This document shows positions 1 through 64,000 of a stretch of DNA of 64,000 nucleotides, piece after piece. The stretch spans positions 12,465-76,464 of the forward strand of contig CAZNLH010000005.1 in the NCBI GenBank assembly GCA_964573995.1, in the 5' to 3' direction. Position 1 is the first letter of the stretch. Every line of letters starts with the position of its first letter. The notes beneath the pieces were generated by a model, which did not search any database, was not told where the DNA came from, and saw only the letters and a list, made by a program, of their open reading frames with translations. Origin of the DNA: an uncultured Gemmatimonadota bacterium. Its GTDB lineage: Bacteria; Gemmatimonadota; CAZMKB01; CAZNLH01. A program made the position numbers and the translations under genes.

Positions 1-230
1 GGGAACTTGGCTTTACCTACGAGGAGGTGGACAAGCTCCTCTATTTCCTAATCGACAAGCGCCTGAGCCCGGTCGAACTCAAGGGAAGGGGGCTCCAGGA
101 GAAATTCATCCGCAAGGTTGCCGATATGGTCCGCAACTCCCAGTACAAGCGCCGTCTCCCCGTCATCGCCAAACTATCCCAGAGGACTGTCGACTGGGAC
201 TTTCGATATCCCAGAGACTGGGGCAGGTGA
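1..230 (+). CDS. 3'-terminal fragment of a protein-coding gene running off the window start (hypothetical)
   Basis: Reading frame is open from nt 3 to the stop at 230 (..ELGFTYEEVDKLLYFLIDKRLSPVELKG..). The ORF track only reports it from an internal GTG at 27. No recognisable family. Confidence 0.3.
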   Translation, partial: ELGFTYEEVDKLLYFLIDKRLSPVELKGRGLQEKFIRKVADMVRNSQYKRRLPVIAKLSQRTVDWDFRYPRDWGR

Positions 231-544
231 CTCCCCGACTGTAGAAATCGACTTAGGTCCATCTCCCAATTCGTTGATCCAATGAGGGCCATAAAGAGGA
301 GCGGATAGTTCCATTAACATGCCAATCCATCGCGGCCCCCCGCATGAACAATGAGAAGGCGGATGGATCGAGCGGCGAATTGCTGTACTTCAACGGCCGA
401 ACAAGCATAGGCCGGGTACACAACCTTGACAAGAGATGAACCTCGAACCCATCGCGGCATCCCATAGCCGGGGCCAGATGGTGGAATAGCGGGCAGTTCC
501 TATTTCCAGGGCAACAACGCGAAAGACAACGGAGGCCAGAAGGC

Positions 545-1642
545 GTGAAGATCGTTAATATCGTGGGAGCAAGGCCCAACCTGATGAAGATAGCGCCCAT
601 CCTCGCCGCGATGCGATCCTTTCCCGACATTGAACCGGTGCTCGTTCACACCGGCCAGCACTATGACGACGAGATGTCGGACATCTTCTTCCGGGAACTG
701 GACATTCCAAGGCCGGATATCAACCTGGGAGTGGGCTCCGGCACACACTCCTGGCAAACGGCCCAGGTGATGCTGGCCCTGGAGCCACTGCTGGCGAGGT
801 TGAAACCGGATTGCGTCTTGGTGGTGGGAGACGTGAATTCCACCCTGGCCGCGTCGTTGGTGGCGAGCAAGTTGTCCATTCCCCTCTGCCACGTGGAGGC
901 CGGCCTCAGGAGTTTCGACCGTACGATGCCGGAAGAGATCAACCGGAAGTTGACCGACGCGCTTTCCGATTACCTCTTCACCACCTCACGCGACGCCGAC
1001 GAGAACCTGAGGAGAGAAGGCATCCCGGATCACAAGATATTCTTCGTAGGCAACGTGATGATAGACACCCTGTTACGCCACCGTTCCCGCGCCGATGAAT
1101 TGCAGATACCAGCCAGGTATGGGCTATCCCCTGGAAGATACTCCGTGGTGACCCTGCACCGTCCATCAAATGTAGACTCCCCAACGGTACTGAACGGGAT
1201 CCTGGATGCCCTCGAGGCAATTCAAACCAGATCGCCAATACTGTTCCCGGCGCACCCTCGGACCCTCGATCGGCTCTCTCAATTTGACATGACGCGACGC
1301 CTTGATTCCATGACCGGCCTGAGGCTCCTCGAGCCGGTGGGGTACCTGGAATTTCTTGGAATGATGGCGCAGGCCCAACTGGTACTGACCGATTCAGGGG
1401 GGATCCAGGAGGAGACTACCATACTGGGGGTGCCGTGCCTTACGTTGCGTAAAAACACCGAACGCCCCGTCACGGTCACTCAGGGGACGAATACGGTGGT
1501 AGGTGTATCGCCGGATCGCATCGTCGAGGCGGCTTCACGGGTGTTCAATGGAGATTCACATCACGGCCGCCGCCCGGAATTGTGGGACGGCAGGGCGGCA
1601 GAGAGGATCGTAGGGATACTACGCGAGGAACTGCATGGGTGA
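545..1642 (+). CDS. wecB: UDP-N-acetylglucosamine 2-epimerase (non-hydrolysing)
   Basis: 365 aa with the N-terminal MKIVNIVGARPNLMKIAPIL motif, HVEAGLRSFD, and DSGGIQEETTILGVPCLTLRKNTERP. Near-full-length collinearity with WecB/MnaA family. Confidence 0.85.
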   Translation: MKIVNIVGARPNLMKIAPILAAMRSFPDIEPVLVHTGQHYDDEMSDIFFRELDIPRPDINLGVGSGTHSWQTAQVMLALEPLLARLKPDCVLVVGDVNSTLAASLVASKLSIPLCHVEAGLRSFDRTMPEEINRKLTDALSDYLFTTSRDADENLRREGIPDHKIFFVGNVMIDTLLRHRSRADELQIPARYGLSPGRYSVVTLHRPSNVDSPTVLNGILDALEAIQTRSPILFPAHPRTLDRLSQFDMTRRLDSMTGLRLLEPVGYLEFLGMMAQAQLVLTDSGGIQEETTILGVPCLTLRKNTERPVTVTQGTNTVVGVSPDRIVEAASRVFNGDSHHGRRPELWDGRAAERIVGILREELHG

Positions 1643-2675
1643 GGTGAAACGGGAAATGGCCGTATGGATTGACTTTGAAAATGCCCCCCACGTCTTGGTT
1701 CTATCCCCCATCATAGAGCACCTCCAGGGCGAAGGCTACCCGCTGATCCTGACGGCGCGCGATTTTTCCTTCACGGTCGGCCTCTGCCGCCGCATGGGAT
1801 ACGACGCAAATGTCGTCGGCATGCCAGGACCCGGTAAGAATACACTCGCCAAGACATATCGAGTACTGCACAGGGCCTCTCTCCTGTATGCCCGGTTGTT
1901 CAAGTACCGCAGGAAGACAGCGCTGGCCTTATCGCATGGATCCCGTTCACAGATCCTGGCCGCCCACTACCTTGGCATCCCCGTTGTCAGCCTCGATGAC
2001 TATGAATTCTCCAACCAGTCGATTGTTCGTTTTGTAGACCACCTGCTCGTTCCTTCACCCATCCCGGCGGAGGCATGGGGACGTTACGCCGAAAAGGTAA
2101 CCCACTACCCTGGCCTGAAAGAAGAACTCTATCTCTGCAACTTCGCGCCGGAGAACGACGGCCTGGCCAGATTGAAGACGACCGATCGCATAAAGGTCTT
2201 TTTCCGCCCAGAAGGGCGCCTTGCCCACTACCACTCGTCACGCGGCGAGTTCCTGCAGGATGCCATCCTGGAATACCTGGCGGGACACGACGACCTGTTC
2301 CTGGTCCTCTTGCCTCGTGACTCAGAGCAGGAAGACGCACTGATCGACTTTTGCAGGGAACACGAGGTCTCCTGGTGGATTCCCGAAAGGGTTATAAGCG
2401 GGCCGACTCTCGTCCGAGAAGCGGATATGGTCATAAGCGGGGGAGGCACGATGACACGAGAGGCATCGGTACTCGGCATACCTTCGTACAGTTTCTTTGC
2501 CGGGAAATGGGGAGCCGTGGACCGTCATTTGAAGGCGCAGGGACGACTTGTGCAGATATCTCGCATCGAGGATGTGAACAAGATAAAAGTAGAAAAATGC
2601 AACAGACCGCCGCTGAACGTCCCCGATGACGCCCTCGATTCTGTCGTGGACTTTATCGAAAACATGCTGACCTGA
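1635..2675 (+). CDS. DUF354-family protein (GT-B-like partner frequently encoded next to wecB)
   Basis: 346 aa, N-terminus WIDFENAPHVLVLSPIIEHL is typical of DUF354. 8-nt overlap with wecB stop indicates translational coupling. Confidence 0.55.
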   Translation: MGEVKREMAVWIDFENAPHVLVLSPIIEHLQGEGYPLILTARDFSFTVGLCRRMGYDANVVGMPGPGKNTLAKTYRVLHRASLLYARLFKYRRKTALALSHGSRSQILAAHYLGIPVVSLDDYEFSNQSIVRFVDHLLVPSPIPAEAWGRYAEKVTHYPGLKEELYLCNFAPENDGLARLKTTDRIKVFFRPEGRLAHYHSSRGEFLQDAILEYLAGHDDLFLVLLPRDSEQEDALIDFCREHEVSWWIPERVISGPTLVREADMVISGGGTMTREASVLGIPSYSFFAGKWGAVDRHLKAQGRLVQISRIEDVNKIKVEKCNRPPLNVPDDALDSVVDFIENMLT

Positions 2676-2707
2676 CAGGCCCCTCTCGTTGACTCAGGAG
2701 TTACCCT

Positions 2708-5386
2708 TCAGTGTCCAACATTATCAACACCTTGGAGCCCCTCCAGGTAATGCCTTACTCTCTCTCCCTCCCTCTCCCTTAGTCCCGTGCAATCATGGAC
2801 CTGATCGGAGATCTCATCGAGCCGACGATCGATCCCCACGACATGGTGTGTCGGCTCTGCAAAGAATCTTACCGCCTTCTCCAATCTTTCCTCCGAACAC
2901 CCCCCTGCAAACATTGCGAGCCTCACCGCCATCTCCGGCGGCATACGAGAAGTAAGGACGCCATAGTTTTCCATTATCCAATCAAAAAGACGGTTATCGA
3001 ACTTCCCTGATCGGGACACCGCCCAGAGTACCGTGAAGAGTTCAGTGTTATGCAGGGGCCCCTCCAGGACGTATTGGAGGGCATCCTCAACCAGCGTGGA
3101 ATCACGAAAACTTCCCACCAGGTAGAGAAACCTCGAATGATCCACTGGTGTCTGGGCGGACTCGAATCGTCTCTTGTACTCCCTGTACAGGTCTTCGCCT
3201 CCATGAATGGCCGAGAGGTACAGGACGGCATCAACCAAGGAGGGATCTACAGCCGCCGGGTCAATAAGGTATTCCCGCGCGAGCGAATCGGCCCATTCCG
3301 TTAAGTGCTTATCTCTCCCTTCATCACCCAAGCACCCTATCAGCCCGGGACGAAACCTCGTGACCTCCTCGTCCTCACCCTCTACAGGTGTCATACCGAA
3401 CCGCGCAAGTGCTGGTCTCAGCACGAGCCTCAAATAACCAGAAAATGCCTCTTCCAGATCTTCCGTCACAAAGGCCGATTCTGCCTTCCCAAGGGCGGAG
3501 AGAAGGGCGGAAAGGACCCGAGGATCAGGGTCGTCGGCTATCCTTTTCAGGGTGCTGAGGTACAACTCTCCATCGATCTTGCCAGCATCGAGGAGCGCAC
3601 CCAAGTTGCCTATCATACCGACCCGTTCACGAGGATCCAAGATAGCGCTGGCCTGTTCAGCCATATTCACCATCATTTCAGTTGGAACCACCCATCGATA
3701 ATACCCGTGCATTCCGGCATCCGGAAAGATCCACTTTATCCCTCCCTCTCCCTCAAGGTGGACGATCTCCTCCGGCCTGTCGAGTAGAAGCCGATGGGAC
3801 CGTACCGAAATTGAATCCCCGTACTTAAGCGTGACCGGTATTCTCCACACGGCCTTGCCGTTGCCATCGGCTTCATACCCTGTAAACCGTTCCTGTCTGA
3901 GCCTGACCTCACCGTCACCCGCCACATCGACCGAGACCAGCGGAACGCCGGCCTGGTCCAGGAATGAAGACATGGCAGGAGCGATATCCTCTCCTGCAGC
4001 CACGGACAGGGATGCCCAAAGATCCTCGGCCGTTGCGTTCCCCCACTCGTTCTCTTTTATATAGTCGAGCACGCCTCTCCGGAATCGATCCGCTCCCATC
4101 CACTGCTCGAACATGTCGAGGATGGCCTCACCCTTGCTGTAAGCAAGGACATCCGCCGTGAGAAGTAGGTTGTCCGTCGCACTTACAGATTCCCTCATGG
4201 CGTGGGTAGACGGACGCGCATCCATGATCATGGCCCGCTGGGCACTTCGTACCTGACTTACGTCCGCCCCGTATTCAGGAAAGACCTCCTGCACGATCTT
4301 ATCACCCATCCAGGATGCAAAAGATTCGTTTAGCCAGAGATCGTCCCACCAGGACATGGTCACCAGGTCTCCGAACCACATGTGTGCCATCTCGTGCGCC
4401 ATCACGCTCGCCAGTGTCCTCTTCCGCCCGACGCTCGACGTCTCGGGATCCAGGAGGAGTATGCGTTCGGCAAATGTGATCGCTCCGGGATTCTCCATCC
4501 CCCCGTGCCAGAACTCCGGGAGCGCGATGAGATCGAGTTTGTCGTAAGGGTAACGGCTCCCGAAGTACCTTTCCAGCGCGGACAAGATAGGTGGTGCGGT
4601 CCGCACCGCCTCACCGGCGAGGAAGCCACGCCCCTTTACCGTTATCACCCTGCCCGGCACCGACATACCCTGTATCGGCACGGTGTCGAACGGGCCGACA
4701 GCGATTGCGAGCAGGTAAGAAGGCATCGGAGGGGTTCGTTTGAAAACGACCGTCCTCCATCCATCATGGGCGCGATCCTCCTCAACTTTGGTGTTGCTGA
4801 CCGCGAGCTGTCCTTCCGGTACGATTAGCGTCACCTTGTAGGGGATCTTGAAGTCCGGCTCATCCCAGCAAGGGAAAGCCTCCCTGGCCTCGTCGGCCTC
4901 GAACTGACTGAATACATAACCCCGCCCATCATCCTTCATGCGGTAAATACTGTTCGCAGTGGAATCGGATTCATTTGAAAAACCGATCTTCAACTCCAGG
5001 CTGCCCCTTGATAGTGTGTCACCCGAGCGAATCTCCACAATGTCAGGGGTCAAACGTGAATAATCGAATGGAACAGGTCTTCCTTCCTTCGTGAGAGACA
5101 TCTTCTCTATGGCAAGACCCTCCGCGTGAAAATCGAAATGATCTGTCGGATCTAACATATGCAGAACAATCTTCACCTCCCCTGAATAACTTTTTTTATC
5201 GGCGTCTATCTTCAGCCTTACAGACTCGCAGGTGGGAGTGACCTGACGTGGGAGCCTGTTTTCCACACCATCCTCCCTGGATAACGATGTCCCCCCTCGC
5301 ATTGAAGCAACGAACACGGTCTGAAAAGCCACCAGGCCAAACAGAGGTACCTTCCCTGAAATCAATCTGTTATTCCTCCCTCCCAT
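2708..5386 (-). CDS. pepN: M1-family aminopeptidase N with N-terminal membrane anchor/signal
   Basis: 892 aa. Exopeptidase motif GGMEN (WHGGMENPGAITF), zinc motif HEMAHMWFGDLVTMSWWDDLWLNESFASW (HExxH-x18-E). N-terminal hydrophobic segment. Confidence 0.85.
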   Translation of the reverse strand: MGGRNNRLISGKVPLFGLVAFQTVFVASMRGGTSLSREDGVENRLPRQVTPTCESVRLKIDADKKSYSGEVKIVLHMLDPTDHFDFHAEGLAIEKMSLTKEGRPVPFDYSRLTPDIVEIRSGDTLSRGSLELKIGFSNESDSTANSIYRMKDDGRGYVFSQFEADEAREAFPCWDEPDFKIPYKVTLIVPEGQLAVSNTKVEEDRAHDGWRTVVFKRTPPMPSYLLAIAVGPFDTVPIQGMSVPGRVITVKGRGFLAGEAVRTAPPILSALERYFGSRYPYDKLDLIALPEFWHGGMENPGAITFAERILLLDPETSSVGRKRTLASVMAHEMAHMWFGDLVTMSWWDDLWLNESFASWMGDKIVQEVFPEYGADVSQVRSAQRAMIMDARPSTHAMRESVSATDNLLLTADVLAYSKGEAILDMFEQWMGADRFRRGVLDYIKENEWGNATAEDLWASLSVAAGEDIAPAMSSFLDQAGVPLVSVDVAGDGEVRLRQERFTGYEADGNGKAVWRIPVTLKYGDSISVRSHRLLLDRPEEIVHLEGEGGIKWIFPDAGMHGYYRWVVPTEMMVNMAEQASAILDPRERVGMIGNLGALLDAGKIDGELYLSTLKRIADDPDPRVLSALLSALGKAESAFVTEDLEEAFSGYLRLVLRPALARFGMTPVEGEDEEVTRFRPGLIGCLGDEGRDKHLTEWADSLAREYLIDPAAVDPSLVDAVLYLSAIHGGEDLYREYKRRFESAQTPVDHSRFLYLVGSFRDSTLVEDALQYVLEGPLHNTELFTVLWAVSRSGKFDNRLFDWIMENYGVLTSRMPPEMAVRLAMFAGGCSEERLEKAVRFFAEPTHHVVGIDRRLDEISDQVHDCTGLREREGERVRHYLEGLQGVDNVGH

Positions 5387-5581
5387 CTGCTCCTCTACTT
5401 CATAGAAAGCGAGTACAGAGTATTGTAAGTGCCTTGAGAGTCAGCAATTGAATCATCATGCCTCGAGAGCTCTCTCAAGGGGGAGCGACATATCATCGTT
5501 ATGGTAATTAACCATGTGCCTTAATAATCAACAAGTTTATTACCTTTCCTTCCACGCACAATATCCACAACAACACGCAAA

Positions 5582-5980
5582 TCAGTCACCTTCCGTGACC
5601 GCGTCCGCCTCGATCTCCACTCGCCACTCCGGGTCAATGAACCCACTCACACGGATGAACGTCGACGCGGGCATCGTTTCCCCGAAGACCTCGCTGTGTG
5701 ATCTCGCCACCTTCTCCAGGTCATCCATATCGACCAAGTAGACGCGTGTTCGGATTACGTCCTCCATGTCGGCTCCAAGTTGAAGCAGCGACTGTTCTAT
5801 AATCTCCAGGCAACGCTTGCACTGGAGATAGACATCTCCCCTTCCGACCGTGTTCCCATTAGGACCGATAGGCGCGGTGCCGGACACCGCGATGAAATCA
5901 CCCACTCTCACCGCCCTTGAAAATCCAATAAGCCCTTCAAATGGTGACCCAGAAGAAACGGACTGCCTGGACGCCCCCAT
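5582..5980 (-). CDS. ridA: RidA/YjgF/TdcF family reactive-intermediate deaminase
   Basis: 132 aa. Conserved RidA-like stretches (FIAVSGTAPIGPNG.., RTRVYLVDMDDLEKV.., IRVSGFIDPEWRVEIEA). Confidence 0.65.
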   Translation of the reverse strand: MGASRQSVSSGSPFEGLIGFSRAVRVGDFIAVSGTAPIGPNGNTVGRGDVYLQCKRCLEIIEQSLLQLGADMEDVIRTRVYLVDMDDLEKVARSHSEVFGETMPASTFIRVSGFIDPEWRVEIEADAVTEGD

Positions 5981-6476
5981 TATTTCTCCTTTCTACCAAC
6001 GGTGTCGGAGTGATTATCCATGAAAACAGGGAGACAAGTGATCTATCGAGAAAAAATCGTGGTGAATTTCGATACTCTCCCATGGACAAGTATAGGCATG
6101 AACGGTATGCCGTGTCAACAGGCTATCCCGCTAAAGACTCAGATGAGAAGAATAGAGTCCATCCCGGTGAGAAGAAGGGAGTCAATCTCTCCCATCTCTC
6201 GACATCTATCAGGCAGATTCACGGACGATCTGACGCTTGTTCTTCAACGTACACCGCCGACGAATAGGCCGCTCTAAGACCTCTGGATTCGGCCGCTTAT
6301 AAACCCCACACTTCATCCCTCGATACACCACTTCCATTGCCCACCTGATCTTTCAACCTCTCTACTCTCAACATCACTCCCTTTCCCTCTGACTTCCTCA
6401 TTAAATTTGACACCAAGAAATGCCTCACTTATATTAACAAAGAGGAGGCGTCGCCTTAACTCAATAGTGGAATCAG

Positions 6477-7499
6477 ATGAAGACCAGTCGAAGTATTGCG
6501 CTAACCTTGCTCCTCTCAGCATTTATCCCCCTGAATGACCCTTCAATAGCAGCCTTTCCAGAGAGCAGTACGGCTGCCAGGGCGGACCTCAAGCAAAAAT
6601 GTCGTGTCTCGGAGATTACCCTGGAGACCGGGAAAGCAATTATCGGCATTATCCTCAATGCAACCGATGACTCCCTCTATGTCCGTGCCCTGCAGACTCC
6701 GAAAGAAATAGCATCTGCTCCCCTCTTGATCCCGACCCGAGCCATTCCCCTCACTGGAATCGCCTCGGTGAGATGCGGCGACTCCATTAAGGATGGGATA
6801 TTGGCTGGGATCTTGGCGGTTGGAGCCCCCTCGGCATTAATAACTGCTTTGGCCTTCGCATCCCTGGCGGATGACCCTTCATCCCACGACGACCTGGCGG
6901 CACTGAGGGGTTTGGCATATGGCCTTTCAACCGGGGGTACGATCGGCGCGGTTATGGGCGCGATATTAGATGTCCGGGTAGGCGGCTGGCCTGTAATGAC
7001 TGACGGAGACGGTCTAAGGGATGCGTGGATTGGTACGCGCCACGGGCTCCCAGAATCGGGGCGCCGGAAATCCTTGTCGGCGGGAGCATTCGTAGGGTTA
7101 GCCCGCTCGGCGGACCCGGGAAACTCCAGGCAGTGGCGACCGCTGGCAGGAGGACGGCTGAGTTACAGGACAAGCGAACGCTTGACTTACGAGATCGTCC
7201 TCGCGTCTTCTGAAAAGAGGGACAAAGAGAAGATCCAATATTTGAGCGCGGATGCCATGGTCCCATTTACGTTAGGGAGGAGTTTCGAGATATATTATTC
7301 CTCCGGCATAGGCTTGACGCATGTCGAGAAGCAAGGAAGGTATTGGCCTCTTAAGGAGAATCATCTCGATATTAATGTCGGAGGCGGGATATTCTGGAAG
7401 CTCCCAAAGGTGGAGCGGTTCTCGCTCCACCCTGAATACAAATGGCATCCCTTCTCGGACCAATACCACGAAATCACTGTAGGGATCGTCATATTTTAA
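6477..7499 (+). CDS. secreted hypothetical protein, possible outer-membrane protein with glycine-zipper segment
   Basis: 340 aa. N-terminal signal peptide (MKTSRSIALTLLLSAFIPLNDPSIAAF). GxxxG-rich block (GILAGILAVGAPSALITALAFASL..GLAYGLSTGGTIGAVMGAIL). C-terminus ends in aromatic residue (..ITVGIVIF) as in beta-barrel OMPs. No family recognised. Confidence 0.45.
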   Translation: MKTSRSIALTLLLSAFIPLNDPSIAAFPESSTAARADLKQKCRVSEITLETGKAIIGIILNATDDSLYVRALQTPKEIASAPLLIPTRAIPLTGIASVRCGDSIKDGILAGILAVGAPSALITALAFASLADDPSSHDDLAALRGLAYGLSTGGTIGAVMGAILDVRVGGWPVMTDGDGLRDAWIGTRHGLPESGRRKSLSAGAFVGLARSADPGNSRQWRPLAGGRLSYRTSERLTYEIVLASSEKRDKEKIQYLSADAMVPFTLGRSFEIYYSSGIGLTHVEKQGRYWPLKENHLDINVGGGIFWKLPKVERFSLHPEYKWHPFSDQYHEITVGIVIF

Positions 7500-7947
7500 C
7501 AGACAATTCGAGATCGGTCGTGAAATTATACGACGCTCCTTCCGACTATCACCATGTACTCCCGGCCATCTACCGCTCCGGCATTAGATTAGAGATACTC
7601 CCGATCATCACCCTCCATTGGCTCCTATCTTGCTCTATTCAAGAGAAGTGAATACGTTTTTTTAACAAATTATAAGGGGTCCTCTTGAGAATTTGTGGGT
7701 GGTGTATGGGGTCTAAGTATTTGAAAGCATGAATCTTCTCCTCTATTTTTCTTGTGTTGTAACAAGATATAAGGAAAGCAAGATAGACTTTTTCAACAAC
7801 CCCTTACTCCTTGCATTTCTCCGGTTTTTTCTCTTTGAAGCGAGTATCTCGTTCAATTACAAGGGGATCAGTGATTGAACAGGTGTAATCAGGGCAAGAG
7901 GATAAAGAGGACCTTATGCAGAATTCCTGGCCTGGAAGCTAAAGCCG
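7500..7947. other. low-GC (~38%) non-coding spacer flanking the orphan gene
   Basis: Direct reading: long A/T runs (acgtttttttaacaaattataagg.., ..tctatttttcttgtgttgtaacaagatataaggaaagcaagatagactttttcaac). Contrasts with ~58% GC elsewhere. Confidence 0.6.
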
Positions 7948-8967
7948 TTAGCCTGATTGGAGGTGTAGATAGCGATGGGCGATGTGGTTGAGCGACGTTC
8001 GAATTACGTGAAAACGATCCCCGAGAACAGACAGGACATCTGAGAGTTCGAGCCGTTCTGCAAGCCGGTTGTCCGCAGCCAGCCGGTAATTGATACTCCC
8101 CATATCCTCGTAATAGGTCTCTCCCGGACAATACTTCCTGAATCTGTTGCGAGCACGTATGTACTCGGGAAACAGGCCAAGGAGGAAGAGGCTATAATTC
8201 CCGATATGGGTTCGAATCAAGAAGCGATCTCTCGAATCGGCGCCGTCGAGGTAAGCGACGAGATCGACGATATACTTGAATATCTCATCATGGGCAAGAG
8301 AAACCCTGTAAAGTCGTTCTCTTACCAAGAACTCCACCATCATGGAAGAGATGTAATCCGAGACTCTTCTGTTATCGACTCCCTCCGCCAGCATGACATG
8401 CCTCGCCAGGACATAAAAGTAGAGAGAGGGAGAAATACGAGTGAGTCCATGCTCGTGCACTATCCTATCGAAGAGTTCGGCTCGATCCAGGAGGTGATCG
8501 ATGAAGCTTTTCTCTGACATTAGTTGTTTTATGGCTCTCTTCTTTCGATCACCCCCGGATAGAGCCTCGAGAATAAAGTTCATGTCAGCGGGTGTCAACC
8601 TTGCTCTCGACTTCCCCCAACCCAAGGTAAGGTCTCCTTTCTTGGAAGGATTCGGAAGAAAAAACGCACTCGTCTGAAAAAAAGCAATATTAGTGCCAAA
8701 AATATCAAATTTCTCAGGAAAGAGGGTGATATTGCACCAGCAGGGGGCCCGCTGCCGTTTAAATGGGGAATTATTGCAGTGGAACAATCTGGACAGTTGA
8801 GGTGCGGCGCGCAGTCCGGTGTTCATTAGCCGACACCATTCCGAACACCATGGATTGGCCGTGCATCGGTCACCCCTCGGGATGCTCCATTTCCCGGCAG
8901 TCAGCCGTCGCCTCGTTGGGAAAATCGAATCGGATACGAATGCGGTCATGCCGAAGAATGAAAACAA
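7948..8967 (-). CDS. orphan alpha-helical hypothetical protein (probable true start near 8583 or 8520; N-terminal 128 codons of the ORF likely non-coding)
   Basis: Longest ORF is 339 aa, but its 5' third lies in AT-rich, low-complexity DNA (8590-8760). The C-terminal ~210 aa (from MNFILEALSGG..) look protein-like and helical. Ends with ..VIRTSLNHIAHRYLHLQSG containing an Rx4H motif. Gene GC (~46-50%) below window average. Confidence 0.35.
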   Translation of the reverse strand: MFSFFGMTAFVSDSIFPTRRRLTAGKWSIPRGDRCTANPWCSEWCRLMNTGLRAAPQLSRLFHCNNSPFKRQRAPCWCNITLFPEKFDIFGTNIAFFQTSAFFLPNPSKKGDLTLGWGKSRARLTPADMNFILEALSGGDRKKRAIKQLMSEKSFIDHLLDRAELFDRIVHEHGLTRISPSLYFYVLARHVMLAEGVDNRRVSDYISSMMVEFLVRERLYRVSLAHDEIFKYIVDLVAYLDGADSRDRFLIRTHIGNYSLFLLGLFPEYIRARNRFRKYCPGETYYEDMGSINYRLAADNRLAERLELSDVLSVLGDRFHVIRTSLNHIAHRYLHLQSG

Positions 8968-9044
8968 AATCGAAGGTGGGAGTTAACAACGAGGGAATAT
9001 CGCCATTAGTCGCCTACAGGCAATAAAGTACGCCGGAGGTGCAA

Positions 9045-12000
9045 TCAACGCCCGCAGCACTTCTTGTACTTCAGTCCGCTCCCGCACGGGCACGGGTCGT
9101 TTCTTCCGATCTTCTCCCCTCTTACAACCGGCTTTTTAGGCCCTCCCTCCTCTGCCGCACCCGCAGTTGCCCTAACTTGCGAACTCCCGGCCCCGATAGC
9201 GGCACCTGCATATGCGGAGATCGGCGAGGCGTGTCGGGCCTCAACGCCGTGTGTTTCTCTGCGTGCAACTCGTTCCTGCGGCATGAACCGGGCACGAAAG
9301 AAGAGGGTTGCCACCTGTTTCTTGATCTCATCCAGGAGGTCGACAAACATCCGATAGGCCTCCTGCTTGTATTCTATCAAGGGGTCTTTCTGGCCATATG
9401 CCATGAAAGAAATCCCGCTCTTCAGGTGATCGATGTCATAGAGGTGTTCCTTCCACCGGTCGTCTATGACTGCCAGCAGGATTCTCTGCAGGATCGGATC
9501 GCGATATTCTTCTTCCCAGGTCTGCAACCTCTCCTCGAAGGCCCTGGCGGCGACTTCCCTGACCATCTCTTTCAGACCTTCGTGCGTCAGTTCGTTCAGG
9601 TCCAGGCCGTCCACTGGAAGATTGATGAGAAAGTTGCTCCTAAGATCAGCAGACAATCCCTTGAGATCCCATTCATCGGGGTAGGCCTTCGGATCGGCGA
9701 ATTGGTCCACCCTCGCCTCAAATGATTCCTCGATCATCTCGAGGACCTGCCCCTTCAGATCCTGACCTTCCAGGGCAAAGAGCCGCTGGTCGTAAATCAC
9801 CTCGCGCTGCTTATTCATGACGTCATCGTACTCGAGGAGGTGCTTGCGAATCTCGAAGTTGTGGGCCTCGACCTTTTTCTGCGCACGCCCTATCGATCGC
9901 GTGACGAGGTGATGGATGATCGGTTCTCCCTCCTCCGCTCCCAACTTATCCATTACTCCGGCAATCCGTTCTGAGCCGAACAGGCGCATGAGATCGTCCT
10001 CAAGTGAAAGGAAAAACCTGCTGGATCCTGGATCACCCTGTCGGGCGCTCCTTCCCCTCAACTGCCGGTCGATGCGCCTCGACTCATGACGCTCGGTACC
10101 TATTATATGGAGGCCGCATGGCATTTCGTTTTCGCAGAAAGACTCGTCTTCACCATCCGGGATATTATCACCCGGGTTTTCCACCTTTATATAGTCTTTC
10201 TCGTGATAGAGGATGCATCCGGAGCAGCGGACGACTCCAGGGCCAAGTTTGATGTCCGTCCCCCTTCCTGCCATGTTCGTGGCAATGGTTACCGATCCCG
10301 GCTGTCCGGCCCGACTGACGATTTCAGCCTCTTTCTGGTGGTGCTTTGCGTTGAGGACATGATGCCGAATTCCCCGTCGTTTGAGCATTCGGCTCAGGGT
10401 CTCGGAGACCTCGACCGACACTGTCCCCACGAGGATCGGGCGACCGCGTTTGTGCTCTCTTTCTATCTCGTTGATAATGGCGTTGTACTTCTCTCTCCTC
10501 GTCTTGTAGATGACGTCATCAAAGTCTATCCGTCGGACTGGACGGTTCGTGGGTATTACTATGACTTCCAGTTTGTATATCTCGTAGAATTCGTTCTCCT
10601 CTGTCTCGGCGGTACCGGTCATGCCTGCCAGTTTATCGTAGAGCCTGAAAAAGTTCTGCAGGGTGATCGTCGCGAGTGTCTGGGTCTCTCCCTCCACTCG
10701 AACGCCTTCCTTGGCCTCGATCGCCTGGTGGAGGCCGTCGCTGTAACGCCGGCCAGGCATGAGCCTCCCCGTGAATTCATCGACGATTACCACCTTCCCG
10801 TCCTGAAGGACATACTCGACGTCTTTTTCAAAGAGGATATAGGCCTTGAGTAGTTGTGAGATAATGTGAATCTTCTCGCTCTTCTCCACATAATCCTCTT
10901 CCAGTGCCACTTTTCTCTTCCGCTTCTCTTCCGCCGAAAGACCTTCATTCGATTCTATCTCGTGGAAACCTTCACCCAGGTCAGGTATGACGAACAAGTC
11001 CTTGTCCCGGGGAGAGAGATGTTCCCTCCCCTTGTCGGAGAGGTTGACATTTCGCCCCTTCTCATCCATGTAAAAATAGAGGTCCTCATCCAATTCGTGG
11101 AGCCGTTTCTCCCTCATAAAATCGGCCTCCACGCGCTGTATGAGTTTTTTCATTCCGGGCTCCTTGAGGATCTTGAGCAACCTCTTGTTCTTGGGCATCC
11201 CCCTTGATGCCTGGAATAATTTGATCCCGGCCTCGTACTCCTTTCCCGCCTCGAGATCTTCCTCCGCCATGGCAAGCAACTTGCTTACAAGTTGCTTCTG
11301 GGCCCTGCTCAGGCTGTCAACCAATGGCTTGAGTTCAGAATAGCGTTTCGTACCCGACTCCCCCACCGGGCCAGAAATAATCAAGGGCGTCCTCGCTTCG
11401 TCGATCAGGACGCTGTCCACCTCGTCGACAATCGCATAGTGATGCCCCCGCTGCACCCTGTCCTCGAGCCTCAGGGCCATGTTATCCCTGAGGTAGTCGA
11501 ATCCGAACTCGTTATTGGTGCCGTAGGTAATGTCGCAGTTATAGGCCTCACGCCTCTCGGGAGGGCTCATGTCATGTTGAATGCAGCCTATTGTGAGGCC
11601 GAGAAACTCGTAAATTGCCCCCATCCACTGGCTGTCTCGTTTGGCCAGGTAATCGTTTACGGTAACAAGGTGGGCGCCCTTTCCCTCCAGGGCATTCAGG
11701 TAGAGCGGCATCGTGGCGACAAGCGTCTTCCCCTCACCCGTGGCCATCTCGGTGATCTTTCCCTGGTGGAGAACGATGCCCCCGATGAGTTGGACATCGA
11801 AGGGGACCATATCCCACTCGATCTCCTGGTCGGTAACCTCGATCTTCTTTCCCAGGAGGCGGCGGCACGCATCCTTTACCGCGGCATACGCCTCTGGGAG
11901 GATATCATCAAGCGTCTCACCATCGCGGATACGGGATCTGAACTCATCGGTCTTGCCGCGTAATTCCTCATCACTCAGCCCGCTGTATCCCTCGAAACAA

Positions 12001-12110
12001 CGATTGATCTCTTCCACGATGGGCCGCAGTTTCTTGATCTCCCGCCCGTGCTTTGTACCCAAGATCTTTCTGGCTATGGTCTTCAACATACTCGGGTCCT
12101 CAAAGTACAA
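9045..12110 (-). CDS. secA: preprotein translocase ATPase SecA
   Basis: 1021 aa. SecA N-terminus [11 protein letters not shown] (real start probably the second Met at ~12089). DEAD-like motor motifs. C-terminal zinc finger [14 protein letters not shown]. Confidence 0.9.
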
Positions 12111-12147
12111 CCCCCAAGGTCCGCACGTACAAACTACCTATCTGAGA

Positions 12148-12735
12148 TTACCGGTAGAGCCGTTTTTCATAAATGTAACGTTCGACATCGGACGGCACAA
12201 GATAGCGAATAGAGCGGCCTTCCCGGACTCTGCGCCTGATTTCACTCGAAGAGAGATCGATCCTGTGGATATTCAGGGTTATCACCGGTCCGGGCAGATC
12301 CATATCGCGAGCAGGGTTTCTGCCCCCCGGACGCCCTATCACCACCATCCGGCAGAGCCCAAAAAGGCGTTCAGGCTCCTTCCAGGCCCAGATCTCCGGA
12401 AGGTTGTCTTCGCCGACGAGAAAGAAAAACTCACTGTTGGGGAAATTACACTTAAGGTCCTCTACCGTATCGACGGAAAACGACGGCCCGCTGCGCCGAA
12501 TCTCTATATCGGAGGCGTAGAAGGAGGGATTATTCTCCACGGCGAGTTTAACCATCGCCAATCGAGTCTCTGCTGGGCTTATCCCCTTGCCGGTCTTATG
12601 GGGTGGAATCGAGGCGGTGACGAAGATCACCCGATCCAGCGTGAGGGCCTCCATTGTATCCTGGGCTGCCAATAGATGGCCGACGTGGATGGGATCAAAG
12701 GTGCCGCCCAGGATCCCGATGTTTTCTCCATCCAC
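12148..12735 (-). CDS. nadD: nicotinate-nucleotide adenylyltransferase
   Basis: 195 aa. GILGGTFDPIHVGHL (H/TxGH nucleotidyltransferase motif), size and layout of NadD. Confidence 0.8.
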   Translation of the reverse strand: MDGENIGILGGTFDPIHVGHLLAAQDTMEALTLDRVIFVTASIPPHKTGKGISPAETRLAMVKLAVENNPSFYASDIEIRRSGPSFSVDTVEDLKCNFPNSEFFFLVGEDNLPEIWAWKEPERLFGLCRMVVIGRPGGRNPARDMDLPGPVITLNIHRIDLSSSEIRRRVREGRSIRYLVPSDVERYIYEKRLYR

Positions 12736-12747
12736 GAGGCACTCCCC

Positions 12748-13533
12748 TTACTTCACCGATGCCCGCTCCCCACTCACCAGGGATGGGAACTCCTGCATGA
12801 TCTTCTTCGCCTCATCGGATTCAGGGAACGATTCGATGAGTTCTCTTCTCGTCTTGTCGGCGTCTTCGTTCAACTCGAGTTTTTCATACGCCTTGGACAG
12901 ATAGTAGAGAGTGGGCGGCAACCATGGATTATCCGGGTATTCCTGCCTAAGCGTCTCAAATTGGATTATCGCCGAGTCATAATAATGACGCTTATAATAA
13001 AAATGGCCGTTTTCATATTCCTTGTGGGCCAGTTTTGCCTGCAATGCGGAGATTCGCACCCGCGCGGAGTCCGAAAACTCACTACGGGGAAATCGCTCTA
13101 TCAGTGAGTTGAACGTATCGACGGCTCGCCTGGTGTCGGTCTGATCCAATTCATAATCCAGGGAGAGTCTTGAATAACAGATCCCCAATTTATAAAGGGA
13201 TTGCATCGCCAACGGTTCGTCGGGAAATTCGGAAGATACGCGCTTGAACTCGTTGGCAGCCATTAGATAATCTTTATCCCTGAAGTACGAATCGGCAAGG
13301 TAGAACATGGCCTTGTCGATGAGTTCATCCCCCGGATAATTGAAGATCACACGCTGGAACCATCGGCCCGCTTCCTTATAATCCCCCTTCTGATAACTCT
13401 CCATTGCATGGTCGTAAGCCATGTCAGCACTCTCGGCCACGAACGTCTTCCCTCCTCCACATCCAAGGCCGGAAATGCCGACGATTATGATGACGCAGTA
13501 AAATCCAAGCGATTTGTGGTTGTACACCTTCAT
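12748..13533 (-). CDS. bamD: outer membrane protein assembly factor BamD (TPR lipoprotein)
   Basis: 261 aa. Lipobox ..ISGLGCGGG. TPR architecture and C-terminal region collinear with E. coli BamD (..RFPRSEFSDSARVRISALQAKLAHKEYENGHFYYKRHYYDSAIIQFETLRQEYPD vs BamD ..[32 protein letters not shown]..). Confidence 0.7.
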   Translation of the reverse strand: MKVYNHKSLGFYCVIIIVGISGLGCGGGKTFVAESADMAYDHAMESYQKGDYKEAGRWFQRVIFNYPGDELIDKAMFYLADSYFRDKDYLMAANEFKRVSSEFPDEPLAMQSLYKLGICYSRLSLDYELDQTDTRRAVDTFNSLIERFPRSEFSDSARVRISALQAKLAHKEYENGHFYYKRHYYDSAIIQFETLRQEYPDNPWLPPTLYYLSKAYEKLELNEDADKTRRELIESFPESDEAKKIMQEFPSLVSGERASVK

Positions 13534-14444
13534 CGGCCGAACTTTATCTCACGGATCCTTTCCTGCGAGAGCGACACCAGCCGCCCCGTTCGCGATGGGT
13601 TCAAGTTGAGCACCTTATCGTAAGCGACAAGGGCACTGTCTGGGCGATCCAGGGCATGATAAATCTCTCCCTTCAAGAACCAGGCGTCATCTTCAGTTAC
13701 CTGCGGCTGACCACTATCGATAGGGACCTCAACGTATTCCAGGGCCTCCCGCAGGTGACCTTCATCGAATTCTTCCTGAGCGACATGATATGCGCACAGG
13801 CCACGGTGCCATTCAACCGCCTTGATATCCGAACCCCCCGGGAACTTTTTCATGTACTGCTCGAAAAAGACCAGGGCATCCCTGTAATTCTCGAGTTTCT
13901 CGTTGGACAGGGCCAAGCGGTAGGTTGCGGAATCTGCCTTTTCGTGGGCCGGACGGTAACTCAACGCCCTCATATAATAAGTGGCCGCCTTGCTGAAATC
14001 AGCGTGCTCGTAGTAATAATCAGCCAGGTAATAGTAGTATTCTCCTATATTATAGGTGGAATCCACCTCGAAGAGGGATTCAAAGGCACCGGCCATCTGG
14101 ACATCATCCCCGCTTTCATAGAAGTTCACCCCCAACCTGAAGAAATCGAGGGCAACGTGGTTCGATTCCTCCGGGGATAGTCTCAGGAGGGAAAAGTACA
14201 CCTCTCTCATGCCCTTGAGATCCTTCCTCAGCAGGGCCGTTCTGCCCATCTTGAGCAGTATGCCGTTGTCCTCCCCTCTCTGCCTCAAGGCTATAGAGTA
14301 TTCCGCCCAGGCATCCTCGTACCGTCCTGCACGGAAGTAATTGTCCCCCTTCCGTTCATGCGCGTTTCCCCAGATCATGCAACCGGAGCCGAGGAGGAGG
14401 GCCACCACGCAAGTTTCCACGCCAATCTTCTTTATTCTCATCAA
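13530..14444 (-). CDS. TPR-repeat lipoprotein
   Basis: 304 aa. Signal peptide with lipobox (LLGSGC). Repeated TPR-like helices (YFRAGRYEDAWAEY.., YYMRALSYRP..). 4-nt overlap with bamD. Confidence 0.55.
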   Translation of the reverse strand: MMRIKKIGVETCVVALLLGSGCMIWGNAHERKGDNYFRAGRYEDAWAEYSIALRQRGEDNGILLKMGRTALLRKDLKGMREVYFSLLRLSPEESNHVALDFFRLGVNFYESGDDVQMAGAFESLFEVDSTYNIGEYYYYLADYYYEHADFSKAATYYMRALSYRPAHEKADSATYRLALSNEKLENYRDALVFFEQYMKKFPGGSDIKAVEWHRGLCAYHVAQEEFDEGHLREALEYVEVPIDSGQPQVTEDDAWFLKGEIYHALDRPDSALVAYDKVLNLNPSRTGRLVSLSQERIREIKFGR

Positions 14445-14813
14445 TCTAATTATACCCGATTGCTATATTGTGTTCCTTTGGCTCCACGGTGCCGTTCGTG
14501 AACTCATCCCGGCAACTCCGTCGGTAAATAACGCCTCGCGTCTGTAAACATAGTCAACTGTATCCAGATGTCCTCCGCTCGATACCGTGGTGGCTCAACG
14601 CTCGTTGCTGCCCGTGACAGATTGATCAAACATGCGGGGACTATAGGGGATAAGACAGACCTCAACCCACGACCTGGATAAAGGAGCCCTCTGATCGCGG
14701 TGCTAACAGGATAAATCACCAAAAGTTGAAGTCACATCGGGAATTAGTCGGAGTCATCATGGTCGGCGGTCTTTACAGGCCATGGCAGCCGTAGCCGTCT
14801 CCAATAAAACCTA

Positions 14814-15614
14814 TCAAAGGAGGCCCTCTCCCTCACGAACTGCCTCTACCGGGTCATCCGAAGGCGTTGAAGCACCACCGGCATCCTTTGCGGTACCATC
14901 GCCCTTATGGCTGTAAGCCCATACAAGCCCGTCAGCCCTCTCGTCGAGTTCCGCCTGCGCCCATTCTTCACTGGCAAGGTCGACTTTCCCTTGCAATCTG
15001 TACAGGTACCCAAGATCCGCTCGCGCCTCCGCAAAAAAAGGGTTCCGCCGGAGCGCCCGCTTGAGTTCCCGCTCGGCGTCCTTCAAGAGGTTCATTCGGA
15101 TGTATTCTCTTGCCATCTTTCTTCGAATGTCAGGATAATCCCCACCAATCCGAATCGCCTTCTCATACTCTCTGACTGCCTCCAGCGAGAGATCCAGTTC
15201 GACATACATATCAGCAAGCCTGAGGTGTCCTTCGACGAGGCGATTCCTGGCCTTTGGAGACAAGTTGTTAGATCGATCACCGCAGTCGAGCGTGTCCTTC
15301 AGCAAGCCGATCGCCTCGGCCGTTTCGCCAAGGTCGAACAAGACCAGCCCCAGGCCAATTCTCGACGTCAGGAGGTTTGGATTGGCCTGCAACGCCTTTC
15401 TAAAATAGTTGATCGCCTGCCGGGACCTGCCCGCCATCATATCGGCCCTTCCGATTCCCTCCAGGAGGTCGGGAGACACGCATCCTTCTTTCTCCAGTGC
15501 GTTGAATATCCGGAGGGCACGGCTAAAATCCCCTTCTTCCAAGGCGCGCATACCCTGCTTGATTCGAATGTCAAACATAGGATTCACCTTCCACGCCCTC
15601 CTCCGCGCGCTCAT
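14814..15614 (-). CDS. TPR-repeat protein
   Basis: 266 aa. Consecutive TPR motifs (ALRIFNALEK.., AINYFRKALQANP.., AIGLLKDTLD.., ELKRALRRNPFFAEARADLGYLY). Confidence 0.55.
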   Translation of the reverse strand: MSARRRAWKVNPMFDIRIKQGMRALEEGDFSRALRIFNALEKEGCVSPDLLEGIGRADMMAGRSRQAINYFRKALQANPNLLTSRIGLGLVLFDLGETAEAIGLLKDTLDCGDRSNNLSPKARNRLVEGHLRLADMYVELDLSLEAVREYEKAIRIGGDYPDIRRKMAREYIRMNLLKDAERELKRALRRNPFFAEARADLGYLYRLQGKVDLASEEWAQAELDERADGLVWAYSHKGDGTAKDAGGASTPSDDPVEAVREGEGLL

Positions 15615-15707
15615 CCTGCATCGAGGACCCGTGACACGTTATATAGACAAGTTTCGGTTGAAAAGTAACATCCCGCGTATTCCATGTCAACGAACTATTA
15701 CTGCCGC

Positions 15708-17168
15708 TTACAGGTTTCGGCCTCTGAGCACAACGGGGATAGTATCGAGGATGATCCGCAAATCAAGCCAGATCGACCACTCATTGATGTAGAGGATATC
15801 GAGCATGATCATCTCTTCAAACGAGAGCCTGCTCTTTCCACTGACCTGCCACAGGCCGGTAAGTCCCGGCTTCACGAGCAGCCGTTTCTTGTGGAAATCA
15901 TTGTATTGTGCATACTCGAAGACTATAGGCGGCCTTGGCCCGACGAGCGATAAGTCTCCCCTCAAGACATTGATTAGTTGAGGGAGTTCATCGAGGCTGT
16001 ACTTTCGCAGGATCCTGCCAACCCGTGTAATTCGATCGTCATCCACCAGTTTGTACAGTCCATTCACCTCATCGGCCGGCTCGTTCGAATTCACCAGCCT
16101 CTTGAGATAGGCCTTGTGCGGCGAGTCGTCTGCGTCCCTCCTCATCGACCTGAACTTATAGATAACAAGAGGGCGACCGTTGAACCCAAGGACCTTCTGC
16201 TTGTAAAACACCGACCCCTCACTATCCAGTTTCACCGCCAGTGCAATAAGCACCATGACTGGGGAGAAGAGGAGGATCAACGGTACTGTAAGCGCGAGTT
16301 CCAAGGCCCGCTTGGCCAGGATCTGCCTGGGCCTCAAGGCAGGGACTCGAAGGCGCATTATCGGAATGGATCCGACGTTCTCGAATTTCACCTCGCTTGC
16401 CACCAGGTCATACATCTCTGGAACCACCTTGACGGTTACACCCAGGTCACAGGCGATATCCAACAGCCTAGAGATCACCTTGCGCTCCGAGGGGATTGTG
16501 ACATATACCTCGCGTATACCGTGCAACCGTACAACCGGCTCGAAGTCGCTGATTCTTCCAAGGAGGCCCGCAGGTCCATTGTCATCGACACCATACCTGT
16601 CATCGAGATAACCGACGACATCGACACCGAGCCAGTCCTTTCTCGCCATGATCATCTCCAGGTAGCGCCCGAGCCGACCCGCACCGATGATCAGGGCGGG
16701 GGTCCGGCGATAGCCCGCCGATACAAGGCGCTCAAAGTATTTCCGCTTGAAATAGCGCCAGGTAAAGAGACCCGCGCACATAAAGGAGGCCTCATACACA
16801 ACGAAGTGACGGGAAATGTCGGCACGCCATACCAGAAAATCCAGCGCGATTGCGAAGAGCATTGAAAACCAGACGGACCGGACGACGCCGTGCAGTTCCG
16901 TGGAATATCTCACTCCACGCCTTGTCTCGTAAAGTCCCTGGACACATAGAAGATAGACCAGGACCGGCACCATGGTCGCCGTGAAGACCATGCAGGATGC
17001 AAGGGCCGTGGAGCCCAAGGGTCCCACATTCTGAGGATAATTCGAGCGGGAAAAGAATGGAACCCAATTGCCCGATGCAAGGTGGTCGCTTGCCAGGAAT
17101 GACATGAAGATTATCGATAGATCAAGTATCAGATAACCGGACAAGACTGCCAGCCTTCTCCTTACCAT
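15708..17168 (-). CDS. undecaprenyl-phosphate hexose-1-phosphate transferase (WbaP/EpsL-type initiating sugar transferase)
   Basis: 486 aa. N-terminal multi-TM region. C-terminal bacterial sugar-transferase domain with DELPQLINVLRGDLSLVGPRP and LTGLWQVSG motifs. Confidence 0.8.
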   Translation of the reverse strand: MVRRRLAVLSGYLILDLSIIFMSFLASDHLASGNWVPFFSRSNYPQNVGPLGSTALASCMVFTATMVPVLVYLLCVQGLYETRRGVRYSTELHGVVRSVWFSMLFAIALDFLVWRADISRHFVVYEASFMCAGLFTWRYFKRKYFERLVSAGYRRTPALIIGAGRLGRYLEMIMARKDWLGVDVVGYLDDRYGVDDNGPAGLLGRISDFEPVVRLHGIREVYVTIPSERKVISRLLDIACDLGVTVKVVPEMYDLVASEVKFENVGSIPIMRLRVPALRPRQILAKRALELALTVPLILLFSPVMVLIALAVKLDSEGSVFYKQKVLGFNGRPLVIYKFRSMRRDADDSPHKAYLKRLVNSNEPADEVNGLYKLVDDDRITRVGRILRKYSLDELPQLINVLRGDLSLVGPRPPIVFEYAQYNDFHKKRLLVKPGLTGLWQVSGKSRLSFEEMIMLDILYINEWSIWLDLRIILDTIPVVLRGRNL

Positions 17169-17207
17169 CCCTACAACCCCGGTTTCTCCGCACCATAAAT
17201 CAGGGCC

Positions 17208-18278
17208 TCAATCTCCCACGGCCGTTAACGAATGAATTTCTACCGGTTCACCACCCACTGCAATTGACTGTTCAGCAGCTTCCAGGCAACCTACGACCTT
17301 CATGGAAAATGCGGCACCGCTCAACGGTTCGTGCCCCTCGAGGATAGAATCACGGAAGTGCTCGACCGCCACGCGAAGTGGCTCCCTCTCGTCCCAGGGC
17401 ACACTGGATTTTTTCCCCTCCCGGTATCGTACTATATTGGGCTCCTCCTCTGAAATGCCTGGGAGAAGTTCGACTCCCTTGTCGTAAAGGGAGACCGGAC
17501 ACTCCTCGTTGACGTCATCGTAGACTATCATCCTGTCCGAGCCCACTATGGACATCCTCTTCTGTTGTTCCGGGGCGAGCCAATTCACGTGAAAATGCCC
17601 GATTACTCCATTATCGAACACGATGCTACCCCAAGCCATGATGGGGCGTTGACCTGGACAGTACGCTATGGGACCGGCGCCGGTGGCAACCACCCTTGCC
17701 GGCTCGGCATCGACAAACCACGTCATCATGGCCACATCATGCGGGGCGAGGTCCCAGAGCACCCCAGCGTCGGGATAGAATCCCGTCGACCTCCCCATCG
17801 GCTTCAACTCGCCCAGGTTGACCCGGACGGCATCCATGTAATATATCTCTCCGAGTTCGCCGCGGTCGATGAGCGCCTTGACGGCCGCCGCCTTCCCATT
17901 GTAAAGAAAGGTATCGTCGACCATGAGGACTCTCCCTACCTCCCGCGACAAGAGCATCAATTCCCTCACCTCCGAGATCCTCATGGCCAAGGGTTTCTCC
18001 ACGAAGACGTGCTTGCCTGCAAGGAGCGCCTCCCTTGCCAGTGTATAATGGGTGGATATCGGTGTGGCGATGACCAACGCATCGATCGTAGAATCCTCAA
18101 TTATTGATTTCAAATCCGTGGAGGTGCGGACCTGGGGATAAATACGACGGGTCCCCGATAGCCTCTCTTCCATCGTATCACATACCGCGGCGAGGTTCAA
18201 TCGCTCGTCTGCATCGAAGTTTCGAATGAGTTTGGGACCCCAGTAACCACACCCAATTACTGCCACATCGATTGACAT
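17208..18278 (-). CDS. Gfo/Idh/MocA-family UDP-sugar 3-dehydrogenase (WbpB/GnnA-like)
   Basis: 356 aa. Rossmann N-terminus IDVAVIGCGYWGPKLIRNF. Gfo/Idh/MocA fold. Immediately upstream of DegT aminotransferase and hexapeptide acetyltransferase. Confidence 0.7.
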   Translation of the reverse strand: MSIDVAVIGCGYWGPKLIRNFDADERLNLAAVCDTMEERLSGTRRIYPQVRTSTDLKSIIEDSTIDALVIATPISTHYTLAREALLAGKHVFVEKPLAMRISEVRELMLLSREVGRVLMVDDTFLYNGKAAAVKALIDRGELGEIYYMDAVRVNLGELKPMGRSTGFYPDAGVLWDLAPHDVAMMTWFVDAEPARVVATGAGPIAYCPGQRPIMAWGSIVFDNGVIGHFHVNWLAPEQQKRMSIVGSDRMIVYDDVNEECPVSLYDKGVELLPGISEEEPNIVRYREGKKSSVPWDEREPLRVAVEHFRDSILEGHEPLSGAAFSMKVVGCLEAAEQSIAVGGEPVEIHSLTAVGD

Positions 18279-18334
18279 ATCTTACTCCTTTCCTATCAGA
18301 CAATAGGACTATTTCAACTCCTCTATCCCATGAA

Positions 18335-19450
18335 TCACACCGATGCCATATACTCCCGAACAGCGCCAACAATATACCTTACCTGCGACTCGCTAATCTC
18401 CGGGTAGAGAGGAAGCGAGATGATCTTCTTCATCACTCCTTCAGAAACGGGGAACTCCCCCTCGCGGTATCCAAGATGCTGAAACGCTCGTGTCAGGTGG
18501 ATAGGAACGGGGTAGTGTATTCCGGTCGCAATCCCCCGGGAGGCGAGGTGGGAACGAAGGTTGTCCCTCGAACCGATCTCGACCCGCACCACGTAAAGGT
18601 GATATACCGGTACGGTTCCCTTGAGGGGAGAGACCGGCACAATCCCATGGACGTCTCTCAGGAGGGTCGTGTACAATCCGGCCATCATCCTCCTGGAGGC
18701 GTTCCAATCATCGATGTAGCGCAGTTTCACGCCCAGGACCGCCGCCTGGATGCCGTCAAGCCGTTCGTTCCAGCCGACCACCAGATGGCCATCATTCTTA
18801 GTACGTCCGTGGTTTGCGAACATCCTTGCTCGTTCCGCAACCTCTTCGCTGTCGGTGACTATCGCACCGGCGTCGCCGTATGCCCCGAGATTCTTGCCGG
18901 GATAGAAACTGAAACACCCGATGTCCCCGATCGAACCCGCCTTACGGTCTCCGTACAGCGCACCATGCGCCTGGGCCGCATCTTCAACCACGATGAGGCC
19001 GGACGACCGTGCCACCTCGCAGATCCCCTCCATGTCGGCCATGTTACCGTACAGGTGAACCGGTATTACGGCACGTGTCCTCTCCGTGACCGACTCGCGC
19101 AGTCTCTCCACATCCATGTTCAAAGTGCCTGGATCCACATCGACAAGGACGACCCGGGCGCCTGCTGATGCGATCGCCTCGGCGGTGGCTACGAATGTAT
19201 TGGGGACTGTTATGACTTCGTCACCCTCGCCAATCCCGGCGGAGAGCAAGGCGAGGTGCAGTGCGGCGGTCCCGGAGTTTACGCCCACCGCGTGGCCTAC
19301 ATCGCAATACGCAGCAAAGGCATCCTCGAAATCGGCGACCCTTTGCCCGAGGATGAACTCCGCTCCCTCCACCACCCCCATTATGGCCTCGTTGATCTCC
19401 TCCTGGATGTTCTGGTACTGCGCCCTCAGGTCAACCATAGGTATCTTCAT
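18335..19450 (-). CDS. DegT/DnrJ/EryC1/StrS PLP-dependent sugar aminotransferase (WbpE/GnnB-like)
   Basis: 371 aa. N-terminus MKIPMVDLRAQYQNIQEEINEAI. Family-typical layout. Size matches. Confidence 0.85.
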   Translation of the reverse strand: MKIPMVDLRAQYQNIQEEINEAIMGVVEGAEFILGQRVADFEDAFAAYCDVGHAVGVNSGTAALHLALLSAGIGEGDEVITVPNTFVATAEAIASAGARVVLVDVDPGTLNMDVERLRESVTERTRAVIPVHLYGNMADMEGICEVARSSGLIVVEDAAQAHGALYGDRKAGSIGDIGCFSFYPGKNLGAYGDAGAIVTDSEEVAERARMFANHGRTKNDGHLVVGWNERLDGIQAAVLGVKLRYIDDWNASRRMMAGLYTTLLRDVHGIVPVSPLKGTVPVYHLYVVRVEIGSRDNLRSHLASRGIATGIHYPVPIHLTRAFQHLGYREGEFPVSEGVMKKIISLPLYPEISESQVRYIVGAVREYMASV

Positions 19451-20088
19451 CTTCTGACCCCTTGAATGTACGGTCTCTCTACAATCCCGAACGGACAGGC
19501 CAACTCATCGATCCACTTTATAATCACGGCCGGATTGCCAGCCATGACCGCCCCCTCCGGCACATCGGAAACGATGACCGATCCCGCGCCGACGAGCGCA
19601 TTCTCTCCTATCGTCAAGTTGGGAAGTACGGTCACGTTGGCCCCTATCTTGGCTCCTCTACGTACCGTCGCCCCCTTCATGCACTCTGAGGAGGATGGGC
19701 AAAGGGGATGCGGGTCGTTCGTGAATATGACGCTCGGCCCTATCCAGCAACCGTCCTCGAGCGTCGTAAACTCCGGGACAAAGGCCCGGCTGTGTATCCG
19801 CACCCCGTTTCCGATCGTTACGTGGTGAGCGATCTCCGACCCTGAGCCGATACTGACATGATCTCCTATATCGTTGCACTCCCTAATCAGTACGCCGTGC
19901 CCGGTCTGAAAGCCTCCCCCGATACGGTTCCCGGAATAGATTACCGTGTGAGAGCGGATTATCGCTCCTTCACCGATCAACGTCTCCATCTCATCGGGCG
20001 ACCCACAGGGGTGCTGTCCTATGATGACGTAGTCCTGAATCCGGGACCCGGGCCCCATCTTGACGTTCTCGCAGATCGTATAAGCCAT
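19447..20088 (-). CDS. hexapeptide-repeat sugar N-acetyltransferase (WbpD-like)
   Basis: 213 aa. Repeated [LIV]-G-x4 hexapeptides (left-handed beta-helix). 4-nt overlap with the aminotransferase gene. Confidence 0.75.
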   Translation of the reverse strand: MAYTICENVKMGPGSRIQDYVIIGQHPCGSPDEMETLIGEGAIIRSHTVIYSGNRIGGGFQTGHGVLIRECNDIGDHVSIGSGSEIAHHVTIGNGVRIHSRAFVPEFTTLEDGCWIGPSVIFTNDPHPLCPSSSECMKGATVRRGAKIGANVTVLPNLTIGENALVGAGSVIVSDVPEGAVMAGNPAVIIKWIDELACPFGIVERPYIQGVRR

Positions 20089-20132
20089 CTTACTCCTTCC
20101 TCTCTACTCACTCATGTTACTCCCTGTGCCTC

Positions 20133-21476
20133 TCATTTTCCATCAAGACCGGCCGGCTCTCCCCTATCAGCGGATACCTCGAGATCCCATACCCGGTGCC
20201 CCTCCCCACCGTCGAAGATGGCAAGGTATCGATTTCGTTCCATCTTCCAATTGTGGTGCCTAAGAAAGGTGGCTGCGTTGCGGGCCTTCCTTCTCGCCAT
20301 TGCTGGGTTTTCGTAAACTTCGAGGATGACACGGGCGAGATCGTCCACCTCACCAGGATCGAAATATGATATCATCTCTTCAGAGAAATAAGACATGATC
20401 GTGGGCAGCCTCGGCGCGATAACCGGGATATCCAGGGCCACATACTCCAGGAGTTTTACCGGCAACATCATGTCCGTCGCCCTGTTCCGCCGATTCGGCA
20501 CGATACCGGCAAAGGCCGATCTTATCAAGCCTGGGATTTCCTGGACCGGATGAAATCGCCCGCTGAGGAAGACATGTTCACCAAGCCCGTATTCCTCTGT
20601 GACTTCCCGGAGGCGCGGCAACAATTCCCCTCCACCGTAAATGCGGAACAGGATATCCGGGATCTCCTCCCTGACGATGCCCACCGCCTCGACTGCAAGA
20701 TCAACCCCCATCCTCTCCGCGAGGGTACCGTGGAATACAATCTCCGGCCTTGCACGTCTCCTCCCATTCCCAATCGGTCCACCAAAGACCTCCTCGTCCG
20801 GCAGGTTCATCATGACGATCATGTTGGACGGTGGCAATCCTCGCCCCTCGAGCAGTCCCCGCTGCTCCTTCGTCGCGCAAATGATGGTATCTGAGAAACG
20901 CGCACTGATACGCTCCTCCAACTTTACCAGTGACACAAGAGGATGCTCATCCCGAAGACCGTACTTTACCATCAGGCTCTCCGGCATGGGATCCCGGATA
21001 TCGAGAAAGACCTTTGCACCCAGCAACTTAGGCAGCCAGGCCGCAAAAACCAAGAAATCCGGGATGTTATGGACCTGGACCACCTGGTACGGCCTTACCA
21101 CTTGCATGAAACATAGCCTCATCATGGCCAGCATGAAGAAACATGCATAACCGACTATAAACCAGATCATTGCCTCCCCCCGGTACCGCCCAATACATAG
21201 GGCCGATACCCTGACCCCTGCAAGCGAGTCGAGTCGTCCCCGGCCGCAACCACGCAGGCATATTACATCGACCTCCTTTCCGGTCCTCGCAAGCGCCTCC
21301 GCCTCACGTCTCACCCTCGGATCGCTGAAATAATCCGTATATGCTATGAAGCAGACCCTCTTTACCGGCGAACCGCCCCGTTTCACAATGATCCCCTCCC
21401 GGCACATGACGGCCCGGAATGCCGGTTTCCGGCCATGGGAAACCCTGGAGAACCAATCCTTCTGAAGAAATACCAC
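20133..21476 (-). CDS. GT4-family (GT-B) glycosyltransferase
   Basis: 447 aa. GT4 architecture with EX7E-like C-terminal half (..FHGTLAERMGVDLAVEAV.., ..PNRRNRATDMMLPVKLLEYVALDIPVIAPRL). True start probably an internal Met (~21407). Confidence 0.7.
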   Translation of the reverse strand: MVFLQKDWFSRVSHGRKPAFRAVMCREGIIVKRGGSPVKRVCFIAYTDYFSDPRVRREAEALARTGKEVDVICLRGCGRGRLDSLAGVRVSALCIGRYRGEAMIWFIVGYACFFMLAMMRLCFMQVVRPYQVVQVHNIPDFLVFAAWLPKLLGAKVFLDIRDPMPESLMVKYGLRDEHPLVSLVKLEERISARFSDTIICATKEQRGLLEGRGLPPSNMIVMMNLPDEEVFGGPIGNGRRRARPEIVFHGTLAERMGVDLAVEAVGIVREEIPDILFRIYGGGELLPRLREVTEEYGLGEHVFLSGRFHPVQEIPGLIRSAFAGIVPNRRNRATDMMLPVKLLEYVALDIPVIAPRLPTIMSYFSEEMISYFDPGEVDDLARVILEVYENPAMARRKARNAATFLRHHNWKMERNRYLAIFDGGEGHRVWDLEVSADRGEPAGLDGK

Positions 21477-22342
21477 CGGCAGAATCTCCTGACGACCGGG
21501 TCATCGATCACCTTGTCCCCCCTAATGAAGGAGGTGACATATCCCCAGAAGTACGCCGCCCCGAGGGCAACCGACTCCCGGCAACAACGGTACAAAGCCT
21601 TTGAGACGGCGAAAGGGAGTGGAAATCCAAGGAATCGATCGTTGATCCCCTTCAAGTAGTATCCTCGCCTGAGTCCCATAGCCGAGCCGGTCCTCCTTAC
21701 CTGAACAGTGCGGACTTCCGGAAACTGTCCCACCCCGTAACCGAGCGCCAATGCCCTGATAGCGGATACCGTATCCCCTGAGTTCACCGGGTGGAGCCCC
21801 CCGATATCCTCGAAACACCTCCTCCTGATGAGCCGTGCCCCACCCCACGGCCACCTCCCATTCCCACGCTCGCGCCGGAGGGAACCGTCATCACCGATGC
21901 CATATACGCCCCCGCTGACGATTCCCATACCCGGGAGCCCTTCCATTATCCCGACCAGGCGTTCGTAATAATCCCTCTCCGGCAGCATATCGGAGTCCAG
22001 CACCGCGAGGTAGGCATAGTGCACCCCTTCATCGCGGCACAGGGCCGTACCAAAATCAAATCCCGTCTTCTGGACCTCATAGACATGCTCTTGAAGCCGC
22101 CTTCCACGGCAACTCCCGCGATGCTCGACAGCCCGTATCCAAGGATAGGCCCTCTCGGCCTGCCTGCACAACTCGCCAGACCCGTCGTCACTATGATCGT
22201 CCACGAGGATCCACCTGACAGGCCTCAGGGACTGGTCCGCGACATGACCGATGACATCTCCGAGTTGACTCGATTCATTCTTGACCGGTGTGACCAGGAG
22301 AATTCCCCTGCCCATTCTCCAACACCATCTCTTCCTATACAC
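21383..22342 (-). CDS. GT2-family glycosyltransferase
   Basis: 319 aa. GT-A N-terminus LLVTPVKNESSQLGDVIGHVADQSLRPVRWILVDDHSDDGS (DxD context) and later LDSDMLPERDY. Confidence 0.7.
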   Translation of the reverse strand: MYRKRWCWRMGRGILLVTPVKNESSQLGDVIGHVADQSLRPVRWILVDDHSDDGSGELCRQAERAYPWIRAVEHRGSCRGRRLQEHVYEVQKTGFDFGTALCRDEGVHYAYLAVLDSDMLPERDYYERLVGIMEGLPGMGIVSGGVYGIGDDGSLRRERGNGRWPWGGARLIRRRCFEDIGGLHPVNSGDTVSAIRALALGYGVGQFPEVRTVQVRRTGSAMGLRRGYYLKGINDRFLGFPLPFAVSKALYRCCRESVALGAAYFWGYVTSFIRGDKVIDDPVVRRFCRWYFFRRIGSPGFPMAGNRHSGPSCAGRGSL

Positions 22343-22411
22343 ACCACGAGTGGAATAACATGATCTTCAAGGCCTGCCCGCGGATCCCGGACAATAGGCT
22401 CCCCGGCGCCG

Positions 22412-23335
22412 TCACCCGGCGTTTTTCCTTATGTAATACTCGAGCGATTCCTGCCAGGGGGGCATCTCGTTCATGCCGAGGAGATCCAGTTTATAGTTTC
22501 GTACCATCTCCGACCTGGCACGAGGGGCAGGAAGGGGGAAGTGCGCGGAATTGATCGGGACGATCTCCACCCGGTCTTCCACTCCCATGTACCTGGCGAT
22601 GTGGCAGGCCATCTCGTATCTCGAAGTCACTCCCCTGTTCGTCAGGTGATAGAGTCCATACCTGCGTGTCTTCCAGACCTTGACCAGGTTCCTCGAAAAA
22701 TCAAAGGTGAAGGTCGGGCTACCGAACTTGTCGTCGACGACTGTGATCCTATCCCTCTCCCTGAGGAGTTTCACGATCTTGTAGACGAACTTCTTATCGA
22801 TCTCCCAGCCTCCTACCATCCAGCCTGCACGAAAGATGAAGAAACGATCGAGGAGGTCCCTCACCACCTTTTCCCCCTCCAACTTTGACCACGCATAGAC
22901 ATTGCTTGGATCCGGAGTATCAAACTCGGTATATGGTACCGGCTTACGGCCGTTGAACACGGCGGCGGTACTTATATATACCATGGGCTTGTCCATCTCC
23001 CTGCATGCCAGGGCTATGTTCTCCGTCCCCATCGCGTTAACGAAGAAGGAATGATCCGGGTCCTTCTCGCACAGATCGACATCCGTCTCAGCCGCCAGGT
23101 GGAATACCCAATCAGGTCCCACCTCCTCCATAACCCCGTTGATCTCCGAGGGGTTCGTTACGTCCATCTTCAGCATGGACGAGCCTTCCTCGCGGATGTC
23201 TGTCCTCACCACCTCCACCCCGTTCTTCTCGAGTTCCGGGCACAGGTCCGAACCGAGCATACCGGCTGCGCCGGTCACCAACACTTTCATGTTAAACCTC
23301 TCCTGATCCCGAAGATGGTCAAGCCGCCGATGCAT
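22412..23335 (-). CDS. NAD(P)-dependent sugar-nucleotide reductase/epimerase (RmlD-like SDR)
   Basis: 307 aa. MKVLVTGAAGMLGSDL Rossmann motif. YxxxK context. Size typical of dTDP-4-dehydrorhamnose reductase family. Confidence 0.6.
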   Translation of the reverse strand: MHRRLDHLRDQERFNMKVLVTGAAGMLGSDLCPELEKNGVEVVRTDIREEGSSMLKMDVTNPSEINGVMEEVGPDWVFHLAAETDVDLCEKDPDHSFFVNAMGTENIALACREMDKPMVYISTAAVFNGRKPVPYTEFDTPDPSNVYAWSKLEGEKVVRDLLDRFFIFRAGWMVGGWEIDKKFVYKIVKLLRERDRITVVDDKFGSPTFTFDFSRNLVKVWKTRRYGLYHLTNRGVTSRYEMACHIARYMGVEDRVEIVPINSAHFPLPAPRARSEMVRNYKLDLLGMNEMPPWQESLEYYIRKNAG

Positions 23336-23418
23336 ATCAATAACGGCGCGTTATTGCCACTTGGTAGAATGCACACTCGGGAAAGCGGCCGGCTACAGCC
23401 CCATCCTTTTCCCACCGC

Positions 23419-24990
23419 CTACCTCGGAGGGAACCACCTTCCCCATGAGGCCTGTATCCTCAACTCCCCTTCCATTTCCACGTGGTCCTCCCCCACGAGG
23501 TGATCCCGGTTCTTTATCGATTCGAACCCCAGTCTCCCCCGAACGAACCACCTGTCCGACGGCTGGAAACGCGCTCCCGCGGAAAGCGACAGGTTCTTCT
23601 CCACCACCCCCGAGGGAAAGGGGATGTGACTGCTCGAGAACTCGGCCGGAAACGGATCCGTCACCCTTCCCTCACCCTTTCTCCTGTAGGCAGATGACAC
23701 GTCGAAGATCCACGAGTTCAACGGGAAGAACTCGATGCCCTCGGACAACTCGTCGAAGTCATTGCCGGGCGCCGCGCCCAGGCCCTTTCCGGCCTGCAGG
23801 TACCGCTCGAGTGAATCAGGGGCATTGTACGTGTAATTGGTCACCTTGACATAACGGACATGCAGATTGCTGTGGGAAAGCCCGAACGGGTCGGCCCATG
23901 TCGCGCCGAGGGCCATGCCGAACTCGTTGGGTTCAACCTCCTTGCCGTAGAATATCGGCCTTCCGAAGATGGACAACTTCACGTCATCCACGAGGAGTTG
24001 CACGGAGGCGGTCCACCTGCTCGACGGGGTAAAGTAGGCGTCAAAACCTACGAAGGAATTCATCTCGCGGGAAGTCGCGTTCTCAATCACTATGTAAGGC
24101 GAGAAGGGATTGAGTAGTGCCAGGTCGATCCCGGCACCCTGTCTTCCATAAAGTGCGGACTCGAAGATTCCCATCTGCAACCAACCGCCAAGGCGGAAAT
24201 CGATCCTGTGGGCCGACAGGTACCGCTGGACGCCGCTCTCTCCCCCATAGCCTGAAGGGAGGTCGCTGAGCCTGGCGAACATGCTTCTCAGGGCCAACCT
24301 GCGTCCACCCAGGCGCAGGAACAGATGATCGTACGAGAAGGGGTTCCGAGAGAGAAACAGGCTGGTGCCGGGGAAGGGAGACCAGTTCCGTTCTGTCCTC
24401 CCGATAAATAGCGTGATCCACCTCCCGCCGGCCAGGAGGTAAGAGTCTTCTATCCTCCCGGCGAGAGAAATGTCCTTTCTACCGAGATAGTACGGGTCAT
24501 CGAAGAGGCCCTGGTCAACAGAAAAACGCGTAGAGAATACCAGGGCCGGGTAACGGATCACCCCTTCCCCGGAGAAGAAGTAATCGGCATCTCCTCTATT
24601 TCTCTGAAGGACGGCATCCTCCCGTCCCACCCCCCTCAGGTAATATGCGGGCCCACCACCACCGTCACTTCTCAGTAGGCGGATATCCCCCGCGAATTCT
24701 CTCTCCAGGAGTTCAACCCATCCCCCCTCCACACCCCCCAATTTCTTCCGCCCCCCCGCCAGCCTCGCTATGGCCTCTGCAACCTCTCCCCTCGTATACG
24801 GACGGATAGAGCGGCTCAATTCCCGGAGATATCCCCGGTCCTGCAGGAGATCGATGTAGCGGTACGCCCAGTGATCCAGGTATAGGTACCGCGTGACCGG
24901 GCGCGCACAAAGCCCGCCCCCCAATGTGACAAGGGCCATCCCGCACAAGAAAATGCCCAGTTTAAGCCGGCGCTCATATTTCGAATTCAT
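23419..24990 (-). CDS. outer-membrane protein, Wzi-like capsule-assembly candidate
   Basis: 523 aa. Signal/anchor N-terminus. WAYRYIDLLQDRGYL-type N-terminal helical motif, then long Gly/aromatic-rich beta-strand-like sequence. Recognition from memory only. Confidence 0.4.
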   Translation of the reverse strand: MNSKYERRLKLGIFLCGMALVTLGGGLCARPVTRYLYLDHWAYRYIDLLQDRGYLRELSRSIRPYTRGEVAEAIARLAGGRKKLGGVEGGWVELLEREFAGDIRLLRSDGGGGPAYYLRGVGREDAVLQRNRGDADYFFSGEGVIRYPALVFSTRFSVDQGLFDDPYYLGRKDISLAGRIEDSYLLAGGRWITLFIGRTERNWSPFPGTSLFLSRNPFSYDHLFLRLGGRRLALRSMFARLSDLPSGYGGESGVQRYLSAHRIDFRLGGWLQMGIFESALYGRQGAGIDLALLNPFSPYIVIENATSREMNSFVGFDAYFTPSSRWTASVQLLVDDVKLSIFGRPIFYGKEVEPNEFGMALGATWADPFGLSHSNLHVRYVKVTNYTYNAPDSLERYLQAGKGLGAAPGNDFDELSEGIEFFPLNSWIFDVSSAYRRKGEGRVTDPFPAEFSSSHIPFPSGVVEKNLSLSAGARFQPSDRWFVRGRLGFESIKNRDHLVGEDHVEMEGELRIQASWGRWFPPR

Positions 24991-25011
24991 CTCGAACCGG
25001 TTGTCAATTCC

Positions 25012-25647
25012 CTACTTCGGGCTCAGGACCCCTGCCACAAGTCTCTCCACCTCTTTATCCTTCGGGGAGGTATCGCGCAGGAAGGAAGTTACGAGGTGTA
25101 TTATGACCATGTGCACGTCCTCGATCTGCTGCATGTTGGAAGAGGGGACAATAAAGGCCAGTGATGCCCGTTGAGCCAGTTCTCCCCCGTCAAAACCTGT
25201 CAGGCCTACCGTAAAGCCTCCCCGGGCTTTGGCCAGGTCGATGGCCCTGATGACGTTTCTCGAATTCCCGCTCCCGCTTATCCCGATTACCACGTCATCT
25301 GTCTCGAGGAGCGGATCCAGTTGCTCCACGAACACAGCCGTGTAATCCGAATCGTTCGCCCAGGCCGTAATCAGCGGGAGGTTGTCGGAAAGGCAGATCA
25401 CCCGGAACCGCTTCCCGGCTCCGTTGATGGTCCCCTTTGCGAGGTCGCAGGCGAGATGAGACGCAGCGGCGGCGCTCCCCCCGTTTCCGAACGTGAAGAC
25501 CTTCCTCCCCTCTTCACGGGCCGATCTCAGTACGTCGATGAGACCTTCCAATGATCCGACGGGGCATTCCATCAACAGAGAAGACATCTGAAGGAGGTAT
25601 TGCGCTATGAAGGACTTACCGTCGCCTAAGACACTCTTCCCGTTCAA
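25012..25647 (-). CDS. gmhA: D-sedoheptulose-7-phosphate isomerase (SIS domain)
   Basis: 211 aa. FGNGGSAAAASHLACDL and GISGSGNSRNV SIS motifs. Confidence 0.8.
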   Translation of the reverse strand: MNGKSVLGDGKSFIAQYLLQMSSLLMECPVGSLEGLIDVLRSAREEGRKVFTFGNGGSAAAASHLACDLAKGTINGAGKRFRVICLSDNLPLITAWANDSDYTAVFVEQLDPLLETDDVVIGISGSGNSRNVIRAIDLAKARGGFTVGLTGFDGGELAQRASLAFIVPSSNMQQIEDVHMVIIHLVTSFLRDTSPKDKEVERLVAGVLSPK

Positions 25648-25658
25648 ATTCCCCTCCG

Positions 25659-26636
25659 CTACCTTCGGATGTTGAATATCGCCTTCGTCCCATCGCGCGA
25701 GAACGAGAACTGGAGTTCCCGGTATCCATTCATTACCTCCCTGACCCTATCCTGGTGTTCGAGATTGCAATAGAGAAACAGGAAACCACCACCCCCTGCA
25801 CCGCATATCTTTCCCCCCCGTGCTCCCGCCTGGATCGCCTTCCGGTACATGACATCGATCTCGGGGTTCGAGATCCCGTCTACCAGCGACCTCTTGATCC
25901 GCCAGCCCTCGTCGAGTATACCCCCTATCGCATCCAATTCCCCCCCTCCCAGGACAGACCAGGTCATCTCCACCAATTTTACCATCCTGGAGAGGGGTTC
26001 CATGATCTCAGGGGTCTTCTTGCGCTGCTCCGCAAGGATGCCATCTGACTTCCTCGTCTTGTGCGAGAAGAACAGCAGGAACCTCGAAAAGAGCCTCTTC
26101 CTCTGCTCCTCATCGATAGGTACCTCCTCGGTCTCGACGCTTCCATCATTCAGGAAGCGGAACATGCGAAATCCCCCGTAGGCCGCGATATACTGGTCCT
26201 GCTTGCCGATCGGCTTGCCCACGCGGTCTATCTCTATCTCGCAGGCCCTCCTCGCCAACTCCTCCCTCGTCTTGATCTCCCCCTGATACAGGTACAGGGC
26301 ATTGAGAAGCCCTACGGTCACGCTGCTCGAAGAACCGAGTCCCGTCCCCTCGGAGGGGATATCGGCGAGCGTGGTGATCTCGATGCCGTCCCGTATACCG
26401 GCCATCTTCATGGCCTCTCTGACGAGGTCATGCCGGATCTCTTCCACACTGTCGACTATCTCCCGCTTCGAGTAGTTGACGTAAATCTTTCGATCAAACC
26501 GCCTTTTCACGATCACGTAGATGTATTTATCTATGGCGAAGGACACGACACACCCCATCCCCTTCTCATAAAATGACCTGAGGTCGGTCCCACCGCCCGC
26601 CAGGCTTACACGTAATGGCGTCTGGGTGATTATCAA
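25659..26636 (-). CDS. hddA: GHMP-family D-glycero-alpha-D-manno-heptose-7-phosphate kinase
   Basis: 325 aa. N-terminus MIITQTPLRVSLAGGGTD. GHMP ATP-binding loop PSEGTGLGSSSSVTVG. Confidence 0.75.
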   Translation of the reverse strand: MIITQTPLRVSLAGGGTDLRSFYEKGMGCVVSFAIDKYIYVIVKRRFDRKIYVNYSKREIVDSVEEIRHDLVREAMKMAGIRDGIEITTLADIPSEGTGLGSSSSVTVGLLNALYLYQGEIKTREELARRACEIEIDRVGKPIGKQDQYIAAYGGFRMFRFLNDGSVETEEVPIDEEQRKRLFSRFLLFFSHKTRKSDGILAEQRKKTPEIMEPLSRMVKLVEMTWSVLGGGELDAIGGILDEGWRIKRSLVDGISNPEIDVMYRKAIQAGARGGKICGAGGGGFLFLYCNLEHQDRVREVMNGYRELQFSFSRDGTKAIFNIRR

Positions 26637-27916
26637 CTGGTCCTCCCCTTGGGGCTTTCTTCCGAAAGACCCACCCTGCCTTCATTCATCGACGTGCCGC
26701 CTTCACGGCAGGAGAGGGTATCCCTGACCACCCCAGCCCTCTCCATCTCGGTAAATATCTCTCCTGAGGCATCGCGCACGACGTCGAGTTCACGTATCCA
26801 GCCGATGTAATCGGCCACGCTCTTCCCGGGGGAATGAGAAGGACTCCAGCCCAGTCGTTTCAATTTCGACGTGTCGGACAGGACATGCCGAGTGTCACCG
26901 AAGCGGAATTTCCCGGGCACCTCGAGTTTTATCTCCTCGCCCAGGACCATGGACACCGTCTCCGCGAATTCGAGGACCGTGTAACCGGTGCCTCCCCCGA
27001 CGTTGAAGACCTTCCCGACGGCATCCTCCTCTTCCATCACGAGAAGGTTGGCGGCCACCACGTCCTCGATATTGACGTAGTCCCTCAACTGGTGGCCGTC
27101 CTCGTAGACCACAGAGGTGTGCCCCCTCAAGGCGTTCAGGCAGAATATCCTGCATACGCCGGAATAAAGGTTGTGGAAGGACTGCCGCGGCCCCTGGACG
27201 ATAGAGTAACGAAGGGCGACGGTCGGTATGTCGTAGCGACGCCCCAGGTTGAGGGAGATCATCTCCTGCGTGAGTTTCGAGAGACCATACTGGTTCTGAG
27301 GGTTTGCCTCCTCCTCGGTAGACCAATCAACCACCATCTCGGAGCCGCATGCCGGGCAGGGATGCTCCCATTGCCCTGCCTCAAGGCGATGAAGGGAACG
27401 AATTGGTGGATGAAAGATACCGTGCTCTGGACACCTGTACCTGCCCTCGCCGTACACGGCCTGCGAGGACGCGACCACCACCCGATCGGGGCTGATCCCC
27501 TTCTCCACCATCACCTCATAGAGCAGCGCCGTCCCCACGCTGTTCACGTGGAAGAAGGTACTGAAGTCCGGCATGTAATCCTGGTAAGCGGCGAAGTGGA
27601 AGATGACGTCCACACCACGGATCGCCTTTTCCACTGAAGACCGATCCCTGACGTCACCATGTATGAACTCGGCCCCATCGGGGAGGTACAGCGGCCTCCC
27701 GCCGGGGTGAATCTTGGGGTCGAGATTGTCCAGGATGGCCACTTCATGTCCCATTTCAAGCAGGCGGTCCGCCGTATGGGAACCGATAAAACCCGCTCCT
27801 CCTGTGATCAGGATACGCATCGTCCCCTCCCGGTTGCAAATCTTTAAGATCGAGAAACTGTCTCCCTTGAACCCCGGACAAGGGGGGTTCAAGGCCACAT
27901 GAATTTTGCTTTCCAA
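26633..27916 (-). CDS. NAD-dependent sugar-nucleotide epimerase/dehydratase (extended SDR) with CxxH...CxxC insertion; true start probably Met at ~27820
   Basis: MRILITGGAGFIGSH Rossmann motif begins 32 codons into the ORF. YGLSK catalytic pair. ~30-aa insertion RCPEHG..(22)..HPCPACG at ~27340-27440. C-terminal ~60-aa extension. Confidence 0.7.
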   Translation of the reverse strand: MESKIHVALNPPCPGFKGDSFSILKICNREGTMRILITGGAGFIGSHTADRLLEMGHEVAILDNLDPKIHPGGRPLYLPDGAEFIHGDVRDRSSVEKAIRGVDVIFHFAAYQDYMPDFSTFFHVNSVGTALLYEVMVEKGISPDRVVVASSQAVYGEGRYRCPEHGIFHPPIRSLHRLEAGQWEHPCPACGSEMVVDWSTEEEANPQNQYGLSKLTQEMISLNLGRRYDIPTVALRYSIVQGPRQSFHNLYSGVCRIFCLNALRGHTSVVYEDGHQLRDYVNIEDVVAANLLVMEEEDAVGKVFNVGGGTGYTVLEFAETVSMVLGEEIKLEVPGKFRFGDTRHVLSDTSKLKRLGWSPSHSPGKSVADYIGWIRELDVVRDASGEIFTEMERAGVVRDTLSCREGGTSMNEGRVGLSEESPKGRTS

Positions 27917-28152
27917 CGGCCCATCAATATCCTAAACAAGATAGCGATGGACACTACATTTTGCACATGGGTAAATTTATCATACAATATATCGAAAAGT
28001 CAAGGGGAAAAACTGGGTTCTTTCGTGGGAAATGGATTCCCATTACTGTAACATATTGATGACACACACGCCGGTCCCCGGCATCGTTCAGGCCAGTCAG
28101 CGAGTCGAACCTCTGCTGGGGAATATGTGACGAACGGCAGACTCAGGCGCCC
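27917..28152 (-). promoter_or_regulatory. AT-rich internal intergenic region inside the EPS locus (possible internal promoter)
   Basis: 236 bp, markedly AT-rich (..taaatttatcatacaatatatcgaaaagtcaagggg..). It is one of the two sizeable gaps in the 26-kb co-directional locus (with 37010-37217); genes on both sides are translationally coupled. Confidence 0.25.
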
Positions 28153-29394
28153 TCATTCCCGACTGTCGATCTCCCAGGTACATTCGCAGGGTATATGAGC
28201 GATCGCCGCCTCCGGAAGATCCAATGCCCTGACGGTCTCTCCATCCTCGACGATCTTCGTCCTCGCGCGCCTCCTCCACCACCTTGCTGCGTCCCGCGGC
28301 AGTGCATGCCAATAATCATTCTTGCCGGACATGTACCGAAGCAGTTGCTCGTAGAAGCGCATCGGGTATCTGCCGTTCGATCGTGCAGTTGCGTGCATGT
28401 AATCCGGGTGTACGTTTACCAACGCCATGCCTGAATATTGCTCAATGAAATCGATCTTGCGATACCATATCCTCGGCGTAGTTTCTCCCCTTATGAGAAA
28501 GAGTGTGTGATCCTGAGGCAACGTATAGGGCAATTCAACGAGATCACCTATGAAAAAAGGCCAGATGCTCATCGTCCCCCCGGGTAAGGTCTCGTAGGGA
28601 TCGGTGTCGAAGAAAGACATGTCGTATTCGACCTCGAGTTCCTTCATCCAGTAGGGATTCCTCTGGGTCAACGGCGAGCGGAAGCCGACGGCCTTGTAGG
28701 AATCAAGATATTCATTTATCTTTGCGGCGCGCTCAACGAATATCCTCCTTGAAAGGAATAACTTGCCGTCATGGAGCAGGCCGTGGATGCCGATCTCGAA
28801 ACCCTCCTGAACGAGCGAATCGAGATAATCCCTGTCGACAGGATATCGTTCAGGCACTATGTTGAAAAGTGAACGGAAGCCGTATCCTTTTTCGAGATCT
28901 ACAACCCTGGGGATCATCTTCAATCCATCTTCCGTCTCCACATCATGCGTGATTATGAAAGCAAACCTCCTTCCCCGGGGCCAGAACCCTATGTGGGATA
29001 CCCGAGACAGGCCCTTTTTTTCCATCAATCGCCGCAGGAGTTCGAACTGAAAGCGGGCATACCTGTCTTCAACCGGCCACCTCAACCTTCCTCGCCTTTC
29101 CTGTGCGGGCATGTACGCCTTTCTGAGGGCATACTGCAAGAATCTCGGAATGAGCGGCTTCAAGTAATAGAAAACCCTCTTGGGAAGGCTTAGATCCCAG
29201 TGTCTCCTCCCGAAATGACCCTCGAGCAGTATGTCTTCCACATAATCGGTCAAGGAATCTCCGGCAACGGGAAGACCGCTTTCTACGGAACGATAGGCGT
29301 CCTCCCAATCCGCCTCCGTAAGTCCCCGGGCCACGAGACGCCAAAATACGTTTGGATGGTTATTCTTCATCCTCGTAACACGATCTTCATGCAA
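28153..29394 (-). CDS. polysaccharide deacetylase-like protein (NodB-fold candidate)
   Basis: 413 aa. ..FAFIITHDVETEDG.. and ..FEIGIHGLLHDG.. resemble the divalent-metal His/Asp motifs of carbohydrate-esterase-4-like deacetylases. 8-nt overlap with FemAB-like gene. Confidence 0.45.
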   Translation of the reverse strand: MHEDRVTRMKNNHPNVFWRLVARGLTEADWEDAYRSVESGLPVAGDSLTDYVEDILLEGHFGRRHWDLSLPKRVFYYLKPLIPRFLQYALRKAYMPAQERRGRLRWPVEDRYARFQFELLRRLMEKKGLSRVSHIGFWPRGRRFAFIITHDVETEDGLKMIPRVVDLEKGYGFRSLFNIVPERYPVDRDYLDSLVQEGFEIGIHGLLHDGKLFLSRRIFVERAAKINEYLDSYKAVGFRSPLTQRNPYWMKELEVEYDMSFFDTDPYETLPGGTMSIWPFFIGDLVELPYTLPQDHTLFLIRGETTPRIWYRKIDFIEQYSGMALVNVHPDYMHATARSNGRYPMRFYEQLLRYMSGKNDYWHALPRDAARWWRRRARTKIVEDGETVRALDLPEAAIAHIPCECTWEIDSRE

Positions 29395-30427
29395 AGTATT
29401 TGTAAAATGCCCTTCCGATCCCCCTGCAAACGAACGCCGGTGTATGCTTGATCAATACGTTCCCTATTCTAACCGGCAGACCGTTTAGGTTCGATGGCGA
29501 TGATCTGGCAACAAAGGAATAACGCAGCGGCCGCTCCTCCGCCCCCCATCCATTCTTGAAACTTCGCAGCCCCGTGTTCCTCGTCCTGGTCTTCCCAAAA
29601 TCGAACATATCATACTTGTTGAGGCAGGCCCATTCTATGGCCTTCCACAGCACGAGATCATTGGATCCCATTCTTACGTAATCATAGTCAGAAGCACTGT
29701 ACTTGTAAGTCACAGTGGACCCGTACTGCAAGAAAACCGCCCCAGCCACCGGATGCAGGCCCTTGCGAGCGATGAGGACGAATCCCCTTTCGGTCTGGAT
29801 GAAGCGATCCCATAGCAATTCAATGAATCTCCTGGGTTGCACCGGAACACCCAATCTCCTCCTTGTGCCGACCTGGAGTTCGTAAAAAAAGGATAGATCT
29901 CTCATTGAATGGCATCGATGCACCTCTATCCCGTTTCTAATGGCCTTCCTTATCTCGTACCGCACTCCCTTCTTCCTGAATTTCCTGAAGACGACATCGG
30001 GATCGTGATCCAGGTACAATTTGTGCATCACGAACCCATCATCGAAGTAGATATCATCCATAGGGGGGACGGAGGATCGAATTTCTATCGCCTTGAGACC
30101 CCTTCTTTCTCGCATGTCTCGAAGATATCCTATAATATATTGGAGGTCTCCGCCATCAGAACAAAGCGGCGGGCAATAATCTGAAAAAGGAAGGCAAACC
30201 CATCGCCTTCCCCCCAAGGGGCCGGATACCTCGAGAAAGGGGGCGCCTGCACGCACGTTCCCGGCGGAATCGATGCTTGCACAGGCATAAGGTTTGTATC
30301 CGTAAGCGTCTGAAAGGAGTCCCAGCCACTCAGGGCTATGAAATATGCACGAATCGGGATGGTTCTCGACGAAGTCTATCCATCGGTCGTCATCCAGTGG
30401 TTCTATGACCTCTATATTCACTTCCAT
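29387..30427 (-). CDS. FemAB-like / GNAT-fold acyl- or aminoacyl-transferase
   Basis: 346 aa. N-terminus ..WIDFVENHPDSCIFHSPEWLGLL.. and overall layout resemble the FemAB-related proteins encoded in exosortase/PEP-CTERM EPS loci. Confidence 0.5.
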   Translation of the reverse strand: MEVNIEVIEPLDDDRWIDFVENHPDSCIFHSPEWLGLLSDAYGYKPYACASIDSAGNVRAGAPFLEVSGPLGGRRWVCLPFSDYCPPLCSDGGDLQYIIGYLRDMRERRGLKAIEIRSSVPPMDDIYFDDGFVMHKLYLDHDPDVVFRKFRKKGVRYEIRKAIRNGIEVHRCHSMRDLSFFYELQVGTRRRLGVPVQPRRFIELLWDRFIQTERGFVLIARKGLHPVAGAVFLQYGSTVTYKYSASDYDYVRMGSNDLVLWKAIEWACLNKYDMFDFGKTRTRNTGLRSFKNGWGAEERPLRYSFVARSSPSNLNGLPVRIGNVLIKHTPAFVCRGIGRAFYKYFA

Positions 30428-30442
30428 TCCCCGCTACTCCCC

Positions 30443-31615
30443 TCAGCAAGCGCCGTCAGCAGCCTCTTCAAATAGTTCGATCGTCTCCATCGCGTTGCTT
30501 TCCCACGAGAATGCCTGGGCCCTCTTGAGCCCCCTTTCCACCAAGTCCGCGGCTAGGGAAGGATCCGACAGCACGCTCCATATCGCATCGGCAAATTGTC
30601 CGGTGTTCAATGGATCGATCACCAGTGCCCCATCTCCGACAATTTCCGGTACCGCACACAAATTCGAAGCAATAACGGGCGTGCCGCACGCCATCGCCTC
30701 CAGTGGTGGTATCCCGAAGGTCTCCAGAGAAGACGGGTAGACAAACAGATCGGCGCACCTGTAAAAGCCGACCAGCTTGTCCCTCGGTAGAGAATCCAGG
30801 AAGAAAACACGCTCGGCTATCCCGAGTTCCCGGGCCGCTTCGCGCACCTTCTTACGATACCCCATGATACTGTTACCGATCATGATGACGTTGTGCGGAG
30901 CGTCGTGCATCCTGAGTACTTCCCTGAACGCCCTGAGGAAAGGTATCGGGTTCTTGTACGGCCTGATATCAGAAATCCACAACAGGTAATTTTCGTTGAA
31001 TCCCACCTCCCTCCCCAACAATGCGTGATAATCGGATTCCGGGCGTTCCATGTTGAATACTTCGTGATCCACGGATTCATAAATCACCCTTATCTTCTTG
31101 CCCGAAATTCCGCTCAACCTGATGATCTCACCCTTGGTAAAGTGGGAATTGGCGATAATGCGCACCGAACGACCGGCCTTCTTCCCAAACGAGAGCCGGT
31201 GATACAGCGAACGAAATAGCCCCACCTGCCTGGGAAAATAGAACTGTTGGAGTCCCGTGATCTTCCAGACCTCGCGTGCCTCCAATTTTCGGAATAGGGG
31301 GACAGGATTACAGGTATAATGGACATCTATACCAAAACGCCCGCAAAGCCCCGGGATACCGATCTCCTGGAAGGCCAGCCTCTGCAGCCTGCTACTCCCG
31401 AACGAGACGTCTACAAAGTGCAGGTTGCGCCCCGGCGAATGAATGCGTTCCAGATAGAAAGTCTTTAGCGACGGCGTCACGAAGACATAAAATTCCATGG
31501 CGGGCGCGAGGCCCGGGTATGTCCGCAACATGCTTACCCATATGCCAACAGCGCCGCTCTTCCCCGGAATCGTGGACAGGAGATCAACTCCCACGCTTAT
31601 TCCCTTTGATCGCAA
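30443..31615 (-). CDS. GT4-family glycosyltransferase
   Basis: 390 aa. C-terminal GT-B motifs ..LVYPSSLETFGIPPLEAMACGTPVIASN... Confidence 0.75.
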   Translation of the reverse strand: MRSKGISVGVDLLSTIPGKSGAVGIWVSMLRTYPGLAPAMEFYVFVTPSLKTFYLERIHSPGRNLHFVDVSFGSSRLQRLAFQEIGIPGLCGRFGIDVHYTCNPVPLFRKLEAREVWKITGLQQFYFPRQVGLFRSLYHRLSFGKKAGRSVRIIANSHFTKGEIIRLSGISGKKIRVIYESVDHEVFNMERPESDYHALLGREVGFNENYLLWISDIRPYKNPIPFLRAFREVLRMHDAPHNVIMIGNSIMGYRKKVREAARELGIAERVFFLDSLPRDKLVGFYRCADLFVYPSSLETFGIPPLEAMACGTPVIASNLCAVPEIVGDGALVIDPLNTGQFADAIWSVLSDPSLAADLVERGLKRAQAFSWESNAMETIELFEEAADGAC

Positions 31616-31634
31616 TACCCCCTACCCCCAAATA

Positions 31635-32366
31635 TCAGGTCTTCCTCGCTACCCAACAATAGTGTCCGGCGAACTTCAACTTTACGATATTTACCTCTTT
31701 CGCCGAAAGGCGTTTCAATTTCCCTACGATATTAAAGATGCGGTTCAACGGAGACTCGGATTCCCAGAATCTCATGCCTATCCATGATGAGATCCTTTCG
31801 TTGGAAACCCCCCTTATCAATTTTATAATGACGAGGCTTAAAAAATCGATCCCGGGGGCCAGAAGATTCAACCTGAAGCCGTTACGATCCAGCAAAGACT
31901 TCAGGCCGAAGGGGGTCATGTTGAAGGTGGACATCGCATGAAAGGGCTCCAGTTGAGCAACAGACCCGATAAAATAGCCTTCGCCCTTCGTAACCCTGCC
32001 GATTTCCGAAAGGCAGCGATCGGGCTCCTGTAGATGCTCCAGGACCTGCGCGGAAAAAACAATGTCAAATGACCGGTCAGGAAAAGGGAGGTTGATACCA
32101 TCATACACTACAATGGGAGAATCGCTCGACTCTATGTCGACACCGGTCCACAGCAACCCCAGGCCCTCCAGAACCCCCTTGTGTGGACAGGACGGTCCAC
32201 AACCAAAATCCAGGACACGAAACCGCGGGGGATCGTCCATTTCGCCACGAGAGACACCGTCCAGGGTTTCCTCCAAAATCGATATGGCGTCCCTCTGGCG
32301 ACAATCGGTTGAAAGGATGAACTCGCTGAAAAGCCTATAGAAGTCTGTATTGTCGACGGGTTTCAT
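31635..32366 (-). CDS. class I SAM-dependent methyltransferase
   Basis: 243 aa. Motif I VLDFGCGPS. Rossmann-like MT fold. Confidence 0.7.
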   Translation of the reverse strand: MKPVDNTDFYRLFSEFILSTDCRQRDAISILEETLDGVSRGEMDDPPRFRVLDFGCGPSCPHKGVLEGLGLLWTGVDIESSDSPIVVYDGINLPFPDRSFDIVFSAQVLEHLQEPDRCLSEIGRVTKGEGYFIGSVAQLEPFHAMSTFNMTPFGLKSLLDRNGFRLNLLAPGIDFLSLVIIKLIRGVSNERISSWIGMRFWESESPLNRIFNIVGKLKRLSAKEVNIVKLKFAGHYCWVARKT

Positions 32367-32399
32367 GGTCCTTGGCGCCGCCCCCTTCGAGCCTTCCGG

Positions 32400-33341
32400 T
32401 TACTTCGGACTAAACCCTTTCAAGAAAAATATCCTGAACGCCCCTGCAAGGAAGCCGGCGTCGGATTTAATCCTGACCATCCAATACGTCCTGGCTGCAG
32501 TCGACGACAAGAGATAACCAATATAATTCCTCACGAAATTGATTGTGATCTTCTTCAATGCGGAGGCGGCTATCCAGGTCTTCCCCAGGACGTCACATTC
32601 CGCGAGACACCGCGAAAGCCCATGCCGGTAGGCTTGGTCCAACACGGCACTCTCAAGGAAACGGCTCTCCTCCTGTTCATGGTAGACAACAATCGATGGG
32701 CTGTAACCGATAGTCAGTCCCCTTGCCTTCGCGCGAAGGCAAAGGTGATATTCCTCCTCGGCAAATTTGTTTTCTCCGACGCGACCGAACGAGGAATGAA
32801 ATCCTCCCAAGATATCGAATACCTTCCGCTTGCAAGAAAAGTTGCAGCCATGCACGCCGCTCCTCCGTCGCTTCAGGATAACAGATTCCGGTCCAAGGTC
32901 GAACGCTCCGGTTCCCTCAATGACCCTTGGGTCCACACCCGCAGGAACACCCAGGGGGCGCGACAGGGTCCTGCCGCCTATGATGTCGGCCCCAAGCGTC
33001 CTGTAGGCTCCGGCCATTTCGAGAAGCCAGTCCGGGGCCACGACGGCATCGTCATCCACGAAGGCGATTATCTCGCCCCGGCTTTCTTCTATCCCCCTGT
33101 TCCTGGCCCTGGACAGGCCGAGTTCGGCCTCGTAGACGTATTGAAAGACGATGTCGCCGCCCGCCTTTAGAGAGATGAAATCGAGCACCCTCTCCCTTGT
33201 GTCGTCCCGCGAGGAGTTGTCGACGGTGAGCACCTCAACCTCGCCCACCTCGTCGCTCACCTTGGCGCCGGCAATACTATCGAGACACCTCAGGACCCTC
33301 TCCTCCCCGTTGTATGTGCAGACAATGACGCTGATTACCAT
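32400..33341 (-). CDS. GT2-family glycosyltransferase
   Basis: 313 aa. N-terminus MVISVIVCTYNGEERVLRCLDSI, VDNSSRDDT, AFVDDDAV (DxD). Confidence 0.75.
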   Translation of the reverse strand: MVISVIVCTYNGEERVLRCLDSIAGAKVSDEVGEVEVLTVDNSSRDDTRERVLDFISLKAGGDIVFQYVYEAELGLSRARNRGIEESRGEIIAFVDDDAVVAPDWLLEMAGAYRTLGADIIGGRTLSRPLGVPAGVDPRVIEGTGAFDLGPESVILKRRRSGVHGCNFSCKRKVFDILGGFHSSFGRVGENKFAEEEYHLCLRAKARGLTIGYSPSIVVYHEQEESRFLESAVLDQAYRHGLSRCLAECDVLGKTWIAASALKKITINFVRNYIGYLLSSTAARTYWMVRIKSDAGFLAGAFRIFFLKGFSPK

Positions 33342-33347
33342 GCTAAT

Positions 33348-34172
33348 CTACCGCGCAGGCCTCCAGGCCCCCCTGCAGGCCGGCATGCACGCGCCCTGGT
33401 TCTTCTGCCTCGATGACTCACTCGCCGATGCAACGACCAAGTTGCCGAACGGGAGGTCCGAGGACTTCATAATCTTGCTCAAGACGAGGAAAGCCCATTG
33501 AATGGCCAGGCAGATGATCTTCACCGGGTAATACGTGTATAGATTCCCGCCCGCCCACCTGTCTATGGAACAACTCATCAACATTCCTATACTCGTCATG
33601 GTCGTCCCATACGGCATGATCGATAAGACACGAAGGCCATTTTCCCCCAAGATATGTTCCAGGCCCCACCTCGTAAACCTGAGATAATCGCAGGGACTCT
33701 CATGGTAGAACCAGACAAAAGGGGCCGTTAAGATCAGGACCCCTCCATCTTTCAGGACCCTTCTTGCCTCGGATAGAAATACCCCCGGGTCGGCAATGTG
33801 CTCGATGAGTTCTGATGCGAGAAGGGTGTCCACGCTGTTTGACTTGAACGGCAAGGCGAGCGCGTTGGCAACGATATCGGGCATCGGAGGTTGCCTTTGA
33901 GAATAGCCTATCATTTTCCTGACAATCTTCGGCATCCCGACGGGCCTTGCAAGGCTTACCCCCTTTCTGAAATCGGGGGTGAGATCGAGGCCGATATATC
34001 TATCTACACTATCCTCAAAGACATGGCGATATGGTTTGGAACCGCACCCTACATCCAGCAGTACCCCTGAGGAGAACCGTCCCGCCCTCCGGACCGCCTC
34101 CAGCAACAACCTGTAGGGAATCGCATCGGTCCTGAGAAACCTGTTTATTCTTCTTATGATATTTATCAGCAT
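33348..34172 (-). CDS. SAM-dependent methyltransferase
   Basis: 274 aa. Motif I LLDVGCGSKPY and downstream acidic motif II. Confidence 0.65.
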   Translation of the reverse strand: MLINIIRRINRFLRTDAIPYRLLLEAVRRAGRFSSGVLLDVGCGSKPYRHVFEDSVDRYIGLDLTPDFRKGVSLARPVGMPKIVRKMIGYSQRQPPMPDIVANALALPFKSNSVDTLLASELIEHIADPGVFLSEARRVLKDGGVLILTAPFVWFYHESPCDYLRFTRWGLEHILGENGLRVLSIMPYGTTMTSIGMLMSCSIDRWAGGNLYTYYPVKIICLAIQWAFLVLSKIMKSSDLPFGNLVVASASESSRQKNQGACMPACRGAWRPAR

Positions 34173-34211
34173 GATTGTCTTTTAAGGATCATGGTCCCCC
34201 TTTTTTTCGTC

Positions 34212-35630
34212 TTATGTGGATCGGCAGCCTTCAGTGCGCCAGAGCGCGTAACCTACAAGTGACCAGAAGATGATGTTCGGAATACCCACTTCAAGCGCAT
34301 AAGTGTAGAATAATAATAGTGGGAGGAGTAGAGTATACAAGATAATCGTAAAACCGATCTCCCGGTCGAGGGATCCCTCGTTCAACATCCGCCATCCGAT
34401 CCGCAATAATATGACGATGATCGCCAGTATCGCGACATAGCCGAGCAGCCCGTATTCCAACAGGATATGAGACAGGCTCCCCCTCCAGAACATAAACGCC
34501 CCTGCAGCCTTTATCACGCTCCCAGATATTCCCAATGTCTGGCTCGCGGTAGCGCTACCGCACCCAAAACCGGATAGAAGAGTGCTCGGTGAGCCTGAAA
34601 CCTTCGCGAAGGAGATTTGCAGGCTTGCCAGCCGCCCCACGTCATAATAACCGGTCTCGGGCAGGTAGCGGATGTTTTCGACATACTTTGAAGTCAAATC
34701 GGGGAACAGGACGTATGAGAGTGGGGTCTCCCCCTTGAAAAACATGGAATAAAGCGTCAAGAAACCCCACGCGGACAGGGCGCCAACCCCCAGGTACAAG
34801 GCCTTCTTTACAACAGTCCCGTGTTTCTTCAATACGATGATTGACAACGCCAAAACAGTCATAATTACGATAAAGACCTTCCCTTCGCAAAAAACCGAGG
34901 AGACGGCACTGACTCCAAGCGACACCACGAATGGCCACAAGTCATCATTCACGATAAAGCGGGCAGCCGCCCAACAGCATACTATGGTGTCCAAGAGGAT
35001 CAGTTCATGGGTGCCGAGGAGTCCGAAGGTACCGGCCAGGCTGTCTCCCGGCGGGATACCGGAGAGGTATTCGGGTATTTGAATAAGCAACTCGAAGATA
35101 ATCAGCGAAAGGCACACCCAGAAAAAGCCCCTGACAAACCTGTCGGGAATATCAAGGGCGTAAAATAGGTACAAGGCTATGATGACGTACTTGAACATTA
35201 CGAACCAGCCCCAGGCGATCGCGAGGAACGACTCGCCGAGCGTAAGCGCCCTTATGATACCGAACAGGGAGATAACGAAAATGGGGAAGGCTATCGCAGG
35301 GACTCGCTTCTTGTGAACCGTCACATTCAGGAAGATCTTCAGAATAGCCACACCGATTACGAAATGAGAGATCCACTGGACCTCCTTGGGAAGAAGGGCC
35401 TTACCGTTCCAATTCCATGCATAGAATAAATCGCCGATAAAGGCGATGCTTATCCAGATTACCTCCTTGTCCCAGAGGAAGAAGGCAAGGATACACAGGT
35501 CTATTCCCAGGACCAGCGCGAGGGATGGTCCATATAACGCCACAACGGCACAACAAAGCGCCAAGGCCACATAAACAGGCAATGCGGTCCGGCTCGGGAA
35601 ATAGTATCTCGACAGTTCAGTGACCTTCAT
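34212..35630 (-). CDS. Wzy-type polysaccharide polymerase / O-antigen-ligase-family membrane protein
   Basis: 472 aa, about 10-12 hydrophobic segments with a larger periplasmic loop mid-protein. Position between flippase and modification genes. Confidence 0.55.
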   Translation of the reverse strand: MKVTELSRYYFPSRTALPVYVALALCCAVVALYGPSLALVLGIDLCILAFFLWDKEVIWISIAFIGDLFYAWNWNGKALLPKEVQWISHFVIGVAILKIFLNVTVHKKRVPAIAFPIFVISLFGIIRALTLGESFLAIAWGWFVMFKYVIIALYLFYALDIPDRFVRGFFWVCLSLIIFELLIQIPEYLSGIPPGDSLAGTFGLLGTHELILLDTIVCCWAAARFIVNDDLWPFVVSLGVSAVSSVFCEGKVFIVIMTVLALSIIVLKKHGTVVKKALYLGVGALSAWGFLTLYSMFFKGETPLSYVLFPDLTSKYVENIRYLPETGYYDVGRLASLQISFAKVSGSPSTLLSGFGCGSATASQTLGISGSVIKAAGAFMFWRGSLSHILLEYGLLGYVAILAIIVILLRIGWRMLNEGSLDREIGFTIILYTLLLPLLLFYTYALEVGIPNIIFWSLVGYALWRTEGCRST

Positions 35631-35683
35631 CCCCTTGAATACTCCTTCCGAGTCTCACGATCGTCCATGATTCCGTCCCATGC

Positions 35684-37009
35684 CTACGTCTTTTCCACGG
35701 GTACACCGGCCCTCCCGCGTAGTAACAACAGCAATTCCGCCCTCTTTCCCCAGAGAGAGGACATGGAAAAGACTTGGTCCCACGAGATCCGCACGGTGTC
35801 TTTCAATCCCATGTAGCCCATGAACAGGACCGCCACCTCGGTGATGATGGTCGCGATGGCCGCCCCAACCATGGAAAAGATAGGAATCAGTAGAAAATTC
35901 AGGAGAAGATTGATAAAGGCGCCGATGGAGGCATTGAGCAGGTAACGATTCTGCCGGTTCACAGCGAGGAGACAGAAGCCCAACAGGCCGCTCGCGAACG
36001 CGATCGGCACGTCGAGTATCAATATCCTGAAGACGAGGCTGCTTGCCATGTAAGACTCCCCGTATACCGTCCGGATTATCAACGGCGCGAGCCATATCAG
36101 TACGGCCGCGATCGGCACCGATACCGCCACTGCCAGTGCCAGAGAATTAGAGATCCAGGTGGACAGTTTCTGCCTCGATTCCTCGAAATACCTCGCAAGG
36201 AGCGGGTACACGGCACGGTGATAGAGAAGGCCCATAGTCATCAATATGACGACAATCTTGCATGCTGCGCTGTAAAATCCGACAACCTCCTTTCCCTTCA
36301 TGAACCCCAGCATCACCATGTCGAAGTAGTAATAGACGGCGACAAGGAAGAAGGCGACCCCCATCGGCAGACTCTGCCTTAACATCTTTCCCCACAATTG
36401 AAAGTCGAAGCGAAGGCGGGGAATCCTGTCCTGCCGGGCCAAAAAGAACAAGAGGATCGAGGCTCCGAGGACCCCTGAAAAGGCCTGTATGATAGGGACC
36501 CTCAATATATCGGAGGGGAACCGCACAAGTCCTATCAATAACCCCACGTAGACCAGTCTCTGCACAACCTGTGCGGTCGAGATCACCTCCATCTTCTCAA
36601 TGCCCTGGAAAAACCACTCGATCGTAAACACAAAGGTGAAAAGTGAAAGGCCATAATACAGCAAGAGTATCCTGAGTTCTTCTTCCTTGAGTATCCACCA
36701 TGAAAAGATGGCGAGTAGGACGTAGGCCACGAGCGATGCCAACACCTTTATGGTGATGATATTGTCTACGTACCTGTGCATCTTGTCCCTGTACCGGGCC
36801 ACCTCCCTGGTCCCGAAGTGGTCAAGGCCGAGATTGACGAAGAACATGAAATAGGCCAATATCGCCTGGATAAAACCCAGTTCGCCGAATCGATCGGCTC
36901 CAAGGACCCTTGCAAGGTAAACGATCCCGACGAACCCCAGGCCACGGCAGACAACCTGGGCAGAGGAAAGGAAGAGGAAGTTCTTAAAGACGCGCTGGAC
37001 GGCAGACAT
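35684..37009 (-). CDS. Wzx-type oligosaccharide flippase (MOP/PST superfamily)
   Basis: 441 aa, ~12 TM. N-terminus MSAVQRVFKNFLFLSSAQVVCRGLGFVGIVYLARVLGADRFGELGF typical of polysaccharide-biosynthesis PST proteins. Confidence 0.7.
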   Translation of the reverse strand: MSAVQRVFKNFLFLSSAQVVCRGLGFVGIVYLARVLGADRFGELGFIQAILAYFMFFVNLGLDHFGTREVARYRDKMHRYVDNIITIKVLASLVAYVLLAIFSWWILKEEELRILLLYYGLSLFTFVFTIEWFFQGIEKMEVISTAQVVQRLVYVGLLIGLVRFPSDILRVPIIQAFSGVLGASILLFFLARQDRIPRLRFDFQLWGKMLRQSLPMGVAFFLVAVYYYFDMVMLGFMKGKEVVGFYSAACKIVVILMTMGLLYHRAVYPLLARYFEESRQKLSTWISNSLALAVAVSVPIAAVLIWLAPLIIRTVYGESYMASSLVFRILILDVPIAFASGLLGFCLLAVNRQNRYLLNASIGAFINLLLNFLLIPIFSMVGAAIATIITEVAVLFMGYMGLKDTVRISWDQVFSMSSLWGKRAELLLLLRGRAGVPVEKT

Positions 37010-37217
37010 TGGCAGTCTTGATCAGGATTATCTTCTTCTTTTCAATCATCTCGAACGCCAAGGGAGCAATTCCAAACTGGAAAGGGGACAACTGCACACA
37101 CCTGAATGGGGGCCCCTTTATAGCAATAGGGGGAAAGGGAGCAGGACAACTACCCCCTTCCCCCCTGTCGAGATACGTTACGCCACCCGGTCGACCCGGG
37201 ATTATACCAACCCCGTT

Positions 37218-38321
37218 CTAATTTCCGCGAACCCTGAAATTCTTGTCTATCTTGTTCAACTTATCAACGATTCCACCATACTCGAGTTCGCTGTACGGGA
37301 GCATGGCCGCGCCTGAGAAACCCTGCCTCCTCATCTCGTCCGCCTTGCTCGAGACCTTGTTGCGAATGTAGTCCCAGTAGGGATGGTCGAAGGCGTCGGC
37401 CGGTTCCGTCAACTTTCGATTACGTACGCAAAAGGCGAGGCAACTCACGACCGGCGGACCATCGAAGAATGAAATCGTCGAATCCTTCTTCACCGGCATC
37501 AGGGGACCAACGTGGCTTCCACGCATGAAACCGGCGACATAGTGCCCGATACCATAGGGGGCAAGGACTTCACCGGTTGCGGGAAATCCTCCCTGGACGC
37601 GAACGAGCATGACCGGATCGTCCTTGCCGGTATACTTCCCGGCAATATTGTGGAGCCTGGTCGTGCTGACCGATACGGCCAGTTCCCCGTCGGTCCTCGA
37701 TCGAATGGACTCCACGACAAACCTCTGGTTGTCCCTCAACAGGGCGGCCACATCGTACAAATCCTCTGGCGTGTTCAACTCGACCACGCGATCCCCCTCT
37801 GTATATTCCACGTCCATTATCGTGAACGTATAGCCCGCGCTCATCTTGGGGCTCAATATCAGGCCAGAGCAGAACATTGGATCGGCGAAGGCAAGGTAGA
37901 GTGGCAGGTTATAGGCACCTGGATCGGTCTTATCGGCCGCGAAGAAGAGGAAGGGCTCGTTGGGCCTGGCATCGAACTCCAGTTCCGCTACCGCCGGCCC
38001 CATCCCCTTTACGTTGCCCGAAAAGGAGTCTTTCAGCAGGTCCTGCCCCGCCCCGTACAGGCCCTGCTCCCTGGCAACCTCAGTCCCCTTGAGAAAGGCG
38101 TCCCAGGCCAGTTTGTGGACACCTTCGTCCCCAACCCCCCGGCTGTGGGTCATCAAGATCGCCACATCATCGCCCGTGCTGCCGATATAATAATCATCTA
38201 TCAAACCTCGCCCTGCCTCCTTGACGTGTGCCGCCACGGCCTCCTTTAACCTTCGGCTGGGGGCGATGTGCCCTCCTATGGAGCCAATATCCGCCTTGAT
38301 CACGCTGATAACAGTGTCCAT
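37218..38321 (-). CDS. fbp: bifunctional fructose-1,6-bisphosphate aldolase/phosphatase (archaeal-type class V FBPase)
   Basis: 367 aa, collinear with FBPA/P. N-terminus ISVIKADIGSIGGH. DDYYIGSTGDDVAILMTH. YGAGQDLLKDSFSGNVKGMGPAVAE. KTDPGAYNLPLY. IAGKYTGKDDPVMLVRVQGGFPATGEVLAPYG. MRGSHVGPLMPV. FDGPP. Confidence 0.8.
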   Translation of the reverse strand: MDTVISVIKADIGSIGGHIAPSRRLKEAVAAHVKEAGRGLIDDYYIGSTGDDVAILMTHSRGVGDEGVHKLAWDAFLKGTEVAREQGLYGAGQDLLKDSFSGNVKGMGPAVAELEFDARPNEPFLFFAADKTDPGAYNLPLYLAFADPMFCSGLILSPKMSAGYTFTIMDVEYTEGDRVVELNTPEDLYDVAALLRDNQRFVVESIRSRTDGELAVSVSTTRLHNIAGKYTGKDDPVMLVRVQGGFPATGEVLAPYGIGHYVAGFMRGSHVGPLMPVKKDSTISFFDGPPVVSCLAFCVRNRKLTEPADAFDHPYWDYIRNKVSSKADEMRRQGFSGAAMLPYSELEYGGIVDKLNKIDKNFRVRGN

Positions 38322-38353
38322 CTTACGGATCCCTCTCTTTCCGTTTTTTTGGA

Positions 38354-40762
38354 TCAGTCTCCGGGGAAACGGGCGACACTTTCGACATCAGTGGTGTCTC
38401 TATTGCGCCTCTTCCTCTTTCCATCTCCCCCGTAATAGTAATAATAGGAGTATGCATAGTGACCATATTTTCCATAATGACGCTTCATGTCGAGGCCGTT
38501 CATAACCACTCCGATTACCCTTGCTCCGACCTTCTCCAACCGATCTCTGGCCTCTTCGATCATCTCTGGCCGCGTCACCCCGGCCCTCACGACGAGGATG
38601 ACGCCCCCCACCTCGGTGCTGAGAATGGAGGCATCCGTCACTGGCAGGACCGGGGGGCTGTCCAGCAGGATGAAGTCATAGTCATTCTGTAAGCGTGTCA
38701 GGAGTTCCCTCATCCGAATCGAACTCAGGAGTTCGGAGGGGTTAGGAGGAATCGATCCGCACGGCAGGATCGACAGCCCGGAGACATTTGTGTCTCGAAC
38801 CGCTATATTAACCCCCGCCTTCCCGGTGAGGACGTCTGTCAGGCCGGGTTCCTTGCGTTGATAGAAGATGTGATTGATGACCGGTTTCCTCAGGTCACAA
38901 TCTCCGATCAGGACCCTCTGGCCCTGCTGCGCCAGGGTAATGGCCAGGTTGGCGGTCGTGGTGGATTTTCCCTCGCCCTGGTTCGGGCTGGTGAGGAGAA
39001 TGGTCTTCAGTTCCCTGGAAACATTGAAATATTGAATGTTCGTGCGGATATTCCGGTAAGACTCCGCGATGGGTGATCGCAGTTCGTGATGGGTCAGCAA
39101 CTTCGATTCCAGGTCGAGCCATACGGTCTCCGGGCTGCCATATCTCGACGCAGTCGATTGTACTTCCATGGCGGGAATCGAGCCGAGGAGTGGGAGTTCA
39201 AGGTCTTTCAAATCCTCCCAGGACTTGATGCTGTCGTCCAGGTACTCTATGCCGATGCTCGACGAGATGCCCAGGGACAGCCCGAGGATAAGGGCCAATA
39301 TCAAGTTCAGCAATATCCTGGGGCGGATCGGCTTCTCTGGGAGGATGGCCGGGTCGATGATCCGGATATCGCCTATCTCCGAGGCCTCGTTGATCTGGGC
39401 CTCCTTGTAACGAGTAAGCAACATGGTATATATTTGATCGTTGACCTTAGCCTTCCTCTCCAGCCCTGCGAGTTCGACCTCCTTGGCAGGGAGTTTCTCC
39501 AGGTCCTTCTGAATGGAGGCCACCGTCTGGCTCAGCGCCTTTATCTGCTCGTTAAGGGCATTCAGATAGTCCCTCGCGGTGTTCTGCAGGTTTCCTTCAA
39601 CCAGCCTGATCTGGTCATTCAGCACCTGTAGGTCTGGATACGAATCGGTGAACCGGCTGGAGAGATCCTTCCTGCGGATCTGTAGTTCGATCAACTGTTT
39701 CTTCAGCGATTGGATCGTCTTGTTGGTGATTAGGGATGGAAATGCCGTGACCTGCTGAAAGGCCGCGGAGTCCATCACGGCCGTTGTACTGCCCACGGAA
39801 CCGGGATGGTCCTGCCTGATGAGTTTAAGGATGCCGTCTCGCTCTGCTCGAATCCTCTCCAGTTCCGCCTGAAAGTCGGCCAATTTCTCAATCCTGTTCT
39901 GCGACTCCACGTCGAGGATGACGACCTGGTTCTTTTCCTTGAATTCCTTGAGATTTTCCTCGGACTCCGCGACTTGCTTGGAAGCGACCTTCAACTGGTC
40001 GTCGAGGAATTCCCTCACGTTCCTTGCCTCCAGGCGCTTCGTCGACAGGCCCTGGTCTACGAATATCTCGGCAAGGGTGTTTGTTATGTAACGGGCCTCA
40101 TCCTGGGTATTGGCCGAAATCGTCAACTCGACAATGCGCGTACCTCGAATCGGTTCCGCCTCGACATGATCCATAAAATTCCGGACCGTCGTGGGAAAGT
40201 CCAGGACCCGAAACTTGATGTCCTGGGAAAAGTTCCTGAACTCTGGAGATATCCGGAAAGAGAGCCCGGGAATGCGGACCTCGGCCCCCACCCTGCTCTC
40301 CACCACGAGTGGACTGTCCAGGTGCTTCATGCTATAATGCCCATCCTGCGTGAAATGAACGAGATAATCTCCCATCAAGGCACCATCCCCGACAGTCAAA
40401 GAAGAGAAGATGTCTCTCCTGCTCTCCCTCGGCTCCAGGATCTCCACGGATAGGCCGAGCCGGGAGACCACCTTTTCCGCGAGCGTTCGGCTCTTCAGAA
40501 CCTCCAACTCCGTCTCGATAAACTCGGTCTGCCCGTTGAGACTGATGTTTCGCATACCAAGGTATAAGGGACTCTCCGAGGCAGGGGGCTCGATCCTGAG
40601 GGTTGTGGTGGCCTTGTAAACAGGCGTGACAAGCAGGGAATAGGCGATCGAGAGAGAAAGAACCAGGAGGGTGACAACGGATATCAACCGCCTATGGTTA
40701 AATAGAATCGAATAATAATCTCTCAGGTGAAGCGATTCATCCCTTCTCTTCTTGAGACTCAA
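38354..40762 (-). CDS. wzc: polysaccharide co-polymerase / BY-kinase tyrosine autokinase (Wzc/EpsB-type)
   Basis: 802 aa. N-terminal Wzz domain with two TM segments flanking a long coiled-coil periplasmic region. C-terminal kinase domain with Walker A SPNQGEGKSTTTANLA, Walker A' DCDLRKP, Walker B FILLDSPPV, and terminal tyrosine cluster YAYSYYYYYGGDG. Confidence 0.85.
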   Translation of the reverse strand: MSLKKRRDESLHLRDYYSILFNHRRLISVVTLLVLSLSIAYSLLVTPVYKATTTLRIEPPASESPLYLGMRNISLNGQTEFIETELEVLKSRTLAEKVVSRLGLSVEILEPRESRRDIFSSLTVGDGALMGDYLVHFTQDGHYSMKHLDSPLVVESRVGAEVRIPGLSFRISPEFRNFSQDIKFRVLDFPTTVRNFMDHVEAEPIRGTRIVELTISANTQDEARYITNTLAEIFVDQGLSTKRLEARNVREFLDDQLKVASKQVAESEENLKEFKEKNQVVILDVESQNRIEKLADFQAELERIRAERDGILKLIRQDHPGSVGSTTAVMDSAAFQQVTAFPSLITNKTIQSLKKQLIELQIRRKDLSSRFTDSYPDLQVLNDQIRLVEGNLQNTARDYLNALNEQIKALSQTVASIQKDLEKLPAKEVELAGLERKAKVNDQIYTMLLTRYKEAQINEASEIGDIRIIDPAILPEKPIRPRILLNLILALILGLSLGISSSIGIEYLDDSIKSWEDLKDLELPLLGSIPAMEVQSTASRYGSPETVWLDLESKLLTHHELRSPIAESYRNIRTNIQYFNVSRELKTILLTSPNQGEGKSTTTANLAITLAQQGQRVLIGDCDLRKPVINHIFYQRKEPGLTDVLTGKAGVNIAVRDTNVSGLSILPCGSIPPNPSELLSSIRMRELLTRLQNDYDFILLDSPPVLPVTDASILSTEVGGVILVVRAGVTRPEMIEEARDRLEKVGARVIGVVMNGLDMKRHYGKYGHYAYSYYYYYGGDGKRKRRNRDTTDVESVARFPGD

Positions 40763-40947
40763 AGGTTTCCCCCTCGATCAAAAGGTTCAAATCCTCCAAG
40801 ATACTACCATCCCACGCCCCTTCGTTACGGCTTGTATGGATATCACAACGAAATAAAATAATATCGTTAATCAATGCTCAGACAACTTACCCAGTGTAAA
40901 AATGCTGCTATTGAACCTGTGATTTTAAAAGACACAGATCGGCCTTA

Positions 40948-41652
40948 TCATCTAACGATTACGCTCAGGACCAGTGCGGCAGCAGAGACCATCGAGGCTA
41001 TGATCGTCCAGTCTCTGACCGTAATTCCCCCCTTCTTCCCGACGACTATCTGGTCCCCGGATTTGATCCCGAACTTCTCTATGGGCTGATCCCCTTCGAG
41101 TTCCTTTTTCAGGTTCTTGCTCAGGATTTCCCCCCCCCGAATCACCTTTACCTTATCGATATCTCCATTCTCGTCCACCCCACCAGCCATTGAAAGGACT
41201 TCAGAGAGGCTCAATGTGGGATCAACGGGGTAGAGGCCCGGCTTGTCAACCTCGCCCATCACGTTTATCCTGAAGAGCGGGACCACCGTGATGTTCAGAT
41301 CCTTCAGGTACTTGGAGTATTTTTTTATCAAGAGTATCTTGAGGCTATCGGTAGAGATTTCTTTCACACTGACTGACCCCAATAAAGGAAGCGTCAGTTT
41401 CCCCCCTTCATCGACCGAGTAATCGCCACTAAGGTCTCCCCCTCTCCATATCTTGATCCTTACCATGTCGCCGGGTTTGAGAAATGACATATCCCCTCCG
41501 GCAGGCACGGCCCCGAGAGGAATATCAACTGTCGTAACGGTAAAGAGGACCATTGCCCAGGTCATCAACAGGACCTGTTTAAAACGTGACAACCCTTGCC
41601 GGCGGCAAGTAGGATCGTGATGGAAGTGATAGGTCATCTTGCTTTCTATCAT
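40948..41652 (-). CDS. periplasmic polysaccharide export protein (short Wza/EpsE/GumB-type, SLBB-like)
   Basis: 234 aa. Signal/anchor. ..GDMVRIKIWRGGDLSGDYSVDEGGKLTLPLLGSVSV.. export-protein core. Sits first in the EPS gene string. Confidence 0.6.
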   Translation of the reverse strand: MIESKMTYHFHHDPTCRRQGLSRFKQVLLMTWAMVLFTVTTVDIPLGAVPAGGDMSFLKPGDMVRIKIWRGGDLSGDYSVDEGGKLTLPLLGSVSVKEISTDSLKILLIKKYSKYLKDLNITVVPLFRINVMGEVDKPGLYPVDPTLSLSEVLSMAGGVDENGDIDKVKVIRGGEILSKNLKKELEGDQPIEKFGIKSGDQIVVGKKGGITVRDWTIIASMVSAAALVLSVIVR

Positions 41653-41815
41653 TGCACCAGGTTATGGCTGCTTGATGGCAGGGCAAACCGAGTGATTTCC
41701 CTGGTTTATCGAAAAACAAGCCCCGTCCGGATCTAAACCCGATGATCGACAATGAATGTATCCGGGGCACCCCTCCATGTCAAGAAAAATTGAAAGTGGA
41801 ACTCAGCACCGAGGA
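41653..41815 (-). promoter_or_regulatory. putative promoter/leader region upstream of wza, first gene of the EPS gene string
   Basis: 163-bp non-coding gap between lolA stop and wza start, lower GC than flanks. No motif verified. Confidence 0.25.
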
Positions 41816-42499
41816 TCAACGGTTCCACGGGGCGTCGAAGAAATCCGCATCCGGTGGTGGTGTAAATAAAAAAAGTTTATCCGGCAGCGAGTCGACCCTT
41901 TGCCATCCGAAGAAAGAATAGGTTACCACGTTCCCGGCCATGTCTTTATAAGATAGCCTCCTTGAGAGGAGGTCCTCCTTCCCCACCCACAGGTCGAGTG
42001 ACTGAAAGCGTGGCTTATTACTACCCGCCCTAAGGGAAAATGAGAAGCGATAGCAGGAGACTCCGGAGGCCTTCTCCTCACCGGACAGTCGGACGGAATA
42101 ATCGCTTAAAAGCATCTCCAGCGTTCGCTCCGAAAGTATTCCACCTATGTTCCCCTCGAGGGGGGTCCTATATACCTGCGGCCTCTCCCGGTCGGTCAGC
42201 AGCATCCAGTAAGATGAGCCGTCACAAACGAGCAACTCTCCCACCGGCTCTTCGTATTCCAGGCGAAGGAGATCAGGATGCCGGTAGTATATCCTGCCGC
42301 GATAGTTCCTCGTCTCCTGCATAAGGTTCATATCGACGTCCTGCTTGAATTCCCCTTGCAACGCGCCGGGTCGTGCTGCCGTTTCGGTAACCCGGTGAAG
42401 GATCTTCACTGTGTCCGGTCCCTTCGCATCGGCACGTCCGCGCGTGACAACCATCAGCAACACGCCGACCTCGAGCATAAAATAAAGTCGTCTTTTCAC
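41816..42499 (-). CDS. lolA: periplasmic lipoprotein carrier LolA-like
   Basis: 227 aa. Signal peptide. GEFKQ.., ..RPDLLRLEYEEPVGELLVCDGSSYWMLL.. and C-terminal FLFTPPPDADF parallel LolA motifs. ftsK-lolA adjacency as in many proteobacteria. Confidence 0.6.
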   Translation of the reverse strand: MKRRLYFMLEVGVLLMVVTRGRADAKGPDTVKILHRVTETAARPGALQGEFKQDVDMNLMQETRNYRGRIYYRHPDLLRLEYEEPVGELLVCDGSSYWMLLTDRERPQVYRTPLEGNIGGILSERTLEMLLSDYSVRLSGEEKASGVSCYRFSFSLRAGSNKPRFQSLDLWVGKEDLLSRRLSYKDMAGNVVTYSFFGWQRVDSLPDKLFLFTPPPDADFFDAPWNR

Positions 42500-42542
42500 C
42501 TATTATCTTACGCCCCGCATCGTTGTCAGGAGACCGGGTGTT

Positions 42543-44774
42543 TCATTCGATCCCCTTGTCCTTCAAGTATGACTCGTCCACCAGCACCTGCCTTGCCTTG
42601 CTGCCGTTGGGAGGGCCGACTATCGATGCCTCTTCGAGTTGGTCCACTATCCTGGCCGCACGTGTATAGCCTATCTTCAATTTCCTCTGTAAGAGAGAGG
42701 TGGATCCATGTCCATACAACACCACCAGTCTGGCTGCCTGGTTGAAGAGTTCGTCCTGGTCCTCACTGCACGGGTCCTTATCATCCCCCATGCGCAAGGG
42801 CCCGACGGCCGTCTCACCCCCCCCTTCAGGCTGCCACACCCCGACTTGAGACCTGACATAATCCACCACCCTCTCCAGTTCAGGCTGTGAAATGAACGCC
42901 CCGTGGATCCTAATCGGGGTAGAACTGCCTCCAGGCATATAGAGCATGTCCCCCTTACCGAGTAGTTTCTCCGCGCCGTTGGTGTCGAGAATTGTGCGGG
43001 AGTCCGTCTTTGTCGCCACGCGGAACGAGATCCTGGAAGGAAAGTTCGCCTTGATCAGGCCGGTAATTACATCGACGGAGGGCCTCTGAGTCGCCAGAAT
43101 CAGGTGTATGCCTACACCTCGCGCCATTTGCGCCAATCTCGTCAGGGGGTCCTCCACATCGTTCTGCATCGTCAGGATCAGATCGGCCAACTCGTCGATA
43201 ATTATGACGAGAAAGGGCAACCTCTTCTCGGCGCCCCCCTCTTCCGCGGATACGCGTCTGTTATATTCCGGGATGCTCCTCACCCCCTTGGCCGCCAGCA
43301 GGCTGTAACGTTCCTCCATCTCCCGGACCGCCCACCTGAGCGCCTTTACGGCCTCTTTCGGGTCTGTAACAACGGGGACTAGCAGGTGCGGAATACCGTT
43401 GTATATCCCAAGTTCCAGCATCTTCGGGTCGATCATGATCAGCGTGAGATCATCCGGGGAGAAGTGATAGAGGAAGCCTGTCACCAGGCAGTGGATATTG
43501 ACCGACTTCCCGGACCCCGTGGCCCCTGCAATCAGGAGATGGGGCATCCCTGTCAGGTCGGCCACGACCGGTTTCCCCACGATGTCCTTGCCGAGGGGCA
43601 ACGGAAGGGTAGATCCGCTTTTCAAGAAACTCTCGTCGCCCAGGATCTCCCGGATAAAGACCTTTTCAGGCCTAGAGTTCGGAATCTCGATCCCAACAGC
43701 GCCCTTTCCGGGAATCGGGGCCACTACGCGGATCTTGTAAGCCTTCATTGCCATTGCAAGGTCATCGGAAAGGCTCTGGACCTGACTGACCTTGATCCCA
43801 GGCGCCGGTTTCAACTCAAACATTGTAATGACCGGCCCCGAGACAATATCAACCACTTCCGCACGTATGTTGAAATCCCCCAGGGTATCAATCAGGATAC
43901 GGGCAAGGTCGCCATTTTCTTTGTCAGCCCTGGCGGCAGGCTCCCTCTTGGGTGAAGTGAGCAATGACAGGGGAGGCAGGTTGTAGCCACCGGCCATATC
44001 CACCGGCCTCGAACCATCCTCCCTCTCCTCGATGCAGGGCGCATCCTGCAGCCTACCCCCACCCCTCACCACCCGTACCGACCGACCCCCGCCCCCCCCC
44101 TCAATCTTCCGCTTAGTCCCAGCCGCGGAAGCCCTCCGGTGGCCCAGTCGCTCCTTTACCCTCGTCTCAGTCTCCTCCCTCCGACGCCTCTTCCGTTCCA
44201 TCCTCCAATCCTCCAAGGCGACCAATAGGCGTCTTACAGCCGTACCCCCCTTGTTGAATGCCATGCCCAGCCATCCGAGTAAGATGGAAGTCAACGGCCC
44301 TATCCGTATCCCTGTCGCCAGGAGGATCACAAGGAGCCCTGTTGCATAAATAACGAGAAGGGAGCCCAACATGCCTATTTGATCCACGAGCCAACGTGAA
44401 AGATCCCCTGCCAGCCAGCCCGTGTCGGCCGGATTATTCGTCCGAATGAAACCGGCCGCTGAATAAAGGAGAGGGATGAAAAATGCCAGGACAGTCAGCC
44501 GTATGGGAAGGACCGGGGAACGCTCGAGGAAACGGTCTATCCCCCAGGCAACCACGATGAAGGGTGCCAGGGCAGCCCCCCACCCCAAGGAAGACACAAG
44601 TCGATTCCCGAGATACTCACCCACAGGGCCGGCCAGGTTGGCCGATCCCACCACCCCGGCAAATATGCCTTCGATCCACTGGGGAGGCATCAGGCTCAGC
44701 CCCAGGAGCAGGCCGAAGGTGATCAGGAGCAAGCCCAGGACTTCCTGCCTGTTTTCATCAGTGATACCGAACAT
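42543..44774 (-). CDS. ftsK: DNA translocase FtsK/SpoIIIE
   Basis: 743 aa. N-terminal 4-5 TM, Pro/Gly/Arg-rich linker, motor domain with Walker A AGATGSGKSV and Walker B LVIIIDELADL, C-terminal gamma winged-helix. Confidence 0.9.
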   Translation of the reverse strand: MFGITDENRQEVLGLLLITFGLLLGLSLMPPQWIEGIFAGVVGSANLAGPVGEYLGNRLVSSLGWGAALAPFIVVAWGIDRFLERSPVLPIRLTVLAFFIPLLYSAAGFIRTNNPADTGWLAGDLSRWLVDQIGMLGSLLVIYATGLLVILLATGIRIGPLTSILLGWLGMAFNKGGTAVRRLLVALEDWRMERKRRRREETETRVKERLGHRRASAAGTKRKIEGGGGGRSVRVVRGGGRLQDAPCIEEREDGSRPVDMAGGYNLPPLSLLTSPKREPAARADKENGDLARILIDTLGDFNIRAEVVDIVSGPVITMFELKPAPGIKVSQVQSLSDDLAMAMKAYKIRVVAPIPGKGAVGIEIPNSRPEKVFIREILGDESFLKSGSTLPLPLGKDIVGKPVVADLTGMPHLLIAGATGSGKSVNIHCLVTGFLYHFSPDDLTLIMIDPKMLELGIYNGIPHLLVPVVTDPKEAVKALRWAVREMEERYSLLAAKGVRSIPEYNRRVSAEEGGAEKRLPFLVIIIDELADLILTMQNDVEDPLTRLAQMARGVGIHLILATQRPSVDVITGLIKANFPSRISFRVATKTDSRTILDTNGAEKLLGKGDMLYMPGGSSTPIRIHGAFISQPELERVVDYVRSQVGVWQPEGGGETAVGPLRMGDDKDPCSEDQDELFNQAARLVVLYGHGSTSLLQRKLKIGYTRAARIVDQLEEASIVGPPNGSKARQVLVDESYLKDKGIE
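44092..44100. repeat. C9/G9 homopolymer tract inside ftsK linker coding region (preceded by C5)
   Basis: Directly visible: ..cgacccccg ccccccccc tcaatc.. It encodes the GGGGG run of the FtsK linker. Confidence 0.9.
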
Positions 44775-44788
44775 CTGAAACTACGAAT

Positions 44789-46138
44789 TCAGGAGTCCAT
44801 CTGGTCGATGAAGTGGGTGTCATAGTCACCTGCAATGAAGCGCGGGTGAGACATAACGATCTTATGGAAGGGGATCGTCGTCGTGATTCCCTCGATGATA
44901 AACTCTTCGAGGGCGCGCCGCATCCTCAGAATGGCCTCCTCCCTCGTCCGGTCATGGACGATAAGTTTCGCCACGAGCGAATCGTAATTGGGAGGGATCT
45001 CATACGGCATGTAGGCGTGGGTATCGACCCGCACACCCGGGCCTCCCGGCGGATGAAAAGAGGTGATCATCCCCGGGGACGGGAGAAACCCGCGACGCGA
45101 ATCTTCCGCATTTATACGGCACTCGATCGCATGGCCGTTTAATCGCATACTCTCATCCCCGACATCCATTTCTCTGCCCGCGGCAATCCTGATCTGCTCA
45201 CGTATCAGGTCTATACCGTGGACCATCTCGGTTACCGGGTGTTCCACCTGGATCCGCGTGTTCATCTCCATGAAATAATAGGACCCATCATCGTCCAGGA
45301 GGAACTCCACCGTGCCGGCCCCCACGTATCCGATCCGTCTCGCTCCGCGGATCGCCGCGTCCTGCAATTTTTTCCTGAGCGTGTCATGGACAACTGGCGA
45401 CGGTGACTCCTCGATCAACTTCTGGTGCTTGCGCTGTATAGTGCAATCCCGTTCGCTTAGAGATATGATCTTGCCGGAAGCATCCCCGAGGATCTGAACC
45501 TCGACGTGGCGCGGATGGGAAAGATACTTCTCGATGTAAAGGTCCGACCTCCCGAAGGCCCTCTCCGCCTCCAACTGTGCCATCTCGAAGGCATTCTTGA
45601 GTTCCCTCTCATGGTTGACTATTCTCATGCCCTTTCCGCCGCCGCCTGCCGAGGCCTTCAGGATGACCGGGAAGCCGATCTTACGGGCCATCTCCAGGGC
45701 CTTGTCCGGACCGCCGAGTATGCCGTTACCGCCGGGGATAACCGGCACCCCCGCCTCTCCCATCAGCGACTTCGCCAGGCTCTTGTCTCCCATCCGCCTG
45801 ATCATTTCCGCCGAAGGTCCGATGAAGATGATATTGCTTGTCTCACACACATCGGCAAACTCTGCGTTCTCGGCGAGGAATCCATACCCGGGGTGGATGG
45901 CGTCAACGTTGGTAATCTCGGCAGCCGCCATGATCCTGTGGATATTCAAGTAACTCTCACCAGCAGGCGGCGGCCCGATACAGATATCTTCATCGGCGAA
46001 CCTGACATGGAGTGAATCACGGTCTGCCTCCGACCATACGGCCACCGTCCTAATACCCAACTCCTTGCACGACCGTATTATCCTCAGACCTATTTCACCC
46101 CGGTTTGCAATCAGGATCTTTTTAATCACGCCCGTCAC
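44789..46138 (-). CDS. accC: acetyl-CoA carboxylase biotin carboxylase subunit
   Basis: 449 aa. N-terminus [27 protein letters not shown]-grasp motifs. Near-full-length identity pattern with AccC. Confidence 0.9.
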
Positions 46139-47303
46139 CCCCCCCCTCCTCCGGGGGTCCGCTCGGAAGTCCCTCGAAATCGGCCCACCTTCGGTCCGAG
46201 GTTGACTTGATCCCCTTCACATGGAGTGAAAACTCCGTCGGGTTCGATGAATGATACAGGGCCTCATCGTAAGTGATGAGGCCGGAACTGAAGAGTTTCA
46301 TGAGGCTCTGGTCAAACGACTGCATTCCGTACCTTGCGAAACCCTCCTGAATAAGCCCGGGGATCGAAGAGGTTTTCAATGGATCTGTGATGCAGTCCTT
46401 GATCGTTTCCGTGTTGATCAGGACCTCGCAGGCGGGAACACGTCCCTTGTCATCGGCCCTCCTCAATAACCGCATCGAGACCACCGCCACCAGGGTGTTG
46501 GCCACCAGGAGTCGGATCTCCTGGTGCTGGTGTGGTGGGAAAAAAGAGATGATCCTGCCGATCGTTTGAGTAGTATCTGCCGTATGGAGGGTACTGAAGA
46601 CGAGATGGCCCGTATCGGCGGCCTGCAGCGCTATCTCCATACTCTCCCTGTCCCTGATCTCCCCGAGCAGGATGACATCCGGATCCTGCCTGAGGATGTG
46701 CCGGAGGGCTATTGTATACGAGGGGGTGTCTTCGCCCACCTCGCGCTGATTGATCACGCTCTTCCTATCAACATGAATGAACTCGATGGGGTCCTCCACG
46801 GTGATGATGTGCCTCCGCAGGCTTTCGTTGATGTGCTGAATCATCGCCGCCAGGGTCGTGCTCTTTCCACTTCCGGTTATCCCGGTGATCAGGACGAGCC
46901 CCCTCGGCTTCAAGGCGAGGTCCTTGAGCACGGCAGGGAGCATGAGTTCATCGAACGGAATAAGGTCCTCCGGGATAGATCGGATAGCAATTGCCTTTGT
47001 CCCCCTCTGCCTGAAGATATTCGTTCGAAACCTCCCAATCCCCTCGATTCCGAACGCGAAATCGACCGCTTTCTTCCGCTCGAATTCCCTCTTCTGGCGT
47101 CCCCCCGTAATCTCTTCGCAGAAGGAGTCCATAATGGCATCAGTGACAGGCTCGACGGAGAGATCGATCAATTCGCCGTTTATCCGCAGTACGGGGGGGA
47201 AACCCACCCTTAGGTGGAGGTCCGAGGCCTTCCTCCTGACCATTTCATCAAGCAGGACACGTATACCCGGCCCGCTTGTATCGGCTTCTTTCCGGTCTTC
47301 CAT
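46122..47303 (-). CDS. pilT: PilT/PilU-family type IV pilus retraction-type ATPase
   Basis: 393 aa. [20 protein letters not shown]. Walker [15 protein letters not shown]. Asp box/Walker [13 protein letters not shown]. His box [15 protein letters not shown]-terminal [19 protein letters not shown] plus ~30-aa extension. Overlaps accC start by 17 nt and starts 5 nt after accB. Confidence 0.8.
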
Positions 47304-47307
47304 ATTC

Positions 47308-47805
47308 TCAGGTCTTGATCAAAAAGAGATGCTGCCCATATTCGATCGGATCGCCGTTCTCAACGAATATCCTGCTCACTTCCCCGTTTACCTCAGATGG
47401 GAGTTCATTCATGAGTTTCATCGCCTCTATGATACACAGGGTCTGCCCCACAGTCACCTTCGATCCCTCCTCTACGAAAGGAGGGGCAGCCGGGGCCGGC
47501 GAACGATAGAACGTCCCGACCATGGGAGCCTTTACTACGACTCCCTCCGATTCATCGACGGCCTGCTCTTCCGTAATCTCCTCGGCCCCTTCAACCGGTA
47601 CCGGGTTAACACTCGAACCTTGAGTTTTTCTTTCCGACTCCGTTGCTGCAGCACCCGGGTTATCCGCTGATCCGGAATTCAAAGATGGAGGGTTTTTTCG
47701 TATCCTGATCCGTCGCCCCCACCGTGTTACCTCCAGTTCATCGATCTGGCTCTCCTCGACGATCTTGATCAATTTTTTAATCTCATCGATCAACATATAA
47801 TGCAA
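47308..47805 (-). CDS. accB: acetyl-CoA carboxylase biotin carboxyl carrier protein
   Basis: 165 aa. Pro/Ala-rich linker then biotinyl domain with EAMKLMNE (biotinyl-lysine motif). Confidence 0.8.
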   Translation of the reverse strand: MHYMLIDEIKKLIKIVEESQIDELEVTRWGRRIRIRKNPPSLNSGSADNPGAAATESERKTQGSSVNPVPVEGAEEITEEQAVDESEGVVVKAPMVGTFYRSPAPAAPPFVEEGSKVTVGQTLCIIEAMKLMNELPSEVNGEVSRIFVENGDPIEYGQHLFLIKT

Positions 47806-47981
47806 CTCCGGTATTTTCTTGTTGACAAGTCGGGCTGGCTCGGACCAGTCGATCGCTTCATCTCGATGTCCTACTCATCCCATTTGGAGATTCGAAGTCT
47901 GAACGGCCATCGAACCGAAGGATGGACCACACCGGTCGGGATCAATAGAAAACTAACTCAAGAGATCGACCTTCCTCGGGA

Positions 47982-48542
47982 TCAACCGACCCGTTCGAGA
48001 TAGGACCCGGTCCTCCTGTCCACCCGTATTACCTCCCCTTCCGAAATAAATAGGGGGACCTGCACAACGACACCTGTCTCCAGCCTCGCCGGTTTCGTCC
48101 CACCCTGTGCCGTGTCGCCCCGCACACCTGGGTCCGTGTCTACTACCTTGAGATCGATAAAAAAAGGAAGTTCAATACCGATAACCGCCCCATCGTGGAC
48201 CAGGCCCTCACATTCAAAGCCCTCTTTCAGGTACCCCACCTGGTCTCCGATCACGGCATCACCCAGTACATATTGCTCAAATGTCTCCCCGTCCATGAAA
48301 TAATAATGCTCATCGCTTCGGTACAGGTACTGGAGCCTTCTGCGTTCGAGCCTGACCTCGTTTATCCTCTCCCCCGCGCGGAATGTCTTCTCAACAACCG
48401 CTCCATCCGGGACCTTCTTCAATTTCGTCCGGACAAAGGCCCCTCCCTTGCCCGGCTTGACGTGCAGAAACTCGACTATCGACCAGAGTTCACCCTTGAT
48501 CTCCAGAACCATGCCATTCCTGAAATCAGCGGTTGTCGCCAT
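47982..48542 (-). CDS. efp: translation elongation factor P
   Basis: 186 aa. N-terminus ..FRNGMVLEIKGELWSIVEFLHVKPGKGGAFVRTKLK.. (KPGKG loop). Confidence 0.9.
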   Translation of the reverse strand: MATTADFRNGMVLEIKGELWSIVEFLHVKPGKGGAFVRTKLKKVPDGAVVEKTFRAGERINEVRLERRRLQYLYRSDEHYYFMDGETFEQYVLGDAVIGDQVGYLKEGFECEGLVHDGAVIGIELPFFIDLKVVDTDPGVRGDTAQGGTKPARLETGVVVQVPLFISEGEVIRVDRRTGSYLERVG

Positions 48543-48604
48543 AGCCTTTGCCTTTCAATGCATTCGCAATTGCCGATTACCCACCCCACAACACTCTCCC
48601 GTTG

Positions 48605-49105
48605 TCACTGCCAGCCCCTGAGATAATTCACCAGGCCCTCAAGCGCCAGGACATATCCGTACCATCCCAGTCCGCAGACAAGGCCGACTGAAATATCCGA
48701 TATAAGAGACTTCGACCTGAATGTCTCTCTCGAAAAGATATTGCTTATGTGCACCTCGACGAACGGGATAGAAACGGCGAGCAGGCAATCTCTAAGGGAG
48801 ACACTCGTGTGTGTCAGTCCGGCTGGATTGAGAATAATCCCTGATATTCTCCCTGCGGTGGCCTGGAGGTAGTCTATGAGTTCACCCTCGTGGTTCGACT
48901 GGAAGAACTCCACCGGCACGTTTAATTCTATTGCCCTATCGCGGACTCGCTTTTCTATCCCCCCGAGGTCGATATCACCATATATCGACACCTCACGCAT
49001 GCCCAACAGGTTCAAGGAAGGGCCGTTGACGATTGCGATCCTTTCCACGGGATTGTCGGCCGGGCATTCAGGCCTCCCACTCATTTCCTGAGATTCTTCA
49101 ACCAC
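48605..49105 (-). CDS. aroQ: type II 3-dehydroquinate dehydratase
   Basis: 166 aa. ..IAIVNGPSLNLLGMRE..IYGD.., HISNIFSRE.. Confidence 0.8.
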   Translation of the reverse strand: MVEESQEMSGRPECPADNPVERIAIVNGPSLNLLGMREVSIYGDIDLGGIEKRVRDRAIELNVPVEFFQSNHEGELIDYLQATAGRISGIILNPAGLTHTSVSLRDCLLAVSIPFVEVHISNIFSRETFRSKSLISDISVGLVCGLGWYGYVLALEGLVNYLRGWQ

Positions 49106-50325
49106 CTCCTGAACTCCTCGAATTCGACGTCCACTCCCCTCTCCATGACCTCTTCATCGCCTTCATCCAACTCCACTTCTCGCCGAACAGGGCCCCACTC
49201 TGTCTCCTCCGAAGCGTCCTCTTCACTCATGGGGGCAATTTGTTCAAATTTCAGATAAGGCCCGACCCTTTCGATCATCTTCCTCCCGAGACTCGGCACA
49301 CGCTCCAGGTCCCGAATGGATTCGAAGGGGCCGTTCCTTTCCCTTTCAACTATGATCTTTTGGGCAATAACCGGACCAACCCCGGGTATGGTTTCAAGTT
49401 CGATCTGGCCGGCTTCATTGATACTGACCGTCTTTTTCGACTCGACATCGCCGTAGCTCCCACCCGGGGGTCCCACAGATTCGCATTCGTCCTCTCCGCA
49501 GATGTCATGGACAGTGTCCGGCTTATCTTCTGTCTCCTCCGTTATCCTCCCCGGCTCACCATCCGTACCCGTGGATAACCGATGCTCCAGTTCGGCAATC
49601 CGTTTCCTGACCTCTTCATTCGCCGGATCCTGTGAGATGATCTTCCTGTAAATCTGGAGGGCCCGCTCGAAAAAACCCTGTCGCGCGTAGATATCCGCCA
49701 GAGTTATTGTCTCCAGGGAATCTCCCTCTTCAAGGTCCTCATCATCTACCGGAGAATCACCGGTTATCCCAGCGCCGGTAGCCGTCTCTTCCCCCCCCTC
49801 ACAACCATCCTTGACGACATAATCCGGGTGCTCGGGAACTGGAACCCTCTCTCCACCCATCATCTCAGCCGTCGCACCCGTCTGCCGATCCCGCAACGAG
49901 ACCTCGATTTCACTTAGGGCCAGGCGCATCTCCTCATCTCCGGGAAATTCATCAAGATACGACCGGAACCACCCACGCGAGGCCTCCAGGTCTCCCAGGC
50001 GCCGGGATATCTCTCCCAACGCCTTCAACGCAACCAGGTTCCCGGCATCCAGGTCGAGTACGCCAAGATATTCCTCTCTTGCCTTTTCAAGGTCTCCCTG
50101 TTCTACATAACACCTCGCCAGAAGGACCCTGGCACTGACGTACCTTGGGTGACGCTGCAGGCCCCGCAACAGGATGTCTATTGCCTTCTCCACGAGGCCC
50201 GCCTTGCGGTAACGATCCGCGAGCGGTGCAAACAGGCGTGAAGATGGGTTGCCTTTCACCTTTTCTTCAATATCCCTGTCCATTCGACTACCCCGTTGGC
50301 CCCCCCGAGACAGGATGAGACCCAT
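49081..50325 (-). CDS. TPR-repeat protein with C-terminal ComEA-like helix-hairpin-helix DNA-binding module and acidic tails
   Basis: 414 aa. TPR helices in residues ~40-150. Asp/Glu-rich linker. HhH module ..TIPGVGPVIAQKIIVERERNGPFESIRDLERVPSLGRKMIERV... Acidic C-terminus. Confidence 0.55.
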   Translation of the reverse strand: MGLILSRGGQRGSRMDRDIEEKVKGNPSSRLFAPLADRYRKAGLVEKAIDILLRGLQRHPRYVSARVLLARCYVEQGDLEKAREEYLGVLDLDAGNLVALKALGEISRRLGDLEASRGWFRSYLDEFPGDEEMRLALSEIEVSLRDRQTGATAEMMGGERVPVPEHPDYVVKDGCEGGEETATGAGITGDSPVDDEDLEEGDSLETITLADIYARQGFFERALQIYRKIISQDPANEEVRKRIAELEHRLSTGTDGEPGRITEETEDKPDTVHDICGEDECESVGPPGGSYGDVESKKTVSINEAGQIELETIPGVGPVIAQKIIVERERNGPFESIRDLERVPSLGRKMIERVGPYLKFEQIAPMSEEDASEETEWGPVRREVELDEGDEEVMERGVDVEFEEFRRWLKNLRK

Positions 50326-50345
50326 ATAAAAATGGGTGCGGATCC

Positions 50346-51440
50346 CTATTCCCGTAAGTCATCCAACACCTTCAAAATTATAGGCTTCTCCCCTTTTACA
50401 CCTCGAATTATAACAGAGCCGAAGCCCTTTGTCAATACAAAATTGATATCCCCTCCCTCCCGCTTCTTGTCCATCTCTATGTATGCCCAGAGATCCTCGG
50501 GCTCCACCCCTCCAAGGTTCCAGGAGAGAGGCAGTCCGTAACCCGTCAATATGGATTCGAGCCGCAGGACATCGGCCTCATCCAGCATTCCAAGCCTCGA
50601 CGAGATTAGAAATGCCCCTCTCATCCCGATGGAAATGGACTCTCCATGGGAATAATGGGAATAAGAGCCTGCAGCCTCGAGGGCATGCCCGATGGTGTGG
50701 CCCAGGTTGAGATACGCCCGTATCCCCTCGTCACGCTCATCCTTCTCTACGATCCCCACCTTAAACCGGCAACAACGCGAGACGATCTCCTCCAGACGGC
50801 CACTCTCCTTCTCGATGATCTCATTACGCCATTCTTCAAGGTATTCCAGAAAATCCGGTCCGTCCAGCACGGCGTACTTTATTACTTCGGCCATACCGTC
50901 CAGGAAGACACGAGGGGGAAGGGTATCAATGAAATCCAGGTCGGTGAAGACAGCCGAAGGCTGATGGAATGTGCCGATAAGGTTCTTGCCACATGGGAGA
51001 TTGACACCGTTCTTACCACCAATAGAACTGTCCACCCCGGCCAGGAGGGTGGTGGGAACGCAGACAAGACGAATCCCTCTCATGAAGGTGGAAGCAGCGA
51101 AACCGGCGAGATCTCCGACGACTCCGCCCCCAATGGAGAGCACGGTCGAACCCCGGTCCATGGCCGACCGGGCCATGGCCTCGTAACAACGGATCAAGGA
51201 CTCGATCGATTTGTCCTTCTCAGTCCCCTCCAGAATCAACCTGCAGACCTCGATGCCACTCCTCCTCAGACATCGGTCGACGGCCGGGAAACAGGCCTTC
51301 GATACGTTGCGGTCCATGATCGCCAGCACCTTGCCCCCCCCTGCAAGGCACGATGTGAACGCAGGAAAGTCGCCCTCGAAAAGGCCGTTTCCTATGAATA
51401 TCGGGTATCGCCTACCCGTCAGATTGACTTCGACCTTCAA
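50346..51440 (-). CDS. aroB: 3-dehydroquinate synthase
   Basis: 364 aa. GGGVVGDLAGFAASTFMRGI, ..GHTIGHALE.. metal/NAD motifs. Confidence 0.85.
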   Translation of the reverse strand: MKVEVNLTGRRYPIFIGNGLFEGDFPAFTSCLAGGGKVLAIMDRNVSKACFPAVDRCLRRSGIEVCRLILEGTEKDKSIESLIRCYEAMARSAMDRGSTVLSIGGGVVGDLAGFAASTFMRGIRLVCVPTTLLAGVDSSIGGKNGVNLPCGKNLIGTFHQPSAVFTDLDFIDTLPPRVFLDGMAEVIKYAVLDGPDFLEYLEEWRNEIIEKESGRLEEIVSRCCRFKVGIVEKDERDEGIRAYLNLGHTIGHALEAAGSYSHYSHGESISIGMRGAFLISSRLGMLDEADVLRLESILTGYGLPLSWNLGGVEPEDLWAYIEMDKKREGGDINFVLTKGFGSVIIRGVKGEKPIILKVLDDLRE

Positions 51441-51984
51441 GGTAACTCCTCCATGACCTCCGGTTGACTTACACCTGGCGACGAGCCGGGCTATTCACCA
51501 TGGTAAAAACTACCCCTTCCGCCTCGGTCAAGTCAAGGGGAGGACGATCCACAGGAATTACCCTGGTTCTATCGATAACTCTTCCTGTGTCTCGTATCTT
51601 CCGGCGCGAGAGGAAGAGGGGGAATTGCTGCGTGGAAACGGGGAACATGGGGTCTCTTCCCATTGTCTCAATCCGATAGGGATGCACCGATCAGGCTCCC
51701 GGAACAGGGAAAGATTATTACCAAGGGGGCTGTTCGGCGCCATGACGTCTCATCTTTTCGGTAAATCGAAGATGGCCCCTTCTGTGATGCGTCGAAAAAA
51801 CCGGAGGGACTCATGTGGGCTTTCCTTATTGACAGTACGGGGCAAACTTTCAATATTTTAGTGAAGTGGAGTTCGGAGTTCATATTGTGATGAGGTGAAT
51901 AGACATATGCATTGCCATTTCTCTTTCCCTAAGTGTGACCCCCCAAGACACGACGCAACGAGTGTTGCTCAGGAGGGTGATTAG
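51441..51984. promoter_or_regulatory. 544-bp divergent intergenic region between aroB (-) and rrf2 (+)
   Basis: Long non-coding gap with no convincing ORF. Presumably carries both promoters and potentially an Rrf2 operator or leader RNA. Confidence 0.3.
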
Positions 51985-52395
51985 ATGAGGCTCTCTCGAA
52001 AAGCGGATTATGCGGTCCGCGCCATGGTCGACCTGGCTGCCCGACCAGTCGGTGATCGTGTCCCGATTCATGACGTCGCAGTCCGCCAGGAAATCCCGTA
52101 CACCTTTCTGCCGAGGATCATTCCAGATCTCGTGAGGTGCGGCCTGTTGAAATCCTACCGCGGTGCAAACGGTGGGGTTGCACTCGCCCGCTCGCCTGAT
52201 GAGATCTCGGTCCTGAAGGTCATCGAGGCGGCGGAAGGCCCATTGACACTGAACCGGTGCACGGCCCATCCGAGTGAATGCGACAGGGAGGCAATCTGTC
52301 CACAACTCAAGTTGTGGGAAAGAGTCCAGGAGGATCTTGATCAGACCCTCGCTTCCATGACCTTGGCGGATCTCGTAAACAACAAGATGAAATAA
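51985..52395 (+). CDS. Rrf2-family transcriptional regulator with Cx6Cx5C putative Fe-S ligand triad
   Basis: 136 aa. N-terminal wHTH MRLSRKADYAVRAMVDLA. Cys triad ..NRCTAHPSECDREAICP... Confidence 0.8.
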   Translation: MRLSRKADYAVRAMVDLAARPVGDRVPIHDVAVRQEIPYTFLPRIIPDLVRCGLLKSYRGANGGVALARSPDEISVLKVIEAAEGPLTLNRCTAHPSECDREAICPQLKLWERVQEDLDQTLASMTLADLVNNKMK

Positions 52396-52485
52396 GAAAA
52401 CGGGGATATCCCACCTGCCATTGACTTGATTTTACCGGGTGCAATCGATATCTTTTAGGTTCTTTCACACGCACACGCGCCCGGG

Positions 52486-54426
52486 ATGATGTCTGTATAC
52501 ATCCGGACACCAGTTTTTAACGCACTACATCAACAAGGATCCCGCAAGATGATGCAACTTCTCAGAAAAAAGACGAAGATCATCATGATCATCGTCGCAG
52601 CGGCCTTTCTCGTCGGCTTCATCTTTCTTCAACTCGGGGTCGGTACTGGCTCGAGGACGAACCGCCAGACGGTCGCCACCAACATCGGAGAAATAAACGG
52701 GGTGGAGATCTCTTACAATGACTTTTACGACCTGCAGAATAACATGGCCCAGCAACTCAAGAATCAGGGCAAAGACGACCTGTCGCAGGAGGACTACGAT
52801 CGGATCGAGGAGCAGACCTGGGACCAACTCGTCTTCCAGATCCTCATACAACAGGAAATCAAGCGAAGGGGGATCACGGTCAGCGACGAAGAAGTAAGAG
52901 ACTACCTTCTCAACAACCCTCCCGATTTCATCCGCTCGAACGAGAATTTTCAGGTGGACGGCAAGTTCAGCCAGGAACAATACGAGGCGATCCTCAACGC
53001 TCCGGAAAACAGGCAATTCGCGGCCAACTTGGAATCATGGGTTCGCCAGACGCTGCCACAGATAAAACTCAGCAAGCAGATAACCGAGGGCATTCATTTC
53101 TCTGATTCCGCCCTGTTGCAGGAATACAAAGAGAGGGAAGAGAAGGTCAAAGTCGGTTACGTCTTCTTCGATCCTTCCTCCCTGGAAGGCGAAGATGAAT
53201 CTCAGGCCAAGGACGGGGGGGAGGAACTGCTGCCACGGGAAAATAATCCATACCAGCCCACTTTGAAAGAGATCCGGTCATATTACGATGCACACAAGAA
53301 GGAATTCTCCGACCCTGAGAGGGCAGTCCTCCAGTATATCAAACTGTCGGTGAACCCGACTTCCAAGGATACTACCGAGGCCAGGAAAAAGGCTCTTGCC
53401 CTGGCCGAGAGGAGCCGCAAGGGAGAAGACTTCAGCGGCCTCGCCAAGGAATATTCGGACGACGTGGCTACAGCAGATAAGGGCGGGGACCTGGGGTACA
53501 TCAAAAAGGGAGAGATGCTACCAGCGCTCGAAAAGGCGGCATTTTCAATGAAGACAGGCGAGACATCCGACCCGATTCTCACGCCACGGGGATGGCATAT
53601 CCTACGGGTAGAAGACCGGCGTGGTAGGGATAATAATAAGGAAGTGCAGGTACGGCACATACTGATACCAATTCGAACCAGCCTGGCCACCCGTGACAGT
53701 ATCTACGGCATAGTCCGGAATATTCTCGGGGATATACGTGATAACCAGTCTGACTTCGAGGCGGTTACCGCTCTCCAGCAAGTACCGGTAAAGACAACCA
53801 ACCCCTTCACTAAAAATGACTTCCTCCCCGAACTCGGGCCCATTTCGAGAGAGGCGTCGAGTTTCGCGTTTTCCCAGGATGTCGGCGCCGTAAGCCAATC
53901 CATCACCCGCATGGGCCAGGTCTTCGTATTGCGAATAAGCAGGAAGATCCCCGAGAGGATAAGACCGTTGGAAGAGGTACAGGGCAATATAGAGGACCTC
54001 CTGTCGAGGGAGAAAAAGATGGCGGTCCTGATCGAGAAGGCCTCGAAACTCTTGTCGGAAGCGAAGGAGTACGGGAGCCTGAAGGCGGCAGCCGCTTCAG
54101 AAGGAGACAAGTACCACGAACCTCCGCCCTTCACCCTCCGGGATCGCGTCCCCGGGGTCGGCCAAGACAATACCTTTATCGGATACGCCCATGGCCTGCC
54201 TGTAGGGACAATCGGCGGCCCTGTCAGGACGGACCGTGGCTGCTACCTGATCGAAGTTCTCGAGAGAAAGGGAGTCGACATGGCCGAGTTCGAGAAGGCC
54301 AAGGAGGATCTGCGCAAGGAACTGGTCAACCGGGCCAAGTCGACCGCGTTCGAGCGGTGGTACACCTCGCTCCTCCAGGAGGCCAAGATCGAGGACAACA
54401 GGCTCCTTTTAGGATACAGCGGATAA
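52486..54426 (+). CDS. ppiD: membrane-anchored periplasmic chaperone / parvulin-type PPIase (PpiD/SurA-like)
   Basis: 646 aa. N-terminal TM (KIIMIIVAAAFLVGFIF). SurA-like N-domain. Parvulin domain ..GGDLGYIKKGEMLPALEKAAFSMKTGETSDPILTPRGWHILRVEDRR... Confidence 0.65.
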   Translation: MMSVYIRTPVFNALHQQGSRKMMQLLRKKTKIIMIIVAAAFLVGFIFLQLGVGTGSRTNRQTVATNIGEINGVEISYNDFYDLQNNMAQQLKNQGKDDLSQEDYDRIEEQTWDQLVFQILIQQEIKRRGITVSDEEVRDYLLNNPPDFIRSNENFQVDGKFSQEQYEAILNAPENRQFAANLESWVRQTLPQIKLSKQITEGIHFSDSALLQEYKEREEKVKVGYVFFDPSSLEGEDESQAKDGGEELLPRENNPYQPTLKEIRSYYDAHKKEFSDPERAVLQYIKLSVNPTSKDTTEARKKALALAERSRKGEDFSGLAKEYSDDVATADKGGDLGYIKKGEMLPALEKAAFSMKTGETSDPILTPRGWHILRVEDRRGRDNNKEVQVRHILIPIRTSLATRDSIYGIVRNILGDIRDNQSDFEAVTALQQVPVKTTNPFTKNDFLPELGPISREASSFAFSQDVGAVSQSITRMGQVFVLRISRKIPERIRPLEEVQGNIEDLLSREKKMAVLIEKASKLLSEAKEYGSLKAAAASEGDKYHEPPPFTLRDRVPGVGQDNTFIGYAHGLPVGTIGGPVRTDRGCYLIEVLERKGVDMAEFEKAKEDLRKELVNRAKSTAFERWYTSLLQEAKIEDNRLLLGYSG

Positions 54427-54598
54427 GGGACCCTCTCCACAAAGTACCTGCGTCATTCAGGCATGTCCTGCCCCGTTATTCAACATCACCGGCAAGTGAG
54501 CCATCCATCCGCCCGGGCCACAATCGGCCGATTCCCGACGCGTTTGTCTACGCCTCACTTGTGGGAATGACGGAGGGATGTTGTCTGGATAAGGCCAT

Positions 54599-55102
54599 TC
54601 AGACCTCAGGGTCCTTCCGCTTCGTGAAATATAGGATATCCGGGTGGTGCCTGTACCCCAGCCTCTCGAACACCTCCATCGAGACCTTGTTCCACCCCTC
54701 GATCAGGCAGGCCGTGATCTCGATACCCCGGGCCCCCAGGTGCCTCTCGACCTCGGCCACAAGACGGCCGGCAATCCCCCTCTTCCTGTAGGCAGGCGAG
54801 ACCGCGAGCCGGTTGATCCAACCCTTTCGGCCGTCATGCGTCCCGAAGACAGATCCTACGATGCGGCCGTCCGCCACGGCAACCAGGAAAACGGCGTTAT
54901 CTCCCCCTATCTCCCGCGCGATACGTTCCTTCCGGTCCCTCCCCAACGGCCTGTAAGAAAGGAGCGATTCGTCCCACAATCTTACGAGTTCGTCGTAATC
55001 ACCGATCTCAAACTCCCGAATGCTTATTTCCTGTTCAAGACTCTGATCTGGTTTCATCCCTATCATCCGCCGGCCCCGGTGAGTCTTCACTCTCTCCTCC
55101 AC
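54599..55102 (-). CDS. GNAT-family N-acetyltransferase
   Basis: 167 aa. Acetyl-CoA motif A ..VSPAYRKRGIAGRLV... Confidence 0.7.
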   Translation of the reverse strand: MEERVKTHRGRRMIGMKPDQSLEQEISIREFEIGDYDELVRLWDESLLSYRPLGRDRKERIAREIGGDNAVFLVAVADGRIVGSVFGTHDGRKGWINRLAVSPAYRKRGIAGRLVAEVERHLGARGIEITACLIEGWNKVSMEVFERLGYRHHPDILYFTKRKDPEV

Positions 55103-55472
55103 CCGAGCCGTCCGTCATGTTATCATCCTCAAGGACCTCTATATAGCAGGACTCTTCAACCCCTCGATCGCCCGGATGGAGAAGGGCCTGAAATCTCCGC
55201 CATAGCCCCTCTATCTCTGGATCGGAGTTGATCAGGTCTACACTCTCCCTGTAAGATGACTCGTCCTCATACCAGTGAATCTCCATCCATCGCTCACCAT
55301 CTTCCACATCCGCCAGGAAGACCGCCCGGTACCGAACATACCTGCTGTATACCCGGCCCACCAGTTGTTGAATCGAGAGGAACTCGGCCCGCCTCTCCGG
55401 TCGTATCCGATAACGATAGACCTTCACGAACATCGCTCGCTCCTGCCATCCGGTGAATACGCTACTGGTCAT
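55035..55472 (-). CDS. small hypothetical protein (ABM/Dabb-like ferredoxin-fold candidate with acidic C-tail)
   Basis: ~133-145 aa. MFVKVYRYRIRPERRAEFL.. beta-alpha-beta start. Disordered Asp/Glu/Gly tail. Annotated overlap with GNAT gene shrinks if internal starts are used. Confidence 0.35.
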   Translation of the reverse strand: MTSSVFTGWQERAMFVKVYRYRIRPERRAEFLSIQQLVGRVYSRYVRYRAVFLADVEDGERWMEIHWYEDESSYRESVDLINSDPEIEGLWRRFQALLHPGDRGVEESCYIEVLEDDNMTDGSGGGESEDSPGPADDRDETRSES

Positions 55473-55605
55473 TCCACACTGCTATCTATACAAGGAATGC
55501 CGAGAGGCGCACGGTCAGATATGGGCGAGATATCGGCGGGGTTCGAAGGTTGGGTAGGGACTATCTTCAGGCATTACACTCGATCAGCCTAGGCCGCATC
55601 GGGCA

Positions 55606-56163
55606 TCACCTGCGCCGGTATCTTCCCATCAACACACCGTCAGCGATGACATGACCTTCCATGGCCTTCATCAATTCTTCCCTCGTCGCCCCCGCCTCCA
55701 ACGGTATGATGGTGTCGAGGGCATAGAGCCTGAAGAAATAGCGATGACTGCCTCGCGGGGGGCACGGTCCACCGTAACCGATCCGGTGAAAGTCGTTCAA
55801 CCCCTGTTTTGCTCCACCCTCCAGCGTCTTCACGCCCGGGACGGCCTCCCGGAATCCATCGAGGCCTGGGGGGATGTCGAAAACAACCCAGTGGATCCAG
55901 GTCCCCGCGGGCGCGTCCGGGTCTTCACATACAAGGGACAGGCTCCGGGTCCCTTGCGGGATGCCCGACCAGTGGATGGGAGGTGAGATATCCTCCCCGT
56001 CACAGGTGTATCGTACCGGTATAAGGCCCCCACCTTCGAACGCCTCGCTTACCACCAGGACCGGGCTCTGTCCCCCTTCCGTCTTGGAAGGCGGCCCTTT
56101 CCCGCCCTGGCATGCACTCATCAAGGCGAGCATCGCCGGAATGTACCGGCTGAACTGAAGCAT
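55606..56163 (-). CDS. YbhB/YbcL-family PEBP (Raf-kinase-inhibitor-like) lipoprotein
   Basis: 185 aa. Lipobox LMSAC. ..YTCDGEDISPPIHWSGIP..SLSLVCEDPDAPAGTWIHWVVFDIP.. and ..YGGPCPPRGSHRYFFRLYALD... Confidence 0.75.
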   Translation of the reverse strand: MLQFSRYIPAMLALMSACQGGKGPPSKTEGGQSPVLVVSEAFEGGGLIPVRYTCDGEDISPPIHWSGIPQGTRSLSLVCEDPDAPAGTWIHWVVFDIPPGLDGFREAVPGVKTLEGGAKQGLNDFHRIGYGGPCPPRGSHRYFFRLYALDTIIPLEAGATREELMKAMEGHVIADGVLMGRYRRR

Positions 56164-56309
56164 CGTCTCTCTCCCGTCCTGATGTCAACTGTATAAAATA
56201 GTATCCCGGCGCGGCGCTTTGATGAAATCACGTGACCCGCGAAGCCGTTGCGACCGATCGGGCGGCTGAGGGATCCCCGGAAGAAGGGAAGGCATCATCT
56301 CAGATAGGT

Positions 56310-56525
56310 TCACTCGGTCTTGTCCTTTATCTCCTTCTTTTCCTCTTTCTTCACCGTCCCATCGGGGACCTGGTTGATCTCCGACTCTATATCCTTTATC
56401 CCCTTCTTGAACTCGGTTACGCCCTTTCCAAAAGACCTCATCACCTCAGGAATTCGTTTCGCGCCGAATAGAAGGAGGATGACGAGGAGGATGACGAGCA
56501 ATTCGTTGATCCCCAGACCGAACAT
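56310..56525 (-). CDS. tatA: twin-arginine translocase subunit TatA/E
   Basis: 71 aa. MFGLGINELLVILLVILLLFGAKRIPEVMRSFGKGVTEFKKG (TM + amphipathic helix with FGxxxLP). Confidence 0.8.
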   Translation of the reverse strand: MFGLGINELLVILLVILLLFGAKRIPEVMRSFGKGVTEFKKGIKDIESEINQVPDGTVKKEEKKEIKDKTE

Positions 56526-56548
56526 GGTTACCTCCAGGAACGATATTA

Positions 56549-56842
56549 TTAAAGGAATTCCCTAAAGAGATAGGCCGCAATCAGGAGGCCTACCAGGCTC
56601 ATCACGTTCAACCTTACGGCCATACCGGCACTGAGCCTCAGGACGATCAGATCCAGCGTTCCGGGGTCGCCCGGTCCCCCCACGGCTCCAACGCTTGGAT
56701 TTACCGTCGCCGTGAAGAAGTCCTTGACCACTCCCTCGGGAATGGGGAGGACCGCGATCAATTCACCCAGGAGTCCCCCCAAGATAAGCCCCGCAACCAG
56801 AACCGCGATATAAGTGCCGAGTTTCTTCCTACGATAGGTCAA
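56549..56842 (-). CDS. small membrane protein, DUF4321-like
   Basis: 97 aa. Two hydrophobic helices (LILGGLLGELIAVLP.. / ..LVGLLIAAYLF) separated by a Gly/Pro loop. Recalled resemblance to DUF4321 family. Confidence 0.45.
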   Translation of the reverse strand: MTYRRKKLGTYIAVLVAGLILGGLLGELIAVLPIPEGVVKDFFTATVNPSVGAVGGPGDPGTLDLIVLRLSAGMAVRLNVMSLVGLLIAAYLFREFL

Positions 56843-56886
56843 CTAACTCACTCCGGAGCCCCCTGGCAAGACCCATCTTGATTACT

Positions 56887-57825
56887 TCACTCCACCACGT
56901 ATTTGACACAGGCGAGCAAGGCCTCCTTGACGTGAGATAGTGGAATCCCCTGCAGGTGACTCTCCGCGCGCGCGCCGAATTCAATTGCGCAACTCCTGGC
57001 ATAGTCGAAACCATTGGTCTTCAGGACCATTTCATAAACGGCGGAGACGTCTTCATCCCTGATTTCATCCCGATTGAAGATTGCCTCTATCTCGTCGCGC
57101 TGCCCGGGCCCCATCTCTCTCAAGGCCTGAATCAGCGGCAGGGTGACTTTCCTCTCCCTGATATCGTTTCCCACCAACTTCCCCATCACATCCTCGTGAC
57201 CCATGTAATCCGCTATGTCATCGGCGATCTGAAAGGCCATTCCCAGGTCTTCCCCATACTTGCGCAGAGTATCTCGATACCTTCTTGGGCCAAGAAGTGC
57301 TCCCACCTCGCACGACGCGGCCAGGAGGGAGGCCGTCTTGTCAGATATCATGTCGTAATAATCCTTCTCCGTGATGTCGAGTGACCCCGACAGGCGAATC
57401 TCTTTCATCTCCCCCAGTGCTATCCGACGGCTTGCGTTGGACATGACCTGCAAGACATCCCTGTCTCCCACCTGGACCATCTCCGTCAACGATCTCGAAT
57501 AGAGGTAATCCCCCATGATTATGGAGACCTGGTCGTTCCAACGATAATTCAGCGTCTGAAGACCCCGCCGGAGCGTGGCACGGTCGATGGTATCGTCGTG
57601 GATGAGGGTCGCCGTATGAATCATCTCGACCACGAGGGCCATTGAAAGTAGGGCCTGGTCGCCGTCCCTCTCGCCTTCCAGTTGTCCGCACAGGATCAAT
57701 AGCATCGGCCTGAAGAGTTTGCCCCTCATCTGGATTACATGACCGGCCACGTCGGCCACGAAGGGGAAATCGGCGATCACTATCTCCTTCAGGCGATTCC
57801 GTACCTCCTGCAGGCGATCCTCCAC
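56887..57825 (-). CDS. ispB: long-chain all-trans polyprenyl-diphosphate synthase
   Basis: 312 aa. First DDxxD (LIHDDTIDRATLRRG) and second DDxxD (FQIADDIADY) motifs. Confidence 0.8.
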   Translation of the reverse strand: MEDRLQEVRNRLKEIVIADFPFVADVAGHVIQMRGKLFRPMLLILCGQLEGERDGDQALLSMALVVEMIHTATLIHDDTIDRATLRRGLQTLNYRWNDQVSIIMGDYLYSRSLTEMVQVGDRDVLQVMSNASRRIALGEMKEIRLSGSLDITEKDYYDMISDKTASLLAASCEVGALLGPRRYRDTLRKYGEDLGMAFQIADDIADYMGHEDVMGKLVGNDIRERKVTLPLIQALREMGPGQRDEIEAIFNRDEIRDEDVSAVYEMVLKTNGFDYARSCAIEFGARAESHLQGIPLSHVKEALLACVKYVVE

Positions 57826-57966
57826 CGGTGCCTGTATTTCGTCTAACCTAACGCCCTGTAAAATATTAAGGCTCTCCTTTCCAAACGACGATCAACCCCT
57901 CGAAAACTTAATACCGGCTCACCGAAAAGTCAATTGAAAGGGTAGGTTCGCCCGGCCGATCTCACT

Positions 57967-59280
57967 TCATGAATTAAGCGTAGATCCCTGTTCATCGCCG
58001 GTATTATAGCGCCGCCCCCCTTCGACTACCACCCGGCCTCGCTTGATTACCGCTTCGCAATGGTTCTCCCCGAATATGTACGGGATTTCCCTGTAATCTT
58101 CAACATCGAAGATGGCCAGGTCTGCCAGTTTCCCCACCTCGATGGACCCCACGAGCGAGTCCATCCCTACCGCGCAGGCCGCATTGATCGTAGTTGCAGA
58201 CAAGGCCTCCACCGCGGTCATCCCCATATGAGTAACGGCGATCGTCATTATCTGCTGGAGGTTCAAAGTGGTGGAACTGCCGGGGTTGAAGTCGGTAGCC
58301 AGTGCCACCGGCACGCCACCGTCTATCAACCTCCTGGCCGGGGCGTAACGCCTCGATCCAAGGAAAAAGGTCGTACCTGGAAGGAGGACCGCGATGACAC
58401 CCCCCCTCGCCATGGACCGTATTCCCTCATCCGATACGTAAACCAGGTGATCTGCAGAGACCGCACCAGATTGAGCGGCCAGTTCGGCGGCCCCCATCGC
58501 GCTCAGTTCGTCCGCATGGACCCGTCCCTTGAGGCCGGCGGCGGTGGCGGCGCGGAGGATATCTTTCCCTTCATCCACGGAAAAATACCCCTCCTCCACG
58601 AAGACATCGCAATATTCCGCAAGGCCCTCCTCGGCGATCTTCGGTATCATCTCGCTTATAAGCACGTCCATGTAAGCCCTGTGGTCTCCGGTATATTCTG
58701 GTGGAAAGGCATGGGCGCCCAGGAAGGTGGGTACAACGTCTATCGGGTGGAGCCTGCCAAGCCTCTTTATTACCCTCAGGGACTTCAATTCGTCTTTGAG
58801 CGAGAGGCCGTAACCGCTCTTGGCCTCGATGGTAGACGCCCCGTGCAGGAGAAACCGGTCGAGACGGGGCAGTATACATCGGGCTAATTCCTCCTCCGAC
58901 GCGGCCCTTACCTCTCTGACGGAAGAGGCAATCCCGCCCCCAGCCCGGGCGATCTCCTGGTAACTCGCACCCCGGGATCGCATCTCATACTCCTCGAGCC
59001 TGAAACCCACGAACACTGGATGGGTGTGGGAATCAACGAGGCCGGGCAGCACCACCTTCCCCCGGCAATCCAGCACTTTCGTCCTGGGGCCTACCGTACA
59101 TCTCTCCCTCAGTTCCCCCTCCGAGCCAATGCCGGTGATACGGCCGCCCGAGACCGCAACGGAGCCTCCAGGTATAATGCCGAGTTCCCCCATTGCTCCA
59201 CCGGCCCTCGGCGCGCCCCCCGTGGCTACCGTTACGAGTTGAGAGGCCTCTTTCAGGTACAGGCTTGGAACGTCACTCAT
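57967..59280 (-). CDS. hutI: imidazolonepropionase (amidohydrolase superfamily)
   Basis: 437 aa. ..[13 protein letters not shown].. metal-binding HxH. Translationally coupled (8-nt overlap) to hutU. Confidence 0.75.
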
Positions 59281-61039
59281 GGGTCATCGGTACCTTGATT
59301 CCCTTTTCCTCGGCGGTCCGCCTGGCCTCAGCGTACCCCGCGTCGACGTGACGCGCCACCCCGATCCCGGGATCGTTGGTGAGTACCCGGCGAAGCCGCT
59401 CCCCCCCATCGGCCGTCCCGTCGGCCACGGTCACCTGGCCGGCATGGAGGGAATAACCGATCCCCACCCCTCCACCATGGTGGAATGAGACCCACGAGGC
59501 CCCGCTCGCAACGTTCAGCATGGCGTTGAGGATGGGCCAGTCCGCGATCGCATCGCTGCCGTCCTTCATCCCCTCCGTCTCCCTGTTGGGCGATGCCACG
59601 GACCCGCAATCCAGGTGGTCCCTCCCGATGACGATCGGCGCCTTGAGGTCCCCCGAGCCCACGAGGCTGTTGATCCGCTCACCGAACCTCGCCCGGTCTC
59701 CATAGCCGAGCCAGCAGATCCGTGCAGGGAGCCCCTGGAAGGGCACGCGTTCACCGGCGAGCTGGATCCATCGAATCAGCGCCTCGTCTTCAGGAAATTC
59801 CTCTTCAATGACCTCGTCCGTCAGGGCGATGTCCGAGGCGTCTCCGGAGAGGGCGACCCACCTGAAGGGGCCCTTACCCTCGCAGAAGAGGGGGCGGATA
59901 TATTCGGGCACGAACCCTGGAATCCGGAACGCGTCCTTGACCCCCATAGCAAGGGCCTGTCCCCTGATATTGTTGCCGTAATCAAAGGCCACGGCGCCCA
60001 TCTCCTGAAGGTCGAGCATCGCCTGAAGGTGGACGGCGATCGATTCCAAGGACCTCTTTACATAGGTCTCCGGGTCCTCCACTCTCAGTTTCGCCGCCTC
60101 TCCCACGTCCAGTCCCCTGGGAACGTAGCCGTTCAGTTCATCGTGGGCGCTCGTCTGGTCCGTGAGGAGGTCTGGCACGGTACCTCTGCGGACAAGTTCC
60201 GGCAACACATCGGCACAGTTGCCGACCAGGCCAATCGAAAGGGCCTTACCATCCTTCTTCGCAGATAGGACCTGCCCAAGGGCGTCGTCAAGGTCATAAC
60301 TGATCCGATCGCAATAACCTGCCTTGACCCTTCGCTCTATCCTGGCGGGATCCACTTCCACGACCAGGCACGCCGCTCCGTTCATAGTGGCCGCGAGCGG
60401 CTGTGCGCCGCTCATCCCCCCCATTCCACCCGTCAGGAGAAATCTGCCCTTGAGGCTCCCACCGAAATGCCTCCTGGCGGCCGCCGAGAAGGTCTCGTAG
60501 GTCCCCTGCAGAATTCCTTGCGTGCCAATATAGATCCAACTGCCCGCTGTCATCTGACCGTACATGATCAACCCGAGGGCCTCGAGCCGGCGGAACTCGT
60601 CCCAATTCGCCCACTTGCCGACTAGGTTTGAATTCGCTATCAGGACCCTCGGCGCCATGGGCGTCGTCTCGAATACGCCGACCGGCTTGCCGGACTGGAC
60701 CAGTAGGGTCTCGTCATTGTCGAGTTCCCGGAGTGCCCTCACTATTGCATGGTAGCACTCCCAGTTCCGTGCCGCTTTCCCGGTCCCGCCATATATAATT
60801 AGGTTCTCGGCATCCTCCGCGACGTCCTCGTCGAGGTTGTTCATGAGCATCCTCATGGCAGCCTCCTGGTGCCAGCCCTTGCACGTGATACGCCCTCCCC
60901 GCGGCGCCTTCACCGGTTGATAAGCATTCTTATTCATTCTCTCCTCCTCCAGGTCCATCCGTCCCTCACTGGCCGCCACCGACCCCATCCGGGTGAATGG
61001 ACCCCGACCAACATTACCTGTATTTCGGTAGGCTCTCAC
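59273..61039 (-). CDS. hutU: urocanate hydratase
   Basis: Family-typical region ..[42 protein letters not shown]... Real start likely internal Met (~60937), giving ~555 aa. Confidence 0.85.
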
Positions 61040-61164
61040 ACAGCTCCATGATCTGATGATATCCTGCCTGCCACAAGAAGTTCAAGGGCTCCGACGGCCG
61101 AGACCGATCTTCAACCATCCGTTTTGATACCATGATGAACGGAAAGCCCTCCACGCAGTTGCGA

Positions 61165-63312
61165 TCATTCCGCCGCACCATCGAGGGCGTCCGGAACTAA
61201 CCTTTTAGCCCCCCGCCTGGCGGATTCGGCAGGTTCCGACCACCATCTCTTCAACGTGGGTATCCAGGACGAGGGATCACTCACCTCTATTGGAGCGACC
61301 GGCAGGTCGTCCGCAAACGCCTTTCCATACCTTTGCCTCAAGATACGGTTGTCCATGATCATGGCAATCCCCCGATCCCGGCCGCTTCGTATCAACCTCC
61401 CGAACCCCTGCCGGAACTTCATCACCGCGGTAGGGAGAAAAAACTCGACAAACGGATTGCCTCCCCTCTCCCTGATCCACTCGTCCATCGCCCGGGAATA
61501 AGGGTCCGAGGGGACTGAAAACGGCAGCCTCGTGAAGATAAGGACCTCGAGCGACTCGCCCCGTATATCGACCCCCTCCCAGAAACTGTCCGTTCCGAAG
61601 AGTACCGAACGCCTGTCTTCCCGGAAGACGCGAGTGATCTGCTCCCGACTCCCATCGATCCCCTGTCCCAGCACCCTGATCCCCTCCCCTGCCAGTTCAT
61701 CCCTTAGCCGACGGTAGCACTCCTCCAGGAGACTGTTCGACGTGAACAGGACGAGTGTGCCCCGATTTAACGATAAAATCGTATCGCGAAGGAGATCGGT
61801 CAATCTATCTGCGAAGAGGTCGTCCCGCGGGTCCGGCAGAAAAGAAGGGACCACGACCATCGCCTGTTCTTCGTAACAAAAGGGAGAGGGAAAGACTTGG
61901 GAAGGCCGTGATCGGTCATCCATCTCAGAGAGACCGGTAGACCTCAGGAAAAAGTCGAATCCCCCCATGACCCGCATGGTGGCCGAGGTGAAGATCCCGG
62001 TCCTCAATCCCGAAAAGAGAATTTCACGCAGTTGCGGTGCCACATCGATGGGCGCTGCATTTATGGAACCGGCCGAGATGCCACTCATCGCCGGCTTCTC
62101 TATCCAGTATACCATGGACCCGTCATCGGCGTCGATAAGTAACCGCAGGGTCTTTTCGGCCTCCCGCAATATCTCTATGTACCCTTCGTACTCGAGCATC
62201 TCATCACTCGAAGGCCCATCCTCCATCTCGCGCGCGGAATCATACATAAGATCAGTAAGTCCCTGAAGATCTCCGATCAAATGGTCCCCACTTTCGCGCA
62301 GGTCCCTCGCTATATCATCACCCCTGACATAACGGACGCGCCCCACAAAGCGCGATTCACCTTGATCAATGGAACCAGATCCGAAGGCAGGGGCGCCAAA
62401 AAACTCGTCGATCGTCTTTTCCATCCCTCTGCACCGCCGTCGGATCCCCTCTCTCGTCTCTCTCGTCATTCTCCCAGCAACGCTATCCTTCCGTCGCCCC
62501 CTCCCAAGGATCCCCGTGACTGCCCTCAAGTGCCTGATCAGGCCTCTCGGCTCTATCACCTCCCTCAACCCCTCCCTGGCTACACGGGCGAGGTCCTGGG
62601 TCTCATCGACTACAAGGTGGTCATACTCCCCCAGGACACCACCGTCCGCCACCTTGTCCGCGATCAGCAGGCTGTGATTCACAACGACGATATTGGCCGA
62701 TTGCGCCCTCCTGCGCGCGTTCTTGAAGTAACACCGACGGTAGTCCTCGCAGGCCGTATCGTTGCAGAAATAGGTATCGCAACGCAACGAGTTCCATAGT
62801 TCGCGATCTCTTCGCGCGTCGATCGGGGAAGAAGAGCCGAGGTCGCCCGTCCTGGTGCCGCGGACCCACTCCGCGAGTGCTTCAAGCCGGTCTTCTTTAT
62901 CACCCGGGATATCAAGGTGGCGCTGAGCGGCGTAATTCCGCCATCGTTTCAGGCACAGGTAATTCCCCTTGCCCTTGACGATGATGTACGTGAAAGGCAT
63001 GGGGAGGATGGAGGATAGGAGCGGCAGGTCCCTGCCGGTGATCTGTTCCTGGAGGTTCTTCGTGTGTGTGGATACGATAACGCGTTCTTTCGCCTCTATC
63101 GACCATAGTACCGAGGGAAGGAGGTAGGCCAGGGTCTTGCCGATTCCGGTGCCCGCCTCACAACAATAGAGCCCCCCGTTCTCGAAGGTCTCCATGATCG
63201 ACCGGGCCATGTCGAGTTGCGCCCCTCGGAATTCATAGCCCTCCAGGGCGCGGGCGAGCGCTCCGCCCTTTGCGAAGAACTCCTCTATGTAAGACATTCC
63301 CTTCAACTTCAT
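61165..63312 (-). CDS. dinG: DinG/Rad3-family ATP-dependent DNA helicase
   Basis: 715 aa. Motif I CCEAGTGIGKTLAYLLP. DEAH-like box VVDETQDL. Cys-rich region between motifs (..CLKRW..YFCNDTACEDYRRCYF..) suggests Fe-S domain. C-terminal helicase-C2. Confidence 0.8.
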   Translation of the reverse strand: MKLKGMSYIEEFFAKGGALARALEGYEFRGAQLDMARSIMETFENGGLYCCEAGTGIGKTLAYLLPSVLWSIEAKERVIVSTHTKNLQEQITGRDLPLLSSILPMPFTYIIVKGKGNYLCLKRWRNYAAQRHLDIPGDKEDRLEALAEWVRGTRTGDLGSSSPIDARRDRELWNSLRCDTYFCNDTACEDYRRCYFKNARRRAQSANIVVVNHSLLIADKVADGGVLGEYDHLVVDETQDLARVAREGLREVIEPRGLIRHLRAVTGILGRGRRKDSVAGRMTRETREGIRRRCRGMEKTIDEFFGAPAFGSGSIDQGESRFVGRVRYVRGDDIARDLRESGDHLIGDLQGLTDLMYDSAREMEDGPSSDEMLEYEGYIEILREAEKTLRLLIDADDGSMVYWIEKPAMSGISAGSINAAPIDVAPQLREILFSGLRTGIFTSATMRVMGGFDFFLRSTGLSEMDDRSRPSQVFPSPFCYEEQAMVVVPSFLPDPRDDLFADRLTDLLRDTILSLNRGTLVLFTSNSLLEECYRRLRDELAGEGIRVLGQGIDGSREQITRVFREDRRSVLFGTDSFWEGVDIRGESLEVLIFTRLPFSVPSDPYSRAMDEWIRERGGNPFVEFFLPTAVMKFRQGFGRLIRSGRDRGIAMIMDNRILRQRYGKAFADDLPVAPIEVSDPSSWIPTLKRWWSEPAESARRGAKRLVPDALDGAAE

Positions 63313-63403
63313 CGTGTCAGAGCGATGATAGGTGCAGGAAGGATGTCACCCCGCAGCGGCCTTCCACTCACAATCTCCCGGCGAGGCGAGTAAGCCGCTC
63401 TAA

Positions 63404-64000
63404 TCAATCTACCACCAACACCTTCGCGCCACGGATCTTCCGCATCTTTAGTTCGAGGAGCGCCCTGTTCGCATCTTCCAGCGCAAACTCCTGTACCTCG
63501 GGCCTGATCCCGGCCGCAGCCGCGCGCTCAAGGAACCCCCCGACATCCTCCCTGGTCACGTTCGCCACGCTCTTGACCTCTTTCTCCATCCAGAGATGGG
63601 CGGCGTAGTCGAGACCGAGAAGGCGGTCCTTGTCCACGTCTTCCTTTCGTATGGCGTTGATGACCAGCCTTCCCCCCGCCCTGAGATTCCTGAGACCCGC
63701 CAGTACCGGCATCCAGACGGGGGTCGTGTCGATTGCGCGGTCGAGAACGTCCGGCGGCTCCTCTTCAATGCCTCCGGACCAGACCGCGCCAAGATCGAGC
63801 GCGAAGCGTCTCTCCCTCTCGCTGCGCGCGAAGGCGAACACCTTCACCTTCGGATAATCGTGAATCACAAGTTTCAGGACTATGTGCGCCGAGGCCCCGA
63901 AGCCTATCAGGCCCAGGTTGTCGCCGTCTTGGAGCCCCGCCAGGCGCAACGAACGATAACCTATCGCGCCCGCGCAGAGGAGCGGTGCGGCCTCCGAATC
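63404..64000 (-). CDS. 3' portion of a medium-chain dehydrogenase/reductase (quinone-oxidoreductase-like); 5' end lies beyond the window
   Basis: Frame open to the window edge. ..LGLIGFGASAHIVLKLV.. nucleotide-binding motif and MDR C-terminal layout. Confidence 0.5.
   Translation of the reverse strand, partial: DSEAAPLLCAGAIGYRSLRLAGLQDGDNLGLIGFGASAHIVLKLVIHDYPKVKVFAFARSERERRFALDLGAVWSGGIEEEPPDVLDRAIDTTPVWMPVLAGLRNLRAGGRLVINAIRKEDVDKDRLLGLDYAAHLWMEKEVKSVANVTREDVGGFLERAAAAGIRPEVQEFALEDANRALLELKMRKIRGAKVLVVD

What the first reader, a model, noticed from the sequence alone, without database searches (positions are those of the whole stretch)
37218..38321. Archaeal-type FBP aldolase/phosphatase embedded between wzc and wzx in the EPS operon
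The 367-aa protein is collinear with the bifunctional fructose-1,6-bisphosphate aldolase/phosphatase of Thermoproteus and Sulfolobus (IKADIGS..GH, YGAGQDLLKDSFSGNVKGMGP, IAGKYTGKDDPVMLVRVQGGFPATGEV, MRGSHVGPLMPV, FDGPP). This is a gluconeogenic pacemaker enzyme with a restricted bacterial distribution. It lies on the same strand only 32 bp downstream of the BY-kinase gene and 208 bp upstream of wzx, in the middle of an export and polymerisation module. It may be co-expressed with polysaccharide export to supply hexose phosphates. It may instead be a housekeeping gene trapped in the locus.
Basis: partly seen in the sequence, partly recalled or inferred. Interest (0 to 1): 0.5.

Follow-up and report, generated by a model that had tools for sequence, protein, structure and literature searches.

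The report
Gluconeogenic FBP aldolase/phosphatase behind wza-wzc

Summary
[quoted passage not shown] It is 48% identical to the solved ST0318 enzyme, and the active-site motifs are intact.

The context is only partly as described. Seven of nine related lineages have lolA-wza-wzc-fbp, with a 32-43 bp wzc-fbp gap. An invariant TTGACA-N17-TACATT promoter lies after lolA. No promoter-like site lies within 300 nt upstream of fbp. A GC-rich hairpin follows fbp in at least five lineages. So fbp is probably the last gene of a wza-wzc-fbp transcript.

The fbp-wzx adjacency exists only in this genome. The block from wzx to the 413-aa ORF (28153-37009) replaces a regulator segment found in the sister genome, and it lies beyond the hairpin.

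Two lineages lack wza-wzc but keep fbp behind the same promoter. None of 160 more distant fbp loci has Wza or Wzx homologues within the sequence fetched or a Wzc homologue beside fbp.

FBP A/P is widespread in environmental bacteria, so its distribution is not restricted. My verdict is a housekeeping enzyme in a lineage-specific operon. An adaptive link to polysaccharide supply is possible but not shown. Interest is low to moderate.

The parts
41755..41783 (-). Sigma-70-type promoter TTGACA-N17-TACATT in the lolA-wza intergenic region; proposed start of the wza-wzc-fbp transcript
   Evidence: Promoter scan scored it 10 of 12. The CTTGACA and TACATT hexamers are invariant in 7 related genomes while the spacer varies (alignment A2). 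In L082 the same promoter lies 88 nt upstream of fbp itself.
40948..41652 (-). wza-like outer-membrane polysaccharide export protein (234 aa ORF; JGI aa)
   Evidence: Matches PF02563 Poly_export plus SLBB domains. The gene sits at the same position in L167, L168, L169 and L171.
38354..40762 (-). wzc: polysaccharide co-polymerase fused to a BY-kinase, with a C-terminal tyrosine cluster
   Evidence: Has Wzz, GNVR and AAA_31 domains; TIGR01007 scores 208.5 bits against a cutoff of 108. The C-terminus carries YGKYGHYAYSYYYYYGG. It is 64-69% identical to the gene upstream of fbp in L085, L086, L167, L168, L169 and L171.
38322..38353 (-). 32-bp wzc-fbp spacer carrying the fbp ribosome-binding site (AGAGGG)
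   Evidence: Sequence read. The equivalent gaps in relatives are 35-43 bp and carry AGGAGG-type sites. No promoter-like site lies within 300 nt upstream of fbp in any genome that has wzc.
37218..38321 (-). [quoted passage not shown]
   Evidence: PF01950 scores 520 bits. NF041126 scores 539.7 against a cutoff of 520. PDB 3r1m (ST0318) scores 346 bits, at 48% identity. Of 145 columns that are at least 98% invariant in the family, 140 are kept.
37128..37166 (-). GC-rich hairpin 51 nt after the fbp stop codon; terminator-like, with a weak T-tail
   Evidence: Folds at -34.1 kcal/mol, z = -3.1. GGGGGAA...TTCCCCC-type hairpins lie at the same place in L082, L084 and L169; L085 has a different G/C-rich hairpin there. 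L082 and L085 have canonical T-runs.
28153..37009 (-). Block found only in this genome: wzx, a 10-TM protein (Wzy candidate), 2 methyltransferases, GT2, GT1, a FemAB-like protein and a 413-aa unknown
   Evidence: Domain annotation; TM count. The block is absent from all relatives. L084, L167, L168 and L171 have a DUF3943-like gene, a sigma-54 activator and, in all but L171, a response regulator there instead. The window has no homologue of those genes. GC content is 0.51-0.56, against 0.56-0.59 in the flanks.
23419..27916 (-). Conserved downstream flank of the polysaccharide locus: SDR epimerase, HddA-like GHMP kinase, GmhA-like SIS protein and a Wzi-like protein
   Evidence: Annotation. DNA and protein synteny with L084. 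The same genes follow the regulators in L167-L171.
41816..44774 (-). Conserved housekeeping flank: ftsK (42543-44774) and lolA (41816-42499)
   Evidence: Annotation. Synteny from DHQ synthase through accC, ftsK and lolA holds across the whole clade.

Best explanation
[quoted passage not shown] This is the one-way gluconeogenic enzyme that condenses triose phosphates and hydrolyses the product to fructose-6-phosphate. The organism is an uncultured bacterium; its nearest named relatives by SecA are Ca. Glassbacteria, Gemmatimonadota, Latescibacterota and Zixibacteria.

In this lineage fbp is the last gene of a three-gene unit, wza-wzc-fbp. The unit would be transcribed from a conserved sigma-70-type promoter just after lolA and would end at a hairpin after fbp. 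The enzyme would therefore be made together with the polysaccharide export and chain-length machinery. Its function is still general gluconeogenesis and does not depend on that machinery.

The wzx, glycosyltransferase and methyltransferase genes downstream are a separate block found only in this genome. It was swapped in beyond the hairpin.

Shown: the enzyme's identity, the gene order across relatives, and the conserved promoter and hairpin sequences. Inferred: co-transcription and the housekeeping role.
For: Identity: PF01950 scores 520 bits. The equivalog NF041126 scores 539.7 against a cutoff of 520. ST0318 and the T. neutrophilus FBPA/P structures score 346 and 334 bits. Residues D11, H18, D51/D52, D94, K131, Y230, K233, D234, D235 and Y348 (= ST0318 Tyr347) are conserved, and 140 of 145 family-invariant columns are kept.

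Operon: wzc lies directly upstream of fbp in 7 of 9 distinct related lineages. These are the window, L084, L085, L086/L171, L167, L168 and L169, with gaps of 32-43 bp. The promoter hexamers are invariant in 7 genomes while the spacer varies. There is no promoter-like site within 300 nt upstream of fbp and no terminator-like site between the promoter and fbp. A hairpin follows fbp in at least five lineages.

Independence from export: L082/L083 has lolA-promoter-fbp with no wza or wzc. L172 is the sister of L169 (bootstrap 100). It carries a 3-kb deletion that removed wza-wzc, left remnants, and kept fbp.

No general link: none of 160 loci with 70-78% identical fbp has a Wza or Wzx homologue within the sequence fetched, up to 10 kb each side, or a Wzc homologue beside fbp. 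The single weak Wzc-like hit, in L057, lies about 5 kb from fbp.

The downstream block is found only here. The sister genome L171 (bootstrap 100) and L084, L167, L168 and L169 have regulators instead.
Against: No transcript data exist. The hairpin in the window lacks a proper T-run, so read-through into wzx is possible. The 185-bp wza-wzc spacer carries two weak promoter-like sites, so the transcript may start there instead.

The whole 20-kb region is syntenic across the clade. Conservation of wzc-fbp therefore does not by itself show selection for the linkage.

Whether this is the only FBPase in the genome could not be checked. Only 64 kb is available, and it holds no other FBPase family.

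In L172 fbp carries a frameshift near codon 295. If that frameshift is real, fbp may be dispensable there.
Confidence: 0.65

Rival explanations
1. Adaptive supply-demand coupling. Placing fbp in the wza-wzc operon is selected for, because it raises gluconeogenic flux to hexose phosphates, and hence to sugar nucleotides, whenever the export machinery is made. This would suit an organism that builds its polysaccharide from non-sugar carbon.
For: The tight wzc-fbp spacing and shared promoter persist in 7 lineages whose FtsK is only 61-65% identical to the window's. The locus also carries sugar-nucleotide genes: a GmhA-like and an HddA-like gene, SDR epimerases and RmlD. In unrelated lineages a GalE-like epimerase gene sits directly upstream of fbp in at least 13 loci. 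From my own knowledge, expressing E. coli fbp in Lactococcus lactis raised exopolysaccharide production on fructose (Looijesteijn et al. 1999, a reference listed in PMC1182390).
Against: The surrounding housekeeping genes are just as syntenic, so the linkage is conserved no better than the background. Two lineages lack wza-wzc and kept fbp on the same promoter. None of the 160 more distant fbp loci shows the linkage. A full-text search for FBP aldolase/phosphatase together with exopolysaccharide found no papers, though that phrase probably does not match the usual slash spelling.
Confidence: 0.25
2. Neutral adjacency with independent expression. fbp has its own promoter, not of the consensus type, inside the 3' end of wzc. 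It is transcribed separately, and the gene order is a historical accident with no regulatory consequence.
For: The consensus scan detects only sigma-70-like sites (tool description). The tyrosine-codon-rich 3' end of wzc is AT-rich and could hold weak -10 elements. A housekeeping enzyme would be expected to be expressed steadily.
Against: No sigma-70-like site lies within 300 nt upstream of fbp in any of the 7 genomes with wzc. By contrast, the conserved promoter is found at once in L082. The gap is only 32-43 bp and holds only a ribosome-binding site. No terminator-like hairpin lies between wzc and fbp.
Confidence: 0.15
3. Moonlighting or changed function. The FBP A/P homologue acts as the phosphatase for the tyrosine-phosphorylated Wzc, taking the place of the Wzb gene that normally accompanies wzc.
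For: No LMW-PTP motif and no phosphatase domain was found among the window's main ORFs, and none is listed in the relatives' loci. fbp sits where a phosphatase gene would be expected. Coxiella CinF, a homologue of this family, has lost FBP activity and works as a protein phosphatase (PMC8740755).
Against: The protein passes the curated equivalog cutoff. It keeps 140 of 145 family-invariant columns, including the GKDDP lysine that, from my own knowledge, the aldolase step needs. It is no more divergent than the copy in L082, a genome that lacks wzc. CinF is only about 39% identical to ST0318, whereas this protein is 48% identical to ST0318 and 72-78% identical to ordinary bacterial enzymes. In the same study ST0318 itself showed no activity on the phosphoprotein tested or on pNPP.
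Confidence: 0.03

Closest known systems
Archaeal FBP aldolase/phosphatase (Sulfurisphaera tokodaii ST0318, PDB 3R1M/1UMG; Thermoproteus neutrophilus FBPA/P, PDB 3T2B-3T2G)
   Same: The two align over their full length: 346 and 334 bits, with 48% identity to ST0318. The KADIGS, GDD, GQDLL, ADKT, GKY.GKDDP, RGSH, FDGPP and ELEY motifs are shared, including the equivalent of ST0318 Tyr347.
   Different: The host is bacterial and the sample is environmental; nothing indicates thermophily. The clade replaces a Glu that is otherwise at least 98% invariant with Ala at residue 118, and also has T4V and N280D. The gene is operon-linked to wza-wzc, which is not described for the archaeal genes.
Bacterial FBP aldolase/phosphatase orthologues, for example Syntrophorhabdus aromaticivorans and many Thermodesulfobacteriota, Zixibacteria and Ignavibacteria MAGs
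   Same: They are 72-78% identical and of the same length and family. The review PMC12525153 states that the bifunctional enzyme is fixed in several bacterial phyla.
   Different: None of 160 such loci has a Wza or Wzx homologue within the sequence fetched, up to 10 kb each side, or a Wzc homologue beside fbp. The wza-wzc-fbp arrangement is confined to one small uncultured clade.
wza-wzb-wzc export operons of Wzx/Wzy-dependent capsule and exopolysaccharide loci (E. coli group 1 capsule type; own knowledge)
   Same: A Wza-like exporter is followed by a Wzc co-polymerase/BY-kinase with a C-terminal tyrosine cluster, and a Wzx flippase and glycosyltransferases lie nearby.
   Different: No Wzb phosphatase gene is present, and a central-metabolism gene follows wzc instead. 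Wza is short (about 205-234 aa). In most relatives the flippase and polymerase genes are not next to the export pair.
Coxiella burnetii CinF (Cbu0513), an FBPA/P-derived protein phosphatase (PMC8740755)
   Same: It belongs to the same protein family, and the Tyr347-equivalent residue is needed for its activity.
   Different: CinF is about 39% identical to ST0318 and has lost FBP activity. The window protein scores above the equivalog cutoff and looks like a standard enzyme.

Membership tests
FBP aldolase/phosphatase (class V FBPase; PF01950, NCBIfam NF041126) | Full-length match to the family profile above the curated threshold | tested here: met
   PF01950 scores 520.1 bits against a cutoff of 25 and covers profile positions 3-360 of 361. 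The NF041126 equivalog scores 539.7 bits against a cutoff of 520.
FBP aldolase/phosphatase (class V FBPase; PF01950, NCBIfam NF041126) | Sequence homology to experimentally solved FBPA/P enzymes | tested here: met
   3r1m/1umg (ST0318) gives E = 2.5e-102 and 3t2b (T. neutrophilus) gives E = 1e-98, both across the whole length. Identity to ST0318 is 48%.
FBP aldolase/phosphatase (class V FBPase; PF01950, NCBIfam NF041126) | Active-site residues: acidic residues in the KADIGS, GDD, GQD and ADK motifs; Tyr and Lys of GKY.GKDDP; the C-terminal Tyr (ST0318 Tyr347). Their roles are from my own knowledge, except Tyr347, which is from PMC8740755. | tested here: met
   D11, H18, D51, D52, D94, K131, Y230, K233, D234, D235 and Y348 are all present. 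Of 145 columns that are at least 98% invariant in 161 relatives, 140 are kept in all clade members.
FBP aldolase/phosphatase (class V FBPase; PF01950, NCBIfam NF041126) | Both aldolase and phosphatase activity on FBP and triose phosphates | not testable with these tools
   This needs an enzyme assay.
FBP aldolase/phosphatase (class V FBPase; PF01950, NCBIfam NF041126) | Acts as the organism's gluconeogenic FBPase, with no class I-IV FBPase elsewhere | not testable with these tools
   Only 64 kb is available. Among the main ORFs of 150 aa or more scanned against Pfam, there is no PF00316, PF03320, PF06874 or PF00459 hit. The rest of the genome could not be read.
Wza-Wzb-Wzc polysaccharide export operon (Wzx/Wzy-dependent pathway) | Outer-membrane exporter Wza (Poly_export plus SLBB) | tested here: met
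   Window 40948-41652 matches PF02563, PF10531 and PF22461.
Wza-Wzb-Wzc polysaccharide export operon (Wzx/Wzy-dependent pathway) | Wzc co-polymerase with a BY-kinase domain and a C-terminal tyrosine cluster | tested here: met
   It has Wzz, GNVR and AAA_31 domains, and TIGR01007 scores 208.5 against a cutoff of 108. The tail YGKYGHYAYSYYYYYGG is present. The E. coli Wzc equivalog is not reached (303.9 against 1068), so this is a distant member.
Wza-Wzb-Wzc polysaccharide export operon (Wzx/Wzy-dependent pathway) | Cognate phosphotyrosine phosphatase (Wzb LMW-PTP or PHP type) encoded beside wzc | tested here: not met
   No phosphatase domain was found among the window's main ORFs. There is no LMW-PTP P-loop motif in any open frame of at least 90 codons. 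None is listed in the relatives' loci. It may be encoded elsewhere in the genome.
Wza-Wzb-Wzc polysaccharide export operon (Wzx/Wzy-dependent pathway) | Wzx flippase and Wzy polymerase | tested here: inconclusive
   Wzx is present: PF01943 scores 156.8 bits at 35684-37009. The Wzy candidate at 34212-35630 has 10 hydrophobic segments but no Pfam or NCBIfam hit.
CinF-like protein phosphatases derived from FBPA/P | Divergent sequence with loss of FBP aldolase/phosphatase activity | tested here: not met
   Sequence divergence was tested and not found; activity cannot be tested here. The protein is above the FBPA/P equivalog cutoff. It is 72-78% identical to ordinary bacterial enzymes, and the invariant columns are kept. 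CinF is about 39% identical to ST0318.

The most novel reading that the evidence does not exclude
The FBP aldolase/phosphatase encoded directly after wzc also serves as the phosphatase that recycles the tyrosine-phosphorylated BY-kinase, filling the place of the missing Wzb. That would tie the export machinery directly to a central-metabolism enzyme. The only precedent is Coxiella CinF, a member of this family that became a protein phosphatase. A milder version is that co-transcription itself is an adaptive coupling of gluconeogenic flux to polysaccharide export; I rate that version at about 0.25.
Probability: 0.03. Interest if true: 0.8.

Novelty: new member of a known kind. Interest (0 to 1): 0.28.

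Why it matters
The enzyme itself adds nothing new. FBP aldolase/phosphatase is well characterised and common in uncultured anaerobic and sediment bacteria.

What is new is a small, well-supported case of operon evolution. A committed gluconeogenic step became the distal gene of a polysaccharide-export operon in one uncultured lineage. It shares a conserved promoter with that operon. In two lineages that lack the export genes, fbp still sits behind the same promoter.

If the coupling proved to be adaptive, it would be an example of central carbon flux being wired transcriptionally to envelope polysaccharide output. Otherwise it is a warning against reading function from neighbourhood in polysaccharide loci, whose variable blocks are swapped around fixed housekeeping anchors.

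Tried and rejected
None of the closest relatives came from these scans. They were reached through the search for homologous proteins followed by the look-up of encoding contigs, first with FBP and then with FtsK as the query.

2. Whether wza-wzc was inserted into a lolA-fbp arrangement or deleted from L082 could not be settled. The FBP NJ tree nests L082 inside the clade. The FtsK tree puts it at the base, and the support values there are unclear after re-rooting. The outgroups L173 and L174 have neither fbp nor wza-wzc after ftsK. Only the L172 deletion is clearly derived.

3. I first assumed the organism was Thermodesulfobacteriota or Syntrophorhabdaceae, because the best named FBP hits are. 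I rejected this. SecA and FtsK place it nearest Ca. Glassbacteria (68%), then Latescibacterota, Zixibacteria and Gemmatimonadota.

4. The Rfam scan of the window found nothing.

5. Literature searches for FBPA/P together with exopolysaccharide found nothing. Looijesteijn et al. 1999 is not held in the library.

6. Residue numbers I recalled for the catalytic Lys and Tyr did not match the numbering derived from the alignment. I therefore give window numbering and motifs, and cite only Tyr347 from a paper.

7. I did not run structure prediction or fold search. At 48% identity to solved structures they would add nothing.
Full report
**Observation**

Window 37218-38321 holds a 367-codon ORF on the minus strand.
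- It matches Pfam PF01950 (FBPase_3) end to end, at 520 bits.
- The best solved relatives are Sulfurisphaera tokodaii ST0318 (3r1m/1umg, 346 bits) and the Thermoproteus neutrophilus enzyme (3t2b, 334 bits).

I aligned the protein with ST0318 and 160 relatives translated from fetched loci. Identity to ST0318 is 48%. Residues D11, H18, D51/D52, D94, K131, Y230, K233, D234, D235 and Y348 are all in place. Y348 corresponds to ST0318 Tyr347, which PMC8740755 reports as needed for both activities. Of 145 columns that are at least 98% invariant in the 161 sequences outside the clade, 140 are kept in every clade member.

**Neighbours**

All neighbouring genes are on the minus strand. In order of transcription they are:
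- ftsK (42543-44774) and lolA (41816-42499).
- A Wza-like exporter (40948-41652).
- A Wzc co-polymerase/BY-kinase (38354-40762). TIGR01007 scores 208.5 against a cutoff of 108, and the tyrosine cluster YGKYGHYAYSYYYYYGG is present.
- fbp.
- A Wzx flippase (35684-37009).
- A 10-TM protein with no family hit, two methyltransferases, GT2, GT1, a FemAB-like protein and a 413-aa unknown.
- An SDR epimerase, an HddA-like kinase, a GmhA-like isomerase, a Wzi-like protein, RmlD, more transferases and an initiating phosphotransferase.

**The organism, and how common the enzyme is**

The best named FBP hits are Syntrophorhabdaceae, at 76-78%. SecA and FtsK instead place the organism in a small unnamed clade. 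Its nearest named relatives are Ca. Glassbacteria (68% SecA), then Latescibacterota, Zixibacteria and Gemmatimonadota.

FBP A/P is extremely conserved and widespread. A 2025 review states that the enzyme is fixed in several bacterial phyla (PMC12525153). 'Restricted bacterial distribution' is therefore not a reason for interest.

**Is the neighbourhood conserved?**

In 160 loci whose FBP is 70-78% identical (80 GTDB species, 80 metagenome contigs), tblastn with the window's Wza, Wzc, Wzx, FtsK and LolA found none of them next to fbp. The single weak Wzc-like hit, in L057, lies about 5 kb away.

The close clade is different. I reached nine distinct lineages through the closest FBP homologues (84-87% identical) and FtsK homologues (61-65% identical; the next hits drop to 46%).
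- Seven lineages have wzc directly upstream of fbp: the window, L084, L085, L086/L171, L167, L168 and L169/L170. The gaps are 32-43 bp and contain only a ribosome-binding site.
- The four long contigs L167, L168, L169 and L171 all read ...accB-T2SSE-accC-ftsK-lolA-wza-wzc-fbp-(DUF3943-like gene on the other strand, absent in L169)-sigma-54 activator-(response regulator, not called in L171)-epimerase-(GHMP)-SIS-Wzi.
- Two lineages lack wza-wzc. L082/L083 reads ftsK-lolA-fbp.
- L172 is the sister of L169 (bootstrap 100). It has a 3-kb deletion that leaves the first 160 bp or so of wza and the last 100 bp or so of wzc, and it keeps fbp.

**Transcription signals**

A TTGACA-N17-TACATT site lies in the lolA-wza spacer (41783-41755, scoring 10 of 12). 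Aligning the equivalent region from seven genomes shows CTTGACA and TACATT invariant while the 17-nt spacer varies freely. This is the pattern expected of a real promoter (alignment A2). In L082 the same promoter sits 88 nt upstream of fbp itself.

No sigma-70-like site lies within 300 nt upstream of fbp in any genome that has wzc. No terminator-like site lies between the promoter and fbp, apart from one weak 5-bp stem inside fbp.

A 17-bp GC-rich stem starts 51 nt after the fbp stop codon (37166-37128, -34.1 kcal/mol, z = -3.1). Related GGGGGAA...TTCCCCC hairpins occupy the same place in L082, L084 and L169. L085 has a different G/C-rich hairpin there. L082 and L085 have canonical T-runs.

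The most economical reading is one transcript, wza-wzc-fbp, that ends after fbp. This is an inference, because no RNA data were available.

**The wzx side**

The window's sister genome L171 (bootstrap 100), and also L084, L167 and L168, carry a DUF3943-like gene and a sigma-54 activator between fbp and the conserved epimerase-GHMP-SIS-Wzi block. All of these except L171 also carry a response regulator there. L169 has the activator and regulator without the DUF3943-like gene.

The window has no homologue of those genes anywhere in its 64 kb. Instead it has the 8.9-kb block from wzx to the 413-aa unknown. The block's GC content is slightly lower, 0.51-0.56 against 0.56-0.59. So 'fbp between wzc and wzx' describes this genome only. 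The wzx block is a swapped-in section downstream of the hairpin.

**Interpretation**

The enzyme is under strong purifying selection, including at residues used for the aldolase step. It is no more divergent in genomes with wzc than in L082, which lacks it. It was retained twice where the export genes are absent.

All of this fits a housekeeping gluconeogenic enzyme that happens to be co-transcribed with wza-wzc in this lineage. I rate that explanation at 0.65.

An adaptive supply-demand coupling cannot be excluded (about 0.25). However, the whole 20-kb region is equally syntenic, so conservation of the linkage is not special.

Independent expression from an unrecognised internal promoter is possible (about 0.15).

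The boldest reading is that the protein doubles as the phosphatase for Wzc. It rests on two things: no Wzb gene is visible, and Coxiella CinF shows that the family can evolve protein phosphatase activity. The standard sequence of this protein argues strongly against it (about 0.03).

**What could not be done**

Three things could not be done:
- The rest of the genome could not be searched for other FBPases, FBP aldolases or a Wzb.
- No transcript evidence could be examined.
- It remains unresolved whether wza-wzc was inserted between an older fbp promoter and fbp, or was deleted in L082.

**Verdict**

This is a correct observation of an ordinary enzyme in an uncommon, lineage-specific operon context. 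It is a new member of a known kind, and interest is low to moderate.

Noticed in passing
L172:12338-13990 (relative of the window; compare L169:13053-16367): A 3-kb deletion has removed wza-wzc, leaving about 160 bp of the wza 5' end and about 100 bp of the wzc 3' end. The retained fbp changes reading frame near codon 295 and was called as 329 aa. This is either a real pseudogene or an assembly error.
   Followed up: partly
L028:9033-10004, and the equivalent positions in L030, L045, L049, L059, L065, L068, L071, L112, L116, L122, L123 and L150: In at least 13 loci from other lineages (Deferrimicrobiaceae-like, 'delta proteobacterium' and Gemmatimonadota MAGs), a GalE-like SDR epimerase gene ends 10-40 bp upstream of fbp on the same strand. 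In L028 it scores 159 bits against TIGR01179, below the cutoff. This is a second, independent linkage between fbp and sugar-nucleotide genes.
   Followed up: partly
window 37968-37970 (fbp codon 118); also codons 4 and 280: All ten clade sequences have Ala at residue 118, where at least 98% of 161 other FBP A/P sequences have Glu. There are also clade-wide T4V and N280D/E changes. The substitutions occur with and without wzc, and their meaning is unknown.
   Followed up: no
window 46122-47303 (minus strand), between accB (47308-47805) and accC (44789-46138): A T2SSE/PilT-family ATPase gene is wedged between the biotin carboxyl carrier and biotin carboxylase genes. The arrangement is conserved in every clade member and, in looser form, in the outgroup L174.
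   Followed up: no
window 9045-12110 (SecA) compared with 37218-38321 (fbp): SecA and FtsK place the organism near Ca. Glassbacteria, Gemmatimonadota, Latescibacterota and Zixibacteria. The closest named FBP sequences are Syntrophorhabdaceae and Thermodesulfobacteriota (77-78%). This reflects either lateral transfer of fbp or simply its extreme conservation.
   Followed up: partly
window 25012-27916 (minus strand): A GmhA-like SIS protein, an HddA-like GHMP kinase and a 427-aa SDR epimerase whose Rossmann domain is split by an insertion lie together. All score far below the equivalog cutoffs. They form a conserved trio in the clade and suggest a heptose or other unusual sugar in the polysaccharide.
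   Followed up: partly
window 34212-35630, 28153-29394, 6477-7499, 7948-8967 and 63404-63949: Five ORFs of 181-472 aa have no Pfam hit. 34212-35630 and 28153-29394 also have no NCBIfam hit. 34212-35630 has 10 hydrophobic segments and is a Wzy candidate.
   Followed up: partly
L082:11281-11973 and L085:2227-2943: A roughly 230-aa multi-pass membrane protein with no family hit follows fbp in two relatives; the two copies are 56% identical to each other. It is absent from the window. Together with the DUF3943-like gene, it marks the spot after the fbp hairpin as a hotspot of gene turnover.
   Followed up: partly

Follow-up and report, generated by a model that had tools for sequence, protein, structure and literature searches.

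The accB-pilT-accC locus

The 64-kb window, by which we mean the whole 64,000-nucleotide stretch of DNA analysed here, carries on its minus strand a compact block in which a pilT gene lies between accB and accC, the genes for the biotin carboxyl carrier protein and biotin carboxylase (Table 1). These gene identities and their order had been proposed in an earlier note and are borne out by the scores against family models. AccB scored 158 bits against the BCCP model TIGR00531 (cut-off 115.2) and AccC 699.9 bits against TIGR00514 (cut-off 626.5), both above the equivalog threshold, and PilT matched the full pilT_fam model TIGR01420 over residues 15-357 with 437.6 bits (cut-off 319.1; E 3.3e-131). 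The Biotin_carb_N, CPSase_L_D2 and Biotin_carb_C domains of AccC are all three full-length by Pfam, and GC content hardly varies from one end of the block to the other (0.54-0.59). As in the E. coli-type accB-accC operon, both subunits are full-length, encoded on the same strand and tightly packed. Unlike in that operon, accB and accC are not adjacent, being separated by a 1,182-nt unrelated gene, pilT.

Table 1. Features of the accB-pilT-accC block and its flanks, listed from high to low window coordinates
Feature	Coordinates	Strand	Details and basis
aroB	50346-51440	minus	Pfam; upstream cluster
Candidate sigma-70 consensus promoter, TTGACA-17-TATAAT with upstream TG	50407-50435	minus	12/12 in consensus scan; aroB 3' end
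TPR+HHH_3 (TPR+HhH) protein gene	49081-50325	minus	Pfam; upstream cluster
aroQ	48605-49105	minus	Pfam; upstream cluster
efp	47982-48542	minus	Pfam; upstream cluster
accB, biotin carboxyl carrier protein	47308-47805	minus	TTG-start ORF, 165 aa; TIGR00531, Pfam Biotin_lipoyl
Biotinylation motif EAMKLM of accB	47410-47427	minus	From residue 127 of the 165-aa ORF
Spacer between accB stop and pilT ATG	47304-47307	minus	4 nt (GAAT); sequence read directly
pilT, PilT/PilU-family hexameric ATPase	46122-47303	minus	393 aa; TIGR01420; catalytic motifs all intact
Walker A GSGKST of PilT	46857-46874	minus	Residues 144-149; motif coordinates
Divergent AIRNLIRE counterpart ETIKDCITD	46383-46409	minus	Residues 299-307; alignment with 5zfq, 5fl3 and 84 locus-derived PilTs
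C-terminal extension of PilT	46125-46232	minus	Residues 358-393; encloses tail motif
Tail motif of PilT	46173-46217	minus	Residues 363-377; conserved across five phyla
GGAGGAGG and nine-G run (46138-46146) within pilT tail	46138-46152	minus	Sequence read directly
Overlap of pilT 3' end and accC 5' end	46122-46138	minus	17 nt; same gene calls in other assemblies
accC, biotin carboxylase	44789-46138	minus	449 aa, GTG start 46138; TIGR00514 and Pfam
ftsK	42543-44774	minus	Begins 14 nt past accC stop; Pfam; downstream
lolA	41816-42499	minus	Pfam; downstream

The junctions within the block are tight. Translation of accB more likely starts from the ATG at 47796: this start gives a protein of 162 aa, has a GGAG 9 nt upstream and agrees with two other assemblies, where the gene was also called at 162 aa. 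The first base of the pilT ATG is the fifth after the accB TGA, matching the distance of 5 nt given in the earlier note, and the 17-nt overlap between pilT and accC was likewise confirmed with accC starting at GTG 46138. An alternative accC start at GTG 46129 shortens this overlap to 8 nt, which is the overlap found in a relative at 77% identity. The GGAGGAGG/G9 tract resembles a Shine-Dalgarno sequence and stands immediately 5' of GTG 46138. The nine-G run is also a slippage-prone homopolymer.

Upstream of the block, aroB, the TPR+HHH_3 gene, aroQ and efp are shared with most related loci, and ftsK follows accC in most of them as well. The aroQ/efp neighbourhood upstream of accBC matches arrangements in other bacteria. 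Between 50415 and 42000 on the minus strand, an interval that includes accB to ftsK, no terminator-like sites were detected. A transcript covering TPR-aroQ-efp-accB-pilT-accC-ftsK could start at the perfect sigma-70 match in the 3' end of aroB, a candidate nominated by its consensus match alone. The one promoter-like site inside the block was a weak 9-of-12 match within accB, with counts not above shuffled expectation, and no RNA element in the window matched Rfam at gathering thresholds. Other pilus genes were absent from the surveyed region (Pfam on ten further window ORFs, the few kb beyond both ends, and tblastn).

The PilT protein and its conserved tail

The earlier note had called the motifs of the motor intact, and all those it named were located in PilT: ASDLHL at residues 26-31, Walker A, the Asp box VEDPIE at 169-174 and the His box at 232-241, together with Walker B and its catalytic Glu at 209-218. 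In a 56-sequence PilT alignment, G144, S145, G146, K147 and T149 of Walker A are invariant, and the key ATPase residues likewise. The AF2 model (pLDDT 82.8) has the two-domain fold of the family, with an N-terminal PAS-like domain and a RecA-like ATPase domain, and its top Foldseek matches are PilT4, PilT2, PilU and PilT (TM 0.77-0.94). Proteins of this kind carry the public names PilT or PilT/PilU family ATPase, and the nearest named PilT, at 63% identity, comes from Candidatus Glassbacteria, with extended synteny in common.

Among solved structures, Geobacter PilT4 (6OJX, 5ZFQ) is the best structural match (TM 0.85/0.94 to 6ojx; 45% identity; 316-325 bits) and shares all ATPase motifs, but differs in having a canonical AIRNLIRE and in lacking the conserved tail described below. 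The best sequence match is Thermus thermophilus PilT2 (5FL3; 348 bits, 47% identity), which has the same two-domain fold. At the AIRNLIRE site, which is diagnostic of PilT sensu stricto, the window protein aligns TIKDCITD, with 2/8 residues identical, and Gemmatimonadaceae relatives have AAVRDQIRD. After ETIKDCITD, the window protein has an insertion of one residue when compared with Geobacter PilT4, and Thermus PilT2 shares both a non-canonical AIRNLIRE region and this insertion.

The C-terminal extension noted earlier is real, since the TIGR01420 match stops at residue 357 of 393. It encloses a tail motif with the consensus G-I/V-x3-S/A-D/E-x2-W-x2-F-E, in which G364 is invariant across the 56 aligned sequences. 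A strict form of this pattern was present in 98 of 125 window-type matches; of the misses shown, almost all come from WOR-3 and carry an A-E variant. The strict pattern was found in none of 120 Thermus-PilT2-type matches and in just 3 of the best 150 representatives of 50%-identity clusters. By these alignments, the acc-embedded PilTs are a discrete subfamily, with the altered AIRNLIRE and the conserved tail as its signature. There is a weak alignment between the start of the tail and the extension at the C terminus of P. aeruginosa PilU (9n32). AF2 predicts, at low confidence, a short helix over residues 371-377, which is uninformative on tail structure. A tail conserved throughout a subfamily points to some specific partner, which an explanation in terms of a retraction ATPase does not name.

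Distribution and descent

The earlier note had taken the arrangement for a peculiarity of this genome, which comparison did not bear out. With the window PilT as query, 72 fully covered loci were fetched from Gemmatimonadota, Krumholzibacteriota, Eisenbacteria, Glassbacteria and WOR-3, and 69 of them have the order accB-pilT-accC. All six further contexts share it (a relative from the window's clade, Glassbacteria, WOR-3, Eisenbacteria and two other lineages). The arrangement is common in the clade and is annotated there as an ordinary pilT, an outcome that the earlier note had itself named as refuting its view, and it is not a one-off insertion. As judged from these loci, the accB-pilT-accC order is old and common to at least five bacterial phyla.

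Metagenome loci picked by AccC similarity alone give a complementary picture: among 73 informative loci, 39 have plain accB-accC and 34 have accB-pilT-accC. The 39 loci with adjacent accB and accC uphold the view of the earlier note that pilT is the inserted element, in an efp-accB-accC order that is widespread otherwise. In WOR-3 and Eisenbacteria, the triplet core is kept though the outer flanks differ. In Krumholzibacteriaceae and UBP1, accB and accC are gone from the locus and pilT is kept between efp and ftsK; because these PilTs still carry the tail, the tail is independent of acc adjacency.

The junctions are conserved as well. The median distance is -8 nt between accB and pilT and 21 nt between pilT and accC, and the accB/pilT junction in Gemmatimonadota is a conserved 8-nt overlap, ATGGCTGA; of 88 loci, 40 have this sequence in the region of the junction. 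Pairwise distances of PilT and AccC are closely correlated over 74 taxa (r = 0.96, Mantel p = 0.001), a correlation that is expected for any two vertically inherited genes and thus rules out repeated insertion without proving linkage-based selection. Other assemblies of this organism show the order too: a JGI contig (44.8 kb) and a Logan contig (6.2 kb) both encode an identical PilT with the same neighbours.

Expression, retention and function

We consider it probable that a genuine PilT-family hexameric ATPase, of the type that retracts type IVa pili, entered accB-accC once and has been inherited vertically since. The entry would date to the common ancestor of Gemmatimonadota, Krumholzibacteriota, Eisenbacteria, Glassbacteria, WOR-3 and the window's own clade. 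Because the genes are tightly packed and no terminators intervene, accB, pilT and accC very probably form one transcript. The absence of a Shine-Dalgarno-like sequence 5' of the pilT ATG suggests termination-reinitiation coupling: pilT translation would be coupled to accB termination across the 4-nt spacer, as across the ATGGCTGA overlap in Gemmatimonadota. Translation of accC would start from the strong Shine-Dalgarno tract inside the pilT tail. The earlier note had held that the three genes must be co-transcribed and translationally coupled; co-transcription is plausible, with no terminator-like site from accB to ftsK, and both are deduced from the geometry of the locus.

Placed in this operon, the motor would obtain constitutive, growth-linked expression without a promoter of its own. 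The order may then persist by operon trapping, in that removing pilT would also break a strongly selected accB-accC transcription unit, and not by a role of PilT in fatty-acid synthesis. The job of PilT itself, as suggested by its family membership alone, would be ATP-driven pilus retraction or a close accessory role. Consistent with such a job, Gemmatimonadota genomes carry type IV pilus genes in all environments except marine (PMC10581226). On the comparative evidence, the arrangement most likely reflects co-expression rather than common chemistry. Operon trapping fails to explain Krumholzibacteriaceae and UBP1, in which the acc genes were lost and pilT was retained.

Retraction ATPase genes have been found with essential housekeeping genes before. 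In Clostridium perfringens, pilT-ftsA-ftsZ is a proven operon whose order is conserved among related species, the pilT transcript is roughly constant across conditions, and the authors give no known reason for the arrangement (PMC6958937). The window resembles this operon in joining such a gene to essential housekeeping genes, with ftsK following accC here. It differs in that the C. perfringens partners belong to the divisome and pilT leads the operon, instead of splitting the genes of a two-subunit enzyme; moreover, conservation there is limited to close Clostridium relatives, whereas accB-pilT-accC spans phyla. The closest characterised relative is not embedded in acc genes either: Thermus PilT2 lies outside accB-accC, and its orthologues are likewise attached to a housekeeping gene, standing directly after panC in Thermus, Marinithermus and Deinococcus. 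The earlier note knew of no described precedent. This holds for the acc genes, as a full-text literature search on accB-pilT-accC or pilus genes in these phyla found the arrangement not described; for a retraction ATPase among housekeeping genes, the C. perfringens operon is a published analogue (PMC6958937).

An alternative to simple co-expression is that the PilT subfamily is tied functionally to malonyl-CoA, lipid or envelope synthesis, which we regard as unlikely. The tail might dock on AccB, AccC or another envelope-growth protein, or the operon might fix the proportion of motor to ACC, as would be of use, for example, if retraction returns pilin to the inner membrane. Several observations are consistent with such a tie. 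The triplet core outlives replaced outer flanks in WOR-3 and Eisenbacteria, the junction overlaps are conserved, the subfamily-specific tail co-occurs with the embedded position, and genes for division and the envelope, ftsK and lolA, follow accC. The lineage of the nearest solved relative is attached in Deinococcota to panC, which makes pantothenate and feeds CoA and ACP, so that two PilT lineages are attached to genes that feed the same pathway. However, the parallel between panC and acc is a post hoc observation, a tailed PilT stays in place in Krumholzibacteriaceae and UBP1 even though the locus there has no acc gene, and about half of the nearest AccC relatives work with plain accB-accC. 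Any gene inside a strongly selected operon would look similarly conserved, and no physical or regulatory evidence was found. The earlier statement that the locus couples a motor to fatty-acid initiation survives as probable co-expression; no functional link was found.

The narrower proposal, that the tail-bearing PilT has a physical or regulatory link to acetyl-CoA carboxylase or to the supply of membrane lipids, we hold to be very unlikely. If it were true, the motor or pilus retraction would be coordinated with fatty-acid initiation, and panC-pilT2 of Deinococcota would be a second, independent instance of a link between a pilus motor and CoA-lipid metabolism. A search for PilT-AccC fusion proteins yielded none, the long PilT representatives being PilT-TPR fusions or tandem PilTs. 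The TPR part of the PilT-TPR fusions has generic similarity only to the TPR+HhH protein of the window.

A different question is whether this is the primary motor. The embedded PilT could be an accessory, PilU- or PilT2-like ATPase, or serve a non-pilus type IV filament or DNA uptake, with a canonical AIRNLIRE PilT encoded elsewhere; we judge this distinctly improbable. The departure from AIRNLIRE, with the insertion shared with Thermus PilT2, is consistent with an accessory role, and PilT2, the top PDB sequence match, has been reported to act as a secondary motor next to PilT1 (PMC12393216). The weak alignment of the tail with the PilU extension points the same way, as does the equal identity of 39-40% to P. 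aeruginosa PilT (3JVV) and PilU (9N32), which belong to the same TIGR01420 family. Being equidistant from the two, the window protein is an orthologue of neither; in P. aeruginosa, pilT and pilU are presumably a gene pair away from accBC. Against the accessory role, every solved PilT outscores PilU (278-348 vs 272 bits), so the protein is not closer to PilU. PilU genes typically adjoin pilT, but the neighbours here are accB and accC, and tblastn at E <= 1e-3 found no second PilT-family gene in the 64-kb window.

A chimeric assembly, or a pilT gene inserted recently and horizontally into this genome alone, has a negligible chance of being correct: the nine-G run at the pilT/accC junction and the metagenome assembly source are all that could be cited for it, in essence no support. 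A chimera is ruled out by the same junctions in other assemblies, with an identical PilT, and in about 100 other loci. The order recurs across five phyla, in about 70 genomes, and among the 73 AccC-selected loci it is found in 34. A recent insertion is ruled out because GC is flat and PilT and AccC diverged in step.

Several consequences follow, all of them resting on comparative genomics. In whole phyla, accB and accC are split by an unrelated gene of 1.2 kb that is tolerated and conserved there, and therefore strict adjacency is not required for proper ACC assembly. The comparison also defines a phylum-spanning PilT subfamily that probably depends for its expression on a growth-linked housekeeping operon. 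Taken together with panC-pilT2 and pilT-ftsA-ftsZ, it suggests that housekeeping control of a retraction motor is a solution that recurs. In addition, synteny of the triplet offers a simple marker of Gemmatimonadota and allied candidate phyla, by which probable mis-binned contigs were exposed.

Gene order and junctions in the window

A PilT-family ATPase gene lies between accB (biotin carboxyl carrier protein) and accC (biotin carboxylase) in a closely packed run of nine genes, from aroB to lolA. The products of all three central genes widely exceed the curated family thresholds, with 158 bits against 115 for AccB, 437.6 against 319.1 for the PilT-family protein and 699.9 against 626.5 for AccC. 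These scores and the sequence itself confirm the gene identities, order and tight junctions described in the earlier note, with cosmetic corrections only.

Coordinates of features in the window and in loci fetched from other genomes or metagenomes
Sequence	Feature	Coordinates	Strand	Remark
Window	aroB	50346-51440	-	
Window	candidate sigma-70 promoter	50407-50435	-	
Window	TPR + helix-hairpin-helix (HhH) gene	49081-50325	-	ComEA-like HHH_3; cytoplasmic-looking
Window	aroQ	48605-49105	-	
Window	efp	47982-48542	-	
Window	accB	47308-47805	-	BCCP TIGR00531; probable ATG 47796
Window	PilT-family ATPase gene	46122-47303	-	pilT_fam TIGR01420
Window	nine-G run	46138-46146	-	pilT/accC overlap
Window	accC	44789-46138	-	accC TIGR00514
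Window	ftsK	42543-44774	-	
Window	lolA	41816-42499	-	
Window	ftsK to Wza-like gene	40948-44774	-	
Window	extended synteny	52486-59280		shared with L084, L089
L015	split accC	6126-7451		
L142	wide pilT-accC gap	670-2369		metagenome
L065	acc-less locus	472-7458		
L055	acc-less locus	1237-6387		
L031	acc-less locus			
L044	acc-less locus			
L087	panC-pilT	4171-6080		Deinococcota
L088	panC-pilT	4120-6077		Deinococcota
L091	panC-pilT	3183-5107		Deinococcota

Four bases separate the accB stop from the pilT ATG, and pilT ends 17 nt within accC when counted from GTG 46138, or 8 nt if accC starts at the alternative GTG 46129. Immediately 5' of GTG 46138 lies GGAGGAGG together with nine consecutive G. 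These nine G belong to a tract resembling a Shine-Dalgarno sequence for accC and are a place where slippage or sequencing errors could arise; PilT has the same length in the other assemblies. Across loci, the median distance is -8 nt from accB to pilT and 21 nt from pilT to accC. The Gemmatimonadota junction reads ...GAT CCC AATG GCT GA..., with the pilT ATG within the last accB codons (Asn-Gly-stop), and the junction region contains ATGGCTGA in 40 of 88 loci.

Between 50415 and 42000, a consensus scan of the window's coding strand found zero terminator-like sites. The same type of scan placed a candidate sigma-70 promoter, with a perfect consensus (12/12) and an extended-10 TG, inside the aroB 3' end, about 80 nt before the TPR + HhH gene; a small hairpin overlaps it. 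We infer from the sequence that accB, pilT and accC are co-transcribed and translationally coupled.

The end of the TPR + HhH gene overlaps the aroQ ORF by 25 nt, and its product is kept 5' of aroQ/efp/accB in most related loci. On the other side, ftsK is followed by lolA, an adjacency also found in E. coli, and then by a gene for a Wza-like polysaccharide export protein, beyond which a long minus-strand gene run looks like an exopolysaccharide cluster.

Distribution and descent of the arrangement

A genome scan with the window PilT, taking one genome per species, returned 80 loci, mostly from Gemmatimonadales and Gemmatimonadaceae and some from Krumholzibacteriia. By tblastn with the window proteins, nearly all carried aroQ/efp, accB-pilT-accC and ftsK in conserved order and strand. 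The triplet was present in 69 of the 72 loci with enough sequence on both sides; the 72 combine scanned and looked-up loci, and L015, with its split accC, is counted among the 69. Looking up six additional, more distant homologues gave accB-pilT-accC every time (a 77%-identical relative from within the clade of the window, Candidatus Glassbacteria, WOR-3, Candidatus Eisenbacteria and two further lineages), and the triplet was kept in WOR-3 and Eisenbacteria beside different outer flank genes. By NCBI taxonomy, the carriers span five phyla: Gemmatimonadota, Krumholzibacteriota, Eiseniibacteriota, Glassiibacteriota and Caldifarciminota/WOR-3. Because many deposited genomes share this gene order and its proteins are publicly annotated as PilT, the premise of uniqueness in the earlier note fails. 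The note knew of no described precedent, and full-text literature searches likewise found no description of accB-pilT-accC; neither the subfamily signature nor the conservation across phyla seems to have been reported before.

Among 74 taxa, pairwise distances of PilT and AccC were closely correlated (r = 0.96, Mantel p = 0.001), with PilT about as conserved as AccC. This co-divergence is consistent with a single, ancient insertion and vertical inheritance since then. Synteny between the window and Glassbacteria-like genomes (L084, L089) reaches further out, through amidohydrolase, polyprenyl synthase, DUF4321, TatA and a SurA-like PPIase (opposite strand) to TPR-efp-accB-pilT-accC-ftsK, which suggests that the window's organism is related to this group.

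As a control, 80 metagenome loci were chosen for the AccC closest to the window's (56-65% identity), ignoring PilT, and 73 had informative upstream sequence. pilT was directly upstream of accC in 34 of these (accB visible ahead of it in 24 of the 34), whereas 39 had an ordinary adjacent accB-accC pair; the method therefore does pick up the canonical order, and the arrangement is lineage-specific, not universal. The order TPR-efp-pilT-comB-thiE-ftsK (comB, 2-phosphosulfolactate phosphatase) occurs in three loci from Krumholzibacteriaceae and one from UBP1, with acc genes absent from the locus and the PilT tail motif retained. pilT is thus part of a larger efp...ftsK neighbourhood and can outlive its acc flanks, which argues against an obligatory PilT-ACC partnership.

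Features of the acc-embedded PilT proteins

All ATPase motifs listed in the earlier note were found, and the C-terminal extension that it mentions amounts to 36 residues past the point where the family model stops. The closest solved structure by sequence is T. thermophilus PilT2 (5fl3, 348 bits), followed by Geobacter PilT4 (316-325 bits), Aquifex PilT (307 bits), and P. aeruginosa PilT (278 bits) and PilU (272 bits). The window protein shares 45-47% of its residues with PilT4 and PilT2 and 39-40% with the two P. aeruginosa proteins, and its AlphaFold model (pLDDT 82.8) gives TM 0.85-0.94 on PilT4.

By sequence, the acc-embedded PilTs form a discrete subfamily within the PilT/PilU family. The AIRNLIRE motif typical of canonical PilT, present in Geobacter PilT4, is altered in them (ETIKDCITD in the window, AAVRDQIRD in Gemmatimonadaceae), and they are no closer to PilU; a one-residue insertion after this region is shared with Thermus PilT2. 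Members from Gemmatimonadota to WOR-3 have in common the tail motif G-I/V-x3-S/A-D/E-x2-W-x2-F-E (window residues 363-377). The strict pattern occurs in 98 of 125 window-type hits and 0 of 120 Thermus-PilT2-type proteins; of the family's 7,182 representatives of 50%-identity clusters at E <= 1e-30, it occurs in only 3 of the best 150. Of the 12 misses listed among the window-type hits, 11 come from WOR-3 and have an A-E variant. The tail is predicted to form a short low-confidence helix only, and the start of the P. aeruginosa PilU extension aligns faintly with it.

PilT-TPR fusions of about 740-775 aa occur among the nearest 50%-cluster representatives (P0259, P0261, P0263, P0277, P0280). Their PilT part is about 50% identical to the window PilT, and their TPR part shows generic similarity only to the window TPR + HhH protein.

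Persistence within a housekeeping operon

We consider it probable that a genuine retraction-type ATPase gene, with a presumed pilus role, entered accBC once, early in the carrier phyla, and is transcribed with and translationally coupled to both neighbours. It would be held there mainly because undoing the insertion would disrupt an operon under strong selection, and pilT would gain constitutive, growth-linked expression.

In Thermus and Marinithermus, panC directly precedes the genes of 84-99%-identical relatives of Thermus PilT2, a secondary motor of T. thermophilus beside the primary motor PilT1 (PMC12393216), and in Deinococcus a 67%-identical relative likewise follows panC. The two genes overlap by 4 nt in Marinithermus and Deinococcus (two of three Deinococcota loci), and acc genes were not near pilT in the loci of these genera. 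A second PilT lineage is thereby attached to a CoA-pathway housekeeping gene (panC, pantoate-beta-alanine ligase). Clostridium perfringens has a pilT-ftsA-ftsZ operon, for which the authors of that study call the reason unknown (PMC6958937). Attachment of retraction-motor genes to housekeeping operons therefore recurs, and the acc insertion adds a new instance of unusual depth and intrusiveness.

The panC parallel, the conserved tail and the persistence of the triplet beside altered flanks could also reflect a real link of PilT to envelope growth or to the metabolism of lipids or CoA; we consider this unlikely, however, given the acc-less Krumholzibacteriaceae and the post hoc nature of the parallel. 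Slightly more doubtful still is an accessory or non-pilus role, to which the loss of AIRNLIRE and the affinity to Thermus PilT2 would point. An assembly artefact or recent insertion is refuted by the many loci, the PilT-AccC co-divergence, the flat GC content over the gene block and the identical PilT and neighbours in a 44.8-kb JGI contig and a 6.2-kb Logan contig besides the 105-kb NCBI contig; the JGI and Logan contigs rule out the junction error considered in the earlier note. Retention by operon selection remains our preferred reading of what is a clean observation of comparative genomics.

In L015, from a long-read Gemmatimonadaceae MAG, the accC sequence is broken up into three reading frames, probably through homopolymer frameshift errors rather than as a pseudogene. 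L004 and L057, labelled Actinomycetota and Legionella sp., carry a Gemmatimonadota-type aroQ-accB-pilT-accC-ftsK locus on MAG contigs and are probably mis-binned; the layout of L004 is nearly identical to that of L005, labelled Gemmatimonadota. In the metagenome locus L142, the pilT-accC gap is about 600 nt, compared with the usual 0-150 nt.
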